Positions 1 to 53,156 of a DNA stretch of 53,156 bases are shown here, in pieces. Source of the stretch: a virus; IMG/VR virus record IMGVR_UViG_3300009156_000038. One strand, written 5' to 3'. How positions within the stretch are numbered: the stretch's first letter is position 1; every line of letters starts with the position of its first letter. The translations under genes were made by a program, and so were the position numbers. The notes below the pieces were generated by a model. The model saw only the letters and a list, made by a program, of their open reading frames with translations, did not search any database and was not told the DNA's origin.

Positions 1-123
1 TTGAGCCTGGGGGACTCAAGTCTCCTGGGGTGTCCTAGGAGGCTGGGATACGTCGGTGGCCGGTGGTGCTAATTGACACGGGGGGAGGGGGTGGTAGAGA
101 ATAGGAGGATGAGTGGAGTGGCA
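1..123. repeat. Left terminal inverted repeat (123 bp)
   Basis: 1..123 is the exact reverse complement of 53034..53156. Identity ends at position 124. It contains the small palindromes ttgag-N9-ctcaa (1-19) and ctcct-N10-aggag (22-41), and a direct cggtgg x2 (53-66). Confidence 0.97.
73..102 (+). promoter_or_regulatory. Sigma70-type promoter inside the left TIR
   Basis: TTGACA at 73-78, a G-rich spacer cggggggagggggtgg, and a -10-like TAGAGAAT at 95-102. The ATG at 109 lies about 7 nt after the -10, and AGGAGG abuts the ATG with zero spacing, so the transcript is probably leaderless. Confidence 0.6.
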
Positions 124-573
124 GGATTCGAGGTCCTGGCGATGATGGCGCAGGCCCCCAACGGGCTCTTCGGTGCCGTGAACCAGGCAGAGCAGGAGCT
201 ATGGCACGCCGGTGATGCGACGGAGGAAATGTGTACTAACGTTGACGTGATGAAGCTAGCCTGGTCCCGGCTCAACGAGGACCAGCGCGAGGAGGCGTTC
301 GAAGACCTGCTGCACGGGTACTGGTGTATGCGGCGGCACCTGAGCGAGCGGGTTGAGATGTTCGCCCGCGCCCGGGAAGCCGGTGACTCGTTCCTGGAGC
401 ACGACGACCTGGAGATCATCGAGTATTCGCTCAGCGTGGTCGACGGGGTTCCGCTCCAGGAGATCGACGACCTGGAAGGGATCAACGTCCCGTTGGACGC
501 CTTGGCCCGGCTGGTCAGTGAGGTCAAGTTGCTGCGAGCCCGCGAGGAACTGAGGAAGGGAGAGGGGCTGTGA
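109..573 (+). CDS. Hypothetical protein (154 aa), first gene of the left arm
   Basis: Same frame as ORF 73..573. The start is moved to ATG 109 because TTG 73 is the promoter -35. The first 5 codons (MSGVA) lie inside the TIR and are shared with the right-terminal gene. Confidence 0.7.
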   Translation: MSGVAGFEVLAMMAQAPNGLFGAVNQAEQELWHAGDATEEMCTNVDVMKLAWSRLNEDQREEAFEDLLHGYWCMRRHLSERVEMFARAREAGDSFLEHDDLEIIEYSLSVVDGVPLQEIDDLEGINVPLDALARLVSEVKLLRAREELRKGEGL

Positions 574-896
574 CCGGCAGCCAGGTATGGAACTGGATGC
601 GGCGGATCGAGGAGTCTTCGCTGCTGTGGGAACTGACGTTCATCTCCGCCGGGGTCGCTGCGGCCTCCCGGTGGCTGGAGTGGCCCGACACCCTGATCCG
701 GGTGGCCCTGGCGGTCGGGGCGGCGGCTTTCATCTGCGACACGATCCTGGCGGTGGCCCGGATCAAGGGGGAGATGGCCCGCGACAAGGAGGCCACCGAG
801 GCGCTGGTGGACGGCTGGTACCGGGTGGCTGAAGGCTACACCGCCGTGTACTACCGCGAGTTCAATCGGGTCTACATCTTCAAGGAGCCATCATGA
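570..896 (+). CDS. Hypothetical membrane protein (108 aa)
   Basis: ORF track. GTGA start/stop overlap with the upstream gene. Two hydrophobic stretches (LLWELTFISAGVAAA, VALAVGAAAFICDTILAVA). Confidence 0.7.
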   Translation: MTGSQVWNWMRRIEESSLLWELTFISAGVAAASRWLEWPDTLIRVALAVGAAAFICDTILAVARIKGEMARDKEATEALVDGWYRVAEGYTAVYYREFNRVYIFKEPS

Positions 897-1129
897 GGGA
901 CAGCCTGGTCAGGGTGATCCAGGAACTGGAAGGGGTCGACGATGCCACACGCGTCCAGGCGGCCGGGGTGCTGCAGGACGAGCTGCGCGAGGCCATGGGC
1001 ATGGTTGCGGCCATCCGGTCCGCGGCAGCGAAGGCCGCGGTGGCGGGTCACGGGTTGAGCGAGGCGGCGCGGCTGGCTGACCTGGATCCCGGTCGCCTGC
1101 AGGCCGTGGCGCTGGGGGGCGGCCGGTGA
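893..1129 (+). CDS. Hypothetical protein (78 aa)
   Basis: ORF track. ATGA overlap with the upstream stop. High third-position GC. Confidence 0.7.
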   Translation: MRDSLVRVIQELEGVDDATRVQAAGVLQDELREAMGMVAAIRSAAAKAAVAGHGLSEAARLADLDPGRLQAVALGGGR

Positions 1130-1422
1130 GCGAGACCTACTGGTGGGAGCTAGGTGACGACCCAGCCACGCAGGCGGCCATGGAGCAGGAGGGAGCCAGG
1201 ATTCAGGATCTTGTCGGCGACCTGGTGACCCTGGAGGTGCGCGACCACCTCCGGTATCCGCATGATTGCGTGGAGAACTGTTTCAACGGGGATGTGGCCG
1301 ACGCCCTTCTGGACAAGATGCCCGAGCCTCTGGTTCGAGCCTTGGCGCTGCATGCTGTCAGGGGTCTGGCCCGGGCGTACCTGTTCGACCATCCGGAAGA
1401 GATCATCGGGGAGGATGCGTGA
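1126..1422 (+). CDS. Hypothetical protein (98 aa)
   Basis: ORF track. GTGA overlap with the upstream stop. Confidence 0.7.
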   Translation: MSETYWWELGDDPATQAAMEQEGARIQDLVGDLVTLEVRDHLRYPHDCVENCFNGDVADALLDKMPEPLVRALALHAVRGLARAYLFDHPEEIIGEDA

Positions 1423-1682
1423 GGATACCTCAGGATCCGGTCATCGACGTGGTCCAGTTGCTCGACGATGTTGCGAGGCACCGCCGGTCCAGGCAGCACC
1501 GGCTGCGGTCGACCCGGGTGATCTCCCTGCAGACCGGGATCCCGCTGGCCACGGTGCAGTTGCATCTGAGGTCCGCGGACCAGCGTCCCGCGATGATCAC
1601 CGCGGACCATGCGTTCCGCTGGATGCTGTGGATGGGCAGGTACGACATCCGGGACTACCTGATCGAGGAGAACCTGCGGTGA
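1419..1682 (+). CDS. Hypothetical protein (87 aa), possible HTH
   Basis: Frame of ORF 1266..1682. In-frame GTG at 1419 overlaps the upstream stop (GTGA). The segment ISLQTGIPLATVQLHL resembles an HTH. Confidence 0.6.
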   Translation: MRIPQDPVIDVVQLLDDVARHRRSRQHRLRSTRVISLQTGIPLATVQLHLRSADQRPAMITADHAFRWMLWMGRYDIRDYLIEENLR

Positions 1683-1933
1683 CCGCGTACCACATCGACT
1701 GGGATCTGCTGCGCCTGCTGCTGCTGACCCGGATGGGCGAGGAGGGCGAGAACGTCTACTCCTTGTCCAAGCGGATCGGGATCCACCGGGACTCGATGGG
1801 CGGGTTCCTGTCGGGACGCTACACGCACCTGGATGCCCGCAACCTGGTGCATGTACTGACATATCTGAGCATTTACGATTGGCGTGAGGTGACGAAGGAA
1901 TATGAAGGAACCGACGAGTATCGAATTGGATAA
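1679..1933 (+). CDS. Hypothetical protein (84 aa), possible HTH
   Basis: Frame of ORF 1262..1933. GTG 1679 overlaps the upstream stop. The segment VYSLSKRIGIHRDSMGGFLSG resembles an HTH. Confidence 0.6.
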   Translation: MTAYHIDWDLLRLLLLTRMGEEGENVYSLSKRIGIHRDSMGGFLSGRYTHLDARNLVHVLTYLSIYDWREVTKEYEGTDEYRIG

Positions 1934-2093
1934 GGCGATCGTCCACGTGGTCAACAATCCAGATTTCACGCTGGAGATCATCGGCAGCCACGGCGCGAAA
2001 GCGTTGCTGGTGTCACCGGTCCTCATCCAGCGGTTGAGGGACCTTGGCATCCTCACCGTCACCAACCGGAAACCGTGGGACGGTGAGCCGTGA
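1902..2093 (+). CDS. Hypothetical protein (63 aa)
   Basis: ORF track. GAAGGA lies upstream of the ATG. Confidence 0.55.
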   Translation: MKEPTSIELDKAIVHVVNNPDFTLEIIGSHGAKALLVSPVLIQRLRDLGILTVTNRKPWDGEP

Positions 2094-2278
2094 CCGGCGA
2101 CTGGGGTCCACTCAACGGCGCCCTGCGGGAGCCGACGCAGCCGCTGTTCCAATTGGCCAAGGACCGCAGCGAGCCGCGGTCAACCCTACGGTCCCTGCTG
2201 GGATGCGCCACGGTGATCGCGGCCCTGGGGCTCGCGGCAGCGACCATCATCCTGGCGGTGGGGGTGGCGGTGAGGTGA
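2090..2278 (+). CDS. Small membrane protein (62 aa)
   Basis: ORF track. GTGA overlap. C-terminal hydrophobic helix VIAALGLAAATIILAVGVAV. Confidence 0.6.
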   Translation: MTGDWGPLNGALREPTQPLFQLAKDRSEPRSTLRSLLGCATVIAALGLAAATIILAVGVAVR

Positions 2279-2289
2279 ACGGGGATCGA

Positions 2290-2532
2290 ATGATGACGGA
2301 GGCGGATGTGATCCGCGGGGAACCGCTCCGGGAGCAGCGGTACTGGCTGGGGGTGTCTGGGCAACCGATGTCCCTGGTCACCCGGGAGGAATATATCCGG
2401 GCGGAACGGGCCGCCGGGTTCCGGAGCAAGTTCGGCCCCGACGAACCGGCAACCGCCGGGTTTTCTGCGGGGGCCATTTGCGGTCGCAAGGAGTTCTGGG
2501 CCCCGGAGCTGAAAAGGTGGGTGCAGGGATGA
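2290..2532 (+). CDS. Hypothetical protein (80 aa)
   Basis: Frame of ORF 2044..2532. First ATG after the upstream stop (MMTEADVIRGE...). Confidence 0.6.
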   Translation: MMTEADVIRGEPLREQRYWLGVSGQPMSLVTREEYIRAERAAGFRSKFGPDEPATAGFSAGAICGRKEFWAPELKRWVQG

Positions 2533-2720
2533 AATGGGATCCAGGTGTCGCTGCCGATGGCGAGAAACGTGAGATCAGGGTGGAAATAGGCGGGAACCGC
2601 GCCACGTATGGCTTCACCCTGGATTACGACACGGCGCATGAACTTCGGGACATGATCACCGACGCCTTGGAACACATCGAGGGCTGTGACCGTCGGAAGA
2701 ATCCCCCGGAGTTGCCATGA
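2529..2720 (+). CDS. Hypothetical protein (63 aa)
   Basis: Frame of ORF 2478..2720. ATG 2529 overlaps the upstream stop (ATGA). Confidence 0.6.
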   Translation: MKWDPGVAADGEKREIRVEIGGNRATYGFTLDYDTAHELRDMITDALEHIEGCDRRKNPPELP

Positions 2721-3103
2721 GGGTCGTCGTCACCAGCTATCGGCACTGGGCGCACCCGCGGGTCGTGTGGAACCGGATGCAGCGGTTGCAGGACTACTGC
2801 GCCATGCAGCGCACCGGCCTGGAAGTGGGGGTCGGGGACTGCCCCACCGGGGGGGACCTCTTCGTTCGCGACTGGGCGGTCACGGCTCCGGTACTGCTGC
2901 GGGTCTTCTATGCCGACTGGGCGACCCAGGGCCTTGCCGCCGGTCCCATCCGGAACAAGAACATGATCGACACGATGCTGCGGGAAGGCGGCCTCGACCA
3001 GGTCATCGCGTTCATGGACCCCGCATCCAAAGGCGCCAGGCAGTGCGCCGAGTACGCCGAGTCCCTGGGGATACCGGTGGACAGGATCTGGCCGAACTCA
3101 TGA
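2717..3103 (+). CDS. DUF2493 / SLOG-superfamily protein (128 aa)
   Basis: MRVVVTSYRHW...GVGDCPTGGDLFVRDWA...YADWATQGLAAGPIRNKNMID...VIAF matches my recollection of the phage DUF2493 pattern. Confidence 0.7.
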   Translation: MRVVVTSYRHWAHPRVVWNRMQRLQDYCAMQRTGLEVGVGDCPTGGDLFVRDWAVTAPVLLRVFYADWATQGLAAGPIRNKNMIDTMLREGGLDQVIAFMDPASKGARQCAEYAESLGIPVDRIWPNS

Positions 3104-3122
3104 TCCCGAAAGGATACGAGTC

Positions 3123-3413
3123 ATGACGAAGATCGAACGCCTGCCCTGTCGGCAGGAGCTGAACTTCCACTATGACGAAGAACAGGGCACCCTCATCTAT
3201 CCCGGGGGGCATCACGATATCCTCCAGGTCATGGCCGTGGGCACCGACGGCGCCGTCCACACCACCCAGGCGGCTCTGGTCGCCGGGCTCCTCGACAAGG
3301 ATGAGCGCCACCTGGAGACCGTCTACTCCCGGCTGGAGGCGCACCTGGAGGCCAGGATGCGGGGTGCGGGGGTGTGGGATGCCGGGGAGGCCGACGAGGC
3401 CCAGGGCACCTAA
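3123..3413 (+). CDS. Hypothetical protein (96 aa)
   Basis: ORF track. Consistent strand and codon bias. Confidence 0.65.
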   Translation: MTKIERLPCRQELNFHYDEEQGTLIYPGGHHDILQVMAVGTDGAVHTTQAALVAGLLDKDERHLETVYSRLEAHLEARMRGAGVWDAGEADEAQGT

Positions 3414-3582
3414 GTGTGGTTGCGGGAAGCGGAAGTTCGCGACCCAGGACAAGGCCATCACTCAGGTGCTGTGGCGTCAGACGAACCGCGGGGCACCTGC
3501 CCTCAACATCTACGATTGCCCTGAGGGCGGCGGCTTCCACATCTCGTCCAGGGTGAACGTGAAAGGCAAGAAGGCCAAGTAG
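3379..3582 (+). CDS. Small basic Cys-containing protein (67 aa), zinc-ribbon-like; start uncertain
   Basis: Frame of ORF 3172..3582. ATG 3379 is the last in-frame start and overlaps the upstream gene by 35 nt. Motif KCGCGKRKF...YDCPEGGGFH. Confidence 0.5.
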   Translation: MPGRPTRPRAPKCGCGKRKFATQDKAITQVLWRQTNRGAPALNIYDCPEGGGFHISSRVNVKGKKAK

Positions 3583-3590
3583 ATGCCTAG

Positions 3591-3619
3591 TTGACACGAC
3601 CCCCTCCCCTAGCTACTAT
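3591..3619 (+). promoter_or_regulatory. Sigma70-type promoter
   Basis: TTGACA at 3591-3596, a 17-nt spacer cgaccccctcccctagc, and TACTAT at 3614-3619. The downstream gene has RBS AGGGGAGG and ATG 3655. Confidence 0.65.
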
Positions 3620-3654
3620 TTGGCCACTAGCCGAAGTAACTAGGGGAGGCTCAT

Positions 3655-3894
3655 ATGGAACCTGCCATCCGGTTCGCTGCCAGTCAAGCCCAGGCAGCCC
3701 GGGGCACCGTCGTCAGAGGGTTGGGGGCCGTGGCGGAGGAGATCGCCAAGCTGCAGCACTTCCTGCAGGAGCCTGGATTCCTTGACCCGGAACAGGTGGA
3801 CTACGACCTCACCGGCATCGTCGCGGATCTGCAGACCATTCAGCGCCAGGCTCTGCGCTGGCGACTCATGGACCTGGTGACCAATGCTCGATGA
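3655..3894 (+). CDS. Hypothetical protein (79 aa)
   Basis: ORF track. Strong RBS aggggagg 7 nt upstream. Confidence 0.7.
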   Translation: MEPAIRFAASQAQAARGTVVRGLGAVAEEIAKLQHFLQEPGFLDPEQVDYDLTGIVADLQTIQRQALRWRLMDLVTNAR

Positions 3895-4165
3895 CCAGAC
3901 CCGGGCCGAATGCATCCGGCTCGAAGCCATGGCCCGCCGCAACGGCTGGGACCTGTGGGAGACCCTGGAGCGTGGCGGGATCGTTTTGTCCTTGGATCGA
4001 CGGGCGATGGTGGAACGCGGCACTGTGGCCGCCCTGCTGGTGCAACTGGAAGACATCCCCCACACGGCTTTCCCGGAGCTGGTGAAAGGAAACCAGACGG
4101 TGACCGGCGCCGTGAACGGGGTCGTCAAGTTCATCGAACTGTTCGCGAAGGGACTGGAGTCGTGA
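3884..4165 (+). CDS. Hypothetical protein (93 aa)
   Basis: ORF track. Short overlap with the upstream gene. Confidence 0.65.
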   Translation: MLDDQTRAECIRLEAMARRNGWDLWETLERGGIVLSLDRRAMVERGTVAALLVQLEDIPHTAFPELVKGNQTVTGAVNGVVKFIELFAKGLES

Positions 4166-4359
4166 CCGACCTGTGCCCGCGGGAGATCGACGTCTTGAGA
4201 CTGATAGCCGAAGGATACGACAACCGCAGGATCGCCGAGACTCTGCACATCAGCATTCACACGGTGAAAGGCTACCGGATTACGGCCAAGCAGAAGATGG
4301 GGGCCCTCAACTGTTACCACCTGGTGACCTTGGGTTTCCGGTCGGGGGTGCTGGCGTGA
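4162..4359 (+). CDS. LuxR/GerE-family HTH DNA-binding protein (65 aa)
   Basis: GTG 4162 overlaps the upstream stop. LCPREIDVLRLIAEGYDNRRIAETLHISIHTVKGYRITAKQKMG is a typical GerE-type HTH. Confidence 0.8.
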   Translation: MTDLCPREIDVLRLIAEGYDNRRIAETLHISIHTVKGYRITAKQKMGALNCYHLVTLGFRSGVLA

Positions 4360-4604
4360 GGCGCCTGTCGCTGGCCCGGGACCGGGAACTGCGGCACGTG
4401 GCCGCCGGTCACGTGGCCTGGCGGTGGAGCTGGCTGCGCAATTGCTGGTATTCCTGGTGCCGGGTGTGCTCCCGGGACGTCAGTAAGCAGATCGACTGGC
4501 TCATCGGAGTCGACTACGTCCAGGCATGTGGCGGCCCTGTTGCTCCCGTTAATGTCCAGCCCGCGGGGCTGGTAGATCGCTACTTGGAAAGGTATCCACG
4601 ATGA
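4356..4604 (+). CDS. Hypothetical Trp/Cys-rich protein (82 aa)
   Basis: Frame of ORF 4173..4604. GTG 4356 overlaps the upstream stop (GTGA). Confidence 0.55.
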   Translation: MRRLSLARDRELRHVAAGHVAWRWSWLRNCWYSWCRVCSRDVSKQIDWLIGVDYVQACGGPVAPVNVQPAGLVDRYLERYPR

Positions 4605-4822
4605 AGAAGTTCCTTCTGCTCCTGGCGGACCTGCCGACACCGCAGTTCCCAGACCGGTGGTTCAGGTACGCCGACCACTACTTCCGTAGGGGCCGTCACC
4701 ATGACCGGCCGGGATCGGTCAGCGGGTACGCCCTGAGGGCCCAGTTGAAGGTGACGCTGGATCACTGGTACGAGGTATATGCGACCCAGGGCATCGAGGC
4801 GGCTATTGCCCTAAACTGTTAG
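4601..4822 (+). CDS. Hypothetical protein (73 aa)
   Basis: ORF track. ATGA overlap. Confidence 0.6.
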   Translation: MKKFLLLLADLPTPQFPDRWFRYADHYFRRGRHHDRPGSVSGYALRAQLKVTLDHWYEVYATQGIEAAIALNC

Positions 4823-4823
4823 G

Positions 4824-5075
4824 GTGAAGCGCCCGGAGAGCCCCAATGATCTTGTTTGTGACACTTGTCCAGCTCGCTACCCGGATGTCGGGGACATCAC
4901 GACCGCCAGGGCCCGAGCGCGGGGATGGCACGTCTACCGCGGGCTCTCGATGACCGGGGCGCCCATCAGCAAGACCCTGTGTGAGCAGTGCGTGGACCGA
5001 GGTAAGCCGATGCGTCCCCGCAGTACCGCGGTGATGGTGGATCAGATGGAACTGTTCGAAAAGGAAGATCGATGA
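4824..5075 (+). CDS. Zinc-ribbon-like protein (83 aa)
   Basis: ORF track. CDTC...CEQC pairs (CxxC-N46-CxxC). Confidence 0.6.
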   Translation: MKRPESPNDLVCDTCPARYPDVGDITTARARARGWHVYRGLSMTGAPISKTLCEQCVDRGKPMRPRSTAVMVDQMELFEKEDR

Positions 5076-5461
5076 CTCATACCGCTACGGCAACGAAGCC
5101 CCCGGCCGATCTCACCGTCATCCGGGAGAAGATCGACAACTACCGCAACGCGCGGGAGCGGGTCCGGGAGTACCGGCGCAACCTCAAGGAATGGGAGGAC
5201 TACGTCAAGCGCCTGGAGCGGGAGATCGCCCTGGCTATGGGAGGCTCGGCTCTGGGCACCATCGACGGCCGGGACGCGGTCACCTACGAGCCCCGTGACC
5301 AGTTCGCCCACGCCCAGTTCCTGAAGGACCACCCGGACCTGGCGATGGCGTACATGGTTCCCGCGGAGCCGACCCTGGAGCTGGACTGGCGGACCCTGGT
5401 GGCCCGGGAGCCCGGGGTCGCCGGTCCCTACCAGACCAAGATCATGAAAGTGGTCGGCTGA
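5072..5461 (+). CDS. Hypothetical protein (129 aa)
   Basis: ORF track. ATGA overlap. Charged coiled-coil-like N-terminus. Confidence 0.7.
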   Translation: MTHTATATKPPADLTVIREKIDNYRNARERVREYRRNLKEWEDYVKRLEREIALAMGGSALGTIDGRDAVTYEPRDQFAHAQFLKDHPDLAMAYMVPAEPTLELDWRTLVAREPGVAGPYQTKIMKVVG

Positions 5462-6027
5462 TGGTCAACAAGTCCGGAAGGATCGGCGCAGAAGCCGAAA
5501 CCTGGGTCGTGGAGTACATGAGCAAACGCGGATGGCCCAACGCCGATAGGCGCAAGACCAACGGAGCCAAGGACCGCGGCGACGTCAACTCGGGGCAGTC
5601 GAAACTCGTGGTCGAGGTCAAAGCTGACAAGGGGCTCAACTACTCCGAGTTCCTGCGGCAGACCGAGAAGGAACGGGTCGAAGCCGGAGCCGCCGTGGGC
5701 GTCTGCGTCGTCAAGCCACCCGGAGTGGGTAAAAGGACCATGCACCGGTGGTGGATGCTGATGGCCAGCGGAACCTACGACGCCCTGAGGATGATGGCCG
5801 GTCCGGAGAACTTCGCGGCCTGGTTCGACGACGGGAGCACCCTGCCGGGCCGGGCCTTCCATCCAGGCAGATGCCTGGCCCATGCCGCCGAAGGGCTGCA
5901 GTCGTTCCCCGGCACCATGCTGAAACCAGGCGCCAGCAAAATCTTCAGGACCGGCTGGGACGGGCGGTTCCTGTACCTGCCGGACGGCCTGGAACTGCTC
6001 CGGCTGGCCGGATTGGCGGTGGACTGA
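5461..6027 (+). CDS. PD-(D/E)XK nuclease, Holliday-junction-resolvase-like (188 aa)
   Basis: GAEAETWVVEYMSKRGW...DRGDV...LVVEVKA fits a D...(D/E)xK nuclease core of the kind annotated as resolvase in actinophages. Confidence 0.65.
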   Translation: MVNKSGRIGAEAETWVVEYMSKRGWPNADRRKTNGAKDRGDVNSGQSKLVVEVKADKGLNYSEFLRQTEKERVEAGAAVGVCVVKPPGVGKRTMHRWWMLMASGTYDALRMMAGPENFAAWFDDGSTLPGRAFHPGRCLAHAAEGLQSFPGTMLKPGASKIFRTGWDGRFLYLPDGLELLRLAGLAVD

Positions 6028-6233
6028 TGATCCCCAGGGACGACAACGGCAACGTCAGCATCGCGATCAGGGCGGGGACCATCGAGGCACTGCTGGACCA
6101 CATCAAGCAGCGCGGCGTCCAGGCCCACGGGCACCACTCGCACTGGAACGAAGGTGCCGGGGACTTCAAGGAGTGCATCCGCGAAGACTGCCGGGAGGTC
6201 CGGGGACTGCTGGAGCCGTGGGAATGGCTGTGA
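6027..6233 (+). CDS. Hypothetical His/Cys-containing protein (68 aa)
   Basis: Frame of ORF 5748..6233. ATG 6027 overlaps the last base of the upstream stop codon (6025-6027). Confidence 0.55.
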   Translation: MIPRDDNGNVSIAIRAGTIEALLDHIKQRGVQAHGHHSHWNEGAGDFKECIREDCREVRGLLEPWEWL

Positions 6234-6505
6234 CCCCCGACGATCCCGCTTTCACGGACCGGCGGTTCCATGTGCTGCTGGCCGCCAAGACCCCCGGCAA
6301 GGTGTGGCGCAGGCGTGGGGAGGACTACCTCCTCACGTCGGCCGGGACGATAGAGACCGTCACCGGTGTGACCCGGTGGCTGCAGGACAGCCAGTTACTC
6401 AAAGAGGGCCCGGCCCGGGCTCTCGGGGGCCGCATGCTGGTCCCCACGGTTGATGGAGGGACGCTGCTGCGGCAGCGTTTGCATCTGATGGAGGAGAAGA
6501 AGTGA
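6224..6505 (+). CDS. Hypothetical protein (93 aa)
   Basis: Frame of ORF 6173..6505. ATG 6224 (MAVTPDD...). Confidence 0.6.
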   Translation: MAVTPDDPAFTDRRFHVLLAAKTPGKVWRRRGEDYLLTSAGTIETVTGVTRWLQDSQLLKEGPARALGGRMLVPTVDGGTLLRQRLHLMEEKK

Positions 6506-7014
6506 ACGAAATGAACGATGCTGAGCGCCTGGCGGCGAAGTTCGCCCAGGTCGACGGGGTCGACGTGGTGGACCTCAAGCCCGCCCGTTCCCCGCTGTCC
6601 GAGACCCCGAACGTGGGTGGCGCGGAGGTCGTCTTCAAGAAGGCCGTCGTACTGCAACTGGCCGACGGCAGCGTCCGGTACGGGTGCACCTGGGAGGACT
6701 GCACCTTCACGGGCGAGAGCAGCGGGGCGATCATCAGCGGCCACTGGAAAGTCCACGAGATCACCCCCGACCTGCGGCGCGTACCGTTCAAGGACTGGAC
6801 CCTGGAGCAGATCCTGGGCCGCCTGATGGACGCCGACGCCGACATCAATGCGCTGATGGCTCAGCGGGACCGGATCCTGCTCCGGCGCAACAACACCGAC
6901 AAGATGGACGCCCTGAAGGCGGAGAACAAGGAGCTGAGGGCCAAGGTCGACTCGTATGAGCGGGCCCTGAAGACCCTCGGCAAGCTCATCCCGTCCGTCA
7001 ACCCCGGAGACTGA
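6502..7014 (+). CDS. Hypothetical protein with C-terminal coiled coil (170 aa)
   Basis: ORF track. GTGA overlap. Last + strand gene of the left arm; it converges on the late operon. Confidence 0.7.
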   Translation: MNEMNDAERLAAKFAQVDGVDVVDLKPARSPLSETPNVGGAEVVFKKAVVLQLADGSVRYGCTWEDCTFTGESSGAIISGHWKVHEITPDLRRVPFKDWTLEQILGRLMDADADINALMAQRDRILLRRNNTDKMDALKAENKELRAKVDSYERALKTLGKLIPSVNPGD

Positions 7015-7342
7015 ACACCCGGATAGCGACACCGGCCCCGGACGCATTCAACAGCAGCTCCGCCCCGTACACCGACACCGGGAAAGGCCCGGCACGGTAG
7101 ATACCGTTGGCGGGGAGCGAGTAGATGCGGTCCGGGGCCACCAGGTCCAGGTCCACGCCGCCCGGGATGTCGACAGTGACGGTCCGGGCCACGCCACCGG
7201 TCAACGTCAGCTCCAGCTCCGTGTAGCCGTCGTTGCCGCAGATGTTGCCGTTGGCCACGTCCATCGCCACCGGCGGCGTGGTCACACTGGAGATGAGGGT
7301 GAACCGGTCCTGGTGGATGACCCTGAGGATCGTGCGCGCCAT
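6998..7342 (-). CDS. Hypothetical protein (114 aa), last gene of the late operon
   Basis: ORF track. Very high third-position GC from ATG 7342. Confidence 0.65.
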   Translation of the reverse strand: MARTILRVIHQDRFTLISSVTTPPVAMDVANGNICGNDGYTELELTLTGGVARTVTVDIPGGVDLDLVAPDRIYSLPANGIYRAGPFPVSVYGAELLLNASGAGVAIRVFSLRG

Positions 7343-7668
7343 CGGGCACCCCTGTTCGGATGGTTGTGCGGCTCCCGGCGCAGGACCGAGACTTCCGAGA
7401 TCAGTCTAAGAGGTACCGAGGTCGCCAGTTGTATGTCGGCGAGAAGTTTCCTGGCCCGCCAGCGTACCCGCCACTGGTCTTTGCTGCTGATCGTCACCGA
7501 GAACCGCAGAATCCCGTACAGGCTGCCGGTCACTGTCGGCTCGGAGAAGAACTGCGGCTTCGTGGCGCAGACCCGCATCAGGGAGCACAGGGCCTGCTCC
7601 GCCAGTTCCCTGGCGTCGCCACGGTCCGCGGGGCGGTGCTCCCAGGTGTAGCGCCTATGACACGGCAC
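7282..7668 (-). CDS. Hypothetical protein (~128 aa); start uncertain
   Basis: Frame of ORF 7282..7770 has high GC3 from about 7668. GTG 7668 overlaps the lysin stop; ATG 7578 is the alternative. The 3' end overlaps the next gene by 61 nt. Confidence 0.4.
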   Translation of the reverse strand: MPCHRRYTWEHRPADRGDARELAEQALCSLMRVCATKPQFFSEPTVTGSLYGILRFSVTISSKDQWRVRWRARKLLADIQLATSVPLRLISEVSVLRREPHNHPNRGARWRARSSGSSTRTGSPSSPV

Positions 7669-8416
7669 GGGGCCCGAACCCCTCGGCGAACGCCTCGTAG
7701 ACCCCCTGCTTGACGGTCTCCGCATGGAGCTCGCCGCAGTCGTGGTCCGGTGTGGCCGCCAGGACCGCACGGATCTCCTGAACCTGCGCGGTCAGGGAGC
7801 CGACGGCCAGACCCAGTAGCCGTAGTGATTCGGTGATCCCCCGCAGTTCCCGGGCCAGCTTGTTCTCCTCCAGCCGGTCCTTGCCGTCGGGGCCCTTGAC
7901 GTGCAGGTTGATGGGATCGGCCATCTGGACCACGCTGTCCATCCGGTACTTCAGGGCCGTGAAGTCCGGGTCGGCGTCAAGTTCCAGGGTCATGTCGATC
8001 CTCCAAGGGGTCCGGTTGTTGCAGATCACGCCGTCGATAAGCGACACGTGGACATGATCCCCGTGATAGGTGCCAGCATAGTCGCGCCACGTCCAGGCCG
8101 GGACACCGTGGGCCGGGTAGGACGAGAACATCCGCTGCCGCCGGATCACGTACTTGATCCGCGGGTCCCGGCCCAGGCGTAGCTGTTCGGCTAGTTTGTC
8201 GGCGTCGAAGCCGCGGGCCGGGTCATGGGTGTAGTCACCCGCGGTGCAGATCAGGTCCGTGGTCCACGCCACCTGGTGGGGCTCGTGGTCGGAACCCGGG
8301 TTCTGCTGGTGGTGTTCCGGCGACGGGAAGGCGCCGTCGGATTCCCGGCCGCGGGTCGGGGCGATCCGGTCGGCCTGGTTGAACAGTTGCAGGATCCCGC
8401 CAGCGACCCGGTTCAC
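7655..8416 (-). CDS. Putative endolysin with an N-terminal LAS/M15-like zinc peptidase domain
   Basis: GSDHEPHQ...D and GDHVHVS resemble the H..D / HxH metal ligands of LAS peptidases. GTG 8416 overlaps the stop of the 32-aa ORF (GTGA). GC3 is poor upstream of 8416. Confidence 0.6.
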   Translation of the reverse strand: MNRVAGGILQLFNQADRIAPTRGRESDGAFPSPEHHQQNPGSDHEPHQVAWTTDLICTAGDYTHDPARGFDADKLAEQLRLGRDPRIKYVIRRQRMFSSYPAHGVPAWTWRDYAGTYHGDHVHVSLIDGVICNNRTPWRIDMTLELDADPDFTALKYRMDSVVQMADPINLHVKGPDGKDRLEENKLARELRGITESLRLLGLAVGSLTAQVQEIRAVLAATPDHDCGELHAETVKQGVYEAFAEGFGPRAVS

Positions 8417-8511
8417 CAGGTCACCACCAGGATCACGGCGATCAGGATGGCGACGCTGACCGCGGAGACTGTCAGCCCGGCGATCAGGCGGCAGCGTGCC
8501 GAGGATGCCAT
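8413..8511 (-). CDS. Small hydrophobic protein (32 aa), lysis-cassette component
   Basis: MASSARCRLIAGLTVSAVSVAILIAVILVVTW. Almost every codon ends in G/C. The stop is coupled to the lysin start. Confidence 0.45.
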   Translation of the reverse strand: MASSARCRLIAGLTVSAVSVAILIAVILVVTW

Positions 8512-8786
8512 TCGCTGCTGGGCGCATCGGTGAGACCGGGATCCAGGCTGGGAGGCCGGGCCGGAATGCGGATCCGGTTGATGGCTAGCAGATCCTCCAG
8601 GCGCCCGATGTGTACCAGGGCGCCAAGGAAACGGGATCGCGCCCGTTGGTGTTCTTCCCAGCATGTTTGTAGGTCCTCTCGTAGCTGGGTATTGCGTGTC
8701 CTTCGTAACCCTGACCAGGCGAGAATCAGACCAGCGATACCGGACAGCGAGGAGGCAATGACTGCGCCAATGGCCTCGGGTGCCAC
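8484..8786 (-). CDS. Membrane protein (100 aa), holin candidate
   Basis: ORF track. N-terminal TM AIGAVIASSLSGIAGLILAW followed by a charged tail. GGAGG lies upstream. Sits just upstream of the lysin. Confidence 0.55.
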   Translation of the reverse strand: MAPEAIGAVIASSLSGIAGLILAWSGLRRTRNTQLREDLQTCWEEHQRARSRFLGALVHIGRLEDLLAINRIRIPARPPSLDPGLTDAPSSEWHPRHAAA

Positions 8787-8799
8787 GTGGCCTCCAATA

Positions 8800-8814
8800 A
8801 TCTCTTTCAGAGAT
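8800..8814 (-). other. Small hairpin between the tail-fibre genes and the lysis cassette
   Basis: atctct-ttc-agagat forms a 6-bp stem in the 57-bp gap. Confidence 0.3.
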
Positions 8815-8843
8815 CATAGGCCATTTGCCCCGCTTCATGCCAC

Positions 8844-9530
8844 TTAGCTGAACCTCCATATCTCCAGGCGTGACCGGGTGTTGACGGTGGTGTTCGCCAC
8901 AACCGCGACGTTCTGGGCGAATTGGAACTGCAGGTTCCCGGCCGTACCGCCCATCGTGATCTCCCCGTAGATCGACACCACGGGAACCGTGCCGGAACCG
9001 TAGGCGTTCGCGGTACCTGACGCGGTCACCGAGTTGAAGTTGCCGTCACCGATACCGGCCACGGCTGTCGTCGCCGGGCCGATGGCGCCCCAGCGCATCG
9101 TGGCGCCTGCGGGGATCGTGTAGGCGAACTTGATGTCGGCCGTCGCATCCGTGTCACAGAAGACCAGGTGGTGCCACTGGAAGATGCCCGCGGTCGGCAG
9201 CGGCACCACGAACTGGGTGTCGTTGACCAGCACCGTGCTGTTGTTGACCGTCTGATCCGCGGTTTTGCGGATCAAGGCGTACAGGCTGCGCCGATACAGG
9301 GAGATCCAGTTGGCGCTATCGAAGACCTCGTACCGGTCCACGTCCAGCAGGTGACTGATCTCGCCCTCGTTCGGCGCCGGGTTGCGGGCGGTCCGGTCGG
9401 CTTCGCTGGCGTACCGCTGGGCGAGGCGGTTCTCCATGACCCCGTCCCAGGCCGCCTGGGCGCTGGGCAGGTTCGCCGGGTCCCCGCCCTGCTGCTCGGG
9501 GATCCCCTGATTGGGTGACGGGATACTCAT
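8844..9530 (-). CDS. Minor tail / receptor-binding-like protein (228 aa)
   Basis: ORF track. RBS GGAGG. Beta-rich C-terminus. Last of a run of small tail genes. Confidence 0.6.
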   Translation of the reverse strand: MSIPSPNQGIPEQQGGDPANLPSAQAAWDGVMENRLAQRYASEADRTARNPAPNEGEISHLLDVDRYEVFDSANWISLYRRSLYALIRKTADQTVNNSTVLVNDTQFVVPLPTAGIFQWHHLVFCDTDATADIKFAYTIPAGATMRWGAIGPATTAVAGIGDGNFNSVTASGTANAYGSGTVPVVSIYGEITMGGTAGNLQFQFAQNVAVVANTTVNTRSRLEIWRFS

Positions 9531-9669
9531 GACCGGCCTCCGATTTGCGCTGCCGTGTAATCATCGATGTATGGACTATCATCTGTACGCGGCTCTGGAC
9601 TGCATGGCCCGCCTCGGGTTCGCCATGAGCATGATCGTCGGCATGCTGTGGCCCTTCCTGCGTCCCCGG

Positions 9670-10230
9670 TCACGGCAACGTCACCAGACGCGCACCTAGT
9701 CGGGCCGTGATCGCCAGCGGGCCACCCGTGCCGGTCCACAGGTACTGGACCCGGATGATGTCCCCGGCGACACAGGACGACATTGCCGATGCTTGAACGC
9801 CATGCGTCGAGGTGCCAGCCGTGATGTCCTGTTTGCGCTCGGCGAACGCGACCGCGTTCTTGGTGATGATCACCGCGCAGGAGGTCATCGTGGTCGCGGC
9901 CACCTCGCTGTTGGACCCGAACCGGAACATGTAGACACCGTTGCGCTGGATCGTCAGCCGGTCGTTGCTGACACCCAGGTTCGCCAGGCCCCCGACATCC
10001 CACTGCTCCGTGTCGTAGGTGATCGTCGTAGCCACGCCCACCGCCACGTTCGTCCCCACCGATGCCGCCACCAGGGCCGAATCCCGGTTCAGCGACAAGG
10101 TCCGCAACACGTCCACACCGGAGACCGCGGCCTCCACAGCTGTGGCGAAACTGGCGAACGTGGCAGCGTTGATCGCCTCCCCCATGCAGGGATATGGGAT
10201 GGCGTACCGGGGCGTGGATCCGGGCATCAC
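9670..10230 (-). CDS. Minor tail protein, C1q/TNF-like jelly-roll suspected (186 aa)
   Basis: ORF track. GTGA overlap. ITYDTEQWDVGG...NGVYMFRF is reminiscent of C1q-like heads. Confidence 0.6.
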   Translation of the reverse strand: MMPGSTPRYAIPYPCMGEAINAATFASFATAVEAAVSGVDVLRTLSLNRDSALVAASVGTNVAVGVATTITYDTEQWDVGGLANLGVSNDRLTIQRNGVYMFRFGSNSEVAATTMTSCAVIITKNAVAFAERKQDITAGTSTHGVQASAMSSCVAGDIIRVQYLWTGTGGPLAITARLGARLVTLP

Positions 10231-10880
10231 AGGCTCCCGATGAGATCGCCGGAGCCGAGCCGGGTCAACCAGATCGTGGCACCGATGGGAATGTTGACGT
10301 TGCTGGCGGCGTTCTGGTGCTGCAGGAACACCGACAGGAACGTTTCCGAACCGGCCGGGACGTAGAAGGTGCCCTCGGTCATCAGGTGTTCCCCCGCGGT
10401 CGAGGAGTCGAAGCGGTTACAGCCGAACGTGGTGCCGCCGTTGATGCCGCTCGGGGTCACGTATGAGGTGACCTGCAGGATGATCTGACGTAGGCTCAGG
10501 GCCGTGATCGCACCGGCGGCCACCATCGACACGTAGCATCCGGCATGCCACCAGGCGCCCTCGTCGTCGGGGATCGAGACGTTGCCGGTGGCGAACGTGG
10601 CGCCGGTGGGCACGAAGTCCGTGAACGTGTAGTTGCTGAACACGGTGGCCAGTTGGCCACCGGATCCGAGGATGCCGACGGTGGCAGCCCCGGCCAGCAT
10701 GACCTGGGCCACGTTGGTGGCGACGATCGCGGTGGGGGCGTGCAGGAACCCGTTGAACTCGTCCTGCTGGGCGCCCAGTTGCGCCTCGATCGCGAGGGCC
10801 TGGCGCTGCATGTACAGGGCCACCGCCCCCGGATCGGTGGCGTCCAGGCACGACAGGCCGTACTTCACCTCAGTGGTCAC
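10227..10880 (-). CDS. Minor tail protein (217 aa)
   Basis: Frame of ORF 10227..11387. GTG 10880 overlaps the upstream stop (GTGA). The upstream extension is Arg/Pro-rich junk. Confidence 0.6.
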   Translation of the reverse strand: MTTEVKYGLSCLDATDPGAVALYMQRQALAIEAQLGAQQDEFNGFLHAPTAIVATNVAQVMLAGAATVGILGSGGQLATVFSNYTFTDFVPTGATFATGNVSIPDDEGAWWHAGCYVSMVAAGAITALSLRQIILQVTSYVTPSGINGGTTFGCNRFDSSTAGEHLMTEGTFYVPAGSETFLSVFLQHQNAASNVNIPIGATIWLTRLGSGDLIGSL

Positions 10881-11464
10881 GAGGGGTCTCCGAACCAGTA
10901 GACGGTCAGTTCGGACCGGGAGATCGTGCCGACCTGGCTGCTGACGAAGTTCGGGTACGTGTCCGCCACGTCCCCGGCCACCCAGTTCGGTGCCGTCGGG
11001 TCCACCGCGGTCCGCGGCTCGATGGTGACGATGTCCATCGGGTGTGCACCGAGGGCACTGCCGCCGTGGCGGTCCGTCTGCCCGGCGATGGTGAAGAAGT
11101 TGCGCCTCGTCGACAGGCCGAACACGTTGGCGCCCACGCCGCCGGTTTCCTCCATGTATCCGACGACCGCGAACTTGCCGTTGCGGGCGATGGTGGCGTT
11201 GCTGCTGATCGTCAGGTCCACCATGGAGTCCGTGTCGACTTCTTCCGTGTCGTACACGAAGCCGGACAGGCCCCAGACGTAACTGACCGACGAGGACACC
11301 TTGGCGATCGGGATGGTCCGGGCCGTGCGGTCCAGGGCGTCTTCGAACCCGTCCATCAGGGCCACCAGTGCATTGGTGAAGTCGCACCAGACGTCCGAGG
11401 CGTCGCAGGGCGCGTCGGAACCGATCTGGTAGGGCAGCATGTAGATCGGGGTGCAGGTGGTCAC
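10877..11464 (-). CDS. Minor tail protein (195 aa)
   Basis: ORF track. Translationally coupled on both sides. Confidence 0.6.
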   Translation of the reverse strand: MTTCTPIYMLPYQIGSDAPCDASDVWCDFTNALVALMDGFEDALDRTARTIPIAKVSSSVSYVWGLSGFVYDTEEVDTDSMVDLTISSNATIARNGKFAVVGYMEETGGVGANVFGLSTRRNFFTIAGQTDRHGGSALGAHPMDIVTIEPRTAVDPTAPNWVAGDVADTYPNFVSSQVGTISRSELTVYWFGDPS

Positions 11465-12084
11465 TGGAACACCGCCAGGATCAGGGTGGTGTGCAGGGAG
11501 TTGAGCTGCAGTGTGCCGTCGGCGCCACCGGCCCGGTTGGCCCGCAGGATCGCGGTGTGGCTGCCCGGTGTCACGGTGCGCAGGTCGGCGTTGCCGGTGG
11601 TGGCCCGGTAGTTGATCACGTCACTGCGCCAGATAGCCGCCGGTGACGCCAGGGTGACCCCGTCGAGGCGCAGCATCGTGGTACCGGTGGCCGCGTTCGC
11701 GGCGATCGCCTGGTAATCGGCGAACCAGATCCCCATCACGACGGCCGCGGGTGCCGTGGTGGTGAATGTGAGGGTCGTGTTCGGGACGTCCTGTTCCACG
11801 GCGGTCAGGCCCAGGTTCGCGTTGGAGGCCGACATCTGCAGAGAGGTCAGTCCCAGTCCGGTGACTCCCGGGCCGATGATGGCGCCCAGGGCCAGCCAGG
11901 TTGCCCTTTCCCGCAGCAGGGCCACCGGGTCACCGGTGTTGAATCCGGCGTCACGCAGCCGCCCCACACCCTCCAGGTCCTGGCCGCGGGCGTTGACCAC
12001 GAACGGGTTGCCGGACACGACGGTGCCGATGACCAGCTCGTTGTCGGACGGCAGCTTCCCGGTGATCGTCTCAGGGAACGTCAC
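11461..12084 (-). CDS. Minor tail protein (207 aa)
   Basis: Frame of ORF 11461..12255. GTG 12084 overlaps the upstream stop (GTGA). Confidence 0.6.
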   Translation of the reverse strand: MTFPETITGKLPSDNELVIGTVVSGNPFVVNARGQDLEGVGRLRDAGFNTGDPVALLRERATWLALGAIIGPGVTGLGLTSLQMSASNANLGLTAVEQDVPNTTLTFTTTAPAAVVMGIWFADYQAIAANAATGTTMLRLDGVTLASPAAIWRSDVINYRATTGNADLRTVTPGSHTAILRANRAGGADGTLQLNSLHTTLILAVFQ

Positions 12085-13211
12085 TGCAGTCCCCCGATCA
12101 CCTGGGCGTGCGCCTGCACCGTCATCCTCGCCCCCACATCCAGCGGCATCGCGAATGAAGCCACCACCTGAATGATCCCAGTTCGCCCAAAAGCATTCAA
12201 GGAGGCAATATCTCCCAATTCCAGCGACGCGTCTGGCGGCTGCTCCCACTGCCACGTCTCCGACAGGGCCACACTGCGGCGCAGATAGTCACTGGCCGCA
12301 GTGAACACCGACCCCTGCGTCTGCGGGGTCTGCAACCGGATCGTCTTGTGCCTGCGCCCGAACGGTCCCAGCACGTAGGTCGGGGACGCCGGATTGTTGT
12401 CCGACACCCGGGCCAGGACCGGGAGGGTCCCGTCGGCGCGCTCCCCGATCGCCGTCACGTCGTTCCACACGTCCTCGCGGCTGCGACTCGGGCTGGCCAC
12501 CAGGACCCCGCCTTCACCGTCGGACAGGGTCACCACCGGTGTCCCGGCCACCGTCCAGGGATACTTGCGGATCACGAAGGAACTATCGGCCAGGGCGTAC
12601 CAGAAGGCCCCCACGGTGGTGGCCATCTCCTCGATGGCCCCGGCCCGGTCCGACTCCCACGACAACTGGGGCACCGTCTGGGCGAACGTGTCCGAGACGC
12701 CGAATACTGCATCCGGCAACGCGTCGGACACGAGGCGCTGGAACTCCCCGGTCACCGTGTTCCCGGCCTGCGAGTTCTGGGGCACCACGAACCCGGCTTC
12801 GGCCACTTCCCAGGTCCGGTCACTGGCCGGGACCACCACGGTACCGGTGGGGGCCAGGACAGCCTGCTGGATGCGGCCGGTGAACACCTGCCAGGAGTAG
12901 CGGGAGCCGTCGGCGAACTGGATCCCGCGGTACGCGGCCAGCCGGTTGCCGTAGGGTGCCAGGATCCCGTTAATGGTCTCGGGATACAGGGACTCATCAA
13001 CCATGAGGGTCATGGTCCGCGACACCTGGGAGTTCAGGCTGGCGGTGACCCCGGAACCGGGCAGGAACTTCAGGCCGCCGGTGGACGCTTCGGAGCCGCG
13101 GGGAAGCGGGAGCAGGTTGCCGCTGGCATCCAGGACGTCGACCCGGACGTACTCGGTGTGCGGGGCCGCCAGGGCCCTGCGGTAAAGACCGTCTGTGCCG
13201 CCGCTTAGCAT
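12081..13211 (-). CDS. Minor tail protein (376 aa), hub/baseplate-like
   Basis: ORF track. Position after the distal-tail-like protein. Confidence 0.6.
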
Positions 13212-13666
13212 AGGATCGCCAGTTTCTGCCGTGCACGTCTATTACGTCTTGCCGCATTGAAGCAGGTTCTGCAGAGCCGCTTTGCGCTAGTTACCTTCGT
13301 GTTGCCTGCGGTCATTTCATGACCCAATTTGCATTCTTTCCTCAGTGGATATACTCTGCCTGCGTTTCCGTTCCTAAATCTACCCTTCGCTATGCAATCT
13401 CTCATATTTTCCAACTGGCTGCCGATGAACAAATGGGTAGGATTTACGCAAGCTGGATTGTCACATCTGTGGCAGACGAACTGGTCCTTACCCAGGGGGA
13501 CGCCTAGCATGGATTCCAGAATCCATCGATGCGCGAGGAATCTTTTACCCCTTGCATAGAAGCGCCCATATCCATTTGAGTACAGGTATCCGCGCCAAAG
13601 CCAGCATGAATCTGGCGCCGAGATTTCCACTCGCTCCCAGAATTTGACCATCAACGAAGTATCCAT
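13205..13666 (-). CDS. HNH homing endonuclease (153 aa)
   Basis: [25 protein letters not shown]...AHRWI...[14 protein letters not shown] is a classic HNH_3 pattern. The segment is visibly AT-richer. The start is ATG 13666 (TAATG coupling) or ATG 13684. Confidence 0.85.
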
Positions 13667-15285
13667 TACGGAAAACCTTGCCATGCGTCGTCCCAGTCGG
13701 ACTCGTTGGCGTTGAGGGCGGTCCAGTTCGCGAAGTCCGCGTTGACGTCGGCCCAGGTGGCCGGACTGAACACGACCCCAGTGCCCGCCCTGCCGCGCAG
13801 CAGGTCCGCCCATGTCAGACCACCCGCGGTCATGGCGTCCCAGGTGGCGAACCGGTCACACAGGTCCTCCACCCGGGCGCCGCAGATGCCCTGGGTCGGG
13901 CCGACCGGAGCGTCCACCGCGACGTGGGGCATCCGGACCACCCGCGGCTGCTGCCGGTGGTCGGAGAAGCTGCGGTCCACGGTGAGGTCCAGGACCGCCA
14001 TGTAACGGTCCGGGATCCCGTAGTCGGCGGGTCCCCGCCACAGCAGCGGGCTGCCGGGTTCGTTGAGGGCCAGGACGGCGTCACGGTCCGGGAAGGTCGC
14101 GGTGACTAGGTTCAGCAGGGACCGCACGTCGCGGCGCTGCCGGGACACTACGATGGGGCGCCGGGCGTTGACCGGGAGCAGTTGGGCCGAGTTGTCGTCG
14201 TACGCCTCAGTGTCCATGGAGCCGAAGAAGATGCCCTGGTTCGGGACGCAGTCCCCCTCGTCGGCGAGGCAGACCACCTGATCGTTGCAGGGGCGCACTG
14301 GGTCCCCGAGGCGGAAGCAGCCGCCGGAAGGTACCACCACCTCCTGGCTGCACGCTTGCACCGGTACCAGGTCCGCGCAGACATCGGTGACGAACAGGTT
14401 GTCCCATTGGAAATTGATGGTGCCGTTCGTGTTGCCCGCCCCGCGCCGGGCGACCAGGTTCAATCTTCCGGGCGCAGTGAAAGTGCTGTCGGTGGCGGTG
14501 ACCTGGAAGTTGGCGGGCATGGGCCCCGTGTTGTCCCACACCATGGCGCTGAGCTGGTTGCCCCAGGCGCGCAGGCGCATCCCCATTAGCGTGGTGGCGT
14601 TGTAGGTCATTACTGCGGACTGGGTGGCGAGGGTCGTGATGACACCGGCAACCACGCGCTGAAGGAAGATGTTTACGTTGCCGCTGGTCGCCATCTGGCT
14701 CACCAGCCGGTACCCGTTGGCCGTTGTCCCGTCGGAGCGCAGCCAGAGGTGCATTTCCGTGGTGGCCGTGAGGGCCAGGGCGGCCGGGAACGCGGTCACC
14801 ATCCCGTCGGCGTTGGGTGTCGTCATCGGCAGCGACGCTATGTAGTCGGTGGCGACGCTGACCGTGGCCATCTGCCCCCGAGTGCCGGTGACCGAGTGAT
14901 CGGCCGCCGCGCCTCCCGAGTTGACGTACACCTGTCCCGAGGTGGCCGTTCCCCAGCTGGCCACAGAGACCCGGGTGAATGTGTCATACAGCAGGAAAGG
15001 TGCCGGTTGCGTGATGGTCTCCCCGGCCGCGTTCATCGCGGTGCCGCAGTAGTAGACGCATCGGTCCAGCGGCGCCTCGGTGTCCCACCAGATTCCCTGG
15101 CCGCAGGACAATGCCAGGCAGCCGTCGGTGCTGTAGGACACGTAGGGGCGCAGCGGGAACCGTTCACCGGTGAGGCAGTCGACCCGCTCGATGCAGCCGT
15201 ATACTGCGCCGGACACGTCCGCGAAGTTGCCTTCGACGATCACGTAGCCGGGTACCGGGAGGACGGCGGCGGAAACGGCGGGCAT
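13666..15285 (-). CDS. Minor tail protein (539 aa), distal-tail-like
   Basis: ORF track. Immediately downstream of the tape measure gene. Confidence 0.65.
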
Positions 15286-17162
15286 CAGCGTCCCCCTCGC
15301 GGCCCGTGAGCCATGGACCTGGCGTTGCTCTGGTTGTTGCTGCTGATCCGGTAGTCGATGTGCTCGTACAGCTTGTCACCGGCGATATAGACGTTGACGA
15401 CGGACGGCTGGTTGAGCAGGTCCAGCATCCCAGCATCGGCGAGGATGCCGCGGTTGCGGGCGTCGCTGTTGGCCGGGTCCAGGATCGGTTCGCCCTGGTG
15501 GACCATGGCGACCTGGTTGTAGGGGACCACGCCGCCACCGGAGTAGCCGGGCAGGTTCGTGTGGGCCAGGGAGGTGCCGGTCCGGGTGACGCCTTCCTCG
15601 TTGATGACCCCCAGTGCTTTCAGTAGTGCGGTGGCCAGGGACACGGCCCGGGACAACTGGGTCACGATGACTTTGATTGTGCTCAGTGCGATGCTGAATG
15701 CCTCCGCGAACGCCAGGGCCAGGACCACTGCCTGCTGCAGGGCGGCCCGTCCGTCGGGACTCTTCAGCCACGCGGTGAACTTGTTGATCGCTTCGGTGAT
15801 CTTCTCCAGGAACCGGCGCCCGCCGTCCTCGGTCTGTGCGAACAGTTGTCCGAACAAGCCGATCAGGGCCTTGATCAGGTTCCAGATATCGGTGGCGGCG
15901 GCGATCGCGTCGTCCAGGAACTTCTGGAACCGGCCATCCGCTACTGTCGTCTCGATCCAGGTCGCGAAGTCGTCGATGAACCCCGCCAATTTGCCGATGA
16001 GCAGTTCCAGGGTCGGTAGCGCCGCAGTGGTCGCTGTCGCCAGCGCCTGCATCAGATGGATCAGCGGGAACGACAGGGTCTCGATCATCCTGGCCACCGT
16101 TGGGAACAGTTCCTGCACGAACCGCTGGAACGCGGGATCCTGCAGCAGGGACAAGGCGTTGGCGACGAAGACACCCATCGCCAGGGACGCCTTCTCCAAC
16201 CCGGCCCGCAGGATCGGCGCGATCGACTTGATCGCAGGGGCCAGGGCCATGAAGATCGGGCCGAAGAAGGTGCGCTGCACGGTGTCGCGGATGTCTTTGA
16301 GGATCGGGGCCACGGTGCGCAGGTTCATGACCAGTTCACGCATCGTGGGGGACAGCTTCTTCAGCCCGTCGGCCAGTTTCTTCGGGTCCTGTTCGAACAC
16401 CAGTTTCAAAGCGTCACCGAGGTCGTGCAACGCCAAGACCAGGGGCAGCACGATGGCCAGGATCACGCTCAGGGCGGCGGGGACGGCCGTTGCGAATCCC
16501 AGCAGAGCAGCGAACGGGGCCGCGACGACCACGAGCACGGCGGCCAGGGCGGTCAGGACCGATACCAGGGCCACCGCGGCGACCGTGGCCGCGATGATTC
16601 CCGCCGCCGCGGTGGGGGCACTGGCGGCCAGGGCGGCCAGGGCTCCGCCCACGTTGATGGTGGCGGCCACGACGGAGGAGGTGACCTTGCTGAAGTCGGT
16701 GGTGGCACCCACCAGGAACTTGATCCCTTCGAACGCGAGTTCGAGGGATGCCTTGGTGAGGGTGCCGAAGGCTTTGGCCACGTCGAAGACCAGCCCGAAG
16801 ACCTTGACCAGGCTCTTGCTGAGGGAGATGAGGCGTTCACCGAGGTTGCCGATGACCCGGAACAGGATGAAGTTTCCGGTGGCCATGCGCCGGAAAGCCT
16901 TCTCGAACGCGTCCCCGCCTTCGCTGCCGGTACGCCGGGCCCAGCCCACGAACCGCTCACGCCAGGTCAGCAGGGAACGGTCGGTCTCCTTGCTCAGGCC
17001 CGCACTGACGCCCTTACCCAGGGACGCCCCGATCTTCACGCCCTCGGCACTGACGTTGACGTCGAGCTTCTTGAGGATCGAGGTGATCTCTTTCTTGAGC
17101 TCCTTGGCGAATGGACGCGTATCCGCATGAACCTCCACATACGCTTGCCCCAAGGTCGCCAC
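15285..17162 (-). CDS. Tape measure protein (625 aa)
   Basis: Largest tail-region ORF. Ala/Leu-rich helical and hydrophobic central segments. Lies downstream of the chaperone pair. Confidence 0.8.
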   Translation of the reverse strand: MATLGQAYVEVHADTRPFAKELKKEITSILKKLDVNVSAEGVKIGASLGKGVSAGLSKETDRSLLTWRERFVGWARRTGSEGGDAFEKAFRRMATGNFILFRVIGNLGERLISLSKSLVKVFGLVFDVAKAFGTLTKASLELAFEGIKFLVGATTDFSKVTSSVVAATINVGGALAALAASAPTAAAGIIAATVAAVALVSVLTALAAVLVVVAAPFAALLGFATAVPAALSVILAIVLPLVLALHDLGDALKLVFEQDPKKLADGLKKLSPTMRELVMNLRTVAPILKDIRDTVQRTFFGPIFMALAPAIKSIAPILRAGLEKASLAMGVFVANALSLLQDPAFQRFVQELFPTVARMIETLSFPLIHLMQALATATTAALPTLELLIGKLAGFIDDFATWIETTVADGRFQKFLDDAIAAATDIWNLIKALIGLFGQLFAQTEDGGRRFLEKITEAINKFTAWLKSPDGRAALQQAVVLALAFAEAFSIALSTIKVIVTQLSRAVSLATALLKALGVINEEGVTRTGTSLAHTNLPGYSGGGVVPYNQVAMVHQGEPILDPANSDARNRGILADAGMLDLLNQPSVVNVYIAGDKLYEHIDYRISSNNQSNARSMAHGPRGGR

Positions 17163-17194
17163 GAAACCATCATAGGGTAAGAATCGGACGTAAA

Positions 17195-17797
17195 CTACCT
17201 AGCTCGGCTCATTGCCGCGCGGAAAGCGGCACGGTTGGCCTCCAGATCGAACGCCTCTTTCGCCCGGCCCGGTGGCGGGGACGTGAGGTGCGCCGTGAAC
17301 TTGGTCAGATTCTTCGGGTCGGCTTCCTTGATCAGCCTCAGGCAGGTGGCGTAGGCACCGTCCAGCCAGTAGGACAGTGACACCCCGAACGGGGTGACCC
17401 CGTGTGCCGCCAGCTCCCCGCCGACCTGATCCCACTGGGCCCGCAGGAACCGGCACAGCCGCAGCGTGATCCACCACCGGCGCCCCGAGGCCGCTTCGAG
17501 CACGTCGAAGAAGATCTCCTCCATGTCCTGCGAGGTGAGTTCCCCGCTGATCAGGAGCCGGTTCACCTCCATGATCACGTCGGGGCCACAGAAGCCGGGG
17601 AAGATGGCCTCCACGTCCAACTGCTCATCCAGGAGCACCTGCAGCCAGGCTGCCGCGTCCAGGGCCGGGATCAGCCAGACGTGACCGGCGGCCTGGACCC
17701 GGACCTTGGAGACCGACAGCGAAGCCAGGGGCTCCGCGTTGGTGGGTGACAGGCGGATCGTCTGGGATTCACTTGACCCGGCTTGCCTTGGTGGCAC
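17195..17797 (-). CDS. Tail assembly chaperone-like protein (200 aa)
   Basis: ORF track. GTG 17797 is preceded by GGAGGG. Overlaps the 3' end of the upstream chaperone by 29 nt in the +1/-2 frame. Confidence 0.55.
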   Translation of the reverse strand: MPPRQAGSSESQTIRLSPTNAEPLASLSVSKVRVQAAGHVWLIPALDAAAWLQVLLDEQLDVEAIFPGFCGPDVIMEVNRLLISGELTSQDMEEIFFDVLEAASGRRWWITLRLCRFLRAQWDQVGGELAAHGVTPFGVSLSYWLDGAYATCLRLIKEADPKNLTKFTAHLTSPPPGRAKEAFDLEANRAAFRAAMSRAR

Positions 17798-18176
17798 GCT
17801 TGCCCTCCGGTGCGAAAGCGGTGGTGATCACGGAGAGGTCGCCCAGTTCGATGTCGCCGTTCTTCATGGCCTCCACCAGCCACGCCCGGTCCTGCGCACT
17901 GGCCACCAGACGCTCGATCATGTCCAGCATCTCGGAGATGGCGTCCATGCCCGCGCCTCGGGCCGCATCCAGGTCCGCCTGATTCGCCGCCTTATCGGCC
18001 TCCAGGCGTTCCAGCTTGTCCGCGGCGGCCTGGCCGATGCGTCCCGACCGGTGGATCATGGTGGCCTGGACCTCGTTGGGACGTTTCACGGTGATGTCGC
18101 GCCCGGCGATGACGACATTAGCGAACTCGGCCTGCTTGGGGACCGCAGGGATCTTGGGGGTGGGAGAAACCGTCAT
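17769..18176 (-). CDS. Tail assembly chaperone (135 aa)
   Basis: ORF track. Position just upstream of the second chaperone and the tape measure. Confidence 0.6.
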   Translation of the reverse strand: MTVSPTPKIPAVPKQAEFANVVIAGRDITVKRPNEVQATMIHRSGRIGQAAADKLERLEADKAANQADLDAARGAGMDAISEMLDMIERLVASAQDRAWLVEAMKNGDIELGDLSVITTAFAPEGKRATKASRVK

Positions 18177-18185
18177 AGGGTGATC

Positions 18186-18662
18186 TTATCGAACCCTGCG
18201 GACAAACGTGACCCGGAACCCGTTCTTCTTGCCCGCCACGATCAGCGGCTTCACCAGATACTGGGTGCCGTCCATGCCGGGATGGCGGACCGATTTGAAC
18301 TGCACCATGCCGCGCTTGGTCACCGGGATGCCGTACTGGGCGGCCTTGTTCCATTTGAATGACAGGAACTGTTTCCTGCGGGGCCGGATCCGGTGGAAAC
18401 TGGCGCCCTGGTGGGCGGGTTCGGCGTACTTCAGCCGGGAACCGACCCGGGCCGTGACCCGGTAAACGGTCACGGTCAGCCGGGTACCGATCGAGGCCCG
18501 CAGGCGTCCACCGGAACGGCCGTTCTCGTTCGGCTTGCGTACCGGCGCCTCCCGCTTGGCGCCTTCCTCAGTCTGCCGCGCTGTCCTCGCCACCAGCAGA
18601 GTCGCCTGCGTCTGGGCGAACCTTCTGGTCTCGGGAACGTTCATCACGAACCGGGACGCCAC
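18186..18662 (-). CDS. HK97 gp10-like neck / tail-completion protein (158 aa)
   Basis: AKREAPVRKPNENGRSGGRLRASIGTRL resembles the gp10-family signature. RBS GAGGAGG. Confidence 0.6.
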   Translation of the reverse strand: MASRFVMNVPETRRFAQTQATLLVARTARQTEEGAKREAPVRKPNENGRSGGRLRASIGTRLTVTVYRVTARVGSRLKYAEPAHQGASFHRIRPRRKQFLSFKWNKAAQYGIPVTKRGMVQFKSVRHPGMDGTQYLVKPLIVAGKKNGFRVTFVRRVR

Positions 18663-18819
18663 GGCGCCTCCTCGGGTTGGCGACCGGCGGGGCCTGGGTG
18701 CCGAGACTCCTCAGGAAGCCCATGTCCGCCAGTGCCTGCAGGGTCGGCGTGGTCTCGGCGTGGAACTCGGCGCCGACCTGATACGACTTGTGTGCCCGCA
18801 GCACGCGCCAGTGATCCAT
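18568..18819 (-). CDS. Hypothetical protein (83 aa)
   Basis: ORF track. The N-terminal half looks protein-like. The last 95 nt overlap the next gene. Confidence 0.45.
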   Translation of the reverse strand: MDHWRVLRAHKSYQVGAEFHAETTPTLQALADMGFLRSLGTQAPPVANPRRRRGVPVRDERSRDQKVRPDAGDSAGGEDSAAD

Positions 18820-18823
18820 GGTT

Positions 18824-19339
18824 TCAGGCTACCTGAACCCGGATTGTCATGGAAGAACCGACACATCCACCTTCGGGACCGTTGTCGATGATTTCCCAGT
18901 TGTCCACGAACACCGTTTTGCTGGGACGAGTATTGATGAAACAGCACAAAGCAGAACGAAGAGTAGCGAAATCGTTCATCAGGTCCGTGTTCAGGGTGTT
19001 CCACTGGTCACACGTCGGAGGCGCCTGCAACGTACCCGTCGGGGCGCACCGCCAGATCCCGAACTGGATCTGCAGCGCCCACGTGATCCCGCAGGACACC
19101 GGGACACCGTCCGGGTTCGGGAACCCGGACCGGGACGGGTAGGCCGGGCCACCCGAGTAGACGAACGCCAGCCCCGGGCAGCACTCGTCCTTGTTGGTTC
19201 CCAGCAGCGGCGCCCCGTTCAGGTAGGGCCGGTAGCAGCATGCTGCCGGGGGCTTCGGATTCAGTGCCGCCTCCTGGCATAGGCACGTCAGCAGGGCATC
19301 CGTGACCGGCAGGAACTTCGCGTCGGGATACGTCACCAT
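18824..19339 (-). CDS. Cys-rich head-tail connector candidate (171 aa)
   Basis: ORF track. 12 Cys including CC doublets. Position between the adaptor-like and neck genes. Confidence 0.5.
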   Translation of the reverse strand: MVTYPDAKFLPVTDALLTCLCQEAALNPKPPAACCYRPYLNGAPLLGTNKDECCPGLAFVYSGGPAYPSRSGFPNPDGVPVSCGITWALQIQFGIWRCAPTGTLQAPPTCDQWNTLNTDLMNDFATLRSALCCFINTRPSKTVFVDNWEIIDNGPEGGCVGSSMTIRVQVA

Positions 19340-20418
19340 GTCTGCATCCTCGGGTAGTCGATGTCCGGAGTCAGCAGGCGCATCCGGTGCGTCGTCCCGT
19401 AAGGGTTCAGGTCACGGATGACCCCGTCGACCTCCCACAGGCCGGTGAACCCGCGGTCCAGCAGAACCAGCGGATCCACCGCGGCGAAGTCGACGCCCTG
19501 GCGCGACAGGGCCGTGATGTACTGCGGCAACCGGCAGTCCATGTTCCGGCATGCCTTCGCGTACTCGCAGGCCAGTGTCCCGGCAGCGGTGAGCAGGGTG
19601 TCCGGGGGCCGTTCGCCGCGGGCGTAGGTGACGAACATGGTGCCGGGACCGGAGTTCGCGTCGTAGTCCTGGCAGTCGGGCCAGCAGTTACCGGTGCCTA
19701 CGCGCACCAGCCAGCGCCCGTCGTCCACGCGATAGGTGGCCGGGTCCACGACGACGCCGTCCACGATGACGGAGATGATGGAGCCGATCGGGCCGGGCAG
19801 GTATATCTGGCACGACGGACGACAGGTGCAGCAGCTCCCGCCGTTGCAGCCGCACCAGCAGTTGCGCCAGGTCCCGTCGACGATGTAGGGCAGCCACATG
19901 CCGCCGCTCCAGTACCAGCCGCCCACCCCGTCGTCGTTGCAGTCGCGTCCGCAGGGACGCACGGTGATCGGGCACAGGCCGAACTGGCGCCCAGTGCGGG
20001 CCCACAGGGCCAGGGAGGCGTAGGCGGCTGCGTTCTGCTGCTCGGCAAGGGTCAGCGTGTCCCAGAACTCCGAGCAGCAGTCGGTGTTGATCTCCCAGGT
20101 GCAGGGACCGGTTGTCGAGGACGAGTTGGCGACCGTGACGATCTCCGACGTCTGCACGGCTTCCAGGGCCGCGTCGGTGGCGTTCCAGACGACGACGTAG
20201 TCACCGGTGATCTCTGTCGGCGATATCGCCCAGACGAACGAGTAGAGACCGGTGGCCAGGTGCGTGATGCCCACGGCCGTGGGTCCCACGACGGTGACGG
20301 AGTCCGCGACCCGGATGATGGTGACCGTCTGGGCGCTGACGTCCACCGGCGGGCCGCCGGAGAATTCGTACCACTGCACGGTGACCGTGGCACTGGTGCC
20401 CGGGAAGAAGATCGTCAC
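19333..20418 (-). CDS. Cys-rich head-to-tail adaptor candidate (361 aa)
   Basis: ORF track. 18 Cys (e.g. NCWCGCNGGSCCTCRPSC). Beta-rich N-terminal domain. Confidence 0.5.
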   Translation of the reverse strand: MTIFFPGTSATVTVQWYEFSGGPPVDVSAQTVTIIRVADSVTVVGPTAVGITHLATGLYSFVWAISPTEITGDYVVVWNATDAALEAVQTSEIVTVANSSSTTGPCTWEINTDCCSEFWDTLTLAEQQNAAAYASLALWARTGRQFGLCPITVRPCGRDCNDDGVGGWYWSGGMWLPYIVDGTWRNCWCGCNGGSCCTCRPSCQIYLPGPIGSIISVIVDGVVVDPATYRVDDGRWLVRVGTGNCWPDCQDYDANSGPGTMFVTYARGERPPDTLLTAAGTLACEYAKACRNMDCRLPQYITALSRQGVDFAAVDPLVLLDRGFTGLWEVDGVIRDLNPYGTTHRMRLLTPDIDYPRMQTW

Positions 20419-20427
20419 GCTTGTACC

Positions 20428-20703
20428 TTATGCCTGTCGTACGCGGATGTTCATCGGCGGGTAGTGCCCGTCCTGGCGGGCCTGCAGGGTCGGACTGGTG
20501 CCTGGGATCGTGTCCCACTGCGGGGACTGCAGGGTCGAGTTCGGCAGGTACAGACCGGTCAGGTTGCTTCCGGTCAGCCGGATGCGCAGGGAGCCCTCGG
20601 GATCGCCCTCGTTGTTGGCCGTGATCTGCAGGGACTGGCCAAGGTAGGTCACCTCCTCGTTGTCGGCGCCTTCCCAGTGCACGTGCCCTTCGTTGCTGGC
20701 CAT
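20428..20703 (-). CDS. Hypothetical structural protein (91 aa)
   Basis: Frame of ORF 20428..21342. ATG 20703 with RBS AGGAGGA. Confidence 0.6.
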   Translation of the reverse strand: MASNEGHVHWEGADNEEVTYLGQSLQITANNEGDPEGSLRIRLTGSNLTGLYLPNSTLQSPQWDTIPGTSPTLQARQDGHYPPMNIRVRQA

Positions 20704-20711
20704 GGATCCTC

Positions 20712-21803
20712 CTAGGGGATCGGGAACTTCGCCGCCGGGATGATGGCGGCCTGCGTCGGGTCGGAGAGGTTGACGGCGGTGCGCGTGGCGCATACGTAGG
20801 CCAGAAGCACGGCACCGCTGAGCAACGGGTTGATGATGTAGCCACCCCGGCCCACCGCGGCGATGGCCGCCGCGAGGCTGGCGAAACTGGTCTGCCCGTA
20901 CTGCAGGGTGATCTGGTCGGCGACGACCGGGGCGCCGTAGGCGAACACTCTGGTGATCGTGGACGTGTTGGCGCCGCCACCGACCGGCGTGATCACTCCG
21001 GCCCCGTTGGGATCGAAGTTGGCCACGTCCACTGTCGTCTGCAGGGGCGCCAGGATCGTGGTGGCCGACGCCCGGCGGAACGTCGCCGGTACCTGGGCCG
21101 CCAGTGAGGTGACGTTGGGCGCCTGGTAGGCGGGGTAGCCGAATCCGGCGATGAAGACGGGACCGCCGGTGGTGTTGATTGAGAGGTTGACGCCGTTGGG
21201 CGAGATGACGTTGCCGTCGATCTTGAAAGATCCCAGCGCCGCGAACAAGTCGAACAACTGCGTACCCGGCTGGGAGGTCATGGTCGCCAGTTGCGTCGTG
21301 TTCGGGATGATGCCGCCCCGGAACCCGGAGATCCCCACACACAGGTGGGTGCGCAGTTGCGTGGACGTGGGGGGCGTCGTCTGCTGCACCAGCGCCCCGG
21401 CCGAGTTGATCAGCCAGAACGTGATGGTCGGCGATCCCGGCACCACGCCGACCTGACCCGGGAAGGTGACATAGGTGATCGTCGGATTGGCCGGGGCCAC
21501 GGCGCCATGCGGGTTGTAGTCGTAGACGAAGCCGGTGGTGGCCGAGATGTCCACGGAGATGTTGTTCGGGTTGACCGTGATGATGCCGCCGGAGGTGATG
21601 CCGGTGGACAGGACCGTCGACAGCAGCTTCGACACGTCGCCGGTGAGGCCCTGGTATCCGTCGGTGAGGACACCGCTGACCGTGACATTGCCGCCGACCG
21701 TCAGATCGGTACCGGCTCCCGCCAGGATCAGGTCACCGGTCATGGTGTCCCCGGCGACGTCGACCTTGTTCGGGTCGCCCGACGTGAAGCCGATCGCTGT
21801 CAC
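20712..21803 (-). CDS. Fibre-like protein (363 aa)
   Basis: The N-terminal KVDVAGDTMTGDLIL motif is typical of phage fibre proteins. The rest is Gly/Thr/beta-rich. Confidence 0.6.
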   Translation of the reverse strand: MTAIGFTSGDPNKVDVAGDTMTGDLILAGAGTDLTVGGNVTVSGVLTDGYQGLTGDVSKLLSTVLSTGITSGGIITVNPNNISVDISATTGFVYDYNPHGAVAPANPTITYVTFPGQVGVVPGSPTITFWLINSAGALVQQTTPPTSTQLRTHLCVGISGFRGGIIPNTTQLATMTSQPGTQLFDLFAALGSFKIDGNVISPNGVNLSINTTGGPVFIAGFGYPAYQAPNVTSLAAQVPATFRRASATTILAPLQTTVDVANFDPNGAGVITPVGGGANTSTITRVFAYGAPVVADQITLQYGQTSFASLAAAIAAVGRGGYIINPLLSGAVLLAYVCATRTAVNLSDPTQAAIIPAAKFPIP

Positions 21804-21854
21804 GATTCCTCCCGAATACTGTACTAAGGGTCAATCATGACACATCGGCGGATC

Positions 21855-22439
21855 TTACGCTGTGACCGCGACGAGGATGTGCACGCCGCCGAGGCTGATC
21901 AGGCCCGAGTTCTGCACGGTCACGTTGACCGTGTTCGTATCCACCACCGAGACGGCCGTGATCGACAGGGACCCCAGTGCCGAGGCCGACGCGAACAACT
22001 GCACGTTCGGGGTGTACGAGGTGTCGGCCAGGGCCGGGATCACGTCGACGGCGACAACCGTGGACGAGTTCAGCAGCAGCAGCGGCGACTCCCGGACCCC
22101 GACCGCGAGGATCCCGTCGATCGCCTGCAGCGCGGTGACCGCGGCCTCCAAGGAGGCGATGTCGGAGGGCAGGTCCGCGATGTCGCCGTAGGTGGCGATC
22201 TGCGTGTACAGGTTCGCGTAGTCCGTCGGGCTGTGGATCGAGGCGATCATGCCCTGGGTGAACCGAATCCAGTAGTTGGTGTTGACGGTCCACGGGTTGC
22301 CGGGAGGCGAGTCCACCGACAGGACCCCGCCCGACTCGCCGGTCACGTCGAGATAGGTGATGGCGGCGTCGATGTCCGCGCTGTTGGATCCGGTGTACTG
22401 GATCGCCTGATACTTGTCCACGATATTGACGGCGGGCAT
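21855..22439 (-). CDS. Hypothetical structural protein (194 aa)
   Basis: Frame of ORF 21855..22493. ATG 22439 with AGGAG 8 nt upstream. Confidence 0.6.
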   Translation of the reverse strand: MPAVNIVDKYQAIQYTGSNSADIDAAITYLDVTGESGGVLSVDSPPGNPWTVNTNYWIRFTQGMIASIHSPTDYANLYTQIATYGDIADLPSDIASLEAAVTALQAIDGILAVGVRESPLLLLNSSTVVAVDVIPALADTSYTPNVQLFASASALGSLSITAVSVVDTNTVNVTVQNSGLISLGGVHILVAVTA

Positions 22440-22517
22440 TGTCACGTCTCCTGACTGATGCGATGATGCCGGTGGCACACCCCCGCCGCCCACCGCGCCA
22501 CGGGGGTGTGCCGCTCG

Positions 22518-23066
22518 TTACGGGACGTGCACCTGCGTGGACGCGGTGTCCGTGGCGCTGGTGGCGTCCGTGATGGTGATCGTGTAGAAGCCGTTGTTCG
22601 GGTAGGTGTGGTTCGACGAACCCGACTCCGCGGCGCCCAGGGTCGAGGTGCCGTCACCCCAGGAGATGTTCACGGTGCCAGCACCACCCAGGTTGGCGTA
22701 GGTGAGAGTGGTCGCCAGGGGGTTGCCGCCCACGTTGGTGACGAACGAGGCGCCGGTCGTGGTCGGCTGGGCCGCGGAGCTGGGGCACGTGTTCACGTTC
22801 TGCTCGATCGTGGCGCCGTTGTCCACGAAGAAAGTGATGTTGGTGCCTGCAACGTACCCGGCGAGCAGGTCGGTCCCAGCCCGCTTGAGCAGGATGTTGG
22901 CCGGGAACCGCTCCTCCGGGAGCACGAACGAGATGCCGGGACCGCGCCCGGTGTCCGTGCGCAGGAAGGGGCGGTTGGCCGCGGACATCTGGCACAGGAT
23001 GCGCTGGGCCACCGCGGGGGCCATGTTGTTTGTCGCGACAGACACGGTTAGAGAGCCGCCCGCCAT
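22518..23066 (-). CDS. Structural protein with a C-terminal PKD/Ig-like domain (182 aa)
   Basis: ATG 23066 with RBS AAGGAG. ISWGDGTS...HTYPNNGFYTITITD is a PKD signature. Confidence 0.6.
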   Translation of the reverse strand: MAGGSLTVSVATNNMAPAVAQRILCQMSAANRPFLRTDTGRGPGISFVLPEERFPANILLKRAGTDLLAGYVAGTNITFFVDNGATIEQNVNTCPSSAAQPTTTGASFVTNVGGNPLATTLTYANLGGAGTVNISWGDGTSTLGAAESGSSNHTYPNNGFYTITITDATSATDTASTQVHVP

Positions 23067-23077
23067 GATCAATCTCC

Positions 23078-24016
23078 TTATGCGATCGGCGTCGATGCGG
23101 AAACGTAGGTCGCCGACGAGGTGTCCCGCGGCGTGAAAGTGGCCACCTTGTTGCCCGGCGCCGCGTACACGTGCGATGCCGTGGTGCCCGAGGTGACCGT
23201 CTGGACCGGCGAACCGTCGCCCCAGTCGATGTCGGCCGGGAGGCTCCCCGCGAGGGTGGGGAACGTGACGGTGCCCGTCAGGACGCCGGTGTCGGCGAAG
23301 GCCAGCGCCGGGACCAGGTTGATGCAGTCGCACTGGGCCGTCGGGGGTGCCATCGTCGTGAAGATCATGGTCTTGTACTCGGTGGCCACCACCGGGTCGA
23401 ACAGCGGGAACGGGTCCCCCAGGGTCGCCGCCGCAGCCGAATTGACCACGTTGTACGGACCCACGCCCCACGGGCTGTTGCGTACGGCGATGGCGTTGAT
23501 CGTGAACGTCGCCGTGTCGTTGGCGTAGGTGATGTCGCCGATGGTGGCTTCCTTGACCCAGTGGTAGGCCACGTAGCCGAACAGCTCGTCGCCCTCTTCC
23601 GAGCAGAACCCCTCGTCCCCGCAGCGGGAGCCCAGGTTCAGCCAGCCCTCCAGGGCGAAGTTGGACACGGCGTCCTGGTCCACCGCGTAGCCGATGGCCT
23701 CGGGTACCAGGGCGTCGTTGAACTTCACCGTGTCGCCGGTGACCATGCCGATCATCTTCGGGTTCGTGTCGTTGAAGATGACCGTCAGGTTCAGCCACTT
23801 GCGCAGCGGCTTGGTCGTCTTCTCCATGCAGAACTCCCCGGCACCGTTCTCCGGGAAGAACTCCTGCCGCTCCCGGTACTCGCCGGTCTCCTCGATGCTG
23901 ACGACGCATTCGTCGGTGAGCGAGGAGCAGGTGGTCTCCGGTACCCCGCAGACGCTCAGCTTCGTCACGCGCACGATCGGAAGCTGGTAGTAGACGTTGG
24001 CTTCATTCAGGGCCAT
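23078..24016 (-). CDS. Putative major tail (tube) protein with a C-terminal PKD/Ig-like domain (312 aa)
   Basis: IDWGDGSPVQ...HVYAAPGNKVATFT is a PKD signature. No other tube candidate lies next to the chaperones. The assignment is tentative. Confidence 0.5.
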   Translation of the reverse strand: MALNEANVYYQLPIVRVTKLSVCGVPETTCSSLTDECVVSIEETGEYRERQEFFPENGAGEFCMEKTTKPLRKWLNLTVIFNDTNPKMIGMVTGDTVKFNDALVPEAIGYAVDQDAVSNFALEGWLNLGSRCGDEGFCSEEGDELFGYVAYHWVKEATIGDITYANDTATFTINAIAVRNSPWGVGPYNVVNSAAAATLGDPFPLFDPVVATEYKTMIFTTMAPPTAQCDCINLVPALAFADTGVLTGTVTFPTLAGSLPADIDWGDGSPVQTVTSGTTASHVYAAPGNKVATFTPRDTSSATYVSASTPIA

Positions 24017-24019
24017 GGC

Positions 24020-24319
24020 CTAAACCTCCGGACCTTCGGTGACTGGCTTGCGGGGACGGCCGGGGCCGCGCTTCTGGGGAACCTCGGCGGCCTTGGCCTC
24101 CTCGGGATCGTCGATCTTGTCGAAGGCCTCGGGTACCGAGACGACCCCTTCGGCATGCCACTTGTCGGCCACCTCGTCGGGGACCTGGAAGCCCAGGCCC
24201 AGCGGGGTGTCACCGGTGGTGGCGACCACGGTGGCCGGGTAGCCCAGGGCCGCGGCGGCAGCCAGAAGCCCGGCGGCAGTCTCGGTCATGCGCTCCGGCG
24301 GAGCGGATACGATAGCCAT
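24020..24319 (-). CDS. Small protein with a C-terminal AT-hook-like motif (99 aa)
   Basis: Frame of ORF 24020..24991. ATG 24319 with RBS AGGAG. KRGPGRPRKP near the C-terminus. Confidence 0.6.
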   Translation of the reverse strand: MAIVSAPPERMTETAAGLLAAAAALGYPATVVATTGDTPLGLGFQVPDEVADKWHAEGVVSVPEAFDKIDDPEEAKAAEVPQKRGPGRPRKPVTEGPEV

Positions 24320-24327
24320 CAGTGCTC

Positions 24328-25173
24328 CTAGCAGCAGGTGGTGAGATCGGTGTCGGTGGCGAAGGCCGCGCATTCGTAGGTGACCACGTATTCGCGTTCC
24401 GCGTACCGCTTGATCTGGTTGGTCGCCTTGTCCACGCTCTCCCCCCACGGGGACAGGAAGATGTCCGGGTTGCGCCAGACCGTGGTGGGACCGGTCAGGT
24501 AGATCCAGGTGTGCCCGGCGGCCGGGGCGGCGTCGGCCGGGGAGAACCCGGCGTAGTTGCCGAACGAGACCACGTGCCCGGAGGCCGTGTACCACTTGCC
24601 GTTGCGGAACTCGACCTGGTGGTTGTTGAGCATGGCGGGCATCGCCAGCAGCGGGACGTGGAAGATTCCGGGCAACCCGTAGGCCGCCCCGAATGCGGAC
24701 TCCAGTACGGCCATCGCTGTCACGATGTTGTTGACCGCCAGTGGTGCCACCACCGTGGCGCCCGACGTCGACAGGCCGGGAGCCTGGCCGCACAGCCCCC
24801 GGGAGAAGACGTTCTCCACGATCCGCTGCTCGGCGCCCCGCAGGTTGTTGATCACGTAGTCCCGGGTGCGGGCCTCGCTGGCGGCGTCGTTGCTGAAGCC
24901 GCACAGGCTGCCCTTGAGCACCGTGAACGGGTCCCCGGGGACCGTGGTCCAGCTCCCGGTCATGGCGGACGCCTTGGAGCCCGGGGTGCAACTGATCGCG
25001 TAGCAGCCGGGCATGCCGCAGTAGGGGGTCTCGAACTCCAGGCCCCCCATGATCGCCTTCGGTGGCAGATCCAGCGGGCCGTTGGCGGCCGTGAACAACC
25101 CGTACGGCTGCAGCTCGTACCCGGGACCAGGGCGTTCAACCCTGACGCGGGCATTCGCCATGGAGACAGTCAC
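24328..25173 (-). CDS. Second capsid-like (HK97-fold-like) protein (281 aa), possible pentamer/vertex protein
   Basis: ORF track. Length and composition are capsid-like (LEFETPYCG..., ...AEREYVVTYECAAFA). Lies downstream of the main capsid gene. Needs HHpred. Confidence 0.45.
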   Translation of the reverse strand: MTVSMANARVRVERPGPGYELQPYGLFTAANGPLDLPPKAIMGGLEFETPYCGMPGCYAISCTPGSKASAMTGSWTTVPGDPFTVLKGSLCGFSNDAASEARTRDYVINNLRGAEQRIVENVFSRGLCGQAPGLSTSGATVVAPLAVNNIVTAMAVLESAFGAAYGLPGIFHVPLLAMPAMLNNHQVEFRNGKWYTASGHVVSFGNYAGFSPADAAPAAGHTWIYLTGPTTVWRNPDIFLSPWGESVDKATNQIKRYAEREYVVTYECAAFATDTDLTTCC

Positions 25174-25182
25174 GGGTTACTC

Positions 25183-25485
25183 CTAGCTCAGCCAGAAGCT
25201 GATGTCGCCTACGGCCGTGGTCGCCACCGTGACCGTGACACCGAGGGTCGCCTTGACGCTGACCGGGAAGTTGTAGGTCTGCGTGTTGGCCGCGGTCTGG
25301 GTCGGGATCGTCTTCTGCCACAGGATCGTGCCGGACGCCGCGGATGCGTTGTTCCAGATCGTGATCGTGGACGCGCCGCCGGTGTTGCTGGCGTTGACGG
25401 TGAATCCGTGCAGGGTGATCGGGTGGTCCTCGATGACGGTCGCCGCGGTGAGACCACCGGTGTAGCTCTTGACGTTGATAGCCAC
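25183..25485 (-). CDS. Small beta-rich head protein (100 aa), paralogue of 25494..25802
   Basis: GTG 25485 with AGGAG 5 nt upstream. Shares E(D/N)HPI(T/S)L and overall pattern with its neighbour. Confidence 0.6.
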   Translation of the reverse strand: MAINVKSYTGGLTAATVIEDHPITLHGFTVNASNTGGASTITIWNNASAASGTILWQKTIPTQTAANTQTYNFPVSVKATLGVTVTVATTAVGDISFWLS

Positions 25486-25493
25486 CGTGACTC

Positions 25494-25802
25494 CTAGTAG
25501 GCGTGGATCGAGCCGACGCCCAGGGCGGCGGAAGCGTTGATGGTGACCCCGTTGCGGGCCTTCAGCGGGACCGGGAACAGCACGGTGTCGATCTGACCGG
25601 CGACCAGGGTCGCGGCGTACAGAACGTTGCCTGCGTTCGTGGTGGCGTTGTCGAAGACGCGGAACGTGCCACCGGCGGCGCCACCGTTGAAGCTGATGGC
25701 GGTGAGGGAGATCGGGTGGTTCTCGACGACGACGTTGCCGATGGCTCCACTCCACACCGCGGCGCGGGACTTGGTGCCTTCACCCGAATTTGCGACTGCC
25801 AT
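25494..25802 (-). CDS. Small beta-rich head protein (102 aa), decoration candidate
   Basis: ORF track. Directly downstream of the capsid gene and hairpin. Confidence 0.6.
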   Translation of the reverse strand: MAVANSGEGTKSRAAVWSGAIGNVVVENHPISLTAISFNGGAAGGTFRVFDNATTNAGNVLYAATLVAGQIDTVLFPVPLKARNGVTINASAALGVGSIHAY

Positions 25803-25834
25803 GGGTACTCCTGTTCATTCCTCTTCAGGGTGAA

Positions 25835-25860
25835 GGGGGACCCCGTTTCCGGGGCCCCCC
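25835..25860 (-). terminator. GC-rich hairpin after the major capsid gene (attenuator candidate)
   Basis: ccccg-tttc-cgggg core flanked by a G5/C5 extension, in the 64-bp gap between 25867 and 25802. Confidence 0.45.
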
Positions 25861-25866
25861 GATGCC

Positions 25867-27600
25867 TTACACGACTGCGCAGGTGACCTCACGCTGGGCG
25901 CCGGTGTTACCGGACGGGCAGATCGGAACGGTGTAAACCCGGCTCAGCGGGCACATCCGCATCATCTTCCAACCGGTCTCTGTGAACAGCTGGGTCAGCT
26001 GGTTGGTGGCCAGCTTCACGCTGTCATATACCGCCGAAAGGGTGATAACGTCGGAAACCGCCCGAACCCACGTTCCCGCCGGGTAGACGAGGAACTTGAC
26101 ACCGGTCGGCAGCGCCGAGATCGCGGTGGCCGCACCCGGCCCGCCCTCCACTGGCGCACCCACGAGGTCCGTCGGGGCGAAGGCGTCCTGCCAGTCCATG
26201 ACCCACTGGGCGCGGGCACCGCGCAGCGTGAACCAGGACACGATCTGCGAATCGGTCAGCGCCATGTTGTCCATGTAGTCGCCGCCGTTGCGCCGGGAGA
26301 AGTCCGCGCGGAACTGGGCCAGCAGCCACCACGGGAGGATGACCTCCAGGGTCGCCGCCCGGCTCATCCGCAGCCGGTACTTGATGTCCACGATCGCCAG
26401 CTCGATGGCCGCCATCACCTGGGAGGCGACGGAGCCGTCGGATGCGAACGCCGGGGAGGCCGTGAGGTCCACTGCGGTGGAGTCCGCGACCATGGCCGCG
26501 ATCTGCAGCGAGTTGATCTGGTGCGCGGAGGCGACCATGGCGGCGCGCATCCACAGGGCCACGAACTCCGGGTACCCGCGGTTCTGCAGGATGTTGCCGG
26601 TGATGCACAGGCCCGTGACGCCGAGACGGTCGTCGATAAACGTGGGGCACGGGATCTCGATGCAGGTCTTCGTGGTACCCGCGATGACCTGGGCCTCGGT
26701 GAGGTTGAAGAACCCGGTGCCGCCGCCGAAGACGCCGGTGAAGTCGACACCCTGGTTGTGGCGGATGCCACCACGGCGGGCCTGGACCTCGGGGACGTCC
26801 AGGAGGCCGTCGATGACGCCCTGGAAGCAGGTGTCGTACAGCGTCTCGGACGGGGCGCACCAGCCCGCGGCGGCCACGAGACCGTCACGCAGCGGCTCGG
26901 TGACGGCCAGCTCCTGGCGCCGCTTCTCCACCTGGGCGATGAGACCGCCGGAACCGAACCGGCCGAACTCGTCGATCACCTTCGCCAGGACGGCGTCGTC
27001 CTCCTCCCGGTCGTAGACCGAGAACTCCTGCGGGTAGTCGCGGGTCAGGTAGGCGACCTGGTAGCTGATCGGCTCGCCGGAACCACCGGCACCGAGGGCC
27101 GCCAGGGATGCGAAGCTGTTGGTCTTGTTGACGAAAGCCTTGGCCAGGTCCCGCAGGTCCTTGAGCTCCGAGTCGGCCTGGAAGCCTTCGACGTTCGCCG
27201 CGGCGAACATGCGCCCGTAGACCGTCTTCTCGCCGGTGACGATCTCACCTTCGAGGACCGGGACATGCGGGGCGAGTTCGGCGATCGTGGGAGCCGAGAA
27301 CTCTTCCGGCTTCTCGACGACCGGCTCGATGGTCTCGATCGTCTCGACAGGGGTGGCCAGGACCGCGTGGCTGGCGAGCCGGTCGTTGGTGACGCCACGG
27401 CTGCGGATCTCGGCGGCAGCCGCATCCACGAAGCCCTTCAGGGCGTCCAGGTCGTCGGCCATCTGGTCGGTGCCCAGGCTCGAATCGGCCTTGAGGGAGG
27501 CTACGAGTGTGTTGTATTCGGTGGTCGCCTGGCTCGACATGGCGGTAAGCGCGGCGACCGTGAACAGCGACAGATCGCTGTCAGGGGTCTTGAAGATCAC
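25867..27600 (-). CDS. Major capsid protein with an N-terminal scaffold-like domain (~577 aa); start uncertain
   Basis: ORF 25867..27621. Coiled N-terminal third followed by a capsid-like core (GWCAPSETLYD...). GTG 27600 has GGAG 6 nt upstream. ATG 27540 and ATG 27621 are alternatives. Confidence 0.7.
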   Translation of the reverse strand: MIFKTPDSDLSLFTVAALTAMSSQATTEYNTLVASLKADSSLGTDQMADDLDALKGFVDAAAAEIRSRGVTNDRLASHAVLATPVETIETIEPVVEKPEEFSAPTIAELAPHVPVLEGEIVTGEKTVYGRMFAAANVEGFQADSELKDLRDLAKAFVNKTNSFASLAALGAGGSGEPISYQVAYLTRDYPQEFSVYDREEDDAVLAKVIDEFGRFGSGGLIAQVEKRRQELAVTEPLRDGLVAAAGWCAPSETLYDTCFQGVIDGLLDVPEVQARRGGIRHNQGVDFTGVFGGGTGFFNLTEAQVIAGTTKTCIEIPCPTFIDDRLGVTGLCITGNILQNRGYPEFVALWMRAAMVASAHQINSLQIAAMVADSTAVDLTASPAFASDGSVASQVMAAIELAIVDIKYRLRMSRAATLEVILPWWLLAQFRADFSRRNGGDYMDNMALTDSQIVSWFTLRGARAQWVMDWQDAFAPTDLVGAPVEGGPGAATAISALPTGVKFLVYPAGTWVRAVSDVITLSAVYDSVKLATNQLTQLFTETGWKMMRMCPLSRVYTVPICPSGNTGAQREVTCAVV

Positions 27601-27761
27601 GGAAAGCTCCAGGGGAAACATCGCTTGGACTGCGCGGCGTCAGCCTGTCCGCTGAAAGATGATCACGGCGGCGCCAGCCGGTCCCCTGATATGCCTAAGT
27701 TACCACAAGAAATATGCTTCGCAAGCTTCTGCCCGTTTCACCCCATACAATCAGACACCCG

Positions 27762-27968
27762 GTGGTGTATGATCCTCCGGTGGACAATTACGACGAACTA
27801 CTTACGCCAGGTGAAGTAGCCAAGCAGTTTCGGGTCGACCCGAAGACGGTGACCCGGTGGGCAGCGGCGGGCCGCATCAGCAGTATCCGTACCCCGGGCG
27901 GCCACCGGCGCTTCCGCAAGTCCGAAGTCACCGCACTCCTGGCAGGCAAAAGCCCCCAGAATCCGTGA
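27762..27968 (+). CDS. BldC-like / excisionase-family MerR-type HTH protein (68 aa)
   Basis: LLTPGEVAKQFRVDPKTVTRWAAAGRISSIRTPGGHRRFRKSEVTALLAG. TACAAT at 27746-27751 lies 10 nt before GTG 27762. It is on the opposite strand to the surrounding late genes. Codon GC3 is lower than in its neighbours. Confidence 0.75.
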   Translation: MVYDPPVDNYDELLTPGEVAKQFRVDPKTVTRWAAAGRISSIRTPGGHRRFRKSEVTALLAGKSPQNP

Positions 27969-27993
27969 TCCCGGGGGCCCGTGCACTGTCGGA

Positions 27994-28227
27994 TCATGGA
28001 GCCGGTCGGTACGTGCCCCCCACATTCCCGTCCCGGTCGGTGTCGTCGGCCCGCGACGCCGGGTTCATGACCCGCTGCCGGGCGGCGTCCAGGCCCACCA
28101 CGTCCTCATGGGTGCCGTTGAAGTAGAACACCCGGTACACGGTGTCGTCGCCGGGCGTCTCACGCCGCCCCAGAGCCGTCATCGGCGCAGGATCGGCGGC
28201 CTTCCCGCCGCACCCCGGTCCACACAT
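27994..28227 (-). CDS. Hypothetical protein (77 aa)
   Basis: ORF track. Strong RBS AGGAGG 8 nt upstream of ATG 28227. Confidence 0.6.
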   Translation of the reverse strand: MCGPGCGGKAADPAPMTALGRRETPGDDTVYRVFYFNGTHEDVVGLDAARQRVMNPASRADDTDRDGNVGGTYRPAP

Positions 28228-28239
28228 ATCCCATTCCTC

Positions 28240-31200
28240 CTAGATCAGGTGGGCGCCCAGGCGTACCTGGCGCGCTCGTAGTTCCTCGTGGGTCGGCAGC
28301 GGCTCATATCCCGACAGCCGGGCGATGCGCTGCTCCCGCCCCGAGTCCTCGCCACTGCAGCCGCAGTCCTGCGACTCCTCGGCCTCCTGGGCGGCCAGCT
28401 CCTCGGGACTGAATGTCACCCCGGCGATCAGGCCCATCTGCATCTCCTCCTCGAACCAGACGATCGGCCCGACAGGTCCCAGCTCCATGTCGACCGGTTC
28501 CCCGGTCGCCGACGCGACAATCGGGTACGCGGGACGATTCACACCCAATGCTGCCACAAGTTCCAGGTGCCCGTCGATCGGGTGCCAGTGACCTGATGCC
28601 GGGGTGCGGCGGATCTTCTGAGCCAGCGCCGGATCGTTGTCGGGGACCTGGACGCCGAAGAACACCGGACCGAACTCGTCCTCATACACCCGGCCCACCG
28701 CGGCCTCGGTACCGGTGTGCTCGTAGTGGGCCCGGACCTGGGCCGCGGTGATCCCCCGCCGGGTGGACCCGTGGTAGGCGTCGATGGTCAGCTTGCCTAC
28801 CTCCACCAGTTCCCCTTCAGCGGTGAGCTGCGTGCACACGTGGAAGTCCCGGTACCCCCGCCGGGACCGCGGGGGCTTCATGCAGATGTCCGGCCTGCCG
28901 ATCTGCAGACCCATGTGACAGGTGTCCCAGTCGGCCAGGTGGCCGTAGACCTCGTTGTATCCGTCGCGGGGCACCACGGTCATCTTCGTCTTGCGGGCCA
29001 GGCGCCGCTGGGCGAAAGCCGCTTTCGGCGGGTGGATCCCGTCGTAGCCGGACGCGACGAGGCCCGCCTGCGAGGTGTAGAGGCCGTCCAGGATCCGCCG
29101 GATCGAAGCCTTGTCCGATGCCGGGATGTCGGCCTGGTTGAGGCGTCCCTTGGCCGCGGTGACCGCGGCCCGGAAGACGGTGAGCTTCCCGTTGACGGGC
29201 ATCGCGATGGGGAACTTGTAGGCCGTCTTGTTCTCCCGGTTGGCCGCGTTGTACCACAGGAAGCCGCGGGCATACTTGGACATGTCGTCCCCGGCCCAGG
29301 CGTCCAGTGCGGCACGGGCGCGCCCCTCGTCCCAGGGTGCATCCGATGTGGGCAGCGAGGACCAGCCCGAGGTCCGCACCGCGAAGGTTTCGGTATCCAT
29401 GATGTCCGCCTTTGTTGCCTTCTGTGCCTTCTCTGCTGCCCGGTCCCAGCTGGCCTGGATGTTCGGATCGCCGAACTCGACGGCCAGCTTGGCGTAGATG
29501 TCCGAGATGACCGACCGCAGCCGGGCCTTGTCCGGGTCGGGGATGTTGGGCAACCCGCCGTGCCCGCCTTCCAGCAGGGCCGCGGCGGCGTAGATCGCGT
29601 GGTAGATCAGGTAGGGCTTGCCGTCGATGATGTCGCCCCACGGCAGCCGGTATCCGGCCCGGTCCAGCGGTGCCCCTTCTGGGTCGATCCAGAGGAACAT
29701 CTTGCGCATCTTGGACTCATCCGGCGAATCGCCACCGATGCCTGCATACAGTTCGATCCGGGACACCGCCTCATCGGCATCGAACTCGGCATCCCGGGGC
29801 GCCACCGGGGCACCCTTCCAACCGGCGGAGTTGACCGAAGCGAACTCACCTTCAGGGATCTCGACAACAAAAGGGATCGCCTGGGACCGGCCCCCGTCCT
29901 CCAGGGCCTGCGATGCCGCGGCCACCAGGGCATCCACCAGGTCGCCTTCAGCCACGGGCAGCCCTTCCGGGATGTACAGCGTCCCGGCATCGTCCTCCAC
30001 AGCCTCATCCACAGCCTCGGGATACTGCAGTTCCAGCCGCAGATCCGCGAACGCGGGGATCGAGACCAGGGTGGCTCCCCGGATCCGGCCCTCAGTGACC
30101 GCCAGCATCGTCTTGCCGCCGAACTCGACCGCGGTGCCAGTGAACGAATCCAGGTCTACGCTGGGACCCGCGACACCGTTCTCGACAAGATGGATCGCCT
30201 TGGTGACTTCGGGGATGACGTCCGGGTTCAGGAAGTAGCCTTCGCCGACGATCGCGGGCTTGCCCTGCCATTCGCCCTCATGGGCGTTGGTGATGGCTGC
30301 GACCGTGACGGCCGACTCGTGTCCCGGCATGCCTTTCTCCTGCCACCGCAGTGGCGCCGGGAACGACTGGTACGTCAGGGTGTCGGGGGGGAAGATGCGC
30401 CGGTCGCCGGTGGGCTTGCCGATGGGCGCGAGGGGGCCGCGCCAGGTGACCGGCGAGTAGGTGCCCATGGAGGCGACCAGGGCACCTAGGTCCTCGGCTC
30501 CCCGCAGCGGAATGTCGTAGTGGTCCCCGCCGAACGCGAGGCGCACCGTGTCAAAGGTTACAGGTCCGAGCCCGTCCACTAGTCCGCGGTGTTCGTCGAG
30601 ATCATCGGTGTACTTCGCGGTCACGTGGGCAGCGAAGGGCATGTGCTGGTCTGGCACCTTGGGCCCGTAGGTGTTGCCTGCCGCGTGCCGGATGGTGCGG
30701 TGCACCCGGTCCACGTCGGCACCGTCGATTCCGTAGACCAGCGCGGTGTCCTTGCCGTTGTCGCCGGGATTGAAGTACGCCAAAGCGAAGGCGTTCGCCC
30801 GTACGGGACCCTGGCTGCCCAGCGCCTTGGCCACCTCGGACGCCATCAGCAGCCGCTCCTGCGTGGACCATTCGACCGCATCGCCCAGGTAGGCCAAGGT
30901 GAGATGCAACTCCTCGACCGGCTCCCCGCCCTCCATGGCCAGACGCTTGGCGTCGTCGGCCGACGGGATCAAGGCGATCATGGCGCCGGTGTGGGTCTCG
31001 GCGGCGAACTCCTCCACGTCACCGTCGTGGGCGTTGCGGTCACCCGGGTACTTGCCGGTGGCCGCCTTGTGCAGGGTGTTGCACTCACCCTTCACCATGC
31101 GCTCGGGGACGTCGTGGCGGCGCAGGAACGCGACACAGCGGTCGAAATCGCCATGGGAGCCCCAGCCGATCTCGGCTGCCGCCTTCCCGTGCAGCAGGGA

Positions 31201-31248
31201 TTCCCGCAGTTGGGGCGGGATCCGGCTGACATCGAATTCCAGGGTCAT
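28240..31248 (-). CDS. Head maturation protease polyprotein with an embedded 2H-phosphoesterase-like domain (1002 aa)
   Basis: ATG 31248 overlaps the MuF stop (ATGA). HLTL and HVTA motifs lie about 93 residues apart (2H fold). They are followed by prohead-protease-like segments (TWRGPLAPIGKPTGDRRIF...; ...YGHLADWDTCH...). Confidence 0.75.
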   Translation of the reverse strand: MTLEFDVSRIPPQLRESLLHGKAAAEIGWGSHGDFDRCVAFLRRHDVPERMVKGECNTLHKAATGKYPGDRNAHDGDVEEFAAETHTGAMIALIPSADDAKRLAMEGGEPVEELHLTLAYLGDAVEWSTQERLLMASEVAKALGSQGPVRANAFALAYFNPGDNGKDTALVYGIDGADVDRVHRTIRHAAGNTYGPKVPDQHMPFAAHVTAKYTDDLDEHRGLVDGLGPVTFDTVRLAFGGDHYDIPLRGAEDLGALVASMGTYSPVTWRGPLAPIGKPTGDRRIFPPDTLTYQSFPAPLRWQEKGMPGHESAVTVAAITNAHEGEWQGKPAIVGEGYFLNPDVIPEVTKAIHLVENGVAGPSVDLDSFTGTAVEFGGKTMLAVTEGRIRGATLVSIPAFADLRLELQYPEAVDEAVEDDAGTLYIPEGLPVAEGDLVDALVAAASQALEDGGRSQAIPFVVEIPEGEFASVNSAGWKGAPVAPRDAEFDADEAVSRIELYAGIGGDSPDESKMRKMFLWIDPEGAPLDRAGYRLPWGDIIDGKPYLIYHAIYAAAALLEGGHGGLPNIPDPDKARLRSVISDIYAKLAVEFGDPNIQASWDRAAEKAQKATKADIMDTETFAVRTSGWSSLPTSDAPWDEGRARAALDAWAGDDMSKYARGFLWYNAANRENKTAYKFPIAMPVNGKLTVFRAAVTAAKGRLNQADIPASDKASIRRILDGLYTSQAGLVASGYDGIHPPKAAFAQRRLARKTKMTVVPRDGYNEVYGHLADWDTCHMGLQIGRPDICMKPPRSRRGYRDFHVCTQLTAEGELVEVGKLTIDAYHGSTRRGITAAQVRAHYEHTGTEAAVGRVYEDEFGPVFFGVQVPDNDPALAQKIRRTPASGHWHPIDGHLELVAALGVNRPAYPIVASATGEPVDMELGPVGPIVWFEEEMQMGLIAGVTFSPEELAAQEAEESQDCGCSGEDSGREQRIARLSGYEPLPTHEELRARQVRLGAHLI

Positions 31249-32045
31249 GCCGCCTCCGTGGTCGTCGCAGCGCATCGGCAATTTATCACCAAATGGGGCG
31301 GGGCGGATTTGTCGCCGGGCATCTGCATCGGGAACCCGCCCACGATGAACGGCTCCCGCAGGGGGCGCCGCTGCTTATCGGCCTGCTTGTGCTCCGCACG
31401 GACCCGGGTGTCGCCAGCCGCCAGCCACTCCTTGAGCAGAGGGTGCCCCAGGATCTGCTCGGTCTGGATCGCGGCTGCCATCCAACCGACGTTCGCAGCA
31501 CCGTTGACCTCGGTGACCGAGATGACCCGGGCCCTGGCGGGCCAGTTCTCGCTGCCGGTGACGGTGAGGACGTTCTCGATCCGGGCGGCGATCTCTTCCA
31601 GGTTCTCCCCCTCGTTGTGGCCGTCGATCACCTCGGCGATGATCTGCTGGTACGTCTCTTCCGGGATGCGTACCAGGTAGTTGGCCACCTGGGCCAGGTG
31701 GCCCACGACGAAGGCGTCGGTCGACGGATAGACCGGCAGGTCGACATCGGGGTGCTCACTGTCGAAACGGTCCCAGCCGTGCGGGGCCGCGTTACCGTCG
31801 AGCCACGCGACCAGCTTCTTCACTTCCCTGTCCCACAGGGGCACCGTCGACCAGAGGGCGGAAACGTCCGGTGCCTGCCGGAACCGGCGCCACGGGGTGA
31901 GGATCTTCGCGGAGACCGCAGCCAGCCACGCAGTGATCGCAGCCAGGACCAGGGCATAGAACGCAGCCTCCAGGGGCGTCAGCGTCTCATCGACCACCGG
32001 TTCCGGTGGCTGGGTCACATCCTCGGGTGGGATCGGCTCGGTCAC
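31245..32045 (-). CDS. MuF-like (SPP1 gp7 family) minor head protein (266 aa)
   Basis: Position after the portal gene. C-terminal DTRVRAEHKQ...PFIVGG...INCRC pattern. GTGA overlap with the portal stop. Confidence 0.75.
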   Translation of the reverse strand: MTEPIPPEDVTQPPEPVVDETLTPLEAAFYALVLAAITAWLAAVSAKILTPWRRFRQAPDVSALWSTVPLWDREVKKLVAWLDGNAAPHGWDRFDSEHPDVDLPVYPSTDAFVVGHLAQVANYLVRIPEETYQQIIAEVIDGHNEGENLEEIAARIENVLTVTGSENWPARARVISVTEVNGAANVGWMAAAIQTEQILGHPLLKEWLAAGDTRVRAEHKQADKQRRPLREPFIVGGFPMQMPGDKSAPPHLVINCRCAATTTEAA

Positions 32046-33958
32046 AGCAGCCCCGCATTGGCCAGCCAGCCCCGCATGACCCGGACCTGGTGGGGCCGGG
32101 CACCGTCTTCACCGAGCATCCGGTCCACGCAGTACGCGGACAGGGTGTCGCGCAGGAGCCCCACGTCGCCGCGGCGTCCCAGGTTCTCCATCAGGGGATC
32201 CAGGTACTGCCAGCCGCTGGCCAGCAGGGCCCTGGCATGGTCGGCGTTGTCGGGACGCAGGTGCAGGTACACCTCGTCGTGGGACACCTTGGCGAACTGG
32301 CCCCCGCCGGGCCTGCGCAGCAGGGCCTTACCGGCCCGCTCCAGGGCCTGGCGGCAGGCGGCGTCCGCGGCCACGATCAGGGCCAGCTCCTGCGGGGACG
32401 TCATCGCCGCGGTCACCGGTGACGGGTTGCCCTGCGGGTTGCCGGGACGGGTGGACTCGTCGGGGGTGGCACTGGGGCCGGTCGGCGGCTTCAGGGTGCG
32501 TTCCGGTGGCGGCGGCGACGGTGCCCGGCCAGCGATCCCCGGCTGCTGGTCCTGTCCCGGCATCTGGCCGTCGGGCACGATGTCGGTGATCGAGGTCAGA
32601 CCGGCGATCTCGCGCAGCTTCGGGATCAGGATCAGGTTGCTGTCGGACAGCAGAAGCTTCGTGGCCAGGTCCCGTTCCCGCTCCTTCTGGCTGATGGCGG
32701 CCGACGGGGGCAGGTCCGCGGCGATCAGGACCTGGTCGTCGCCGACGACACCCAGCTCCCGCAGCTTCATGGTCTCCTGCAGCCGCTGGGGCCGGATGGT
32801 CAGGCCCGACAGGTCGAACCAGTACTTGTACTTCTTCGGGTTCTTGTTGCGGGAGGTCAGGGCGGGCTTCAGGTACACCTGGGTCGCGGCGTTGCAGATG
32901 CGCGCCATGATCGGGCGCACCACGTTCTCCACCGTGTCCGCGGTCATCGAGAACATGTTCCACCCGGTGGCCTCGCCCATGCCGGTGACGATCTCGGGGG
33001 CGATGTCCATCCCGGCCGCCAGGCGCTCACGCAGCTCCTTGCGCAGGTCCATGGCTTCTTTGGACAGTTCGGAGCCGAAGGTGATCGGGGGCTTGATCTT
33101 GTCGAAGACTTTTTCCGGCATTTCCACGATCATGGGCAGCACCTGGGATGCCGACCCGAACGCCTTCATGTTCTTCTCGCCCGCGTCGAGCATCCGCTTC
33201 ATCAAGGATTCGCCGTTGACCGGGTCGGTGTCCTTCGTTGGGTAGTCCACGCCGGTGGGCCAGATCCAGACCCCGGCGGAAGCCAGGCGGCTGCGGGCCT
33301 GGGCCAGGATGTACTGGGTCAGGATCTCCAGTTCCACCAGGACCATCTGCAGGGACCGGCCCGGCGAGTCCGAACAGTGGGTCCGGTAGGGGTGCGGGGT
33401 CCAGCAGCGGTAGAGGATGTCGCGCCCTTCCTCCAGGCGGTAGGTGCGCCGCCCGTCGAAGAACTCGTAGACCTCCGGGTTGTCTTCCGTGGTGGACAGG
33501 ACCTCAGTGGCGTTGGTGGCGACCGCGGTCTCGATCCGCTTCAGCTCGTTACGCGATACTGCGTACCATTTGTCGGACTCTTCGGCATTGAAGCCGAGGA
33601 CCCAGAACTCGCCCGACACCATGAGGTTGACGCCCATGAGGCGCAACAGGTCGGCTTGGCGCTCGGGTCCCCCGAACAGGCTGTAGGCCAAGCCTGCAAT
33701 CGACTTCTCCTTGACCTCCTGCTGCACCTGTCCCGCGTCGTCGACCTCGGCCACGTAGACGCGCACCCGGCTGCAGGCGCTGCCGACCCAGTTCGCGGCC
33801 CGGGAGAATTCGGGCACCACGTCATAGAGGCGCCAGATCTCCGTCATCCAGGCTTCGTCGGTGGACAGGTACTTGTTCCACAGAGGCTCAGCGAAGGATG
33901 CGCTCATGGCGGAGGCGATGAGACCCCGTAGCGCGACCGGTTCCTTCTTGCGACCCAT
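32042..33958 (-). CDS. Portal protein (638 aa)
   Basis: Size and position between the terminase and the MuF-like gene. RBS GAGGG. Confidence 0.8.
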   Translation of the reverse strand: MGRKKEPVALRGLIASAMSASFAEPLWNKYLSTDEAWMTEIWRLYDVVPEFSRAANWVGSACSRVRVYVAEVDDAGQVQQEVKEKSIAGLAYSLFGGPERQADLLRLMGVNLMVSGEFWVLGFNAEESDKWYAVSRNELKRIETAVATNATEVLSTTEDNPEVYEFFDGRRTYRLEEGRDILYRCWTPHPYRTHCSDSPGRSLQMVLVELEILTQYILAQARSRLASAGVWIWPTGVDYPTKDTDPVNGESLMKRMLDAGEKNMKAFGSASQVLPMIVEMPEKVFDKIKPPITFGSELSKEAMDLRKELRERLAAGMDIAPEIVTGMGEATGWNMFSMTADTVENVVRPIMARICNAATQVYLKPALTSRNKNPKKYKYWFDLSGLTIRPQRLQETMKLRELGVVGDDQVLIAADLPPSAAISQKERERDLATKLLLSDSNLILIPKLREIAGLTSITDIVPDGQMPGQDQQPGIAGRAPSPPPPERTLKPPTGPSATPDESTRPGNPQGNPSPVTAAMTSPQELALIVAADAACRQALERAGKALLRRPGGGQFAKVSHDEVYLHLRPDNADHARALLASGWQYLDPLMENLGRRGDVGLLRDTLSAYCVDRMLGEDGARPHQVRVMRGWLANAGLL

Positions 33959-33978
33959 TTATTCAGCCCTCACCCGCA

Positions 33979-34305
33979 TCAGATGCTTCCGTGGTGATGA
34001 TTAAGGCGCCCCCCGGCATGGGCCACAGCCAGGACCGCGAGGGGGAACAGCCACCACAGGCGCATACCGACCACCGGGAACCAGGCCACCGGGGTCACCA
34101 CCAACAGTGATGTCCAGAATCCGCAGCACCAGGGGCAGGTCCCCCAGCGGACAAGCCAGTGCCGGGTGCCGTACTTGCGGCTGGCCCAGGTGCGCCAGAA
34201 TTGGGTGATGTCGTCTTCGGCGATGATCCGGGCCACCCGGGCGTTGGCGCCCATGGCGACCGCGACACTGAAAGCCAGGAGCACGATGGTTACAAGATCT
34301 GGCAC
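33979..34305 (-). CDS. DUF1360-like integral membrane protein (108 aa)
   Basis: Three hydrophobic helices and a GTCPWCCGFW motif. Inserted between the terminase and portal genes. Confidence 0.65.
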   Translation of the reverse strand: MPDLVTIVLLAFSVAVAMGANARVARIIAEDDITQFWRTWASRKYGTRHWLVRWGTCPWCCGFWTSLLVVTPVAWFPVVGMRLWWLFPLAVLAVAHAGGRLNHHHGSI

Positions 34306-34345
34306 AGGTACAGATTAGCGGAAAAACGGGCACTTGTCGCAATGC

Positions 34346-35872
34346 CTACCACCCGAAATTGAACCCGTGCCCGAGCCCGTCGTCCCAGCGGCTCTCACGC
34401 TGCTTATCCACCTCGCTGGGATCGATGATCTTCCCCCGATCCCGCTCGTTGATCATGTGCTGGCGGCAGGCGTGGACCATGGCGTCGAGCCGGTCCGGCG
34501 ATTCCTTGCCGTCCCACGAGGTGAACGTGGTCAGTTGATCCTTCAACAAGGTCAGCGGGCCGACGGTGTCGATCGTCTGGACCGGCTCCACCAGGTGCAG
34601 CTTGCCCTGCTGGGACCGCATGGCCACCGGTTCGGCCCGAGTCTTCTTGCCCAGTTTCGCGTCCACGCCGACGATCGGTGCGGTCGTGTTCGCCGGAGCC
34701 TCGCCGAGCTGGATCAGTTCGGACCAGGCGTCCCGGAAGACGTCCATCATCCACTTCTTGCCCAGGTTGTCCTCGCAGACCAGCAGGTCCGCGTTCCATT
34801 TGATCATGACGCGCCAGGCGTGCATCGCAGCCTCTTTGCCCGCGGCCTTGATCGTCTCGTCGGCCAGGACGTACATGTGTGTCGAACGGCACCGGGCCAC
34901 CACGACCACACCCATCTCGTCATGGGCATCTCGGGACCGGCCAGCCCGGCGCGAGGTCGACTCCTCCTCGCCGACATCGTCAGCCAGGGACGGGTCGATC
35001 CCGACGTAGATCGCCGAGACGATCTCGCCTTCCGGGATCTCGGTGACTTTGTACTTCTCCAGGTCCCCGAGCTTGAACAGGGCCCCCTGCATCAGTTCCA
35101 GGACGTCTCCGTACAGCTCCTGGCGCCCGAGGTCGGTGCCTTCGTATTTGGCGAGCAGGATCTTGAGCATCTGCGGGGACAGGTTCTCCGCGTTGTCGAA
35201 CGTCGACCCCCGGATCACGTGGACCGTGCCGTCGGTGGACTCCATCCAGCCCTTGAGCAGCCTGGACGGCTTCGGGGTCGTGGTGGCGAAGACCCGCGGG
35301 TGGTCGGTTTCCAGGTCTGCCCGTAATGCCGGTAGAATCCCTTCGAACCAACTTTGGTATGCTCTGGGCCATTTTACTATTTCGTCCAGCCAGGCGCCTG
35401 CCAGGTTGTAGCCGCGGCCCACGTCCTCGTCGTCGGCGCCCTCGCAGTGGATCTTGCAACCGTTGGGGAAGATCACCATCGGCTTCGGGGACTGCTTGTA
35501 CCGGTGGGCGATGCCCCGACGGTCGAGGACCCGCAGGATCCCTGCCGGTCCCTCCATGCAGATGGCCCGGGCATCCGACAGAGTCTCGGCCACCACGAGG
35601 TATTCGGTCGGGGCACCATGGCGATCCTTCGGGTAGAGCTGGGTACGTTCCACCAGCCACTCGGCACCGGCCCGGCTCTTGCCCCATCCCCGGCCGCACA
35701 GGGCCAGGGCCAGCAGCCATGCGCCCGGCGGGGGGACCTGTTCCGGGCGGGCCAGCCACCACCATTCGCCGCGGGCGATCTCTTTCAGGACCCAGGGTTC
35801 CTGCTCGTCGATCCATGCCTCCCGCAGGTGAGGCGGGAGTAATGCGAACCTTTGGGCCAGACTTAGTGCCAT
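34346..35872 (-). CDS. terL: Terminase large subunit (508 aa)
   Basis: Walker-A-like CGRGWGKSRAG. Typical TerL length. First gene of the late operon. ATG 35872 is chosen because the upstream ORF extension overlaps tRNA-Pro and the divergent promoter. Confidence 0.85.
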   Translation of the reverse strand: MALSLAQRFALLPPHLREAWIDEQEPWVLKEIARGEWWWLARPEQVPPPGAWLLALALCGRGWGKSRAGAEWLVERTQLYPKDRHGAPTEYLVVAETLSDARAICMEGPAGILRVLDRRGIAHRYKQSPKPMVIFPNGCKIHCEGADDEDVGRGYNLAGAWLDEIVKWPRAYQSWFEGILPALRADLETDHPRVFATTTPKPSRLLKGWMESTDGTVHVIRGSTFDNAENLSPQMLKILLAKYEGTDLGRQELYGDVLELMQGALFKLGDLEKYKVTEIPEGEIVSAIYVGIDPSLADDVGEEESTSRRAGRSRDAHDEMGVVVVARCRSTHMYVLADETIKAAGKEAAMHAWRVMIKWNADLLVCEDNLGKKWMMDVFRDAWSELIQLGEAPANTTAPIVGVDAKLGKKTRAEPVAMRSQQGKLHLVEPVQTIDTVGPLTLLKDQLTTFTSWDGKESPDRLDAMVHACRQHMINERDRGKIIDPSEVDKQRESRWDDGLGHGFNFGW

Positions 35873-35935
35873 GTGTCCGAATATTACTTCATGACCTGTT
35901 ATGTACGCCAGCCCCAAAAAATCTTGAATACGCAT

Positions 35936-35964
35936 TTGACACGGGGGGAGGGCGTAGGTAGTGT
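35936..35964 (+). promoter_or_regulatory. Sigma70-type promoter driving the tRNA / accessory block
   Basis: TTGACA at 35936-35941, a 17-nt spacer cggggggagggcgtagg, and TAGTGT at 35959-35964. The first 16 nt are identical to the TIR promoter. Confidence 0.65.
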
Positions 35965-36057
35965 TCTGGGTGTGCAAGACGGAGCGAGGGCAACGAAAGC
36001 GGACGACCCGGGCTACGGAAGCATGGGACTGCCGGTCACAGTGATCGACGGTCTCCA

Positions 36058-36130
36058 CGGATACAGGGCCCAAGGCGGGCCGCCTGGTTTGGGACCAGGA
36101 CACTGGTAGGTTCGATTCCTACGTATCCGA
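36058..36130 (+). tRNA. tRNA-Pro (anticodon TGG)
   Basis: Hand-folded cloverleaf: acceptor cggatac/gtatccg, D stem ggcc/ggcc, anticodon stem cctgg/ccagg with loop tttggga, T arm gtagg-ttcgatt-cctac. Confidence 0.8.
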
Positions 36131-36284
36131 CGGCTGGGGCGCCCTGGTTAATTCCCCCCAGTTGTGTTTCCAGGCTCCCGGGGCCTGACGGGATCATGGG
36201 CTCCCGGACCCGGGGGCCTACAAACGAGGCGCAACTGGAGAGGGCAAGCTATACCGGTTCAGGACCGGGACATTTGTGCCACAA

Positions 36285-36356
36285 GTGGTCGTAGTGTTAA
36301 TGGCAACACACCTGTCTTCCAAACAGGAGTTCCGGGTTCGAACCCCGGTGACCGCA
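36285..36356 (+). tRNA. tRNA-Gly (anticodon TCC)
   Basis: Acceptor gtggtcg/tgaccgc (2 G:U pairs), D stem gtgt/acac, anticodon stem cctgt/acagg with loop cttccaa, T arm ccggg-ttcgaac-cccgg. Confidence 0.8.
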
Positions 36357-36466
36357 CGATGCCGCCGGGGGCGGTGGCAAGGGGAACCGAAGGGGCGTGT
36401 GGCCCTTCCGGGAGGCCCGGTGATTGGCGGGTTAGACCGGGCGACATCAAGCTGAGAGAGAAGGAC

Positions 36467-37198
36467 ATGGGCAAGCTTCATCAGGTCATCGCCGTCGAGA
36501 GCACTGTCAAGGCGAACGCCGAGACCGCGTTCACCAAGGCGTACCACGAGATCCAGAAGAACGACCAGTTCCTGGGGCTCACCAAGACGTATCAGCCCGC
36601 CAACGAGGACGGCTTCCAGCTCCCGCCGGAGTCGAAGAGGGTCCTGTCGAACGCGAACACGCTGATCACGGACGTCCAGGCGGCACTGGAGAAGCTGTTC
36701 GATCACGTCGCCACCAAGGACACCGCGAACCAGGGCGCCAAGGCCGACATCGAGTTCCTGGGGGTGACCGTCAAGGACGTCCCGGTGGCCACGCTGCTGT
36801 GGGTGGAGAAGAAGCTGGTCGACATCCGGACCTTCGTGTCGAAGATCCCGACCCTGGATCTGGCGGAGGAGTGGACCTGGGACCAGTCGGCTCAGATCTT
36901 CCGGGCGGCACCGTACGCCACGGCGCGTCAGCGCAAGGACACCGAGTACATCACGGTCGTGCAGCCCACCGACAAGCATCCGGCCCAGGTGGTGGCGAAG
37001 CCGGTCGACGTGTTCGAGGGCACCTGGACGACGACGAAGCTGTCGGGCGCCATGTCGCCTGCCCGCAAGCGTGACATCCTGGGACGGGTGGACGGGCTGC
37101 TGATGGCGGTGAAGCGCGCCCGGGAGACCGCGAACTCATTCGAGGTCACCAACGTCTCGATCGGCAACACCCTGCTGAACCTCGTGTTCGGCTCCTAG
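36467..37198 (+). CDS. Conserved-looking hypothetical protein (243 aa)
   Basis: Frame of ORF 36164..37198. ATG 36467 with RBS GAGAAGGA. The earlier part of the ORF overlaps tRNA-Gly. Confidence 0.75.
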   Translation: MGKLHQVIAVESTVKANAETAFTKAYHEIQKNDQFLGLTKTYQPANEDGFQLPPESKRVLSNANTLITDVQAALEKLFDHVATKDTANQGAKADIEFLGVTVKDVPVATLLWVEKKLVDIRTFVSKIPTLDLAEEWTWDQSAQIFRAAPYATARQRKDTEYITVVQPTDKHPAQVVAKPVDVFEGTWTTTKLSGAMSPARKRDILGRVDGLLMAVKRARETANSFEVTNVSIGNTLLNLVFGS

Positions 37199-37201
37199 AC
37201 T

Positions 37202-37216
37202 CCCGGGTAACCCGGG
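37202..37216 (+). terminator. Short hairpin after the 243-aa gene
   Basis: cccggg-taa-cccggg, 4 nt after the stop. No T-run follows. Confidence 0.35.
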
Positions 37217-37350
37217 TGAGCACAAGATGATGTTGAAGCTTAGCCTCAGTGGTCCAGGGATGGACGCGTTCAAACTGAAGCTATCGCTCCAAGATCATTA
37301 ACAGTCCCAGATCGCCACATCAAATAGCAGCAGGCAAGGGAACCGCAGTC

Positions 37351-37378
37351 GGGGGTTCGAATCCCCCCGGGGCCGCCA
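37351..37378 (+). ncRNA. Orphan tRNA 3' module (T arm, 3' acceptor strand, discriminator, encoded CCA)
   Basis: ggggg-ttcgaat-ccccc then cggggcc-g-cca. I found no complementary 5' acceptor strand upstream. The complement ggccctg lies 3 nt downstream. Confidence 0.4.
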
Positions 37379-37460
37379 CATGGCCCTGTGGAGAAGTGGC
37401 ATCTCAGCATCCGTAAGAACTGACCTGAGGCTTTAAACGCCGGTGGCGTGAGTGGGAAAC

Positions 37461-37531
37461 CAAGTGATTGGGCAATGGCAGCCCAACAGCCTATCAAGCT
37501 GTAGATCTCGGTTCGAATCCGAGTCGCTTAA
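37461..37531 (+). tRNA. tRNA with anticodon ATC (Asp codon GAU) and a C1:A72 mismatch
   Basis: Acceptor caagtga/tcgctta, D stem gggc/gccc, anticodon stem acagc/gctgt with loop ctatcaa, T arm ctcgg-ttcgaat-ccgag. Confidence 0.5.
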
Positions 37532-37576
37532 ACACAATTTCAGGGGTCCGGCAGGCTAGTCCGGGCCCCTGGCCAA

Positions 37577-37642
37577 GCCCCGATAGCTCAATTGGCAGAG
37601 CGGTCGACGGACGAGATGTGGGTTCGAATCCCACACGGGGCA
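37577..37642 (+). ncRNA. tRNA-like element with a truncated anticodon arm (66 nt)
   Basis: Acceptor gccccga/acggggc (6/7 pairs), D arm gctc-aattggca-gagc, T arm gtggg-ttcgaat-cccac. Only 16 nt (ggtcgacggacgagat) lie between the D and T arms. Confidence 0.5.
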
Positions 37643-37726
37643 CAACTCCGTTCCAGCTATGGGCTGGCGGAATAGTACAGGGATACGCGGCCCTGTGCGG
37701 GCATGGGAAGTCATGAGCCCCATGTA

Positions 37727-37808
37727 GTGACGTGGTGTAAGGCAGCACGGGGACCCAACTCCCAAGTGGAGCGGAACCAGGTCCAGGTTTCGAAATCCTG
37801 GAGTCACG
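37727..37808 (+). ncRNA. Class-II-like tRNA-like element with a 6-nt anticodon loop (82 nt)
   Basis: Acceptor gtgacgt/gagtcac (1 mismatch), D stem gtgt/gcac, stem ggga/tccc with loop cccaac, long variable arm, T loop ttcgaaa closed by a U:U pair. Confidence 0.4.
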
Positions 37809-37811
37809 CGA

Positions 37812-37885
37812 GACCCTGTAGCCCAATGGGTAGAGGCACTGGATTCAAGTTCCGGTCAGTCCAGGTTCGAATCCTGGCAGGGTCA
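37812..37885 (+). tRNA. tRNA with anticodon CAA (Leu by anticodon) but class-I architecture
   Basis: Perfect acceptor gaccctg/cagggtc, anticodon stem ctgga/tccgg with loop ttcaagt, 5-nt variable loop, T arm ccagg-ttcgaat-cctgg, A73. Confidence 0.65.
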
Positions 37886-37904
37886 CGACCTGAAAGGAGA
37901 AATC

Positions 37905-38096
37905 ATGGAGATCGGTAAGTGGACCAAGGCGAGCAAGAGCGGCACCGCCGGTGCCTGCGTCGAAGTGAAGGAACTGGAGGCTGGGCTCATCGGGGTGCGC
38001 GACTCCAAGGACCCGGGCGGCCCCATCCTGTTTTTCACTCGGGACGAGTGGAACGCGTTCCTCGACGGCGCCACCAAGGGCGAATTCGACCTGTGA
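37905..38096 (+). CDS. DUF397 (BldB-family-like) small protein (63 aa)
   Basis: WTKASKSGTAGACVEV...VRDSKDPGGPILFFTRDEWNAFLDGATKGEFD is a typical DUF397 pattern. RBS AAGGAG. Confidence 0.85.
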   Translation: MEIGKWTKASKSGTAGACVEVKELEAGLIGVRDSKDPGGPILFFTRDEWNAFLDGATKGEFDL

Positions 38097-38185
38097 CGGG
38101 TTTCTGGGACATATTCTGGCCCGTGTTCTGGGCAGTCCTGTCGGCCCTGGCGGTACGTTCGATCATCAGGGCTGTCTTTGAGTAG
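38093..38185 (+). CDS. Possible 30-aa hydrophobic peptide
   Basis: GTG 38093 overlaps the DUF397 stop (GTGA). Sequence VTGFWDIFWPVFWAVLSALAVRSIIRAVFE. Confidence 0.35.
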   Translation: MTGFWDIFWPVFWAVLSALAVRSIIRAVFE

Positions 38186-38189
38186 CCCT

Positions 38190-38298
38190 GGGCTACTAGC
38201 TCAACGGATAGAGCACGGTCTCAAAGCCCGGAGGCGAGCGTCGACTAGCGCCGGGTGGGCGTAGGCCGAGGTTCCTGGTTCGAGTCCAGGGTAGTCCA
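38190..38298 (+). ncRNA. tRNA-like element with a 43-nt anticodon-loop region (109 nt)
   Basis: Acceptor gggctac/gtagtcc, D arm gctc-aacggata-gagc, stem cggtc/ggccg enclosing 43 nt (internal cccgg/ccggg hairpin), 5-nt variable loop, T arm cctgg-ttcgagt-ccagg. Confidence 0.5.
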
Positions 38299-38333
38299 CG
38301 CAACATGAGGAAAGTCCAACGAGAAGAGGACAA

Positions 38334-38723
38334 ATGGCAATGCTAGTCAACAGCTCCCGCCTCAGCGAGGTCCGGAGCGAAATGACCAGGGAGCGCCAGG
38401 AACAGGAGAAGCGGGAGATACGGGTGATGCTCGACGAATACGGCACCGACGACTACGCGGACGGCACGGTGCTGATGTGCACCAAGGAGTCCTACGGCGG
38501 CATCGACGAGCCGATCACTTTCGTCCTCGTCAAGAACACCAGGGGCATCAAGAACGGCTGGCGGCGCATCGGTTCCGTTCACGAGATGACGTGGGACAAC
38601 CTGGTGGACTGGCTGCTCATCGAGGGCACCCCGACCCGCAAGGCCGACCTGATCGAGCTGGCACCCAAAGCGACGGTGGCCGACGTCAAGGCCCCCGAGA
38701 TCCCGCTGCCCAAGGCGGACTAG
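38334..38723 (+). CDS. Hypothetical protein (129 aa)
   Basis: ORF track. RBS GAAGAGGA upstream. Confidence 0.7.
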   Translation: MAMLVNSSRLSEVRSEMTRERQEQEKREIRVMLDEYGTDDYADGTVLMCTKESYGGIDEPITFVLVKNTRGIKNGWRRIGSVHEMTWDNLVDWLLIEGTPTRKADLIELAPKATVADVKAPEIPLPKAD

Positions 38724-38769
38724 TTCGCTACTGACGATCCCACTGGGGGCCTGAGTCATAATCAAATAG

Positions 38770-38894
38770 GGGGATGTACCCGAAGCGGCCAAACGGGTGA
38801 CCGGCGGAATCATCTAGTGCACTACTTAACACCGCCGGAACAGGGTATCCCGGTGCACCGGGGGCCCACGTGGTTTCCAATCCCACCATCCCCA
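38770..38894 (+). ncRNA. Oversized tRNA-like element (125 nt)
   Basis: Perfect acceptor ggggatg/catcccc, Tyr-type D arm cccg-aagcggccaaa-cggg, 7-bp stem ccggcgg/ccgccgg enclosing 24 nt with the palindrome tagtgcacta, extra hairpin cccgg-tgca-ccggg, T loop ttccaat. Confidence 0.45.
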
Positions 38895-39339
38895 CGCAAA
38901 AGCAGCAGAAGGTAACCGTGCCACGGGTTACTCAAGGAGCTGTGCCAGCAGCCCGGAGGGCACCGGAGAACCTGGCGGAGGGTGTAGCCGTATCTCTACC
39001 AAGAGCGTGCGGTCACCGGGGGTCGCGGTCCCGGCACCCACGAACGGCGTCAACATGGTCGGCCGGGAGAATGAAGGCTCCCGGGATCGACGTGAAAGGA
39101 TGGCAGCCCACCGCTGGGTGCTGAGACACGCGGTGGTGCCGCAGGCTGGTCGAGCAGCTTGCGTGTCGTCGGAGAAGAACCCTGGGGACCATTACGCCCC
39201 GGGGGCCACACCTGCGCCGTGCAAACTACAGGAGCATGAAGAAGGGACCAGGAACATGATCCTCGATGAGGAACAGCGACTCAAGGAACTGGGTAATCCC
39301 GAGGCGTGGGCCGAGGTTCCCCGGCCCACGGAGTAAGAC

Positions 39340-39416
39340 GTAACGCTGGCGGCCATGGTACCCGGGGAGATCCCGGGGCGCCCTCGAATAGGTCACGAAA
39401 CAGCCGCCAGCGTTAC
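39340..39416 (+). ncRNA. 77-nt stem-enclosed structured element
   Basis: Perfect 14-bp closing stem gtaacgctggcggc/gccgccagcgttac, internal hairpin cccggg-gagat-cccggg. Ends 4 nt before tRNA-Asn. Confidence 0.4.
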
Positions 39417-39420
39417 CCGT

Positions 39421-39491
39421 TCCGAGATCGTCCAACGGCAGGACACCGAGTTGTTACCTCGGGAATCGGGGTTCGAATCCCTGTCTCGGAG
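39421..39491 (+). tRNA. tRNA-Asn (anticodon GTT)
   Basis: Acceptor tccgaga/tctcgga, D stem gtcc/ggac, anticodon stem ccgag/ctcgg with loop ttgttac, T arm cgggg-ttcgaat-ccctg. Confidence 0.85.
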
Positions 39492-39495
39492 CCCA

Positions 39496-39591
39496 GGGCC
39501 CGTAGCTTAAGCGGAACCGTGGGAAACGTACGCCCGGCCGGTTCCCGGGAAAGAGCGCCGGAGGGTGCGGGTTCGAATCCCGCCGGGTCCA
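39496..39591 (+). ncRNA. tRNA-like element (96 nt) with expanded D and anticodon regions
   Basis: Acceptor gggcccg/cgggtcc, T arm gcggg-ttcgaat-cccgc, stem ccggc/gccgg enclosing 18 nt, 29 nt where the D arm should be. Confidence 0.45.
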
Positions 39592-39599
39592 CGCAACAA

Positions 39600-39682
39600 G
39601 GTGATGTCGTCCAGCGGCCTAGGACCCAGGGGGAGCTTCGGGCTCACACTCCGAGACGCCGGTTCGAATCCGGCCGTCACCA
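39600..39682 (+). ncRNA. tRNA-like element (83 nt) with an expanded anticodon region
   Basis: Acceptor ggtgatg/cgtcacc, Glu/Gln-type D arm gtcc-agcggccta-ggac, T arm gccgg-ttcgaat-ccggc. 32 nt lie between the D and T arms (ggag/ctcc stem, 13-nt loop). Confidence 0.5.
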
Positions 39683-39699
39683 CGTAACAGGAGGATGCG

Positions 39700-39855
39700 A
39701 TGAAGTGTGTCAACGGGCACGACTGGGAGGACTGCAGCTGCCCCAAGACCGAGGAGTTCCGCGCAGCTCAGGACCGCTGGACACTGCAGGTTACCTTGGT
39801 GGCGGTGACGGTGGCCGTGTGTGCCGGGTTGCTGGTGGCAGCGATGCTGCATTGA
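39700..39855 (+). CDS. Small membrane-anchored Cys-containing protein (51 aa)
   Basis: ATG 39700 with RBS AGGAGGA 5 nt upstream. MKCVNGHDWEDCSCPK... followed by the TM helix VTLVAVTVAVCAGLLVAAML. Not in the ORF track (<60 aa). Confidence 0.55.
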   Translation: MKCVNGHDWEDCSCPKTEEFRAAQDRWTLQVTLVAVTVAVCAGLLVAAMLH

Positions 39856-39871
39856 GGGAGAAGGAGGAGTA

Positions 39872-40285
39872 GTGAAGGAGTTCCTGAAAGTCGGCGGCAC
39901 CATCCTGGGTGCCGTGCTCGGCGTGGCCCTGCTGGGCTGGGGTATCTACGCCGTCAAGGTGGCTATGTCGCCGGTGAAGGGTGCTGGGGACACGGTGATC
40001 CAGAACAACAGCGTCCGCAACCGCACCCAGGCGCAGGAGCGGATGCAGGAGATGTACGCGGCGGTGGAGCGTAATGTCCGCAACGTCCAGGTGGCTACGG
40101 CCGCCGCGAAGCAGCACCCCAACGACCGGATCCTGGGCACCAACGCGGACGGGGCGCTGCAGATCTGCTTCGCTGCCGTGGCGGACTACAACGCAGAGAC
40201 CGGGAAGATCCTCACCCGCGACTGGGTGTCGGACAAACTTCCCCTGACCATCGACGATTCGATCTGTGAGGCGGCAGCGAAGTGA
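39872..40285 (+). CDS. Membrane protein (137 aa)
   Basis: Frame of ORF 39821..40285. GTG 39872 follows GAAGGAGGAG. N-terminal TM GGTILGAVLGVALLGWGIYAV. Confidence 0.65.
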   Translation: MKEFLKVGGTILGAVLGVALLGWGIYAVKVAMSPVKGAGDTVIQNNSVRNRTQAQERMQEMYAAVERNVRNVQVATAAAKQHPNDRILGTNADGALQICFAAVADYNAETGKILTRDWVSDKLPLTIDDSICEAAAK

Positions 40286-40791
40286 AGAAGAAGTACCTGG
40301 TGGTCCCGATCGCCGGGATCCTGGCGTTCCTGCTCCTGACTGCGGAGTCCTGTAACTCCACCAAGCGGACGAAGGGGGACGAGGCTCGGGCAAACAAGCA
40401 GGCGACGGTGATCCTGTGCGGCGAGAAGAATGAGAGCACGGAATGCCGCAACCTTCAGAAGAAGAAGGACCGGGACAACGACCCCAACCGGATTACCTAC
40501 GTCTACCTGCTGTCGTGGACCGGCGAGTTCATCGGCTACTACACGGCCAAGGGCAAAGTGTCGAGCAACCAGAGCCAGATGGCGCCCTCCGACGCCGGGG
40601 TGCGCATCTGCAACTGGAACTCCTCCGACTGCTACGCCCTCGGCGAGGCGCCGGGTGACGACGGCTCGTTCGGTCCGAACGAGGACGGCATCTTCTTCTT
40701 CACGACCGACGACACGAAGATCACCTGGAACGGTCTGTACCAGCAGTCCGACAAGCCCCTGAACATCAAGGCCCCGCTGCTGTACAACTAG
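40282..40791 (+). CDS. Secreted / lipoprotein-like protein (169 aa)
   Basis: ORF track. Signal-peptide-like MKKKYLVVPIAGILAFLLLTAESC. GTGA overlap. Confidence 0.7.
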   Translation: MKKKYLVVPIAGILAFLLLTAESCNSTKRTKGDEARANKQATVILCGEKNESTECRNLQKKKDRDNDPNRITYVYLLSWTGEFIGYYTAKGKVSSNQSQMAPSDAGVRICNWNSSDCYALGEAPGDDGSFGPNEDGIFFFTTDDTKITWNGLYQQSDKPLNIKAPLLYN

Positions 40792-40805
40792 CCCCGCCCC
40801 GCTCC

Positions 40806-40842
40806 ATCCCACCAGGGTTCGACCGTACCTGGTGGGATCTTT
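40806..40842 (+). terminator. Rho-independent-type terminator
   Basis: 11-bp stem atcccaccagg/cctggtgggat, 11-nt loop, followed by ctttgt. Confidence 0.65.
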
Positions 40843-40893
40843 GTATGTTATCGTGTCCTGGTGTCTGGTTCCGTACGAGAAGCGAGATGATCA

Positions 40894-41955
40894 ATGAACA
40901 AGAGCTCCGAGAACAAGATCAACCACGTCATTATCGAGCTGGACTCCAGTGGTTCCATGAGGGGCCTGGAGAAAGCCGTTATCGAGGTGGCCGACCGGCT
41001 CATCCGTGACCTGGCTGCCCAGTCCAAGCAGTTCGACCAGGAAACCCGGATCACGATCTACAGCTTCGACACGGTCACGAAGTGCCTGATCTGGGACATG
41101 GACGCGCTCCGGGTACCGTCGATCGCCAGCCTGTATAGGGTCAATCCCCACGGCATGACGGCCCTGATCGACGCGACGCTGATCGCGATCGCGGAAATGC
41201 AGCAAGTCACTCAGATCCATGGCGACCACAGCTTCCTGTTGTACAACCTCACTGACGGCGTGGAGAACAAGAGCCACTATCGCGCGGACGTACTGAACCG
41301 GAAGATCGCGGGACTACCGGACAACTGGACTCTGGGGGCCCTGGTCCCCGACTTCCAGGGCGTCGCCAGCGCCAAGGCGTTCGGGTTCCCGCCAGGCAAC
41401 GTGATGACCTGGGACGCCACGTCGGCCCGCGGCGTGGAGGAGGTTGGGGTCGCGATGGCTTCGTCCACGCAGACCTTCATGGCGACCCGGGCCACCACCG
41501 GCGCCCGGTCCACGACGAACCTGTTCGGCGGCTCGGCCACGGTGAACGCGGCGACGGTGGCCGCCGCGAAGCTGGCGCCGGTGAATCCGAAGACCTACCA
41601 GATGATCCCGGTGATCCCGACGGACGCGGTCAAGAACGACAAGGGGCACATCGAGATCGCGCCTTACGTCCGTTCGGTGAACAACGGGCTCTACCGGGCG
41701 GGTAGCGTCTACTACCCTGTCGTCCAGGGGATCCACCGCAACCCGCGGATCGACCCGCAGAAAGAGATCGCGATCTGGCACAAGAAGGACCGCATGCTCT
41801 ACATGGGTCCCGGCATCCGTACGATGCTCGGCATCAAGGAGAACGCCACGGTCACCGTGAAGCCGGACACCAACGAGGACTACATCGTCTACGTGCAGTC
41901 GACGAGTCCGAACCGGTACCTGACCCCGCACAGCGAGATCCTGATGTTCAAGTAG
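40894..41955 (+). CDS. von Willebrand factor A (vWA) domain protein (353 aa)
   Basis: MIDAS motif in VIIELDSSGSMRG. N-terminal ~190-aa vWA-like region followed by an uncharacterised C-terminal domain. Confidence 0.8.
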   Translation: MNKSSENKINHVIIELDSSGSMRGLEKAVIEVADRLIRDLAAQSKQFDQETRITIYSFDTVTKCLIWDMDALRVPSIASLYRVNPHGMTALIDATLIAIAEMQQVTQIHGDHSFLLYNLTDGVENKSHYRADVLNRKIAGLPDNWTLGALVPDFQGVASAKAFGFPPGNVMTWDATSARGVEEVGVAMASSTQTFMATRATTGARSTTNLFGGSATVNAATVAAAKLAPVNPKTYQMIPVIPTDAVKNDKGHIEIAPYVRSVNNGLYRAGSVYYPVVQGIHRNPRIDPQKEIAIWHKKDRMLYMGPGIRTMLGIKENATVTVKPDTNEDYIVYVQSTSPNRYLTPHSEILMFK

Positions 41956-41963
41956 GAGTAGAA

Positions 41964-42224
41964 GTGCGGATCACCAGCTACCAGCGGCGACTGAACTCAG
42001 GACTGAAGGCGCAGCAGCGTCACGCGGTACCGGAGGTCACCGACGGACCGTTCCAGTGGTGGTCGGTACAGCCCTATTCACCTCGAATGCTGGCCGCGCA
42101 GCGACGCAGGGAACGGCGGCATATGCGCCTGGTGGCACGAGGGAAGCGTTCGCCGGGTAAGCCGTGCATTGCGGTGCCGTGCCCTGAGTTCCAGGACGTC
42201 GAAATATACGTGTTCAAGTACTAG
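41964..42224 (+). CDS. Basic hypothetical protein (86 aa)
   Basis: ORF track. RBS AGGAG upstream of GTG 41964. Confidence 0.6.
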   Translation: MRITSYQRRLNSGLKAQQRHAVPEVTDGPFQWWSVQPYSPRMLAAQRRRERRHMRLVARGKRSPGKPCIAVPCPEFQDVEIYVFKY

Positions 42225-42230
42225 TACCAG

Positions 42231-42266
42231 CCCCACCAGGGTCCGTCTGCACCTGGTGGGGTTTTT
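42231..42266 (+). terminator. Rho-independent terminator
   Basis: 10-bp stem ccccaccagg/cctggtgggg, 11-nt loop, TTTTT tail. The stem is nearly identical to the 40806 terminator. Confidence 0.8.
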
Positions 42267-42285
42267 CTGTGCTAGAGTCACGTTT

Positions 42286-42519
42286 GTGACCGAAGCTGTC
42301 GAGACGAATGAGCCGCGGTACACCCTGGAGGAAGCCCGCAAGCTCCTGCATGACCAGTTGTGCGTGTACGGCAACTACACCCTGTTCTCCGTGCCGGGCC
42401 TGCCACTGGCGTCCAGCTACCTGAAGTGCCTGCAGTGCGGTTCCTTGTGGCTGATGAGCCGCGTCGAGGAGCTGCCACACCCGGAGCAGACCTATGCCGT
42501 CCGATCACTCCGCTTTTGA
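42286..42519 (+). CDS. Hypothetical protein (77 aa), possibly leaderless
   Basis: Frame of ORF 42169..42519. GTG 42286 lies 7 nt after a TAGAGT -10-like hexamer (42273-42278). No SD. Confidence 0.5.
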   Translation: MTEAVETNEPRYTLEEARKLLHDQLCVYGNYTLFSVPGLPLASSYLKCLQCGSLWLMSRVEELPHPEQTYAVRSLRF

Positions 42520-42748
42520 TCCCGAGCTAGCCGCCCTGATGCCGGAGCCGTTCCTGACGGTGCGTCCGGGGGACCAGGTGACGCTGTTCGTGCCGCTACT
42601 GGATCGTACTTACGCCATGGACCCGGCAATGCACCTTCAGAAAGCCCTGAACGCCTGGACACCTGGCGTGACGTGGGCGATCGTCGAGGGGACCGGGGTC
42701 ACCGGGGTCATTCACGTGGCCCGGGAGGATCGAACTCCCCGTTCTTGA
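42494..42748 (+). CDS. Hypothetical protein (84 aa)
   Basis: ORF track. Its 3' end converges on and overlaps the - strand DUF397 gene. Confidence 0.55.
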   Translation: MPSDHSAFDPELAALMPEPFLTVRPGDQVTLFVPLLDRTYAMDPAMHLQKALNAWTPGVTWAIVEGTGVTGVIHVAREDRTPRS

Positions 42749-42899
42749 CCCCCGCGATGAAGGCGTCCCACTCCGGCCGGGCCAGGATCACTGATCCTTG
42801 TCCCCGTTCGCTGCTGCGGACCCAGACCGCTTCACGCTGGAAGCTGACTTCCACGCAGGCGGTGGCTTCGCAGAAGCTGCTGCGGACCCATTCGATCAT
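42708..42899 (-). CDS. DUF397 (BldB-family-like) small protein (63 aa), second copy
   Basis: MIEWVRSSFCEATACVEV...VRSSERGQGSVILARPEWDAFIAGVKNGEFD. ATG 42899 overlaps the dcd stop (ATGA). Confidence 0.8.
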   Translation of the reverse strand: MIEWVRSSFCEATACVEVSFQREAVWVRSSERGQGSVILARPEWDAFIAGVKNGEFDPPGPRE

Positions 42900-43375
42900 G
42901 GCTTCTCCAGGTAGCTGCGTGTGGTGCCGGTCTGGTGCTGGTAGTGGCTGCCCAGTTCCGGGTGCCCGTAGGGGCGCAGGACCACACCCTGCACCCACTG
43001 AAACACCAGCTGGCAGATGGGGATCCCGGCATCCAGGGTGAGTCGGTTCGGTCCCAGGTTCTTCAGCTCCAGGGTGATCTGGCCGGAGAAGCCGGGGTCC
43101 ACGAACCCGGCTGTCGTGTGCACAAGGAGTCCCAGCCGTGCCCAGGAAGATTTCCCGTTGACCTGGGCCACCAGATGATCCGGGATGGTTACCGTCTCCA
43201 GGGTGTGCCCGAGCTGGAAGCTGGGGAGAGCGCCCCCTTCGGATGATAGGACCCTGGTCTCGGCGAGCCGCAGCTCCAGGGAGGCTGGTTGGAACGCCTG
43301 GTCCGGCGGCGTCGGGTCCACCTGCAGCGAGCCGGTTTCCAGGTGCCACCGGATCGAGTTGTCACTGAGGATCAT
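42896..43375 (-). CDS. dcd: dCTP deaminase / dUTPase-superfamily enzyme (159 aa)
   Basis: MILSDNSIRWHLETG...SLELRL...GKSSWARLGLLVHTTAGFVDPGFSGQITLEL.N is the typical Dcd signature. Confidence 0.85.
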   Translation of the reverse strand: MILSDNSIRWHLETGSLQVDPTPPDQAFQPASLELRLAETRVLSSEGGALPSFQLGHTLETVTIPDHLVAQVNGKSSWARLGLLVHTTAGFVDPGFSGQITLELKNLGPNRLTLDAGIPICQLVFQWVQGVVLRPYGHPELGSHYQHQTGTTRSYLEKP

Positions 43376-45996
43376 GAGGTTCCTCCACCCATCGCTCCTA
43401 TCAACCAGTTACTACCGGTCCACTTCCATCCCGGCACCCAGGTCACGCTGTTACTGCGCGGCAGTGCTGCCAGCCCGAGCCGACTTCGCAACCGGGCCTG
43501 GAACCGGCGGGGACCGACAACGGATTTGATCTTGTTCTCATCGCACCAGTGGTTGTAGGCCCGATACAGGATCTTGGCGTCGATCTTGGACTCGGAATCC
43601 TCGCCCAGCGTACCCAGCTCCAAGTTCTCATCCCAGAACTGCGACACCGGATCCACCTCGCGGCGGTAAGCTTCCGCACTCTCGGCCACCTGCTCCGGCT
43701 CGGCCAGGCCGCCCAGCTCCTGGAACTCCTTCAAGCCTTCCAGGGCCCAGTTCAGGATCCCCGGCGCCTCCTCCGCGAAGAGCAGGGCCGCATAGTCGGG
43801 CACCTCCTTCAAGGTGCCTTCGCCGCCCTTGGCCGAGAACTGGGTCGGGAAGTGAGCCAGCTTCACCCGGTCCCAGACGGCCGTATCGTCCGGCGACAAC
43901 ATCGGCTTGTTGTTGGTGACGATCCAGACGACACACTGGGGCTTCCAGTTCTCGTCCTTGCGGTACAAGGCCCGCGTGGACACCGAGTCGGTGCCGGTGA
44001 ACCTCTTCAGCGCGGTCTCGTCGAGCACGGCGTCCTCGTCGGTCTCCGAGATCGAGACGAACCTCTTGCCCTTGAGGCTGTGCTGCCCCGGGGTGGCCGC
44101 GTCGCCGCGCTTGTCCACCTTGTGGAACGTCCCCGCCATCGCGGTGTACCCGTAGTCCCCGAACAGGGCCTGCATCAGCTCGATGAACTGGGACTTGCCG
44201 GTACGCTTCAATCCCCACAGGATCATCATGGCCCGCTGGTTTGGCTTGCCGGTCAAGCTGTAGCCGACGGCCCGCTGCAGGAACCTGCGCATCTGCGGGT
44301 CCGGGACCACGGTCTCCATGAATTCCCGGAACTTGGGCGCCTGGGCGTCGGGGTCGTAATGCGTACCGAACATGTTGGTGAACATCATCGACCGCTGATG
44401 GGGGCCCAGCTCCATGGTCTTCAGGTCGAAGATCCCGTTGGGCAGGTTCAGGTAACCCAGGGTCTGGTCGAACTGCTCCGGGGTGGCGATCATGTCGGTT
44501 CGCTTGGCGAACTGGGACAAGGTACCGTTCATGACCCCGTTCATCTGGGACGTCTGGAACCACTTGTACAGGGACTTCGCAGCCTTCAGGTCGTCGCCTT
44601 CCGGCTGGGCCGCCAGCAACTGATCGGCCTCGTCCTTGATCGCATAGGTCATCTGGACGTTGGCGTCATTGACGCGGCCTTCCCCGTGATCCTCGCGCCA
44701 CCTGGCACCGTCCCAGGCCATCCAGTGCGGATCGCCTTTCACGGGCACGAACCGGAAGTCCCTGCCGAACATGTCGGCCATACGTTCCGCGTTGCCCACC
44801 GAAGTCTGACAGTATCCCCGGCGCCGTGGTGGCGCCGTGGTCCCCTGGGTCCCGGCATCGAAGGCGGCCTTCACCTCGGCGACCGGCTCATCGGGTTCGT
44901 GGCCGGAAAACGTCGGCACGAAGTTGCCGAACTCCTGCCGCCGCATCGGCATCGGCTCGCCGTACCCCTGAGCGGCCAGGGCCTTGGTCGAGGCCCGGTA
45001 GTCCCCGTTGTATTCCAGCTCCGTGAAGGCCGCGAACTTGCTGATGGGCTCCTCGGTGGGGAACACGGTGGCCGAGGACCAGACGTAGAGCCGGTCGTTG
45101 CCGTCGGCGTTCGTGGAGGCCGAGTGGCCGTCTCGCCGGTCCTTGCCGGGACGGACCCAGAAGACCTCCTGGCCCACCTGGTGACTGACCTCCCAGCCGT
45201 GGGCGCCGATGATGTCGGTCCAGCGGGCTCGGATGTTGTAGTCGTCGCCGACCCGCAGCGCCGAACCTACCATGGGAACTTGTGGCTTGGGGGCCGGGAT
45301 GGGGGCGCTCTCCCGCGGTCTCGGTACGTCGAAGGCACCCAGTGCGGCGACGAGAGCTTCCCGCTGCTCCCAGGTGATCGTCGGGACCTGGCCGTACTCG
45401 GAGAGATGGCCCCGGGTCCATGGGTTGCCGGTCGGGTGCACGGATCCCTGGGACGGGGCGACAACGACATATCCGCCTTCGCCGCGGGTCTCGATCAGGG
45501 TCTCCATGATGACAGCCCGCGGGGACCTGGCGATCACCTCGCGGTCCTTGCCGGTGTAGTGCGCGGGGTCCTTGGGCCGGGAGGCGATCTTCGTGTTGCC
45601 GGGGACCGGATGGTCGGCGATGCGGTACAGCAGGTGCAGGCCGCCGGACGGGGTCCACTCGGAGTAGCCGTCGAGCAGGGACTCCCACAGTTCCAGCAGG
45701 CCCAGGTCCTGCAGGTTCATCTCGATGTCCTGCATGAACCCGGAGTCGTTGGCGACCCGGCCCTCCAGCTCCAGCATCTCCAGGTTCCCGGATATCTGGC
45801 CGCAGAGGACGCCGACACCGGACTGGGTGTAGCGGTCGTACCATTCGGACATCTGGGCACTACTGGGACGTTCGGACTGGTACGCCTTCCATTCGGCCAG
45901 AGGGGCCTTTGTGCCATCCTGCTTCGGCGGGATCACGCAGAATCCGGCTGCGTACCAGGCCAAAGCGGCTGCGCGAACTTCCGGGTGGGTTTTCAC
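43372..45996 (-). CDS. Bifunctional primase-polymerase / D5-like SF3 helicase (874 aa)
   Basis: N-terminal prim-pol-like AAGFCVIPPKQDGTKAPL...W. C-terminal P-loop WGLKRTGKSQF typical of P4/D5 primase-helicases. Confidence 0.85.
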   Translation of the reverse strand: MKTHPEVRAAALAWYAAGFCVIPPKQDGTKAPLAEWKAYQSERPSSAQMSEWYDRYTQSGVGVLCGQISGNLEMLELEGRVANDSGFMQDIEMNLQDLGLLELWESLLDGYSEWTPSGGLHLLYRIADHPVPGNTKIASRPKDPAHYTGKDREVIARSPRAVIMETLIETRGEGGYVVVAPSQGSVHPTGNPWTRGHLSEYGQVPTITWEQREALVAALGAFDVPRPRESAPIPAPKPQVPMVGSALRVGDDYNIRARWTDIIGAHGWEVSHQVGQEVFWVRPGKDRRDGHSASTNADGNDRLYVWSSATVFPTEEPISKFAAFTELEYNGDYRASTKALAAQGYGEPMPMRRQEFGNFVPTFSGHEPDEPVAEVKAAFDAGTQGTTAPPRRRGYCQTSVGNAERMADMFGRDFRFVPVKGDPHWMAWDGARWREDHGEGRVNDANVQMTYAIKDEADQLLAAQPEGDDLKAAKSLYKWFQTSQMNGVMNGTLSQFAKRTDMIATPEQFDQTLGYLNLPNGIFDLKTMELGPHQRSMMFTNMFGTHYDPDAQAPKFREFMETVVPDPQMRRFLQRAVGYSLTGKPNQRAMMILWGLKRTGKSQFIELMQALFGDYGYTAMAGTFHKVDKRGDAATPGQHSLKGKRFVSISETDEDAVLDETALKRFTGTDSVSTRALYRKDENWKPQCVVWIVTNNKPMLSPDDTAVWDRVKLAHFPTQFSAKGGEGTLKEVPDYAALLFAEEAPGILNWALEGLKEFQELGGLAEPEQVAESAEAYRREVDPVSQFWDENLELGTLGEDSESKIDAKILYRAYNHWCDENKIKSVVGPRRFQARLRSRLGLAALPRSNSVTWVPGWKWTGSNWLIGAMGGGTS

Positions 45997-46234
45997 CGGG
46001 GCCGCCCCGTCACGATCGATTTGTGCGACATGACTTGATGTTCTAGTCTCATTCAGAGTCCTCTCTGTCTTCTTACAACAGGGAGAAGGACTTCATGGGT
46101 CCGGTGGTTCGGCAAAAACCCCGGGCCCAAACTTCCATCTCGGGCGGTTACACCACCTTAGCCCCCCGCGATCCCTGGCGCCAGCGCGACCCCCGCGGTA
46201 CGCTGAAACCACTTCTTCTCGCACTTCCTCCCAT

Positions 46235-46273
46235 ACGAAGGCCACCCGGCACTTGTCGCCAGGTGGCCTTCGT
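46235..46273 (-). terminator. Long hairpin downstream of the P/Q-rich gene
   Basis: 12-bp stem acgaaggccacc/ggtggccttcgt with a 15-nt loop, 12 nt after the stop. No clear T-run. Confidence 0.45.
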
Positions 46274-46284
46274 GCTGGTCAGGA

Positions 46285-47169
46285 TCAGTACGGCGGGTAC
46301 TGTGACTGCGGCTGGCCGTGGTGGTTCACCGGCGGACCCTGCGGGGGTGCCGACTGTGCCGCCGCCTCGTAGAACGATCCCGGCTGCTGCGGGGGCGGCG
46401 GGGGTGGACCCTGCTGCTGGTAGTACCCGGGCGGCGGCGTGGCCGTGTTCCAGGGCGACGGCTGCTGCGGCGGCGGGGCCGGTGGCTGCCACTGCTGCGG
46501 TGGTGCCTGGGGCGGGTAGCCCTGAGGTTGGGCCGGTGGGTACGCCTGGGGGCTCTGCCACCCCTGCTGCTGGGGCGGGGGCGCCCCGTAGCCCGGCTGG
46601 GCTGGCGGATACTGCTGGGGCGGGTAACCGTAGCCCTGTTGCGGCGGATACTGCGGCGCCGGTGGGGTGGCCGGGGCCTGGTAGGGGGCCGGGGCCGGGA
46701 TCTGCATGAACTCCGGGTGGGCGGTGAGGAAGTTGTTGGCCGCGGCATTGGCGGCCGGGTTCGCGGACATGTCGATGATGTCGTACGGGTTCGTCTTGTC
46801 CGGGTTGCCGTAGGCGTCGACCGGGGTCGGCTTCTGTCGCCACATGAGCAGCTTGGTTTCGCCGACGGACCGCTTCAGGGCGCCGATCAGGGTGCCCGTG
46901 TGGATCATGGCCTCCGGATAGATCTTGCCCAGGCTGCCATCCTGATTCTGCCAGTTGAGGTCGACGACGGAGACCTGCAGCGCGTTGTTGAGCATGGGCT
47001 CCTTGCCCGGCCTACGCTGCCAGCCGTCGGGGCAGTGTTTGGTCACCACCCCCTTGGCCTCGGCGTGGATCCGCAGGAGCAGCAGGTGTCCCTGCTGTTT
47101 CATCGGATCGAAGTAGTCCTCGGGGCTCTGGGAGCCCTGAGTGTTCACTGGGGTCCAGGGACTCGTCAT
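46285..47169 (-). CDS. Protein with a globular N-domain and a ~140-aa P/Q/Y-rich low-complexity tail (294 aa)
   Basis: ATG 47169 (RBS GGAGAAGGA) overlaps the exonuclease stop (ATGA). The tail consists of YPPQQ / PPAQP-type repeats. Confidence 0.75.
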   Translation of the reverse strand: MTSPWTPVNTQGSQSPEDYFDPMKQQGHLLLLRIHAEAKGVVTKHCPDGWQRRPGKEPMLNNALQVSVVDLNWQNQDGSLGKIYPEAMIHTGTLIGALKRSVGETKLLMWRQKPTPVDAYGNPDKTNPYDIIDMSANPAANAAANNFLTAHPEFMQIPAPAPYQAPATPPAPQYPPQQGYGYPPQQYPPAQPGYGAPPPQQQGWQSPQAYPPAQPQGYPPQAPPQQWQPPAPPPQQPSPWNTATPPPGYYQQQGPPPPPPQQPGSFYEAAAQSAPPQGPPVNHHGQPQSQYPPY

Positions 47170-48137
47170 TCCTTCTCCTTCTTCCTTCCGCCCGGCTGGT
47201 ATCCGGGGCAGCCCTTGTCTGTGGCGCCCAGCTCCGCCGGTAGATACTTGTCGTACATGGGGCAGTAGGTGCACTCGTAACTGGGACTCGCGGGAACCTG
47301 GTTCCATTTGTTCGGGTTGTTCAGGATGTCCATGTTGCGTAGATCCGCGGCCAGCTGGTACGGCCGGGCGATGTACTGCTGGGCCAGGGCCTCATCGTAC
47401 GACTCCGCCCAGACGTACATGTCCCGCAGCCACCCCGACCGGGGCACGAAGGCCAGGCAGATGTAGCGGATCATCTTGCCCTTGTCCCGCAGGCCCTTGG
47501 CGTAGATCATCTGCTGCACCCGGTACTTCAGCGGCGGCCCCTGCTTGCGGACCTTGTCCATCACGTCCTTGCCCGCGGACTTCAGGTCCACCAGGACGTC
47601 GTCCCGGTTGAAGTCCGCCCGGCCCCGGATGTTCGGATCCGCCTGCACCCACTCCTCGATCGACCACCGCGGGGCGTGCGGATGAGCCGACTGGTACGCC
47701 TTCACCGCGTCCTCGACCCGGGAATGGATCGCCGACCCCACGAACCCGGGCCACGGGTCCGTCATGTCGTGCCCCAGGTCGTCGCGGGTCAACCCCATCA
47801 CCCGGTACGCGAGTCGCCGGTCGCAGTCCACGCCCAGCTCCGACGGGCCGATGTTGACCTGGCGGCTGCGGGGCGCGTTGTGCTCGGACCAGAGAAGCAT
47901 CGTGGTGAACTCGGACTTGATGGCCGACGCCATCGCGGGTTCCGGCACCGCTCCGATCTTGGGGTCGAGGGGGGTGATGGGCCCTTCGAGCGGCGGCACC
48001 GTCGGCGGCGGAGGCATCAGTTCGATGTCCTGGGGCACTGGGTCGCAATTGGGATGGTTCAGCATGCCCAGGGCGGCCATGGTCGCGTTAAGAGGTTTGC
48101 CGCAGGTGTGGCAGTCGCGCCCGATCACCTCCGGCAT
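47166..48137 (-). CDS. PD-(D/E)XK exonuclease, RecB/Cas4-like (323 aa)
   Basis: RADFNRDDVLVDLKS (D..DxK), QQMIYAKG (QxxxY), an N-terminal Cys pair and a C-terminal CTYC...C cluster. Confidence 0.75.
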   Translation of the reverse strand: MPEVIGRDCHTCGKPLNATMAALGMLNHPNCDPVPQDIELMPPPPTVPPLEGPITPLDPKIGAVPEPAMASAIKSEFTTMLLWSEHNAPRSRQVNIGPSELGVDCDRRLAYRVMGLTRDDLGHDMTDPWPGFVGSAIHSRVEDAVKAYQSAHPHAPRWSIEEWVQADPNIRGRADFNRDDVLVDLKSAGKDVMDKVRKQGPPLKYRVQQMIYAKGLRDKGKMIRYICLAFVPRSGWLRDMYVWAESYDEALAQQYIARPYQLAADLRNMDILNNPNKWNQVPASPSYECTYCPMYDKYLPAELGATDKGCPGYQPGGRKKEKE

Positions 48138-48556
48138 GCGGCGGCCTCGTTCCGGGTGATCCATTCGCCGAAGGTGCCCAGCTCGATCGGCGCTATCCCG
48201 CGGTCGGAGAGACGTATCCGCAGGAACGGGGTGGACATGCCGAGCCGGGACGCCGCGATCCGCAACGGGACGATGTCGCCCCAGACCATCTGTTCCGACT
48301 GCAACCAGTCGTCGACGATGGTGAACCCTTCGTGCAGTTCGGCGACCTTGACCGCGGTCCGGAAGTGCACCCACTGCACCTGGCCGGTCTCCCAGCGACC
48401 CACTTGTGCTCCGTGGGATCCGAGGAGACCGGCCAGATAGTTGCGACTGATTCCGGTGGTTTTGCGCAATGTGCCCAGCCAGCCCCCCTTCACCAGGTCG
48501 GTGCCTTTGCGCACCTTCTCCTGGTCGGGCACAGGGTCCACTGGCTGCTGTTTCAT
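48125..48556 (-). CDS. HTH DNA-binding protein (143 aa)
   Basis: ORF track. WLGTLRKTTGISRNYLAGLLGSHGAQVGRWETG is an XRE-like HTH. RBS GGAGGT. Has its own promoter. Confidence 0.7.
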   Translation of the reverse strand: MKQQPVDPVPDQEKVRKGTDLVKGGWLGTLRKTTGISRNYLAGLLGSHGAQVGRWETGQVQWVHFRTAVKVAELHEGFTIVDDWLQSEQMVWGDIVPLRIAASRLGMSTPFLRIRLSDRGIAPIELGTFGEWITRNEAAACRR

Positions 48557-48574
48557 GCGTTACCTCCAGATCAA

Positions 48575-48603
48575 ATACTATCATCCGGAGGGGGGTGTGC
48601 CTA
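48575..48603 (-). promoter_or_regulatory. Sigma70-type promoter (- strand)
   Basis: On the - strand: TAGGCA, a 17-nt spacer cacccccctccggatga, then TAGTAT. RBS and ATG 48556 follow. Confidence 0.5.
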
Positions 48604-48813
48604 GTTCTGTCGCTCCTTTTGGAACGCCTGTTCCATCTTGATCAGGAGCTGGTACGGGGTGGGGCCACTGAGATCGTTGACGTAGGTACGCCGGACGTCG
48701 GCGAACACCTGACGGATGTGACCGTGTATCTTCTCCTCGGCATCGTAGAGGACCGCCAGGACATACAGTTTCGTCACGGCGGCGGCCATCCCCACGACCT
48801 GCTCATCCTCCAA
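48601..48813 (-). CDS. Hypothetical protein (70 aa)
   Basis: ORF track. Confidence 0.6.
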   Translation of the reverse strand: MEDEQVVGMAAAVTKLYVLAVLYDAEEKIHGHIRQVFADVRRTYVNDLSGPTPYQLLIKMEQAFQKERQN

Positions 48814-49105
48814 GCTCGGCCTCCATCTCCGCCACGTCGGCCTCGGACAACCACCGGTACCAGTACTTGTCGGGCCAGGAGTCGCGGGCGTGGGGACCGT
48901 GGAGGGTCAGCTCGGTGGAGTACATGTCCGGCAGCAGGTCCCAGACACCGGCGACCCCCACGGCGCCGGGACCCGACACGGCTTCCACGATTAGTAGGTA
49001 CTCGTCCCCGTTCTGGGTGGTGGACAGGATCCACAGGTCCTTGCGGGCCTCCAGTTCCTTGTCCTCCAGCCGCAGGGCGTGGGCGATCAGCTCCTCACGA
49101 CCCAT
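48803..49105 (-). CDS. Hypothetical protein (100 aa)
   Basis: ORF track. Confidence 0.65.
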   Translation of the reverse strand: MGREELIAHALRLEDKELEARKDLWILSTTQNGDEYLLIVEAVSGPGAVGVAGVWDLLPDMYSTELTLHGPHARDSWPDKYWYRWLSEADVAEMEAELGG

Positions 49106-49307
49106 CTTTCCTCAGCCTCTCATATGGGTGGTCTGTCACCTGAGCCCAGTTGATCTCGGCGTCGAAGGGATTCATGTTCATGTAGGGAAAATAGGGAGCG
49201 CCGTCACAATCCGTGCCCTCCCACCACATTTCCACCATTGGTGTCAATCGGGACGGGTGAAAGACGAGACGGACATGAACGGGGCCATCTGGTGCATCGC
49301 TACTCAT
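49095..49307 (-). CDS. Hypothetical protein (70 aa)
   Basis: ORF track. Confidence 0.6.
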   Translation of the reverse strand: MSSDAPDGPVHVRLVFHPSRLTPMVEMWWEGTDCDGAPYFPYMNMNPFDAEINWAQVTDHPYERLRKDGS

Positions 49308-49632
49308 CGGTCCCGATCACCTCCAGTGCCTGCCAGCACACGTCAGCCCGGCACCGGCGGATGTCCTCCGGGTAACTGTGCCCTGCGTAGCTGTGGACCA
49401 TCTCCGCCAGGTCCAGCGCCTCGGCCCGCAGCGCCTCGATCCTGGCCATGGCTCGGCCCAGCTTCTGCTCGCCCTCCAGCCACTGATTAACGGCTACGTC
49501 CCGCTGCCTCCATGCCTTATGGGCCAGATCCTCCCACTTCGCCCGATGGCTCTCCAGGACCCTGGCCGTGGCCGCGATGTCCTGCTCGATCCCCTGATAC
49601 GCGATCTCCGGGAATTCTGGATCATTGCTCAC
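49300..49632 (-). CDS. Hypothetical coiled-coil protein (110 aa)
   Basis: ORF track. GTG start at 49632. Confidence 0.65.
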   Translation of the reverse strand: MSNDPEFPEIAYQGIEQDIAATARVLESHRAKWEDLAHKAWRQRDVAVNQWLEGEQKLGRAMARIEALRAEALDLAEMVHSYAGHSYPEDIRRCRADVCWQALEVIGTDE

Positions 49633-49777
49633 CGTTGATCACCTTCAATGCCTCTAGACACTCAGGATCCGTGCAGAGATGCGGGCCGCCGGGAGTCCCG
49701 TGCACCTCATGGTGCAACCGGACCAGCAGGACTATGGCCAGCGTCAGAAGCGTGATCCGGCCCTCTGCGTCACTCAT
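49622..49777 (-). CDS. Small membrane protein (51 aa)
   Basis: In-frame ATG 49777 within ORF 49622..49963, overlapping the upstream stop. TM ITLLTLAIVLLVRL. Confidence 0.5.
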   Translation of the reverse strand: MSDAEGRITLLTLAIVLLVRLHHEVHGTPGGPHLCTDPECLEALKVINGEQ

Positions 49778-50033
49778 CAGCAGTCCCCCCGGTGACCAGG
49801 TGGGACCGCAGCCACTCGGCAACAGCGAACTTCTGATGAGTCTGCCAGTACATGGGAGCCGCGAAGGGCTCGTTCTCCGCAGCCCTGGCCAGCGCCTCGA
49901 TGATGATCGGGATCGCGGCATCCACGGCCATCTCGGCAACCTGATCCTCCCACCAGCCGTCATAGCTGTGTGTCACCAGGTCTTTGGCGGCATCCATCGC
50001 CGCCTCGTAACCGGGGACCTTAGACCACGTCAC
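49770..50033 (-). CDS. Hypothetical protein (87 aa)
   Basis: ORF track. Confidence 0.65.
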   Translation of the reverse strand: MTWSKVPGYEAAMDAAKDLVTHSYDGWWEDQVAEMAVDAAIPIIIEALARAAENEPFAAPMYWQTHQKFAVAEWLRSHLVTGGTADE

Positions 50034-50166
50034 GCTTACCCGCCTCCCTCATCACGATGTCCACCAGTATCTGGGTCAGCTCGCCGTTCATGAACCCGGC
50101 ATTGTCCTCGGCCGCGAGGATGTCCCGGGCATGGGCACACTGCTCACCCGGCTTCTTCGGTATCAC
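50020..50166 (-). CDS. Hypothetical protein (48 aa)
   Basis: GTG 50166 with GGGAGG 5 nt upstream. VIPKKPGEQCAHARDILAAEDNAGFMNGELTQILVDIVMREAGKRDVV. Below the ORF-track cutoff. Confidence 0.5.
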   Translation of the reverse strand: MIPKKPGEQCAHARDILAAEDNAGFMNGELTQILVDIVMREAGKRDVV

Positions 50167-50351
50167 GTCGCCTCCCTACATCTGCATCTGATGAGAAAAA
50201 TGAGCCGCCAGCCGATCCTGACCTGCCACCTGCGGGACGACGTAAGGTGGTCACCGCATGGATGCAGGAAGGGCGCATGGCCGCAGTCCGCGCAGGTACC
50301 GGTGTCCCGGGGGTCCCAGGAGCGGTCAGCCCTGACCGTGATCCACGGCAC
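50163..50351 (-). CDS. Small Cys/His protein (62 aa)
   Basis: ORF track. CADCGH...HPCGDH. Its stop is coupled (GTGA) to the next gene. High GC3. Confidence 0.45.
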   Translation of the reverse strand: MPWITVRADRSWDPRDTGTCADCGHAPFLHPCGDHLTSSRRWQVRIGWRLIFLIRCRCREAT

Positions 50352-50625
50352 TGTCGGCCACCAGGTTCTTCAAGTTCTGCGACGGCCGGAACCGCACCAC
50401 CGTCGTGGCCGGGATGTGGACCGCCTCGCCGGTACGCGGGTTGCGACCGGTCCGGGCGGCCTGGGGCTGGGCGACGAAGACCCCGAAGAGCCGCAGCTTC
50501 ACCGGCTCCCCGGTCCCCACGCACGATGCGATCTCCTCCATGGTCTCGTTCAGGACCTCCTCCACCGTGGCGTACGGCAGGGCCGTGGTGGCTGCGACCG
50601 CGGCGACCAGCTCATGCTTGTTCAC
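50326..50625 (-). CDS. HU/IHF-family DNA-binding protein (99 aa)
   Basis: VNKHELVAAVA...LFGVFVAQPQAARTGRNPRTGEAVHIPATTVVRFRPS is the HU signature. GTG 50625 with GGAGGAG 7 nt upstream. Confidence 0.85.
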   Translation of the reverse strand: MNKHELVAAVAATTALPYATVEEVLNETMEEIASCVGTGEPVKLRLFGVFVAQPQAARTGRNPRTGEAVHIPATTVVRFRPSQNLKNLVADSAVDHGQG

Positions 50626-51034
50626 TGTTCTTCTCCTCCATCGGTTTCCATCGGACATCATGATCAGCTAGGCACACCTTGCAGGCATACCCGGTAGGCG
50701 GGTTGTCCTGGCAGTGGGTACAGGCCGGGCCTGCGAAATCAGCCAGCCAAGACAGGGTGGTGTTGAGGGTGGCCGCGAACAGTAGGGCCTCGTCCAAGGT
50801 CAACGTGGATCGGCGGTTGTTCTCCAGATTCGTGATGACGCTACGGTTCAGGGTACTTTCGACCCCTTCGCGTAGAGCCGCTTTCAGGACCTCCTCCTCC
50901 AGTCGCTGCGCGGACCAACCTTTCTGCTCCCGCAGTATCCGCACATTGCGGACGAACCGCTGGACCCGCGGGGACTGCTCGGATACTCGGAGCCGATGCT
51001 GAGTCCCCGGCATCGTCGGGGTTACGTCACTCAT
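50612..51034 (-). CDS. XRE-family HTH protein with a C-terminal Cys4 zinc-ribbon-like tail (140 aa)
   Basis: FVRNVRILREQKGWSAQRLEEEV...ITNLENNRRSTLTLDEALLFAATLNTTLSWL, then CTHC...CKVC. ATG 51034 with GGGAGGAAG. Confidence 0.8.
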   Translation of the reverse strand: MSDVTPTMPGTQHRLRVSEQSPRVQRFVRNVRILREQKGWSAQRLEEEVLKAALREGVESTLNRSVITNLENNRRSTLTLDEALLFAATLNTTLSWLADFAGPACTHCQDNPPTGYACKVCLADHDVRWKPMEEKNSEQA

Positions 51035-51122
51035 CTGCTTCCTCCCGGTCCCGGACCTGCCGGTCCCAGTCTTCGGCATTCTGCGCCCGGTACTCCCAGG
51101 CGTCCTCGAAATCAGGATCCAT
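51027..51122 (-). CDS. Possible 31-aa acidic micro-protein
   Basis: MDPDFEDAWEYRAQNAEDWDRQVRDREEADE. Its ATG overlaps the upstream stop (TGATG) and its stop overlaps the XRE start. Confidence 0.3.
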   Translation of the reverse strand: MDPDFEDAWEYRAQNAEDWDRQVRDREEADE

Positions 51123-51346
51123 CACGACATCCCTGCCGCATGCTGGTTGCGTTCCGCCGCCCAGTTGACCAGGGCCGTGCAGTACATGAACTGGAAATCC
51201 TCAGCAGTCAGGTCGTTTTCGGCCGCCATGCCTGCGGCAACCGCATCCCGTGGGGTGAGCCCGAGTCGCAACAGTTCCTGGATCTTGCGTACCAGGACCC
51301 GCTGCTCCTGCAGCACCTTCTCCAGATCCATCACCGGCTCATCCAT
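51122..51346 (-). CDS. Hypothetical protein (74 aa)
   Basis: Frame of ORF 51122..51451. ATG 51346 overlaps the upstream stop region. Confidence 0.6.
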   Translation of the reverse strand: MDEPVMDLEKVLQEQRVLVRKIQELLRLGLTPRDAVAAGMAAENDLTAEDFQFMYCTALVNWAAERNQHAAGMS

Positions 51347-51548
51347 CACCGGCCCCCGCGGCCTCGTTGTACGCCTCGGCGAGGAGAGCGAACAGCATGA
51401 CGTTGAACTCGTGGATCTGCTCCTTCGGGCAGTCGTCGATCGACACCCCAAGCCCCCGGTTCACCACCTCCTCAAAGGTGGCCCCGAACTGGAGGGCCAA
51501 TCGGATCGGTTGCACCGCCAGTAGCACCATGGCACGCAGTTGCGTCAT
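51339..51548 (-). CDS. Hypothetical protein (69 aa)
   Basis: Frame of ORF 51339..51563. ATG 51548 overlaps the upstream stop (ATGA). Confidence 0.55.
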   Translation of the reverse strand: MTQLRAMVLLAVQPIRLALQFGATFEEVVNRGLGVSIDDCPKEQIHEFNVMLFALLAEAYNEAAGAGDG

Positions 51549-51712
51549 CTCCTGGGAATCCAAGACCGCACCTCCGACGGCTTGCGTAGCTTCATCCCCT
51601 GCGGCCCGATCACCAGGACCTCACGTCCCGCAAGCAACTGCTCACGGATGTCAGCCTCCATAGCTGCCGTCTTACCATTACGACGAGAAGTAAGGAGGAT
51701 CCCCGGCTTCAT
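51545..51712 (-). CDS. Hypothetical protein (55 aa)
   Basis: MKPGILLTSRRNGKTAAMEADIREQLLAGREVLVIGPQGMKLRKPSEVRSWIPRR. ATG shares one base with the upstream TGA. Below the ORF-track cutoff. Confidence 0.45.
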   Translation of the reverse strand: MKPGILLTSRRNGKTAAMEADIREQLLAGREVLVIGPQGMKLRKPSEVRSWIPRR

Positions 51713-51939
51713 CACAGCACCTCCGCCGTCGTCAACAGGACCAGGGCCACCGCGAGGAGACCGGGGGCGGCATCCCGGGACGGCTCATCCGCCCCGATCC
51801 CGATGGCCAGGCGCCCCGCGATCTCGATCGGGTCCACGCCCTCGTTCAACTTCTCCCGCACGAACGCCACGTCCCGCGTCAACCATTCCACGCACAACTG
51901 GTAGCCCCGTTGCGGAGTCATCGGCTCAGTCACCTGCAT
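51712..51939 (-). CDS. Hypothetical protein (75 aa)
   Basis: ORF track. Confidence 0.6.
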   Translation of the reverse strand: MQVTEPMTPQRGYQLCVEWLTRDVAFVREKLNEGVDPIEIAGRLAIGIGADEPSRDAAPGLLAVALVLLTTAEVL

Positions 51940-52228
51940 CCTCCTGCGTCGCGTCCTTCATCCGACTGGCGCACAGGGTGACCAGCATCTCCATGGCCAG
52001 GAACCGGACCTGGCTCTCCGGCATCCGGTTCATGATGATGTCGACGGCCGCGCGGGAATAGCACCCGGGCTGGCAGTCGTGTGGGACCAGCAGATGGCCG
52101 CTAAGCTCCTGCGCCATCAGGAACGCGATGTTGTCCAGCAGATGCTCCTGCACCTCCCGCGCGTCGGCCAGATCCTCCTGCGGGTTCTCGTCACCGTAGG
52201 GGTACACCCGGAAACTAGGCTCGGTCAC
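51926..52228 (-). CDS. Hypothetical protein (100 aa)
   Basis: ORF track. GTGA overlap. Confidence 0.65.
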   Translation of the reverse strand: MTEPSFRVYPYGDENPQEDLADAREVQEHLLDNIAFLMAQELSGHLLVPHDCQPGCYSRAAVDIIMNRMPESQVRFLAMEMLVTLCASRMKDATQEDAGD

Positions 52229-52557
52229 TCTTCCTCCTTCATCCGTACGTCAACTGGCAGCTTCTCCCGGAAGCCGTCGAACCATGCCTCACCGTCGGGG
52301 GTGAGCCACCACCGCCCGTCACTCTTCACCACGTGGCCGCGGGCCTCCATGATCTTCAGCTTCCGGTCACACCGGTACTCCTCCACCCGGCCCTCGAATC
52401 CGCCGCCGTGCAACCTGCGCCTGGTCCGGGCCACCTGCATCATGCTCCGGCCGCTGGGAGCGATCCGGACCCGCGTCGGGTTCGCCACGATCGCGCGGGC
52501 TACGCCGTACAGCTCCCACTCCTTGGGCTGCAGGATCCCCATCTGACCCCGGCTCAT
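52225..52557 (-). CDS. Hypothetical protein (110 aa), possibly winged-helix
   Basis: ORF track. ATGA overlap with the phosphatase-like gene. Confidence 0.65.
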   Translation of the reverse strand: MSRGQMGILQPKEWELYGVARAIVANPTRVRIAPSGRSMMQVARTRRRLHGGGFEGRVEEYRCDRKLKIMEARGHVVKSDGRWWLTPDGEAWFDGFREKLPVDVRMKEEE

Positions 52558-53048
52558 GACGCCTCCCCCGCAGCTTCCCGGATGTACTGCAGGAACGTCT
52601 TGTTGTGCAAGGCGTACGGGGACCGTTTCGCACGGATCAGCTCGACCGCACCGGGCATGTCGTACCCCAGTTTCATCAGGGCGAACGCCACCACAAGCCC
52701 CGACTGGTTGTACCCCGCCTGGCAGCGCACCAGGACCTTCATGCCCGCTTCGACTAGCGCTGCGACATTCGCGGCGTACCGGACCACAGCGGCCAGCTCC
52801 TCATCGGTCAGGTCGCCGTCAGGGATCGGGAAATGGAAGTGCGTCACCCCGACGTCGGGACCGCACGCCCGAGTCACAGCGTCCCCGCGGCCCCAATAGA
52901 AGGAGAAGACGGCGTCGAATTCCCTGCCGACCCGCACCATGGATCCGTCGGTCCAATACTGCGTGGTGACCTGGCCGCCCTGGAACAGGCCCGGGACGAT
53001 CTCGTTCCAGGGATCATCGGGATAGGGGATGTATGCCACTCCACTCAT
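52554..53048 (-). CDS. Dual-specificity-phosphatase-like protein with a variant active-site loop (164 aa)
   Basis: VLVRCQAGYNQSGLV aligns with the DSP P-loop VHCxxGxSRS, and an upstream FPIPDGD fits the general-acid region. The start at 53048 mirrors ATG 109. Confidence 0.7.
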   Translation of the reverse strand: MSGVAYIPYPDDPWNEIVPGLFQGGQVTTQYWTDGSMVRVGREFDAVFSFYWGRGDAVTRACGPDVGVTHFHFPIPDGDLTDEELAAVVRYAANVAALVEAGMKVLVRCQAGYNQSGLVVAFALMKLGYDMPGAVELIRAKRSPYALHNKTFLQYIREAAGEAS

Positions 53049-53156
53049 CCTCCTATTCTCTACCACCCCCTCCCCCCGTGTCAATTAGCACCACCGGCCA
53101 CCGACGTATCCCAGCCTCCTAGGACACCCCAGGAGACTTGAGTCCCCCAGGCTCAA
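53034..53156. repeat. Right terminal inverted repeat (123 bp)
   Basis: Exact reverse complement of 1..123. Confidence 0.97.
53055..53084 (-). promoter_or_regulatory. Sigma70-type promoter inside the right TIR
   Basis: Mirror image of 73..102 (identical sequence by virtue of the TIR). Confidence 0.6.

Follow-up and report, generated by a model that had tools for sequence, protein, structure and literature searches.

A BldC-family gene lies antisense in the head operon of an uncultured actinobacterial phage

An uncultured soil actinobacterial phage carries, antisense between its major capsid gene and a 77-aa gene of the head operon, an ORF that we are highly confident is a real, functional phage gene for a BldC-family DNA-binding protein. 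The sequence analysed is a stretch of 53,156 nucleotides (IMG/VR record IMGVR_UViG_3300009156_000038; hereafter the window), which looks like a complete genome because its ends are perfect 123-bp inverted repeats. Among its genes is one for an HU-family protein, at 50326-50661. Since the phage carries a well-conserved copy of BldC, it may steer host gene expression by means of that copy. The full explanation that we propose, in which a BldC-family gene occupies a cargo slot as an insulated transcription unit and works by a host-directed mechanism, we consider slightly less likely than not.

The antisense gene and its product

The initial annotation had described a + strand ORF in a 372-bp gap of the late operon (27622-27993), and both this layout and the peptide that it quoted proved correct. 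The size of the gap depends on the capsid gene: it is 372 bp with the longest capsid ORF (25867-27621) but about 393 bp with the likelier start, because the capsid gene most likely begins at GTG 27600. In the alignment that points to this start, the related phage genome L002 has an in-frame TAA upstream and begins at the homologous GTG, the GGAG is conserved, and the residues VIFK are common to all relatives. On the + strand, the ORF runs from ATG 27714 or GTG 27762 to TGA 27968. An 84-aa form from ATG 27714 was rejected, as the extension contains an in-frame TAG in L003 and overlaps promoter-like DNA. The extension to ATG 27714 is thus non-coding, and the bldC-like gene starts at GTG 27762 or 27765, the second of these positions being the common start in four of five close relatives. 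The reduced codon bias noted earlier was also borne out, the bldC-like ORF having a GC3 of 0.70, the 77-aa gene 0.85 and the capsid gene 0.90; low GC3 is not general among the orthologues (0.84 in L088 and 0.87 in L008). All features of the locus are collected in Table 1.

Table 1. Coordinates of genes and sequence elements at the locus (positions in the window)
Feature	Position	Strand	Details
bldC-like CDS	27762..27968	+	GTG 27762 gives 68 aa, GTG 27765 gives 67 aa; TGA stop 27966-27968
Major capsid protein gene	25867..27600	-	phrog_777 major head protein, E 2e-125; divergent from bldC-like gene
Probable true capsid start	27598..27610	-	GTG 27600-27598; Shine-Dalgarno GGAG 27610-27607
Candidate capsid promoter	27697..27724	-	Putative -35 TTGCGA 27724-27719; putative extended -10 TGG-TAACTT 27705-27697
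Near-invariant non-coding block	27658..27707		Covers direct-repeat copy 2 and extended -10 region
Direct repeat copy 1, GCGGCGTCAGCCTGTCCGCTGA	27634..27655		Capsid-gene leader
Direct repeat copy 2, GCGGCGCCAGCCGGTCCCCTGA	27668..27689		Capsid-gene leader
-10-like hexamer TACAAT	27746..27751	+	Predicted promoter; candidate near-leaderless bldC-like mRNA
GC-rich hairpin at convergent junction	27948..27980		Overlaps last bldC-like codons; UUUU 27951-27948 on - strand
77-aa head-operon gene	27994..28227	-	Motif MCG(C/P)G...YFNG conserved; convergent with bldC-like gene

Syntenic antisense copies stand directly upstream of the capsid gene in the window/L001 and in the related genomes L002, L003, L088, L172, L004/L006, L007 and L008. 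Were the ORF a neutral passenger or a decaying fragment, useless to the phage, its GC3 below that of its neighbours, the variable slot in which it lies and its weak promoter signals would all fit. This reading is contradicted by the signature of selection, and we regard it as extremely improbable. The dN/dS of the gene was 0.05-0.20 against L002, L003 and L088, despite synonymous sites that are near saturation (pS 0.52-0.74); the ORF is intact in at least seven related metagenomic phage genomes, with capsid proteins as low as 59% identical; and the functional residues described below are kept, except for A15G and K33A among the DNA contacts and L43P at the interface.

By its sequence and predicted structure, the product belongs to the BldC family and consists of one MerR-like winged-helix domain. 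At about 68 aa it comprises the MerR-like winged HTH alone, without a coiled-coil dimerisation or effector domain. It scored 102.3 bits (E 9e-30) on the NCBIfam model NF033787 (HTH_BldC; cut-off 77), on which S. coelicolor BldC scored 107.9 bits and the orthologues of L002, L003, L007 and L008 scored 102.2, 102.5, 88.1 and 81.5 bits, respectively. The L004 orthologue reached 66.8 bits, under the cut-off. The remote orthologues have drifted, those of L007/L008 being 69% and that of L004 58% identical. Generic phage MerR/Xis-like proteins gave 19-56 bits on this model. The excise domain model TIGR01764 also matched the window protein (43.2 bits; cut-off 28.8), a match that is not discriminating because genuine BldC scores 33.5 bits on it as well. 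The best matches among PDB sequences were the BldC structures 6AMA and 6AMK (E 3e-21), with 70-73% identity. An AF2 model (pLDDT 82.9) had helices at residues 16-23, 27-35 and 53-60 and a β-wing, and its top fold match was 6AMA (also 6AMK), with a TM score of 0.89-0.92 normalised to the target and an rmsd of 0.7-1.0 Å; Pukovnik Xis appeared in this comparison with an E of 0.025 only. The assignment to BldC rather than to a generic excisionase, proposed from the sequence by the initial annotation, thus agrees with the best matches that we found (102.3 bits versus 43.2 bits on the excise model; 6AMA).

Within a 48-aa core, the window protein was 90-92% identical to BldC of Micromonospora, Dactylosporangium, Actinomadura, Frankiales and Fodinicola; these matches are chromosomal BldCs from the Micromonosporaceae, Streptosporangiales and Frankiales. 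S. coelicolor BldC was 75% identical. The segment VDPKTVTRWAAAGRISSIRTPGGHRRFR is identical in many chromosomal BldCs. BldC contacts bases through K26 and R30, the wing contributes H46, R47 and R48, and T27, T29, W31, K33, A15 and D24 contact the backbone (PMC5859096). Nine of these 11 residues are identical in the window protein, and the two changes, A15G and K33A, also occur in the chromosomal BldC of many actinomycetes. In the head-to-tail interface of BldC, F21, V23 and W31 pack against L11, I40, T42, L43 and G44, with an additional R22-E16 contact. All ten positions are identical in the window protein except for L43P, and proline is the norm at this position in BldC from outside Streptomyces.

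The capsid control region and the cargo slot

The capsid protein of the window is 81-85% identical to those of L002 and L003 and 66% identical to that of L004. Upstream of its gene lies a candidate promoter, which is the single match to TTGNNA-N12-14-TGNTANNNT in the 53-kb window. The window, L002, L003, L088 and L172 have conserved capsid-facing hexamers, separated by a spacer that varies in sequence but not in length; analogous elements are TAGACA-N17/18-TAT[T/C]GT in L007/L008 and TAGACG-N15-TGC-TACC[G/C]T in L025/L026. The predicted promoters of the locus appear weak by consensus. The near-invariant block is identical at 48 of 50 positions to each of L002, L003 and L088, genomes in which synonymous sites differ by 36-74%, giving a binomial probability of about 8e-8 for this conservation. 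A repeat search returned two copies of the direct repeat, spaced 34 bp apart, and none elsewhere in the window. Every relative examined has an equivalent two-copy repeat upstream of its capsid gene, including L009, which lacks the antisense gene. This weakens the paired repeats as a candidate BldC-like operator, given that the same type of repeat occurs in relatives without the gene and is unique in the genome. Because the repeats are present in L009 and L025/L026, we assign them to the capsid leader and not to BldC. An exact search of IMG/VR with the invariant 25-mer returned no match. The gap showed no palindromic operator, and RNAfold gave no support for a structured RNA there (- strand z +1.9; + strand z +0.08). 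The locus shows a conserved cargo slot and a conserved capsid-gene control region, the latter made up of a promoter-like element and paired repeats, in an uncultured phage family.

On the opposite strand, the TACAAT box sits exactly 10 nt before GTG 27762, as had been noted. Near-leaderless expression, which the initial annotation drew from this spacing, is plausible in this genome but is not general, because the box is not conserved: its counterpart is TAGAAT in L002, TGCAAA in L003, TACAAA in L088 and TGTAAT in L172. L003 and L088 carry an AAGGA Shine-Dalgarno sequence instead of TACAAT, and L007 and L008 have TAAGGT 7 nt ahead of ATG. A scan for E. coli-type consensus promoters detected none. 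At the convergent junction with the 77-aa gene, the - strand of the GC-rich hairpin folded at -35 kcal/mol in RNAfold (z -2.8). The hairpin is present in five of five close genomes, and four of its pairs are kept by compensatory change; a simple terminator scan missed it because its T-run is shorter than 5 T. This element looks like a bidirectional terminator. The conserved hairpin after the 77-aa gene and the conserved promoter-like element facing the capsid gene suggest that late RNA polymerase need not transcribe the body of the antisense gene. This weakens the earlier proposal that the gene collides head-on with late transcription, and such collision is probably limited. That the bldC-like gene is a separate, insulated transcription unit is a prediction that we consider fairly likely.

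The 77-aa gene has homologues at the same position in L002, L003, L007, L008, L004 and L009, and gave no Pfam or PHROG match. In L009, its homologue is followed directly by the capsid gene and the slot is empty. In L025/L026 the slot is filled by an antisense gene for a small membrane protein; L008 has an extra antisense gene, which is C5-methyltransferase-like. The slot is a cargo site between an upstream head-assembly block (terminase to 77-aa gene) and a capsid-to-tail block. Morons are independent transcription units inserted between adjacent phage late genes. The bldC-like gene resembles them in that it is inserted between genes that are adjacent in L009, has a deviating base composition, may have a promoter and terminator of its own, and lies in a slot whose cargo differs between relatives. 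Unlike morons, however, it is reverse-oriented and has been retained over long divergence (capsid identity down to 59%), and this phage shows no sign of lysogeny or prophage expression.

Host-directed and phage-internal roles

BldC keeps Streptomyces growing vegetatively and postpones its development, acting as a key brake on both development and antibiotic production; the BldC family is conserved across actinomycetes. To our knowledge, the role of BldC beyond Streptomyces and Actinoplanes is largely unknown. Proteins of the family bind cooperatively, head to tail, to AT-rich direct repeats with the pattern AATTNNNN(C), and the whiI-opt 22-mer, 5'-CAATTCGGACAATTCGGACA-3', is an example of a BldC site. 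In the mechanism that we propose, the bldC-like gene would form its own reverse transcription unit, with a 3' hairpin or terminator shared with the convergent 77-aa gene and a weak or leaderless promoter of its own placed back-to-back with the capsid promoter-like element. Since the protein has essentially the recognition helix, wing and head-to-tail interface of chromosomal BldC, we predict that it would assemble cooperatively, head to tail, on AT-rich direct repeats, with the specificity of host BldC. It could co-assemble with host BldC, and during infection it would supplement or disturb the occupancy of the host regulon by BldC. A secondary effect on adjacent phage promoters is possible.

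That the main function is that of a host-directed BldC mimic or modulator we put forward tentatively, judging it somewhat less probable than its negation. That the phage might manipulate host development, as the initial annotation suggested, we infer from homology only. A bolder version, in which apparently lytic soil actinophages have long kept a near-exact BldC as an independently transcribed cargo gene, whose product would occupy the host BldC regulon or co-assemble on it, lock hyphae in vegetative growth and block sporulation or dormancy, seems doubtful. In favour of a host-directed role, the segment VDPKTVTRWAAAGRISSIRTPGGHRRFR matches many chromosomal BldCs exactly, relatives have unrelated accessory cargo in the slot (L008 and L025/L026) or none (L009), the tandem BldC motif is neither enriched on the phage genome nor present in the gap, and the two-copy repeat also occurs in L009 without the gene. 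Against it, the fold is tiny and constrained, so that identity to BldC could reflect structural necessity and not shared targets, and the drift of the L007/L008 and L004 orthologues accords with a phage-internal role in which the protein co-evolves with phage sites. Scanning the phage genome for the tandem BldC motif (WWWWN4C) gave 33 matches versus 24±6 expected, and AATT was depleted (28 versus 44.7±6 expected) with no cluster.

Such a phage-internal role would make the protein the phage's own regulator, which binds the divergent control region or other phage sites and times or tunes the capsid and late genes as well as its own synthesis, much as D29 Gp36 or a MerR-type regulator divergent from its target would. 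The bldC-like gene is divergent from the capsid gene and within 160 bp of its start; regulator and target in divergent layout are classic, as in merR/merT, with the bldC-like gene and the capsid promoter region as the counterparts here. The gap holds the near-invariant 50-bp block and the two-copy direct repeat, BldC-type proteins bind direct repeats (PMC5859096), the repeats begin with GCGGC, D29 Gp36 acts on GC-rich GCGGC direct repeats to repress phage genes (PMC12266134), and the remote orthologues have diverged from the cellular consensus. However, L009, without any antisense gene, and L025/L026, with the membrane-protein cargo, also have direct repeats ahead of their capsid genes. These repeats are 27-34 bp apart, not 9-10 bp, and lack AATTN4C, and the tandem BldC motif was absent from the gap in the phage-genome scan, which speaks for phage DNA only and not for host sites. 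No phage regulon is visible, as the genome has the repeat at this locus only. We rate an own regulator as possible though rather unlikely, and slightly less probable than a host BldC mimic.

Two further functions were considered. An excisionase or recombination directionality factor working with an integrase would be in keeping with the TIGR01764 score of 43 bits and a match to phrog_66 (E 4e-9), with the annotation of relatives as excisionase family by JGI, and with the position of the homologues Petra gp40 and Zaheer gp44 beside an integrase and an immunity repressor. Yet BldC itself matches the excise model (33.5 bits), and Xis-type proteins stay at 19-56 bits on the BldC model, far under its cut-off. 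Pfam and PHROG scans of 44 window ORFs, covering every non-structural ORF of at least 250 aa and about half of the structural ORFs, revealed no integrase or recombinase; the genome looks complete and is bounded by inverted repeats, no prophage relatives were found in 185,579 species genomes, and the gene lies in the head operon. We rejected an excisionase role on these grounds as highly improbable. Alternatively, the protein might be a DNA-architectural helper that recognises the packaging site in the manner of a small-terminase HTH, takes part in replication, or remodels the nucleoid with the HU-like protein. It has a weak match to the small-terminase family phrog_57 (E 2e-4), no small-terminase gene is evident beside the large terminase, the phage has the HU-family protein mentioned above, and a connection from MerR regulators through BldC to architectural proteins such as Xis has been discussed (PMC6428758). 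Against this, the 68-aa protein has no small-terminase-type oligomerisation domain, its gene is oriented against the packaging genes in a variable slot that is empty in L009, and its near-orthology to cellular BldC would be left unexplained; we consider this role improbable.

If the protein does act on the host regulon, it would be the first case of a virus mimicking a developmental regulator of the Bld class and would offer a direct handle on BldC action outside Streptomyces. A phage-borne, near-orthologous BldC would show the effect of BldC dosage or timing set by a parasite, and would extend the borrowing of host regulators by actinophages from WhiB and Lsr2 to the Bld class. If it regulates phage promoters only, it would be an ordinary small phage regulator of unusual pedigree.

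Relatives, host and known systems

A Streptomyces host was not indicated: we found no related Streptomyces phage, and the protein is nearer to BldC from outside Streptomyces (90-92%) than to that of S. coelicolor (75%). Searching for phage relatives by tblastn returned no Streptomyces phage, and the sole megablast match was a 92-nt capsid stretch of Microbacterium phage Jayden. The capsid protein revealed neither prophage relatives nor a host among 185,579 GTDB species genomes, and no viral-contig relative was found for the gene at the window's end. In a collection of 50,697 phages, no record reached 60% identity to the window protein except MT836007 (61%), which we discarded as an unverified scaffold adjoining purM that is probably cellular. 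Another sequence, P0025 (L086), is 94% identical in the core and is surrounded by small overlapping ORFs without PHROG matches.

Classical MerR proteins have a C-terminal coiled-coil dimerisation and effector-binding domain and bind a palindrome in a 19-bp promoter spacer. Unlike these, the window protein ends right after the winged HTH, and its Pfam MerR_1 match spans only positions 2-46 of the 69-position profile. Among cultured phages, the nearest homologues, Gordonia phage Petra gp40 and Arthrobacter phage Zaheer gp44 (47-50% identity), share the fold class (HTH_17) and scored 52-56 bits on the BldC model, under the cut-off; unlike the window gene, they lie at the immunity switch, adjoining repressor and integrase. 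D29 Gp36, from a lytic mycobacteriophage, is a small MerR/Xis-like protein that binds GC-rich direct repeats (GCGGC) and thereby represses phage genes (PMC12266134). The window protein resembles it as a small MerR-like/Xis-like winged-helix protein of an apparently lytic actinophage. By contrast, D29 Gp36 is of the excise family (43.6 bits on the excise model and 19.1 bits on the BldC model), shares 36% identity with the window protein over 36 aa, and is encoded beside an integrase remnant in the early arm, whereas the window gene lies in the head operon. Actinophages carry host regulators of the WhiB and Lsr2 type, and one survey noted MerR-type domains in more than 10% of actinophage genomes and did not mention BldC orthologues (PMC8612146). 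The bldC-like gene is similar to the WhiB and Lsr2 cases as a host transcription factor taken up by an actinophage.

The closest likeness in length and architecture is to BldC of S. coelicolor and S. venezuelae, also a single winged HTH of about 68 aa (6AMA, 6AMK; PMC5859096, PMC6428758). The window copy differs from Streptomyces BldC in being phage-encoded and antisense inside a head-gene operon, with lower GC3. The phage proteins of the window, L002, L003 and L088 share a K/Q before F21 and a YDPxVD motif at the N-terminus, and have lost E51; unlike these other close phage relatives, P0002/L172 retains E51.

Identity and conservation of the BldC-like protein

We found that the product of the + strand ORF between the 77-aa gene and the capsid gene is a BldC-family winged-helix protein and not a generic excisionase. 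As the initial annotation had proposed, it is a BldC-type homologue: it scored 102.3 bits (E = 9e-30) on the NCBIfam model HTH_BldC (NF033787; curated cut-off 77 bits), compared with 50 bits on Pfam HTH_17 and 43 bits on the excise domain. The excise match is uninformative, because bona fide Streptomyces coelicolor BldC (107.9 bits on the BldC model) matches the excise model as well (33.5 bits). Among solved structures, the top sequence matches were BldC entries 6AMA and 6AMK (E = 3e-21), on which an AlphaFold model of the protein (pLDDT 82.9) superposed with TM-scores of 0.89–0.92 (normalised to target), an rmsd of 0.7–1.0 Å and 70–73% identity. The next fold matches were RacA (TM about 0.62) and mycobacteriophage Pukovnik Xis (E = 0.025).

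The 48-residue core is 90–92% identical to chromosomal BldC from Micromonospora, Dactylosporangium, Actinomadura, a Frankiales MAG and Fodinicola, and 75% identical to S. coelicolor BldC. The nearest cellular BldCs come from sporulating, mostly filamentous non-Streptomyces actinomycetes, and no Streptomyces phage related to the window was found. Both the DNA-reading and the oligomerisation surfaces are intact. Residues that contact DNA in BldC–DNA structures (A15, D24, K26, T27, T29, R30, W31, K33, H46, R47 and R48; PMC5859096) are kept except for A15G and K33A, as is the head-to-tail interface (L11, E16, F21, R22, V23, W31, I40, T42, L43 and G44) except for L43P; all three changes are likewise the norm in non-Streptomyces BldC.

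The gap, ORF, upstream box, peptide and codon bias described previously were all reproduced, with TACAAT at 27746–27751, 10 nt before GTG 27762, and a GC3 of 0.70 compared with 0.85 and 0.90 in the neighbouring genes. Most relatives share the start position GTG 27765. The extension to ATG 27714 was ruled out as coding by an in-frame TAG in the related metagenomic phage locus L003. An identical protein (P0001) is found on other JGI contigs, and orthologues occupy the same position and antisense orientation in L002 (a 54.9-kb contig), L003, L088 and L172; more divergent orthologues lie at this position in L004 (same contig as L006), L007 and L008. Relative to the window, capsid-protein identity in this group runs from 81–85% down to 59–66%. 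The gene is real and under strong purifying selection, since dN/dS is 0.05–0.20 among close relatives with 52–74% of synonymous sites different.

An accessory slot upstream of the capsid gene

The ORF interrupts a long structural block on the − strand. Because some relatives carry a different reverse-oriented cargo or none here, the bldC-like gene is an accessory cargo, one among several, in a slot that tolerates recombination and lies between a predicted terminator and a predicted promoter. In L009 (capsid 52% identical), the slot is empty and the capsid gene directly follows the 77-aa homologue. L025, L026 and L032 (capsid 37–38%) carry another antisense gene here, for a small predicted membrane protein, and the reverse cassette of L008 contains the bldC-like gene followed by a C5-methyltransferase-like one.

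Features of the window and related loci
Feature	Locus and coordinates	Strand	Remarks
Terminal inverted repeats	window 1-123 and 53034-53156		123 bp, perfect
TTGACAC-type sites	window 73-97, 3591-3619, 35936-35964		followed by G-rich or C-rich run
Tape-measure protein	window 15285-17162	-	structural block, with tail genes
Major capsid gene, longest ORF	window 25867-27621	-	phrog_777, E 2e-125
22-nt direct repeat, two copies	window 27634-27655 and 27668-27689		
Near-identical block, 50 bp	window 27658-27707		48/50 identical to each of L002, L003, L088
Capsid-facing element TTGCGA-N13-TGG-TAACTT	window 27724-27697	-	
bldC-like ORF	window ATG 27714 or GTG 27762 to TGA 27968	+	
GC-rich hairpin	window ~27948-27980	- (fold)	overlaps last codons of bldC-like gene
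77-aa gene	window 27994-28227	-	structural block
1013-aa protein	window 28240-31281	-	head-maturation-protease domain
MuF-like gene and portal-region gene	window	-	structural block
Large terminase	window 34346-36103	-	structural block
tRNA genes (eight)	window 36058-39683; 42715-42791	+; -	ARAGORN
HU-family protein	window 50326-50661	-	Pfam Bac_DNA_binding, 95.5 bits
Paired repeat	window 27634-27689; L002 9861-9906; L003 6732-6778; L004 3915-3959; L007 2931-2975; L008 2921-2968; L009 2916-2958; L025/L026 ~2870-2930		
Small membrane-protein cargo	L025 2548-2715; L026 2348-2716	-	
C5-cytosine-methyltransferase-like gene	L008 1901-2638	-	weak Pfam match (16.5 bits); motifs I and IV visible

On the 3' side, the − strand hairpin (−35 kcal/mol, z −2.8, followed by UUUU) is present in all five close genomes, with four pairs kept through compensatory change. 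It looks like a bidirectional terminator, because the stop codon of the convergent 77-aa gene immediately precedes it. The 5' side comprises the 160 bp from the ORF to the capsid start, which is almost certainly GTG 27600, behind GGAG at 27607–27610, given that L002 has an upstream in-frame TAA and starts at the homologous GTG. The near-identity of the 50-bp block would be very unlikely at a neutral divergence of at least 36% (P about 8e-8). The capsid-facing element is the sole window match to a −35/extended −10 pattern; its hexamers are conserved and its spacer varies in sequence at constant length, and analogous elements lie at the same place in L007/L008 and L025/L026. We infer a predicted, dedicated capsid-gene promoter with the two repeats in its leader. 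A scan for E. coli-type promoters found nothing at the locus, and no significant RNA structure was found in the gap on either strand.

The 22-nt repeat pair is unique in the window genome, and all capsid-family members examined have a two-copy repeat with a spacing of 27–34 bp immediately upstream of the capsid gene, whether or not they carry antisense cargo. As paired repeats are also present in L009, whose short gap (2897–2977) still contains two copies at a spacing of 32 bp, and in L025, L026 and L032 with their other cargo, they belong to the capsid-gene leader of the phage family and are not BldC-specific. Most copies contain a mini-palindrome, GGC-N4-5-GCC, which is not evident in the L025 copy, and the pair may act either in the DNA, as an operator for a late regulator, or in the mRNA, as a leader element.

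The TACAAT box of the ORF is only partly conserved among relatives: L003 and L088 have an AAGGA Shine–Dalgarno sequence in its place, and L007 and L008 have TAAGGT 7 nt before ATG. Leaderless expression is plausible. A head-on collision with late transcription, as initially suggested, is weakened by the predicted terminator-plus-promoter anatomy, although some interference could still occur.

In the neighbouring 1013-aa protein, residues 87–260 are RNA-ligase/2H-phosphoesterase-like and residues ~750–925 form the head-maturation-protease region. L002 has two genes in the equivalent region, with products of 906 and 433 aa, the larger of which weakly matches an ADP-ribosyltransferase toxin.

Phage lifestyle and possible targets

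The window (53,156 bp, 65.3% G+C) ends in perfect inverted repeats and therefore looks like a complete linear genome. Each repeat includes a promoter-like element that faces inwards, TTGACA...TGGTAGAGAAT, then AGGAGG and ATG, and the first genes at both ends share the N terminus MSGVA. These ends suggest protein-primed or hairpin-telomere replication of a complete linear genome, or else they are an artefact of assembly. No DNA polymerase could be identified in the window. No integrase or recombinase domain was detected among 44 ORFs, a scan of all non-structural ORFs of at least 250 aa and about half of the structural ones, which did detect a PrimPol/D5-type primase-helicase, a dCTP deaminase, a DSPc phosphatase, DUF7873 and an HU-family protein. 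With no integrase found, a complete-looking linear genome and no prophage relatives among 185,579 species genomes, an excisionase role for the bldC-like product is very unlikely.

BldC forms head-to-tail multimers on AT-rich direct repeats (PMC5859096), and the window protein would be expected to do likewise. Its target might lie in the host, a reading we hold tentatively because the protein has the same recognition helix and wing as chromosomal BldCs, its slot has the character of accessory cargo, no BldC-type site or regulon is visible on the phage genome and the adjacent repeats occur without the bldC-like gene. Action on phage targets is a slightly less probable reading; it would fit the divergent regulator-and-target layout with the capsid gene, the precedent of D29 Gp36 (PMC12266134) and the drift of distant orthologues from the cellular consensus.

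The tetramer AATT, the core of BldC sites, occurs 28 times in the whole window, compared with 44.7 ± 6 expected from shuffles, which could be site avoidance or merely the usual depletion of palindromic tetramers. The HU-family nucleoid protein is a second host-like DNA-architectural protein of this phage. TTGACAC-type sites, a strong promoter-like family, occur in both terminal repeats, upstream of the + strand tRNA/DUF7873 block and at 3591, and may be early promoters. The tRNA genes are Pro, Gly, Asp, Leu (two), Asn, Thr and Arg; some ARAGORN calls overlap ORF ends, and a doubtful tmRNA call (39500–40165) overlaps two tRNAs.

Relation to other phage and database proteins

The nearest proteins from cultured phages, Gordonia phage Petra gp40 (51.8 bits), Arthrobacter phage Zaheer gp44 (55.8 bits) and D29 Gp36 (19.1 bits), fall far below the window protein on the BldC model and adjoin integrase or repressor genes. 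In a 50,697-record phage collection, only L089 (MT836007.1, 'Bacteriophage sp.') encodes a protein more than 60% identical to the window protein; at 104.5 bits, it is also the only record there with a true BldC-family gene. This gene adjoins purM and an esterase gene in an unverified faecal scaffold, so L089 is probably a piece of bacterial DNA wrongly filed as phage.

The BldC family and fold, phage MerR-like and Xis-like proteins and phage copies of host regulators (WhiB and Lsr2) were already known. A survey of actinophage transcription factors (PMC8612146) lists MerR-type domains and never mentions BldC, and in the literature searched we found no account of a BldC orthologue encoded by a phage. 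What is new is a near-orthologous BldC in a phage lineage, with conserved placement in a capsid-proximal cargo slot. For BldC biology this is a cheap, testable lead, albeit from an uncultured phage. Database relatives also include tandem BldC–BldC fusions of 114–128 aa with two complete wHTH units per chain (P0003, P0004, P0006 and P0008; P0004 on a 124-kb NCBI contig), which as covalent head-to-tail dimers would suit the DNA-binding mode of BldC.

Follow-up and report, generated by a model that had tools for sequence, protein, structure and literature searches.

Why does a phage head-assembly gene carry a domain that looks like a small phosphodiesterase, and could that enzyme be carried by the virion into the next cell? 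The question arises from one gene in the window, the whole 53,156-nt stretch of viral DNA that was analysed. The gene lies at 28240..31248 on the minus strand, as do all features described below, and encodes a product of 1002 aa from an ATG that follows a GGAGG Shine-Dalgarno sequence by 5 nt and overlaps the stop codon of the upstream MuF gene as ATGA. Public gene callers give the same length, and an identical protein (P0022) is reported on 4 contigs read in public metagenome assemblies. Searching the phage collection at the nucleotide level returned no close relative of the window itself. The product is built, in order, of an N-domain, a 2H phosphoesterase domain, a segment termed S3, two DUF6582-like repeats, a segment termed S5 and a helical C-terminal tail. 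GC3 in the 2H segment is 0.86, and its codon composition is that of the remainder of the gene.

A preliminary description of this DNA had proposed the 2H domain at 30517-30990 (residues 87-244) from two motifs, HLTL and HVTA, about 93 residues apart. These motifs are present at residues 115 and 208, within a core that we modelled as residues 88-247 (30508..30987). Motif 1 (H115-L-T117-L, residues 115-118, 30895..30906, in the context EELHLTLAYLGD) aligns with LHITLKFLGE of PH0099 and LHLTLLFLGE of TT0787, and motif 2 (H208-V-T210-A, residues 208-211, 30616..30627, in the context AAHVTAKYT) aligns with AHITL/PHITLA of solved LigT homologues. H115, T117 and H208 are invariant among 22 aligned homologues and T210 is at least 90% conserved. 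In the AF2 model (pLDDT 88, pTM 0.84), both motifs lie at the starts of beta-strands (E41-48 and E133-138, model numbering). A third H-x-T, HRTI at residue 183, falls in a helix and is not conserved.

The Foldseek comparison that the preliminary description had called for recovered a 2H fold: each of the 50 best PDB matches listed is a protein of 2H fold (E<=0.001 for 47), and the best match among those listed is E. coli LigT (5ldm, E=7.7e-7; TM 0.58-0.61 to LigT). In BFVD the best structural matches are actinophage proteins named "RNA ligase", with TM up to 0.83. PHROG 2659 matches the domain at E=2.5e-30. PF13563 matches it at 23.5 bits (E=6.4e-5), below the curated cut-off of 27 bits, and is matched by all 22 homologues at E<=0.05 (best 1.3e-9). 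Searched against PDB sequences, the domain gave a marginal match by single-sequence phmmer (1iuh, E=0.96) and a better, still weak one by profile (E~3e-3). One could suppose that two H-x-T motifs had simply occurred by chance in a region unrelated to 2H proteins, given the low complexity of the motif and the five H-x-[ST] occurrences in the 1002-aa protein; profile, conservation and fold all identify a 2H domain and rule this out, so that we consider it vanishingly improbable. Residues ~88-247 form a LigT/ThpR-like 2H phosphodiesterase domain that is predicted to be catalytically intact.

What might such an enzyme act on? E. coli ThpR/LigT and its archaeal and Thermus homologues (5ldm, 1vdx, 2fyh, 1iuh), which are RNA 2',3'-cyclic phosphodiesterases, share the fold, a similar size (~175 aa) and the motifs hHhTLxaLG and pHhTLa with the window domain. 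Unlike them, the window domain is embedded in a virion-assembly protein; identity is ~15%, and a Tyr invariant in the subfamily stands where motif 2 of TT0787 (PHITLAR) has Arg. The domain also shares the 2H fold and two catalytic His residues with Acb1 (T4 gp57B, FBB1 7t26/7t27, BCSR5 9q2g) and with viral LigT-like cGAMP/2-5A phosphodiesterases, all viral enzymes that destroy nucleotide immune signals. For the BCSR5 phosphodiesterase, our literature search found no paper. Acb1, in contrast to the window protein, is small and standalone (~137-165 residues in solved chains), and its structural likeness to the window domain (Foldseek E~3e-4) is weaker than that of LigT. PF23474 (Acb1) did not match the window domain at E<=0.05; three of the 22 homologues match it weakly (best 5.2e-5). 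That the closest structure and sequence likeness is to housekeeping LigT/ThpR RNA 2',3'-cyclic phosphodiesterases counts against an Acb1-like role.

This likeness leads to the suggestion, made in the preliminary description, that the domain repairs or processes tRNA. A ThpR/LigT-like enzyme could act on RNA 2',3'-cyclic phosphate ends, for example those of tRNAs cut by anticodon nucleases, and so complement the phage tRNA cluster. The nearest solved structures and the profile matches are of the LigT/ThpR type, PF02834 (LigT_PEase) is matched by 15 of the 22 homologues, the TIGR02258 equivalog reaches 14.1 bits, a weak match below its cut-off of 65.7, and the genome encodes 8 tRNAs. Against repair, a 2H cyclic phosphodiesterase on its own leaves a 2'-phosphate end, which is no substrate for direct sealing by RtcB. 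The larger non-structural ORFs that we scanned encode a primase-helicase, a dCTP deaminase/dUTPase, a Cas4-like exonuclease, RusA, DUF7873 and a dual-specificity phosphatase; among these ORFs, and the part of the small ORFs that was covered, nothing recognisable as RtcB, an Rnl-type ligase or a polynucleotide kinase turned up. A head module is an unexpected site for a repair enzyme, and Iyer et al. (2017; PMC5512222) never saw this phage 2H class associated with RNA ligases. Because no ligase or kinase partner was recognised in the ORFs scanned, and in view of that survey, we disfavour tRNA repair and regard it as unlikely.

The genomic position of the gene bears directly on the question of delivery. 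Profile matches give the order TerL, portal, MuF, the 28240..31248 gene and the major capsid protein (MCP). The portal gene (32042..33958; phrog_776, E=1.2e-106) is followed by the gene for a MuF-like minor capsid protein (31245..32045; PF04233, E=1.3e-10), to which the 2H gene is translationally coupled. Downstream, the MCP gene (25867..27621; phrog_777, E=2e-125 over residues 130-582) encodes an N-terminal extension of ~130 aa. In the window, MuF is encoded apart from the 2H domain, so effector and MuF do not share one polypeptide. On account of its PHROG matches and its position between the MuF/portal genes and the MCP gene, the product falls into a family of actinophage proteins that bears the curated name "capsid maturation protease (and MuF-like fusion)" (PHROG 859/18402/21470; for the whole protein, phrog_859 E=9.6e-67 and phrog_18402 E=1.2e-58).

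The remaining modules are those of this family. The GDFDRCV...ECNTLH region noted earlier is a small conserved Cys/His module (N-domain, residues 1-75, 31024..31248; phrog_6439, E=2.2e-15) that recurs beside 2H, S3 or MuF in many relatives; the 2H domain indeed lies downstream of it and upstream of the protease-annotated segments. S3 (residues 263-412, 30013..30462; phrog_859 and phrog_21470, E~1e-25) is mostly beta, forms the first half of the actinophage "capsid maturation protease" unit and has H310, S363 and D365 as invariant residues (alignment A2). In 257 phage records, its tblastn matches fall under genes named "capsid maturation protease (and MuF-like fusion protein)". Two DUF6582-like repeats, S4a (residues 469-614, 29407..29844) and S4b (residues 623-728, 29065..29382), align with each other at E=1.4e-20 by hhalign, and PF20223 (DUF6582) was found in 22 of 56 chassis homologues. 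S5 (residues 737-907, 28528..29040), which PHROG calls "head maturation protease" (phrog_18402, E=3.4e-31; phrog_859, E=1.2e-39), has C777, H778, C789, H826 and S885 as invariant residues and matches 831 phage records, most of them annotated as capsid maturation protease. The C-terminal tail (residues 908-1002, 28243..28527) is an acidic disordered stretch followed by helices (low pLDDT at AF2 model residues 644-705, then helices 707-717 and 725-739) and may be a capsid-interior or scaffold-binding tail.

The label "head maturation protease" in the preliminary description is thus backed by database names and gene position; neither an established protease fold nor a protease family of Pfam was found. 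A Pfam scan of the 56 chassis homologues returned DUF6582 and 2H and no protease family (PF04586 in 0/56). In hhalign comparisons of S3 and S5 with HK97 gp4, alone and with a shallow profile built from 120 close homologues, the probability was below 3% and not significant; this S78 profile is weak because the homologue search gave only sequences at least 68% identical. Foldseek of the AF2 model of residues 263-1002 as one piece (domains confident, pTM 0.37) gave no PDB match below E=0.17, and the alignment A2 profile found nothing meaningful among PDB sequences. S3 had no Pfam, PDB or HK97 gp4 match, and hhalign detected no mutual homology between S3 and S5. Read by eye, the invariant His/Ser pairs H310/S363 in S3 and H826/S885 in S5 appear to follow an S78-like motif order.

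Head proteins with a 2H domain are already widespread among related phages, where they have been annotated. Gordonia Kroosvirus gene 17/18 products, such as Baddon gp18 (1124 aa; "RNA ligase" in GenBank, "head maturation protease" in RefSeq), likewise carry 2H (PF13563, E=2.4e-5 in Baddon) and S5 on a single long chain, whose gene is flanked by those for the minor capsid (MuF) and major capsid proteins. Identity to Baddon gp18 is, however, only ~37% across ~40% of the query. The domains come in a different order with different spacers, and in the window protein two DUF6582-like repeats part S3 from S5. The actinophage "capsid maturation protease and MuF-like fusion protein" (e.g. of cluster B mycobacteriophages) shares S3, S5, the N-domain and the head-operon position; in the PHROG 859/21470 profiles S3 adjoins S5, whereas 255 aa of DUF6582-like repeats separate them in the window. 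In Streptomyces phage Abt2graduatex2 (P0136), MuF, N-domain, 2H and S3 form one protein, in contrast to the separate coupled MuF gene of the window.

Comparison of the relatives indicates that the 2H module is mobile within this chassis family. It is missing from P0044-88 and is elsewhere N-terminal, C-terminal (P0089/90/93 and others) or fused to MuF (P0100, P0104 and P0107 as well as P0136). The same chassis carries ADP-ribosyltransferase (ART) toxin (PF03496) or PI3/4-kinase-like domains in relatives; in a ~70% identical one (L008), an inserted ART toxin, accompanied by a stop/start, parts S4a from S4b. The 2H family comprises 4,246 cluster representatives at E<=1e-3, many inside head-module polyproteins; among the best 150 representatives of the subfamily, 76 are longer than 600 aa and 48 have recognisable MuF, N, S3 or S5 modules. 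An encapsidated effector fits these observations, because the 2H module is optional and mobile and shares its chassis with toxin or kinase-like domains.

Effectors that enter the head through an assembly protein, are processed by the head protease and are injected with the DNA are known from T4 internal proteins/Alt, MuF-toxin fusions and polyvalent proteins, and 2H-MuF and 2H-portal fusions have been described explicitly (PMC5512222). Unlike in MuF-toxin fusions and T4 internal proteins, the carrier in the window is a protease-type chassis and not MuF or a capsid-targeting peptide. Indirect support comes from Gordonia phage GMA2, whose orf10 product (883 aa), the founding member of PHROG 2659 "RNA ligase", was detected by 18 peptides in purified virions by mass spectrometry (PMC4524720 Table S5). 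One of them, SEVGDYDAYTPHITAVTGQQAR, spans the second HxT motif of its 2H domain. This domain is homologous to that of the window (phmmer 3.4e-16) and has similar motifs (EELHLTLAY and TPHITA), the gene comes right after that for the portal, and the portal and capsid proteins of GMA2 belong to the same PHROG families as those of the window. In GMA2, unlike in the window protein, the 2H domain is C-terminal and preceded by an ART-toxin-like domain, and S3/S5 were not detected; this different carrier counts against packaged anti-signalling. Against PF23474, the GMA2 2H domain scores 7.9e-4, below the cut-off. Because homologous 2H is present in GMA2 virions and the module is swapped with ART toxins in relatives, virion delivery by the window phage is plausible by analogy.

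There are two further readings of these data. The domain may never be delivered, having a cytoplasmic role late in infection or an AKAP18-like role in assembly or nucleotide binding, and being cut off and lost from mature virions. AKAP18-type 2H proteins (Foldseek 2vfk, 5jj2) keep the HxT motifs and yet bind nucleotides, pieces of prohead protease and scaffold usually exit the capsid, and in some relatives 2H has a gene of its own, immediately upstream of that for the chassis; we saw no obvious packaging signal in such standalone 2H genes. In phage GTE6, whose architecture is nearer than that of GMA2, the three virion proteins detected (Dyson dataset), at very low coverage, did not include the homologue. 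The presence of 2H in GMA2 virions, and ART-toxin swapping and MuF fusions typical of packaged cargo, make loss from the virion unlikely, and the fact that the catalytic His/Thr residues are strictly invariant speaks for catalysis. Alternatively, the domain could be an offensive RNase-type effector that trims or cleaves host RNAs on entry by Usb1-like transesterification, much as other phages fuse RNase domains to MuF. This view was put forward by Iyer et al. (PMC5512222), Usb1 is among the good Foldseek matches (5v1m, E=2.3e-5, TM 0.60), and on the same chassis ART toxin domains are packaged together with 2H or can stand in for it. We consider such an effector distinctly improbable here, as no RNA-binding module was recognised and the Usb1 likeness is no better than that of LigT.

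Our preferred reading, to which we give a probability of about 0.5, is that the 2H phosphodiesterase is a module of a head-assembly polyprotein, packaged as cargo, released and ejected, and acts most likely against nucleotide second messengers of host defence. The polyprotein would be made together with the MuF, portal and capsid proteins and carried whole into the procapsid by the chassis and C-terminal tail. Putative maturation proteolysis would then free the compact 2H domain, which may be too large to exit the shell and would be retained in the virion until it enters the next cell along with the DNA. Fresh copies would also be present in the cytoplasm late in infection. The freed domain would cleave the kind of small phosphodiester on which 2H enzymes typically act, the likeliest targets being defence second messengers (cyclic oligonucleotides, 2'-5'-linked or 2',3'-cyclic species), as for Acb1 and viral LigT-like phosphodiesterases. 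Degradation of nucleotide immune signals is our best guess for the role of the domain, and there is functional precedent for 2H enzymes destroying nucleotide signals (Iyer et al. 2017, PMC5512222; Nomburg et al. 2024, PMC11410667). More tentatively, the N-S3-DUF6582-S5 polyprotein might be a general chassis for swappable capsid cargo (2H, ART toxins, kinase-like domains), with 2H serving here as a pre-packaged enzyme that destroys nucleotide immune signals as soon as infection begins; we regard this as possible rather than probable.

A virion-delivered 2H enzyme is not a new idea, since it was published in 2017 (PMC5512222) and similar genes are already annotated; the actinophage genome papers that we searched contained no discussion of the 2H fusion. 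We know of no case of virion packaging of Acb1. If the 2H enzyme is packaged and ejected, these phages could disarm defences that rely on nucleotide signalling (CBASS, type III CRISPR and related systems), or act on RNA ends, ahead of any phage gene expression, a timing unlike that of the known cytoplasmic Acb1-type enzymes. As a destroyer of immune signals it would be a virion-delivered counterpart of Acb1, shown experimentally for no phage so far. Because the family is large, one biochemical result would provide an annotation for thousands of phage genes mislabelled "RNA ligase", and domain swapping on the chassis would be a route to new packaged effectors.

Four lines of evidence identify residues ~88-247 of the 1002-aa head-assembly protein (the chassis) as a 2H domain. 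The preliminary description had placed a 2H-phosphoesterase-like domain at window 30517-30990 (residues 87-244), citing an HLTL/HVTA motif pair; both motifs (residues 115-118 and 208-211, spaced by 93 residues) and all else that it described are present, and the domain does sit after a small Cys/His N module and before the protease-annotated segments S3 and S5. The evidence is as follows: (i) residues 76-249 match PHROG 2659 ("RNA ligase"; E=2.5e-30), while the match to Pfam PF13563 (2'-5' RNA ligase superfamily) just misses the curated cut-off at E=6.4e-5; (ii) a search with residues 76-262 found 21 homologues at 35-47% identity, and in an alignment of 22 sequences no substitution occurs at H115, T117 or H208 and conservation of T210 is 90% or higher, with PF13563 matching 22/22 and PF02834 (LigT_PEase) 15/22; (iii) the AlphaFold2 model built from the homologue alignment is confident (pLDDT 88, pTM 0.84), and all 50 of the Foldseek matches listed against the PDB are 2H-fold proteins (47 at E<=0.001), which gives the structural check called for earlier; and (iv) in a profile search of PDB sequences both motifs align with those of PH0099, PF0027 and TT0787. 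The best structural match is E. coli LigT/ThpR (5ldm; E=7.7e-7, TM about 0.6). Others are archaeal and Thermus LigT homologues, Deinococcus CPDase, Usb1, AKAP18 and ASCC1, along with phage Acb1 (9q2g, 7t26/7t27) and viral cGAMP/2-5A phosphodiesterases. The domain misses the equivalog threshold of TIGR02258 (ThpR; 14 vs 65.7 bits), and the Acb1 model gives weak matches in only 3/22 aligned sequences. Therefore, we place it in a divergent LigT-like branch and reject it as a ThpR orthologue or a member of the Acb1 family. In codon composition it does not differ from the remainder of the gene (GC3 0.86).

The gene (28240..31248, minus strand) opens with an ATG that is preceded at 5 nt by GGAGG and overlaps, as ATGA, the stop codon of MuF, the gene upstream. 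Public gene callers predict the same product, and a public look-up found the identical protein on at least four metagenome contigs. On the minus strand, the order is large terminase (34346-36103), portal (32042-33958), MuF-like minor capsid protein (31245-32045), the 1002-aa gene, a 77-aa ORF and the 584-aa major capsid protein (25867-27621). The window itself, a metagenome-derived contig of an actinobacterial phage (~53-56 kb, almost complete), has no close nucleotide relative among the sequenced phages searched. The PHROG 777 match of the major capsid protein begins at residue 130, leaving an N-terminal extension of ~130 aa, perhaps a delta- or scaffold-like domain and a candidate dock for the C-terminal tail of the polyprotein. 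Antisense to the operon, where 372 bp separate the 77-aa gene from the capsid gene, lies an 84-aa ORF (27714-27968, plus strand) skipped by public gene callers, with a convincing excisionase/MerR-type HTH (phrog_66, E=3.6e-9) and atypical codon composition (GC3 0.67 vs 0.86 in its neighbours); it may be a moron-like regulator within the structural module. A DUF7873 gene (36164-37198, plus strand; E=1.6e-82) stands divergently beside the large terminase gene, an arrangement shared with the related locus L008.

Comparison with 379 full-length-query homologues (E<=1e-5) divides the protein into six modules. Besides the N module (residues 1-75, phrog_6439) and the 2H domain, these include S3 (residues 263-412; window 30013-30462, minus strand), two DUF6582-like repeats (469-614 and 623-728; mutual homology E=1.4e-20 by hhalign) and S5 (737-907; window 28528-29040, minus strand); the C-terminal end is predicted to be a disordered acidic stretch followed by helices. 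Together, S3 and S5, each forming one half, make up what SEA-PHAGES annotators name a "capsid maturation protease", a label often extended by "and MuF-like fusion protein"; hundreds of phages infecting Mycobacterium, Gordonia, Microbacterium and Arthrobacter have them. In those families S3 adjoins S5, whereas here the DUF6582 repeats lie between them. No Pfam protease family matched any of 56 homologues, Foldseek with a 740-residue model of residues 263-1002 found no match, and hhalign of S3 and S5 against HK97 gp4 was not significant. Thus, "head maturation protease" is well supported as a family label and by gene position, and putative as an activity. Both halves carry invariant His/Ser pairs (H310/S363 in S3, H826/S885 in S5). 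Judged by eye, their motif orders (H310...S363...ATLVSIPAF and HY..TG...PxSGxW...LELVAAL.VN.PA.P) resemble those of HK97-type Peptidase_S78 prohead proteases, which we offer as a lead. The invariant C777-H778...C789...H826 set of S5 may form a metal site.

Within this protein family the 2H module is mobile relative to the chassis. It is missing in many close relatives, where N is fused straight to S3 (homologues P0044-P0088); it is N-terminal in the clade of the window protein, C-terminal behind S5 in P0089, P0090, P0093 and more, and behind MuF in MuF-N-2H-S3 fusions such as that of Streptomyces phage Abt2graduatex2 (P0136). In some relatives it is a separate 210-320-aa gene overlapping the start of the chassis gene, and there an ADP-ribosyltransferase (ART) toxin is part of the MuF gene upstream; such head modules therefore hold two candidate packaged effectors. 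These MuF proteins are very large (1635 and >1900 aa; L002 1097-6004 and L004 1-4920). In other relatives this chassis bears ART toxins (PF03496) or a PI3/4-kinase-like domain. At L008 (7001-11012), about 67-73% identical to window 28240-31248, the gene is split in two: the first product reads N-2H-S3-DUF6582, a Gly/Ser/Lys-rich linker and a VIP2-type ART, and the second (433 aa) DUF6582-S5-tail, so that the toxin cassette sits exactly between both repeats. With 4,246 representatives at E<=1e-3 (769 at E<=1e-30), the 2H subfamily is very large; among the best 150, half exceed 600 aa and 48 have recognisable MuF/N/S3/S5 modules. Encapsidated effectors typically show such a pattern, in which enzymatic modules replace one another on a head-assembly carrier.

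Mass spectrometry of purified virions of Gordonia phage GMA2 detected three proteins, orf9, orf10 and orf16 (Dyson et al. 2015, PMC4524720, Table S5; the text does not mention gradient purification). The portal (orf9) and major capsid protein (orf16) share their PHROG families with the window's counterparts. The 883-aa orf10, founding member of PHROG 2659, combines an ART-toxin-like segment (residues 552-707) with a 2H domain in its C-terminal part (729-875; motifs EELHLTLAY and TPHITA), which phmmer matches to the window's 2H at 3.4e-16. Its 18 virion peptides map across residues 142 to 846, and one, SEVGDYDAYTPHITAVTGQQAR, covers the second catalytic motif. Therefore, the virions of a phage whose head module is related physically contain a homologue of the window's 2H domain, although its carrier differs from the chassis of the window. 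The 2H-protease gene of phage GTE6 is closer in architecture to the window's, but its product was not among the three proteins detected in GTE6 virions (PMC4524720).

We favour a 2H domain that would be packaged in the virion and act as a phosphodiesterase degrading nucleotide signals; this substrate is one that we infer. A ThpR-like enzyme acting on RNA ends, in keeping with the tRNA repair suggested earlier, ranks second because no RtcB or Rnl RNA ligase, polynucleotide kinase or Tpt1-like partner was found among the larger non-structural ORFs of the window, and phage 2H domains of this class are never seen with RNA ligases (Iyer et al. 2017, PMC5512222). The same authors proposed RNase action or nucleotide-signal degradation for phage 2H domains; a Usb1-like RNase ranks third, and a role without delivery, or without catalysis, fourth. 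The signal-degrading phosphodiesterase is also preferred because viral LigT-like phosphodiesterases have repeatedly been recruited against immune second messengers, as in Acb1, poxvirus cGAMP PDEs and coronavirus/rotavirus 2-5A PDEs (PMC11410667).

Elsewhere, the window carries a cluster of seven tRNA genes (Pro, Gly, Asp, Leu, Asn, Thr, Leu; 36058-39683, plus strand), the tRNA-Asp having the unusual anticodon ATC, and a tRNA-Arg (42715-42791, minus strand); an ARAGORN "tmRNA*" at 39500-40165 overlaps two tRNAs and is probably spurious. A dual-specificity protein phosphatase domain (PF00782, E=2.1e-8) is present in a 176-aa ORF (52554-53084, minus strand), which also weakly matches a DSP-PTPase family of polymorphic toxins and may encode another host-directed enzyme.

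Near-identical architecture is already deposited for Gordonia Kroosvirus (Baddon gp18) as "RNA ligase" or "head maturation protease", close homologues in JGI annotations are named "2'-5' RNA ligase", and the idea of injected effectors made by joining 2H to a MuF or portal protein dates from 2017 (Iyer et al., PMC5512222). The 2H fusion on the chassis is thus of a known type and will hold little surprise for specialists. Specific to the window are the order N-2H-S3-DUF6582x2-S5, with MuF separate and translationally coupled, and a sister lineage set apart by an ART-toxin insertion.

What the first reader, a model, noticed from the sequence alone, without database searches (positions are those of the whole stretch)
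37351..39682. Array of tRNA-like genes with intact acceptor, D and T arms but deleted or expanded anticodon arms, interleaved with small ORFs
Seen in sequence (hand folding): downstream of the strong promoter at 35936, at least 12 elements carry a GGTTCGA(A/T/G)TCC-type T arm. Three are ordinary tRNAs: Pro-TGG, Gly-TCC and Asn-GTT. Two are odd but foldable. One has anticodon ATC with a C1:A72 mismatch (37461..37531). The other has anticodon CAA with a class-I 5-nt variable loop (37812..37885). Six more keep a 6-7 bp acceptor stem, a normal D arm and a T arm, but their anticodon arm is abnormal.
- 37577..37642: only 16 nt between the D and T arms.
- 37727..37808: a 6-nt loop.
- 38190..38298: stem cggtc/ggccg encloses 43 nt.
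- 38770..38894: stem ccggcgg/ccgccgg encloses 24 nt with the palindrome tagtgcacta, plus an extra hairpin.
- 39496..39591: an 18-nt loop and an overlong D region.
- 39600..39682: a 13-nt loop.
A weaker 65-nt candidate lies at 38978..39042. These elements bracket each small ORF group (DUF397, the 129-aa ORF, the membrane-protein trio). Inference: there are three possibilities. They could be decaying tRNA genes. They could be tRNAs with short anticodon-loop insertions that need processing. Or they could be anticodon-less tRNA mimics that keep the acceptor/T minihelix recognised by RNase P, RNase Z and the CCA-adding enzyme. Such mimics might act as mRNA punctuation or stabilising signals, or as decoys for tRNA-targeting host defences.
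Basis: partly seen in the sequence, partly recalled or inferred. Interest (0 to 1): 0.8.

Follow-up and report, generated by a model that had tools for sequence, protein, structure and literature searches.

The report
Anticodon-less tRNA look-alikes in a phage
An uncultured soil actinophage carries, among its real tRNA genes, at least five conserved tRNA-shaped RNAs that have no usable anticodon plus a Y-RNA-like tRNA mimic, which suggests the phage uses the tRNA shape as a carrier for small RNAs with some other job than decoding.

Summary
Window 35936..42260 (+ strand) looks like one transcription unit, with no terminator-like site inside it. It holds five decodable tRNAs, small ORFs, and tRNA-shaped elements whose anticodon arm is missing or replaced.

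B (37577), D (38190), E (38770), G (39496) and H (39600) are real. They keep acceptor, D and T arms, but their middle is a closed hairpin: 3 bp plus GACG, long hairpins, or a UUCG cap. They are not decaying pseudogenes:
- In close variants (95-98% nt), every substitution at a paired position keeps or restores pairing.
- In 62-81% relatives, such elements are 92-95% identical, while neighbouring canonical tRNAs are 72-79% identical.
- Three aberrant classes in relatives show compensatory changes.
- About one in five tRNA-like genes in this phage clade is of this kind.

C is doubtful. F is dispensable, because variants lack it.

The first T arm (37351) is not a tRNA remnant. It belongs to a 146-nt RNA with YrlA/Y-RNA topology, always found downstream of a DUF7873 gene (13 loci; 34 of 37 pairs covary).

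Most likely these are non-decoding tRNA-scaffold RNAs released by tRNA-processing enzymes. The function of the inserted hairpins is unknown; protein binding or a decoy role is my leading guess. No expression data exist.

The parts
35936..35971 (+). Promoter-like site TTGACA-N17-TAGTGT at the head of the array, divergent from the terminase gene
   Evidence: Read from the sequence. The strict sigma-70 scan does not call it because the -10 hexamer is TAGTGT. A TTGACA motif sits in the same position in relatives L001 and L170.
36058..36131 (+). tRNA-Pro(UGG), canonical
   Evidence: ARAGORN. Rfam 29.6 bits. 84-91% identical in L168, L170 and L175.
36285..36357 (+). tRNA-Gly(UCC), canonical
   Evidence: ARAGORN and Rfam, 57.6 bits.
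36467..37198 (+). DUF7873 protein gene (243 aa), embedded in the tRNA array
   Evidence: Pfam PF25283, E = 4.9e-83. It also lies inside the tRNA arrays of Gordonia phage Fryberger and Rhodococcus phage NiceHouse. The AF2 model (pLDDT 88.9) has no PDB fold match.
37308..37453 (+). YrlA-like (Y-RNA-like) tRNA mimic. Basal stem 37313-18/37443-48. T arm 37351-67. Closed 7-bp 'acceptor' hairpin 37368-88. D-like arm 37391-405. The conserved block 37199..37307 upstream may belong to the same RNA.
   Evidence: RNAalifold on 4 phages. Model R2 finds it in 13 loci at 61-166 bits, each downstream of a DUF7873 gene. On 12 sequences it is 95% paired, and 34 of 37 pairs have compensatory changes. Rfam YrlA scores only 22.1 bits against a gathering score of 69.
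37461..37531 (+). tRNA-like 'Asp(AUC)' with A34 and a C1:A72 mismatch; decodable in principle but odd
   Evidence: ARAGORN and Rfam, 56.7 bits. The syntenic homologues carry ATT (L166 6419..6491) and GTT (L175 8014..8086).
37577..37642 (+). Element B: tRNA-shaped RNA whose anticodon arm is a 3-bp stem with a GACG tetraloop
   Evidence: Rfam tRNA 43.4 bits with the anticodon arm deleted. Folds (z = -3.3). The homologue L075 17613..17679 has CGC-GACG-GCG where B has GTC-GACG-GAC. No differences in 66 nt against the 95% variant L162.
37727..37808 (+). Element C: doubtful tRNA-like element with a 5-bp acceptor, a 9-nt T loop and a 6-nt-loop hairpin
   Evidence: Found only by ARAGORN at a lowered threshold. 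80% identical to L166 5987..6067, which is background level; the 9-nt T loop is kept there. 5 differences in 82 nt against L162.
37812..37886 (+). tRNA 'Leu(CAA)' with a short, class-I-type variable loop
   Evidence: ARAGORN and Rfam, 58.1 bits. Similar 74-75-nt CAA tRNAs occur in L168 and L075.
37905..38096 (+). DUF397 small ORF; its start codon is 19 nt after the Leu tRNA
   Evidence: Pfam PF04149, E = 1.2e-20. Identical in the variant lineages.
38190..38298 (+). Element D: full acceptor (7/7), D and T arms. The anticodon stem CGGTC/GGCCG encloses 43 nt that form an extended hairpin.
   Evidence: Scanner and parse. ARAGORN in intron mode reads a 36-nt insert. Model R1 41.2 bits. Against L162, both acceptor changes keep pairing and there are no changes in the hairpin, D arm or T arm.
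38334..38723 (+). 129-aa ORF of unknown function between D and E
   Evidence: GC3 = 0.91. No Pfam or PHROG hit. Fast-evolving: 41 differences in 390 nt against L162.
38770..38894 (+). Element E: acceptor 7/7, D arm, 7-bp stem with a 24-nt loop, extra hairpin CCGG-TGCA-CCGG, and a T arm with loop TTCCAAT
   Evidence: Folds (z = -2.7). All four variable sites in L179 and L180 lie in stems and keep or restore pairing; one of them restores G53:C61.
38978..39042 (+). Element F: weak remnant with no TTCGA T loop; dispensable
   Evidence: Window 38897..39037 is absent from variants L180 and L182. It sits where L166 (4995..5094) and L175 (8990..9104) have full 100-115-nt tRNA-like elements.
39420..39495 (+). 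tRNA-Asn(GUU), canonical
   Evidence: ARAGORN and Rfam, 59 bits. The L166 homologue has the same backbone but is Gln(CTG).
39496..39591 (+). Element G: acceptor 7/7 and a canonical T arm. The D stem GCTT/GAGC encloses a 7-bp hairpin GGAACCG/CGGTTCC. There is no anticodon arm.
   Evidence: Constrained fold. Model R1 35 bits. 91.7% identical to L166 3885..3980, with a 39-nt core unchanged, against 76% for the adjacent tRNA. The L166 copy scores 37 bits on Rfam tRNA. Variant changes fall only in the apical loop, or turn U.G into C-G.
39600..39683 (+). Element H: acceptor 7/7, D and T arms. The middle folds into a bulged stem capped by UUCG. ARAGORN's 'Leu(GAG)' reading lacks U33 and R37.
   Evidence: No differences in 83 nt in four 97-98% variants. 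No distant homologue was found.
39700..39855 (+). First of the small membrane-type ORFs; its start codon is 17 nt after H
   Evidence: Sequence and ORF list. Weak DUF6408 hit. Gene calls in L163 and L178.
42242..42260 (+). First + strand terminator-like hairpin after the promoter; likely end of the unit
   Evidence: Terminator scan: no + strand site between 35936 and 42242.

Best explanation
B, D, E, G and H are functional, non-decoding, tRNA-shaped small RNAs: natural 'tRNA scaffolds'.

Shown:
- They lie on the same strand as real tRNAs and small ORFs, downstream of one promoter-like site, with no terminator-like site before 42242.
- They keep the acceptor stem, D arm and T arm, the discriminator A and the same 3' trailer as the canonical tRNAs. 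CCA is not encoded.
- The anticodon arm (in G, the D-loop region) is replaced by a closed hairpin, so no anticodon loop exists.
- They are held by purifying selection, inserts included.

Inferred:
- The precursor is cut by RNase P at the 5' ends, then 3'-trimmed and given CCA like a tRNA.
- This releases stable tRNA-shaped RNAs and at the same time cuts the transcript into short mRNAs. Start codons lie 17-36 nt after Leu, D and H.
- With no anticodon, these RNAs cannot decode and could accumulate without disturbing translation.
- The conserved hairpin is the working part. It most likely binds a protein, or titrates a host factor that recognises tRNA shape (a tRNA-directed defence enzyme or toxin). 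This would be analogous to the YrlA-like tRNA mimic encoded in the same operon.
- The specific partner is unknown.
For: Structure and non-randomness: (0 hits in shuffles).

Close variants. D has 5 changes, of which 2 are in the acceptor and both keep pairing, with none in the hairpin, D arm or T arm. B has 0 changes in 66 nt. E has 4 changes, all in stems and all keeping or restoring pairs. G changes only in the apical loop or from U.G to C-G. H has 0 changes in 83 nt in four variants.

Distant relatives. G is 91.7% identical, against 76% for the adjacent tRNA. The L166/L175 aberrant elements of 105 nt and 131 nt are 95.2% and 94.7% identical, against tRNA-Met 78.7%, Asn 74% and terminase DNA 80.4%.

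Compensatory changes in aberrant classes. The 6-nt-loop class has 7 such pairs and is 100% paired. The 87-nt class has 8 such pairs, including one in the inner hairpin. The B type has GTC/GAC in the window and CGC/GCG in L075, around the same GACG loop.

Prevalence. About 20 of about 100 tRNA-like genes in 102 related loci are aberrant, and all lie on the array strand.

Shared processing context. The trailer ACG follows 49% of canonical and 46% of aberrant elements; CCA is not encoded.

Single unit. A tRNA mimic in the same operon.
Against: - There are no expression, processing or CCA-addition data. The phage is known only from metagenome contigs.
- High identity of G and of the L166/L175 elements could partly reflect recent cassette exchange. 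The arrays are plastic.
- One scaffold pair (L166 4995 and L175 8990) carries unrelated inserts, so not every insert is conserved.
- H has no distant homologue, and its invariance over 83 nt at 2-3% divergence is weak evidence.
- Fold z-scores for G and H are unremarkable.
- No partner, target or antisense match was found.
- The decoy or protein-binding role is inference only.
Confidence: 0.6

Rival explanations
1. Pure punctuation. The elements are only RNase P / 3'-processing signals that cut the polycistronic transcript and stabilise the flanking mRNAs. The middle part has no function of its own.
For: Every ORF group is bracketed by tRNA(-like) elements, and start codons follow them by 17-36 nt. 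There is no internal terminator. The acceptor/T minihelix is the best-kept part. One scaffold pair carries unrelated inserts.
Against: The insert sequences themselves are conserved: a 39-nt core in G is unchanged between phages whose coding DNA is 74-78% identical, and the 105-nt and 131-nt elements are 95% identical. Specific loops (GACG, 6-nt loops) persist while their stems covary. Real tRNAs could do the same job, yet they drift faster.
Confidence: 0.17
2. Decaying tRNA pseudogenes: duplicated tRNA genes whose anticodon arms were hit by deletions or small insertions and that are drifting.
For: F is absent from variants and lacks a proper T loop. C is weak and conserved only at background level. 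E in the window has a U x C mismatch at 53:61 that variants lack. The arrays gain and lose cassettes.
Against: No substitution at a paired position breaks a helix in D, E or G. The aberrant elements are more conserved than the functional tRNAs beside them. Compensatory changes occur in the aberrant classes.
Confidence: 0.08
3. Interrupted tRNA genes. The inserts are removed from the RNA, intron-like, to give decoding tRNAs.
For: ARAGORN in intron mode reads D as a tRNA with a 36-nt insert at 37/38. The relative L058 has a perfect Asn loop TTGTTAA followed by a 43-nt insert.
Against: I saw no bulge-helix-bulge geometry on manual inspection of D. The inserts are too short for group I introns. 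No splicing endonuclease or ligase was detected. B, G and H have no anticodon sequence to restore. In D, and in the one 87-nt-class member I checked (L060), no excision leaves U33. The inserts are better conserved than the 'exons'.
Confidence: 0.07
4. DNA-level elements: palindromic protein-binding sites, recombination or cassette boundaries, or small mobile hairpin insertions that happen to sit in tRNA genes.
For: The inserts contain 6-12-nt palindromes (GTCGAC, TAGTGCACTA, CCGGTGCACCGG, GCTTAAGC). Cassette replacement ends near tRNA genes.
Against: These palindromes are not rare in the genome: GTCGAC occurs 37 times and GTGCAC 17 times. The substitution pattern follows RNA pairing rules, including G.U. 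All elements sit on the transcribed strand.
Confidence: 0.04

Closest known systems
YrlA / bacterial Y RNAs (Chen et al. 2014, PMC4201824; Rfam RF02553)
   Same: The 37308..37453 RNA has the same module order on a long basal stem: a T arm, then a closed 7-bp acceptor-like stem, then a D arm. M. smegmatis YrlA, also with a 7-bp stem, is cut by RNase P and receives CCA. The principle of a non-decoding tRNA mimic is shared with B-H.
   Different: It scores 22 bits against a gathering score of 69. No Ro60/TROVE gene was found in the window; the linked gene is DUF7873. B-H have open acceptor ends like true tRNAs, not the permuted YrlA layout.
T4 RNA species I and II in the T4 tRNA gene region
   Same: They are non-tRNA stable RNAs encoded inside a phage tRNA cluster; the map legend in PMC2330249 shows them there. 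That they are co-processed with the tRNAs and of unknown function is from my own knowledge.
   Different: T4 has two such RNAs. This clade has many, in several conserved structural classes, with clear cloverleaf remnants.
Engineered tRNA scaffolds for recombinant RNA (Ponchon and Dardel approach; PMC3753655, listed)
   Same: The architecture is the same: a foreign hairpin replaces the anticodon stem-loop of a tRNA, so the chimera is processed and stabilised like a tRNA (own knowledge of the method).
   Different: Those are man-made. Here the arrangement is natural, conserved, and arrayed with real tRNAs.
mascRNA (MALAT1) and gammaherpesvirus 68 tRNA-like TMERs
   Same: They are tRNA-like RNAs released by RNase P/Z and not used for decoding (own knowledge). 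Rfam mascRNA gives weak matches on the array.
   Different: They are eukaryotic or eukaryote-virus systems. The matches are sub-threshold (25.5 bits against 42.5). mascRNA lacks a D arm.
Phage tRNAs with anticodon-loop changes that evade tRNA-targeting defences (van den Berg et al. 2023, PMC10264068)
   Same: Both concern phage tRNA arrays shaped by conflict with host tRNA-directed enzymes. The A34 variants here (ATC, ATT) may fit that idea.
   Different: Those tRNAs keep a 7-nt loop and still decode. The paper does not mention insertions, enlarged loops or decoys.
tRNA gene fragments and pseudogenes in prokaryotes (PMC9897764)
   Same: Both are non-canonical tRNA-like hits that annotation tools mislabel.
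   Different: Fragments lack whole arms and are not under structural selection. B, D, E and G are.

Membership tests
Canonical tRNA (Rfam RF00005) | 7-bp acceptor stem closing the molecule | tested here: met
   D, E, G and H have 7 of 7 pairs. B has 6 of 7, with an A.A mismatch at 7:66.
Canonical tRNA (Rfam RF00005) | T arm: 5-bp stem and 7-nt loop TTCRANY with G53:C61 | tested here: met
   Met exactly in B, D, G and H. E has loop TTCCAAT and U x C at 53:61 in the window, but G-C in variants. C has a 9-nt loop.
Canonical tRNA (Rfam RF00005) | 5-bp anticodon stem with a 7-nt loop carrying U33 and R37 | tested here: not met
   B has 3 bp plus GACG. D has a 43-nt loop. E has a 24-nt loop. G has no arm. 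H has a UUCG-capped stem, or a loop GGGAGCU without U33 or R37.
Canonical tRNA (Rfam RF00005) | Score at or above the Rfam gathering threshold (29 bits) | tested here: inconclusive
   B scores 43.4 bits. D, E, G and H are not reported for the window. Homologous or analogous elements in relatives do pass: the L166 G copy 37.1, L166 5486 48.4, L167 3730 50.
YrlA / bacterial Y RNA (RF02553), for 37308..37453 | T arm, closed acceptor-like stem and D arm, in that order, on a basal stem formed by the 5' and 3' ends | tested here: met
   RNAalifold and covariation: 34 of 37 pairs compensatory, 95% paired. Family description in PMC4201824.
YrlA / bacterial Y RNA (RF02553), for 37308..37453 | Rfam gathering score (69 bits) | tested here: not met
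   22.1 bits, covering model positions 28-81 only.
YrlA / bacterial Y RNA (RF02553), for 37308..37453 | Encoded next to a Ro60/Rsr (TROVE) gene and bound by it | tested here: not met
   No TROVE hit among about 70 ORFs scanned. The neighbour is DUF7873 in 13 of 13 loci. Binding cannot be tested here.
tmRNA | tRNA-like domain plus a tag reading frame and pseudoknots; Rfam tmRNA score | tested here: not met
   ARAGORN's tmRNA* call at 39500..40165 overlaps G, H and ORFs. Rfam tmRNA-clan matches score 10-22 bits against gathering scores of 47-84.
Intron-containing tRNA (archaeal/eukaryal type) | Bulge-helix-bulge motif at the splice sites, and a canonical loop after excision | tested here: not met
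   Manual inspection of D's 5 x 7-nt internal loop shows no 3-nt bulges separated by 4 bp. In D and in the one 87-nt-class member I checked (L060), no excision leaves U33. Only L058 would regain a perfect Asn loop.
tRNA pseudogene | Neutral drift: helix-breaking substitutions and indels at the spacer rate | tested here: not met
   Not met for B, D, E and G. Met for F, which is deleted in variants. Inconclusive for C and H.
T4-type stable RNAs of tRNA clusters (species I/II) | Stable, processed, non-tRNA RNA from a phage tRNA operon | not testable with these tools
   Location in a tRNA operon is met. Stability and processing need RNA data.

The most novel reading that the evidence does not exclude
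Soil actinophages of this clade use the tRNA fold as a general display scaffold. It would be a family of conserved and partly exchangeable hairpin 'payloads', mounted in place of the anticodon arm or D loop, matured by host RNase P and CCA enzymes, and acting as decoys or inhibitors of host tRNA-directed defence enzymes. Beside them would sit a second, previously undescribed protein-RNA module: DUF7873 plus a Y-RNA-like tRNA mimic, which also occurs in cultured phages such as Rhodococcus phage NiceHouse.
Probability: 0.3. Interest if true: 0.85.

Novelty: new variant of a known kind. Interest (0 to 1): 0.72.

Why it matters
Phage tRNA genes are usually explained by codon supply, or more recently by replacement of tRNAs that host defences destroy. 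This is a phage clade in which roughly one tRNA-like gene in five cannot decode, yet is better conserved than the real tRNAs next to it.

If these RNAs are made, three things follow:
- They are a natural counterpart of the engineered tRNA scaffold.
- They are a new class of phage small RNA.
- They may be a new kind of counter-defence, as decoys for enzymes that recognise tRNA shape.

Annotation pipelines currently label such genes as ordinary, 'undetermined' or intron-containing tRNAs, which distorts codon-usage analyses.

The DUF7873-linked Y-like RNA is testable at once in cultured phages such as NiceHouse. It could give a function to a widespread DUF found in phages of actinobacteria, cyanobacteria and proteobacteria.

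Tried and rejected
- DNA searches of the array against cultured phages found only generic tRNA-Leu matches.
- A DUF7873 protein scan of IMG/VR with single-sequence patterns found nothing. Terminase-anchored searches worked instead.
- Pattern scans:
  - The 87-nt-class core found only the known phage contigs plus three chance hits in actinobacterial genomes with no tRNA context.
  - The G core found no further copy, only one chance hit in coding DNA.
  - The GCGTCGACTA apex loop shared by D and L058 has no further tRNA-like examples. I treat that match as possibly chance; my rough estimate is 0.02-0.5.
- Palindrome idea (kissing loops or restriction decoys): GTCGAC and GTGCAC are common in the genome, and palindrome density in the elements is only modestly raised, 2.9% against 1.7%, partly because of TTCGAA in the T loops. 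Not pursued.
- Antisense-target idea: the longest complementary matches of the inserts to the + strand of the window do not exceed those of shuffles. Transcripts from the other strand were not checked.
- Splicing or repair enzymes: none found. The only hit is a 21-bit match, below the cut-off of 27, to the 2'-5' RNA ligase/2H superfamily inside the 1013-aa protein at 28240..31281.
- DUF7873 function: no PDB sequence hit, no papers, and a confident AF2 model with no fold match.
- NiceHouse's annotated 86-nt tRNA-Glu has a normal anticodon loop and a long variable arm. It is not the same phenomenon.
- Literature searches for phage anticodon-less tRNA-like arrays or decoys found nothing specific.
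- Exact-protein look-ups for the 129-aa ORF failed. Look-ups with DUF397 and the 51-aa ORF succeeded.

Full report
**What the window is**

The window is a complete 53,156-bp metagenomic contig, 65% G+C. An identical 53,192-bp ENA contig exists. It encodes:
- a large terminase (34346..~35845, minus strand);
- portal and MuF-like head proteins;
- a primase-polymerase and a dCTP deaminase;
- two DUF397 proteins.

This is a tailed phage of an actinomycete. No cultured phage is close: the best terminase identity in INPHARED is 31%.

Coding strand switches at about 36100. From a TTGACA-N17-TAGTGT site at 35936 to a terminator-like hairpin at 42242, everything reads on the + strand with no terminator-like site in between. 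A TTGACA motif sits in the same place in relatives.

**Checking the observation**

- GGTTCGANTCC occurs nine times exactly, all on the + strand between 36109 and 39671 and nowhere else.
- ARAGORN and Rfam agree on Pro-UGG, Gly-UCC, Asn-GUU, the odd Asp-AUC (C1:A72 mismatch visible in the cmscan alignment) and a 75-nt Leu-CAA with a short variable loop.
- Rfam also calls B (37577..37642) at 43.4 bits with the anticodon arm deleted.
- I wrote a scanner that demands a canonical T arm, a fully paired acceptor and a D arm. It recovers D, G and H at 7 of 7 acceptor pairs. B is recovered when 6 of 7 pairs are allowed. It gives no hit in shuffled sequence.
- D has the stem CGGTC/GGCCG around 43 nt.
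- E has 7 of 7 acceptor pairs, a D arm, a 7-bp stem with a 24-nt loop, an extra hairpin and a slightly deviant T arm.
- ARAGORN's default 'Thr-ggt' and 'Leu-gag' calls for G and H are non-standard folds. Its tmRNA call has no support beyond sub-threshold tmRNA-clan matches. Its tRNA-Arg call got no Rfam hit at gathering threshold and lies inside a DUF397 gene.

**What the middles look like**

I folded each element with the acceptor and T arm fixed.
- B has a 3-bp stem closed by GACG.
- H has a bulged stem capped by UUCG.
- D and E carry long hairpins.
- In G the D stem GCTT/GAGC encloses a 7-bp hairpin (GGAACCG/CGGTTCC), and only 10 nt separate it from the T arm.

In every case the anticodon loop is gone, replaced by a closed structure.

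**Relatives**

Terminase-anchored searches gave 102 non-redundant related loci, about 1.06 Mb. Protein look-ups added closer relatives:
- L170, 87% terminase identity;
- L166, 81%;
- L167, 77%;
- L168, 62%;
- L175, matched through DUF7873 at 62%.

Near-identical variant lineages at 95-98% nt were also found: L162, L165, L179, L180, L182 and L183.

tRNA arrays sit upstream of, and divergent from, the terminase gene across the clade. Of about 100 strictly defined tRNA-like genes, about 20 have abnormal middles, and all lie on the array strand. Rfam's tRNA model passes threshold on several of them in relatives.

**Pseudogenes or selected RNAs?**

*Close variants*
- B: 0 differences in 66 nt.
- D: 5 differences. 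Two are in the acceptor and both preserve pairing. One is the discriminator. Two are in the internal loop. None is in the hairpin, D arm or T arm.
- E: four variable sites, all in stems. They are C-G to U.G, U.G to C-G, G-C to G.U, and U x C to G-C, which restores G53:C61.
- G: changes only in the apical loop, plus U.G to C-G in the D-like stem. These reproduce the states seen in L166.
- H: 0 differences in 83 nt in four variants.
- For comparison, spacers are about 5-6% divergent, and the 129-aa ORF about 10%.

*Distant relatives*
- G is 91.7% identical to its L166 homologue, with a 39-nt core unchanged. The adjacent tRNA is 76% identical, and coding DNA 74-78%.
- Between L166 and L175, two aberrant elements of 105 nt and 131 nt are 95.2% and 94.7% identical, with two compensatory acceptor pairs. 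tRNA-Met is 78.7%, Asn 74% and terminase DNA 80.4%.

*Compensatory change within aberrant classes*
- The 6-nt-loop class (L166, L168, L049) is 100% paired with 7 compensatory pairs. Two of these are in the anticodon stem, and the loop stays at 6 nt.
- The 87-nt class (L053, L060, L002) is 98.6% paired with 8 compensatory pairs. One is in the inner hairpin, GGA-CCGG-TCC to GGT-CCGG-ACC.
- The B type has GTC-GACG-GAC in the window and CGC-GACG-GCG in L075.

*Turnover*
- Window 38897..39037, which holds most of F, is absent from L180 and L182.
- C is conserved only at background level.
- In L162 the block 36226..37551 is replaced by a tRNA-Met.
- One scaffold pair, L166 4995 and L175 8990, carries unrelated inserts.

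**The first T arm is something else**

The 260 nt downstream of DUF7873 are conserved in L166, L167 and L168. They fold into a basal stem carrying a three-way junction:
- a T arm (37351-67);
- a closed 7-bp acceptor-like hairpin (37368-88);
- a D-like arm (37391-405).

A covariance model finds this RNA in 13 loci at 61-166 bits. Each copy lies 120-430 nt downstream of a DUF7873 gene, and one is in Rhodococcus phage NiceHouse. On 12 sequences, 34 of 37 pairs show compensatory change, and no shuffle out of 500 reaches the observed values.

This is the topology described for YrlA bacterial Y RNAs. Membership fails on the Rfam score (22 bits against 69) and on the missing Ro60 gene.

DUF7873 itself gave no functional lead.

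**How it most likely works**

Canonical and aberrant elements share the discriminator A, the 3' trailer CG and the absence of an encoded CCA. They probably follow the same maturation route. I infer RNase P cleavage, 3' trimming and CCA addition. This would release stable tRNA-shaped RNAs and cut the 6.3-kb transcript into short mRNAs; start codons lie 17-36 nt after Leu, D and H.

Punctuation alone does not explain why the insert sequences are conserved. I therefore take the hairpins to be the working parts. They most likely bind a protein, or titrate a host factor that recognises tRNA shape.

No antisense target, splicing enzyme or partner was found, so this last step is inference.

**Comparison and novelty**

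The closest known things are:
- YrlA, for the 37308 RNA;
- T4 RNA species I and II;
- mascRNA and the herpesvirus TMER tRNA-like RNAs;
- engineered tRNA scaffolds.

I found no description of conserved arrays of anticodon-less tRNA-shaped RNAs in phages. I rate this a new variant of a known kind (tRNA-mimic non-coding RNA), with high interest, pending RNA-level evidence.

Noticed in passing
window 37199..37453; L173 4025..4197 (Rhodococcus phage NiceHouse MT521992); L166 6505..6650; L167 4920..5065; L168 6291..6437: A DUF7873 gene is always followed by a conserved Y-RNA-like (YrlA-topology) structured RNA: 13 of 13 strong hits, with 34 of 37 pairs covarying. This looks like an undescribed protein-RNA module in actinophages. 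DUF7873 also occurs in Vibrio, Klebsiella, Rhizobium and cyanophage genomes and in bacterial chromosomes.
   Followed up: yes
window 37228..37307: The conserved block upstream of the Y-like RNA has two repeats (UUGAAGCUUAGC and CUGAAGCUAUCGCUCCAAG) that pair around a variable hairpin. It also reads as a short ORF, MMLKLSLSG..., in the window, but the frame is not kept in relatives, so RNA structure is the likelier reading.
   Followed up: partly
window 39420..39495 vs L166 4132..4203; window 37461..37531 vs L166 6419..6491 and L175 8014..8086: Homologous tRNA backbones carry different anticodons in related phages: Asn-GTT against Gln-CTG, and Asp-ATC, Asn-ATT and Asn-GTT. This looks like anticodon switching, including unusual A34 anticodons.
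   Followed up: partly
window 37812..37886; L168 5733..5806; L075 ~10966: A tRNA with the Leu anticodon CAA but a short, class-I-type variable loop (74-75 nt) recurs in relatives. Its charging identity is unclear.
   Followed up: no
window 36226..37551 vs L162 712..957; window 38897..39037 vs L180/L182: The array is plastic among 95-98% identical variants. One block (Gly, DUF7873, Y-like RNA, Asp) is replaced by a single tRNA-Met, and there is a clean 141-nt indel.
   Followed up: yes
whole window: Some 6-bp palindromes are strongly avoided: GCCGGC 0 observed against 53 expected, CTCGAG 0 against 11, AGGCCT 1 against 11, CAGCTG 8 against 27, ATCGAT 5 against 16.5. This is consistent with restriction-site avoidance.
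   Followed up: no
L004 2934..5528: The terminase large subunit of one relative is interrupted after its Walker A region by an intein-like insert of about 380 aa. Several other relatives have longer terminase matches too (L069, L075, L078, L141).
   Followed up: no
window 28240..31281 (minus strand): The 1013-aa protein downstream of the MuF-like gene has a sub-threshold 2'-5' RNA ligase/2H phosphoesterase match at residues 123-234 (21 bits, cut-off 27). Its counterparts in L166, L174 and L175 carry an ADP-ribosyltransferase toxin domain. It is possibly an ejected effector.
   Followed up: partly
window 42715..42791 (minus strand) and 39500..40165: ARAGORN's tRNA-Arg(tcg) call lies inside a called second DUF397 gene (42708..42899, minus strand) and got no Rfam hit at gathering threshold. 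Its tmRNA* call spans G, H and ORFs, with only sub-threshold tmRNA-clan matches behind it. Both are probably false positives.
   Followed up: partly
window 39037..39292: A stretch between F and tRNA-Asn is conserved at 77-78% in L166 and L175 and 87% in L180. Most of it is non-coding. It includes a possible 26-aa ORF (39258..39336) whose start is 92% conserved in L166. Function unknown.
   Followed up: no
L166 3998..4128 and L175 9785..9915; L166 5487..5591 and L175 8749..8852; L167 3731..3857; L020 5733..5894; L025 7215..7333; L031 6216..6346: Relatives carry still larger tRNA-scaffold elements, 105-162 nt. Some have GTGCAC-apex hairpins (CCTGG-TGCA-CCAGG) like the window's E (CCGG-TGCA-CCGG).
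   Followed up: partly
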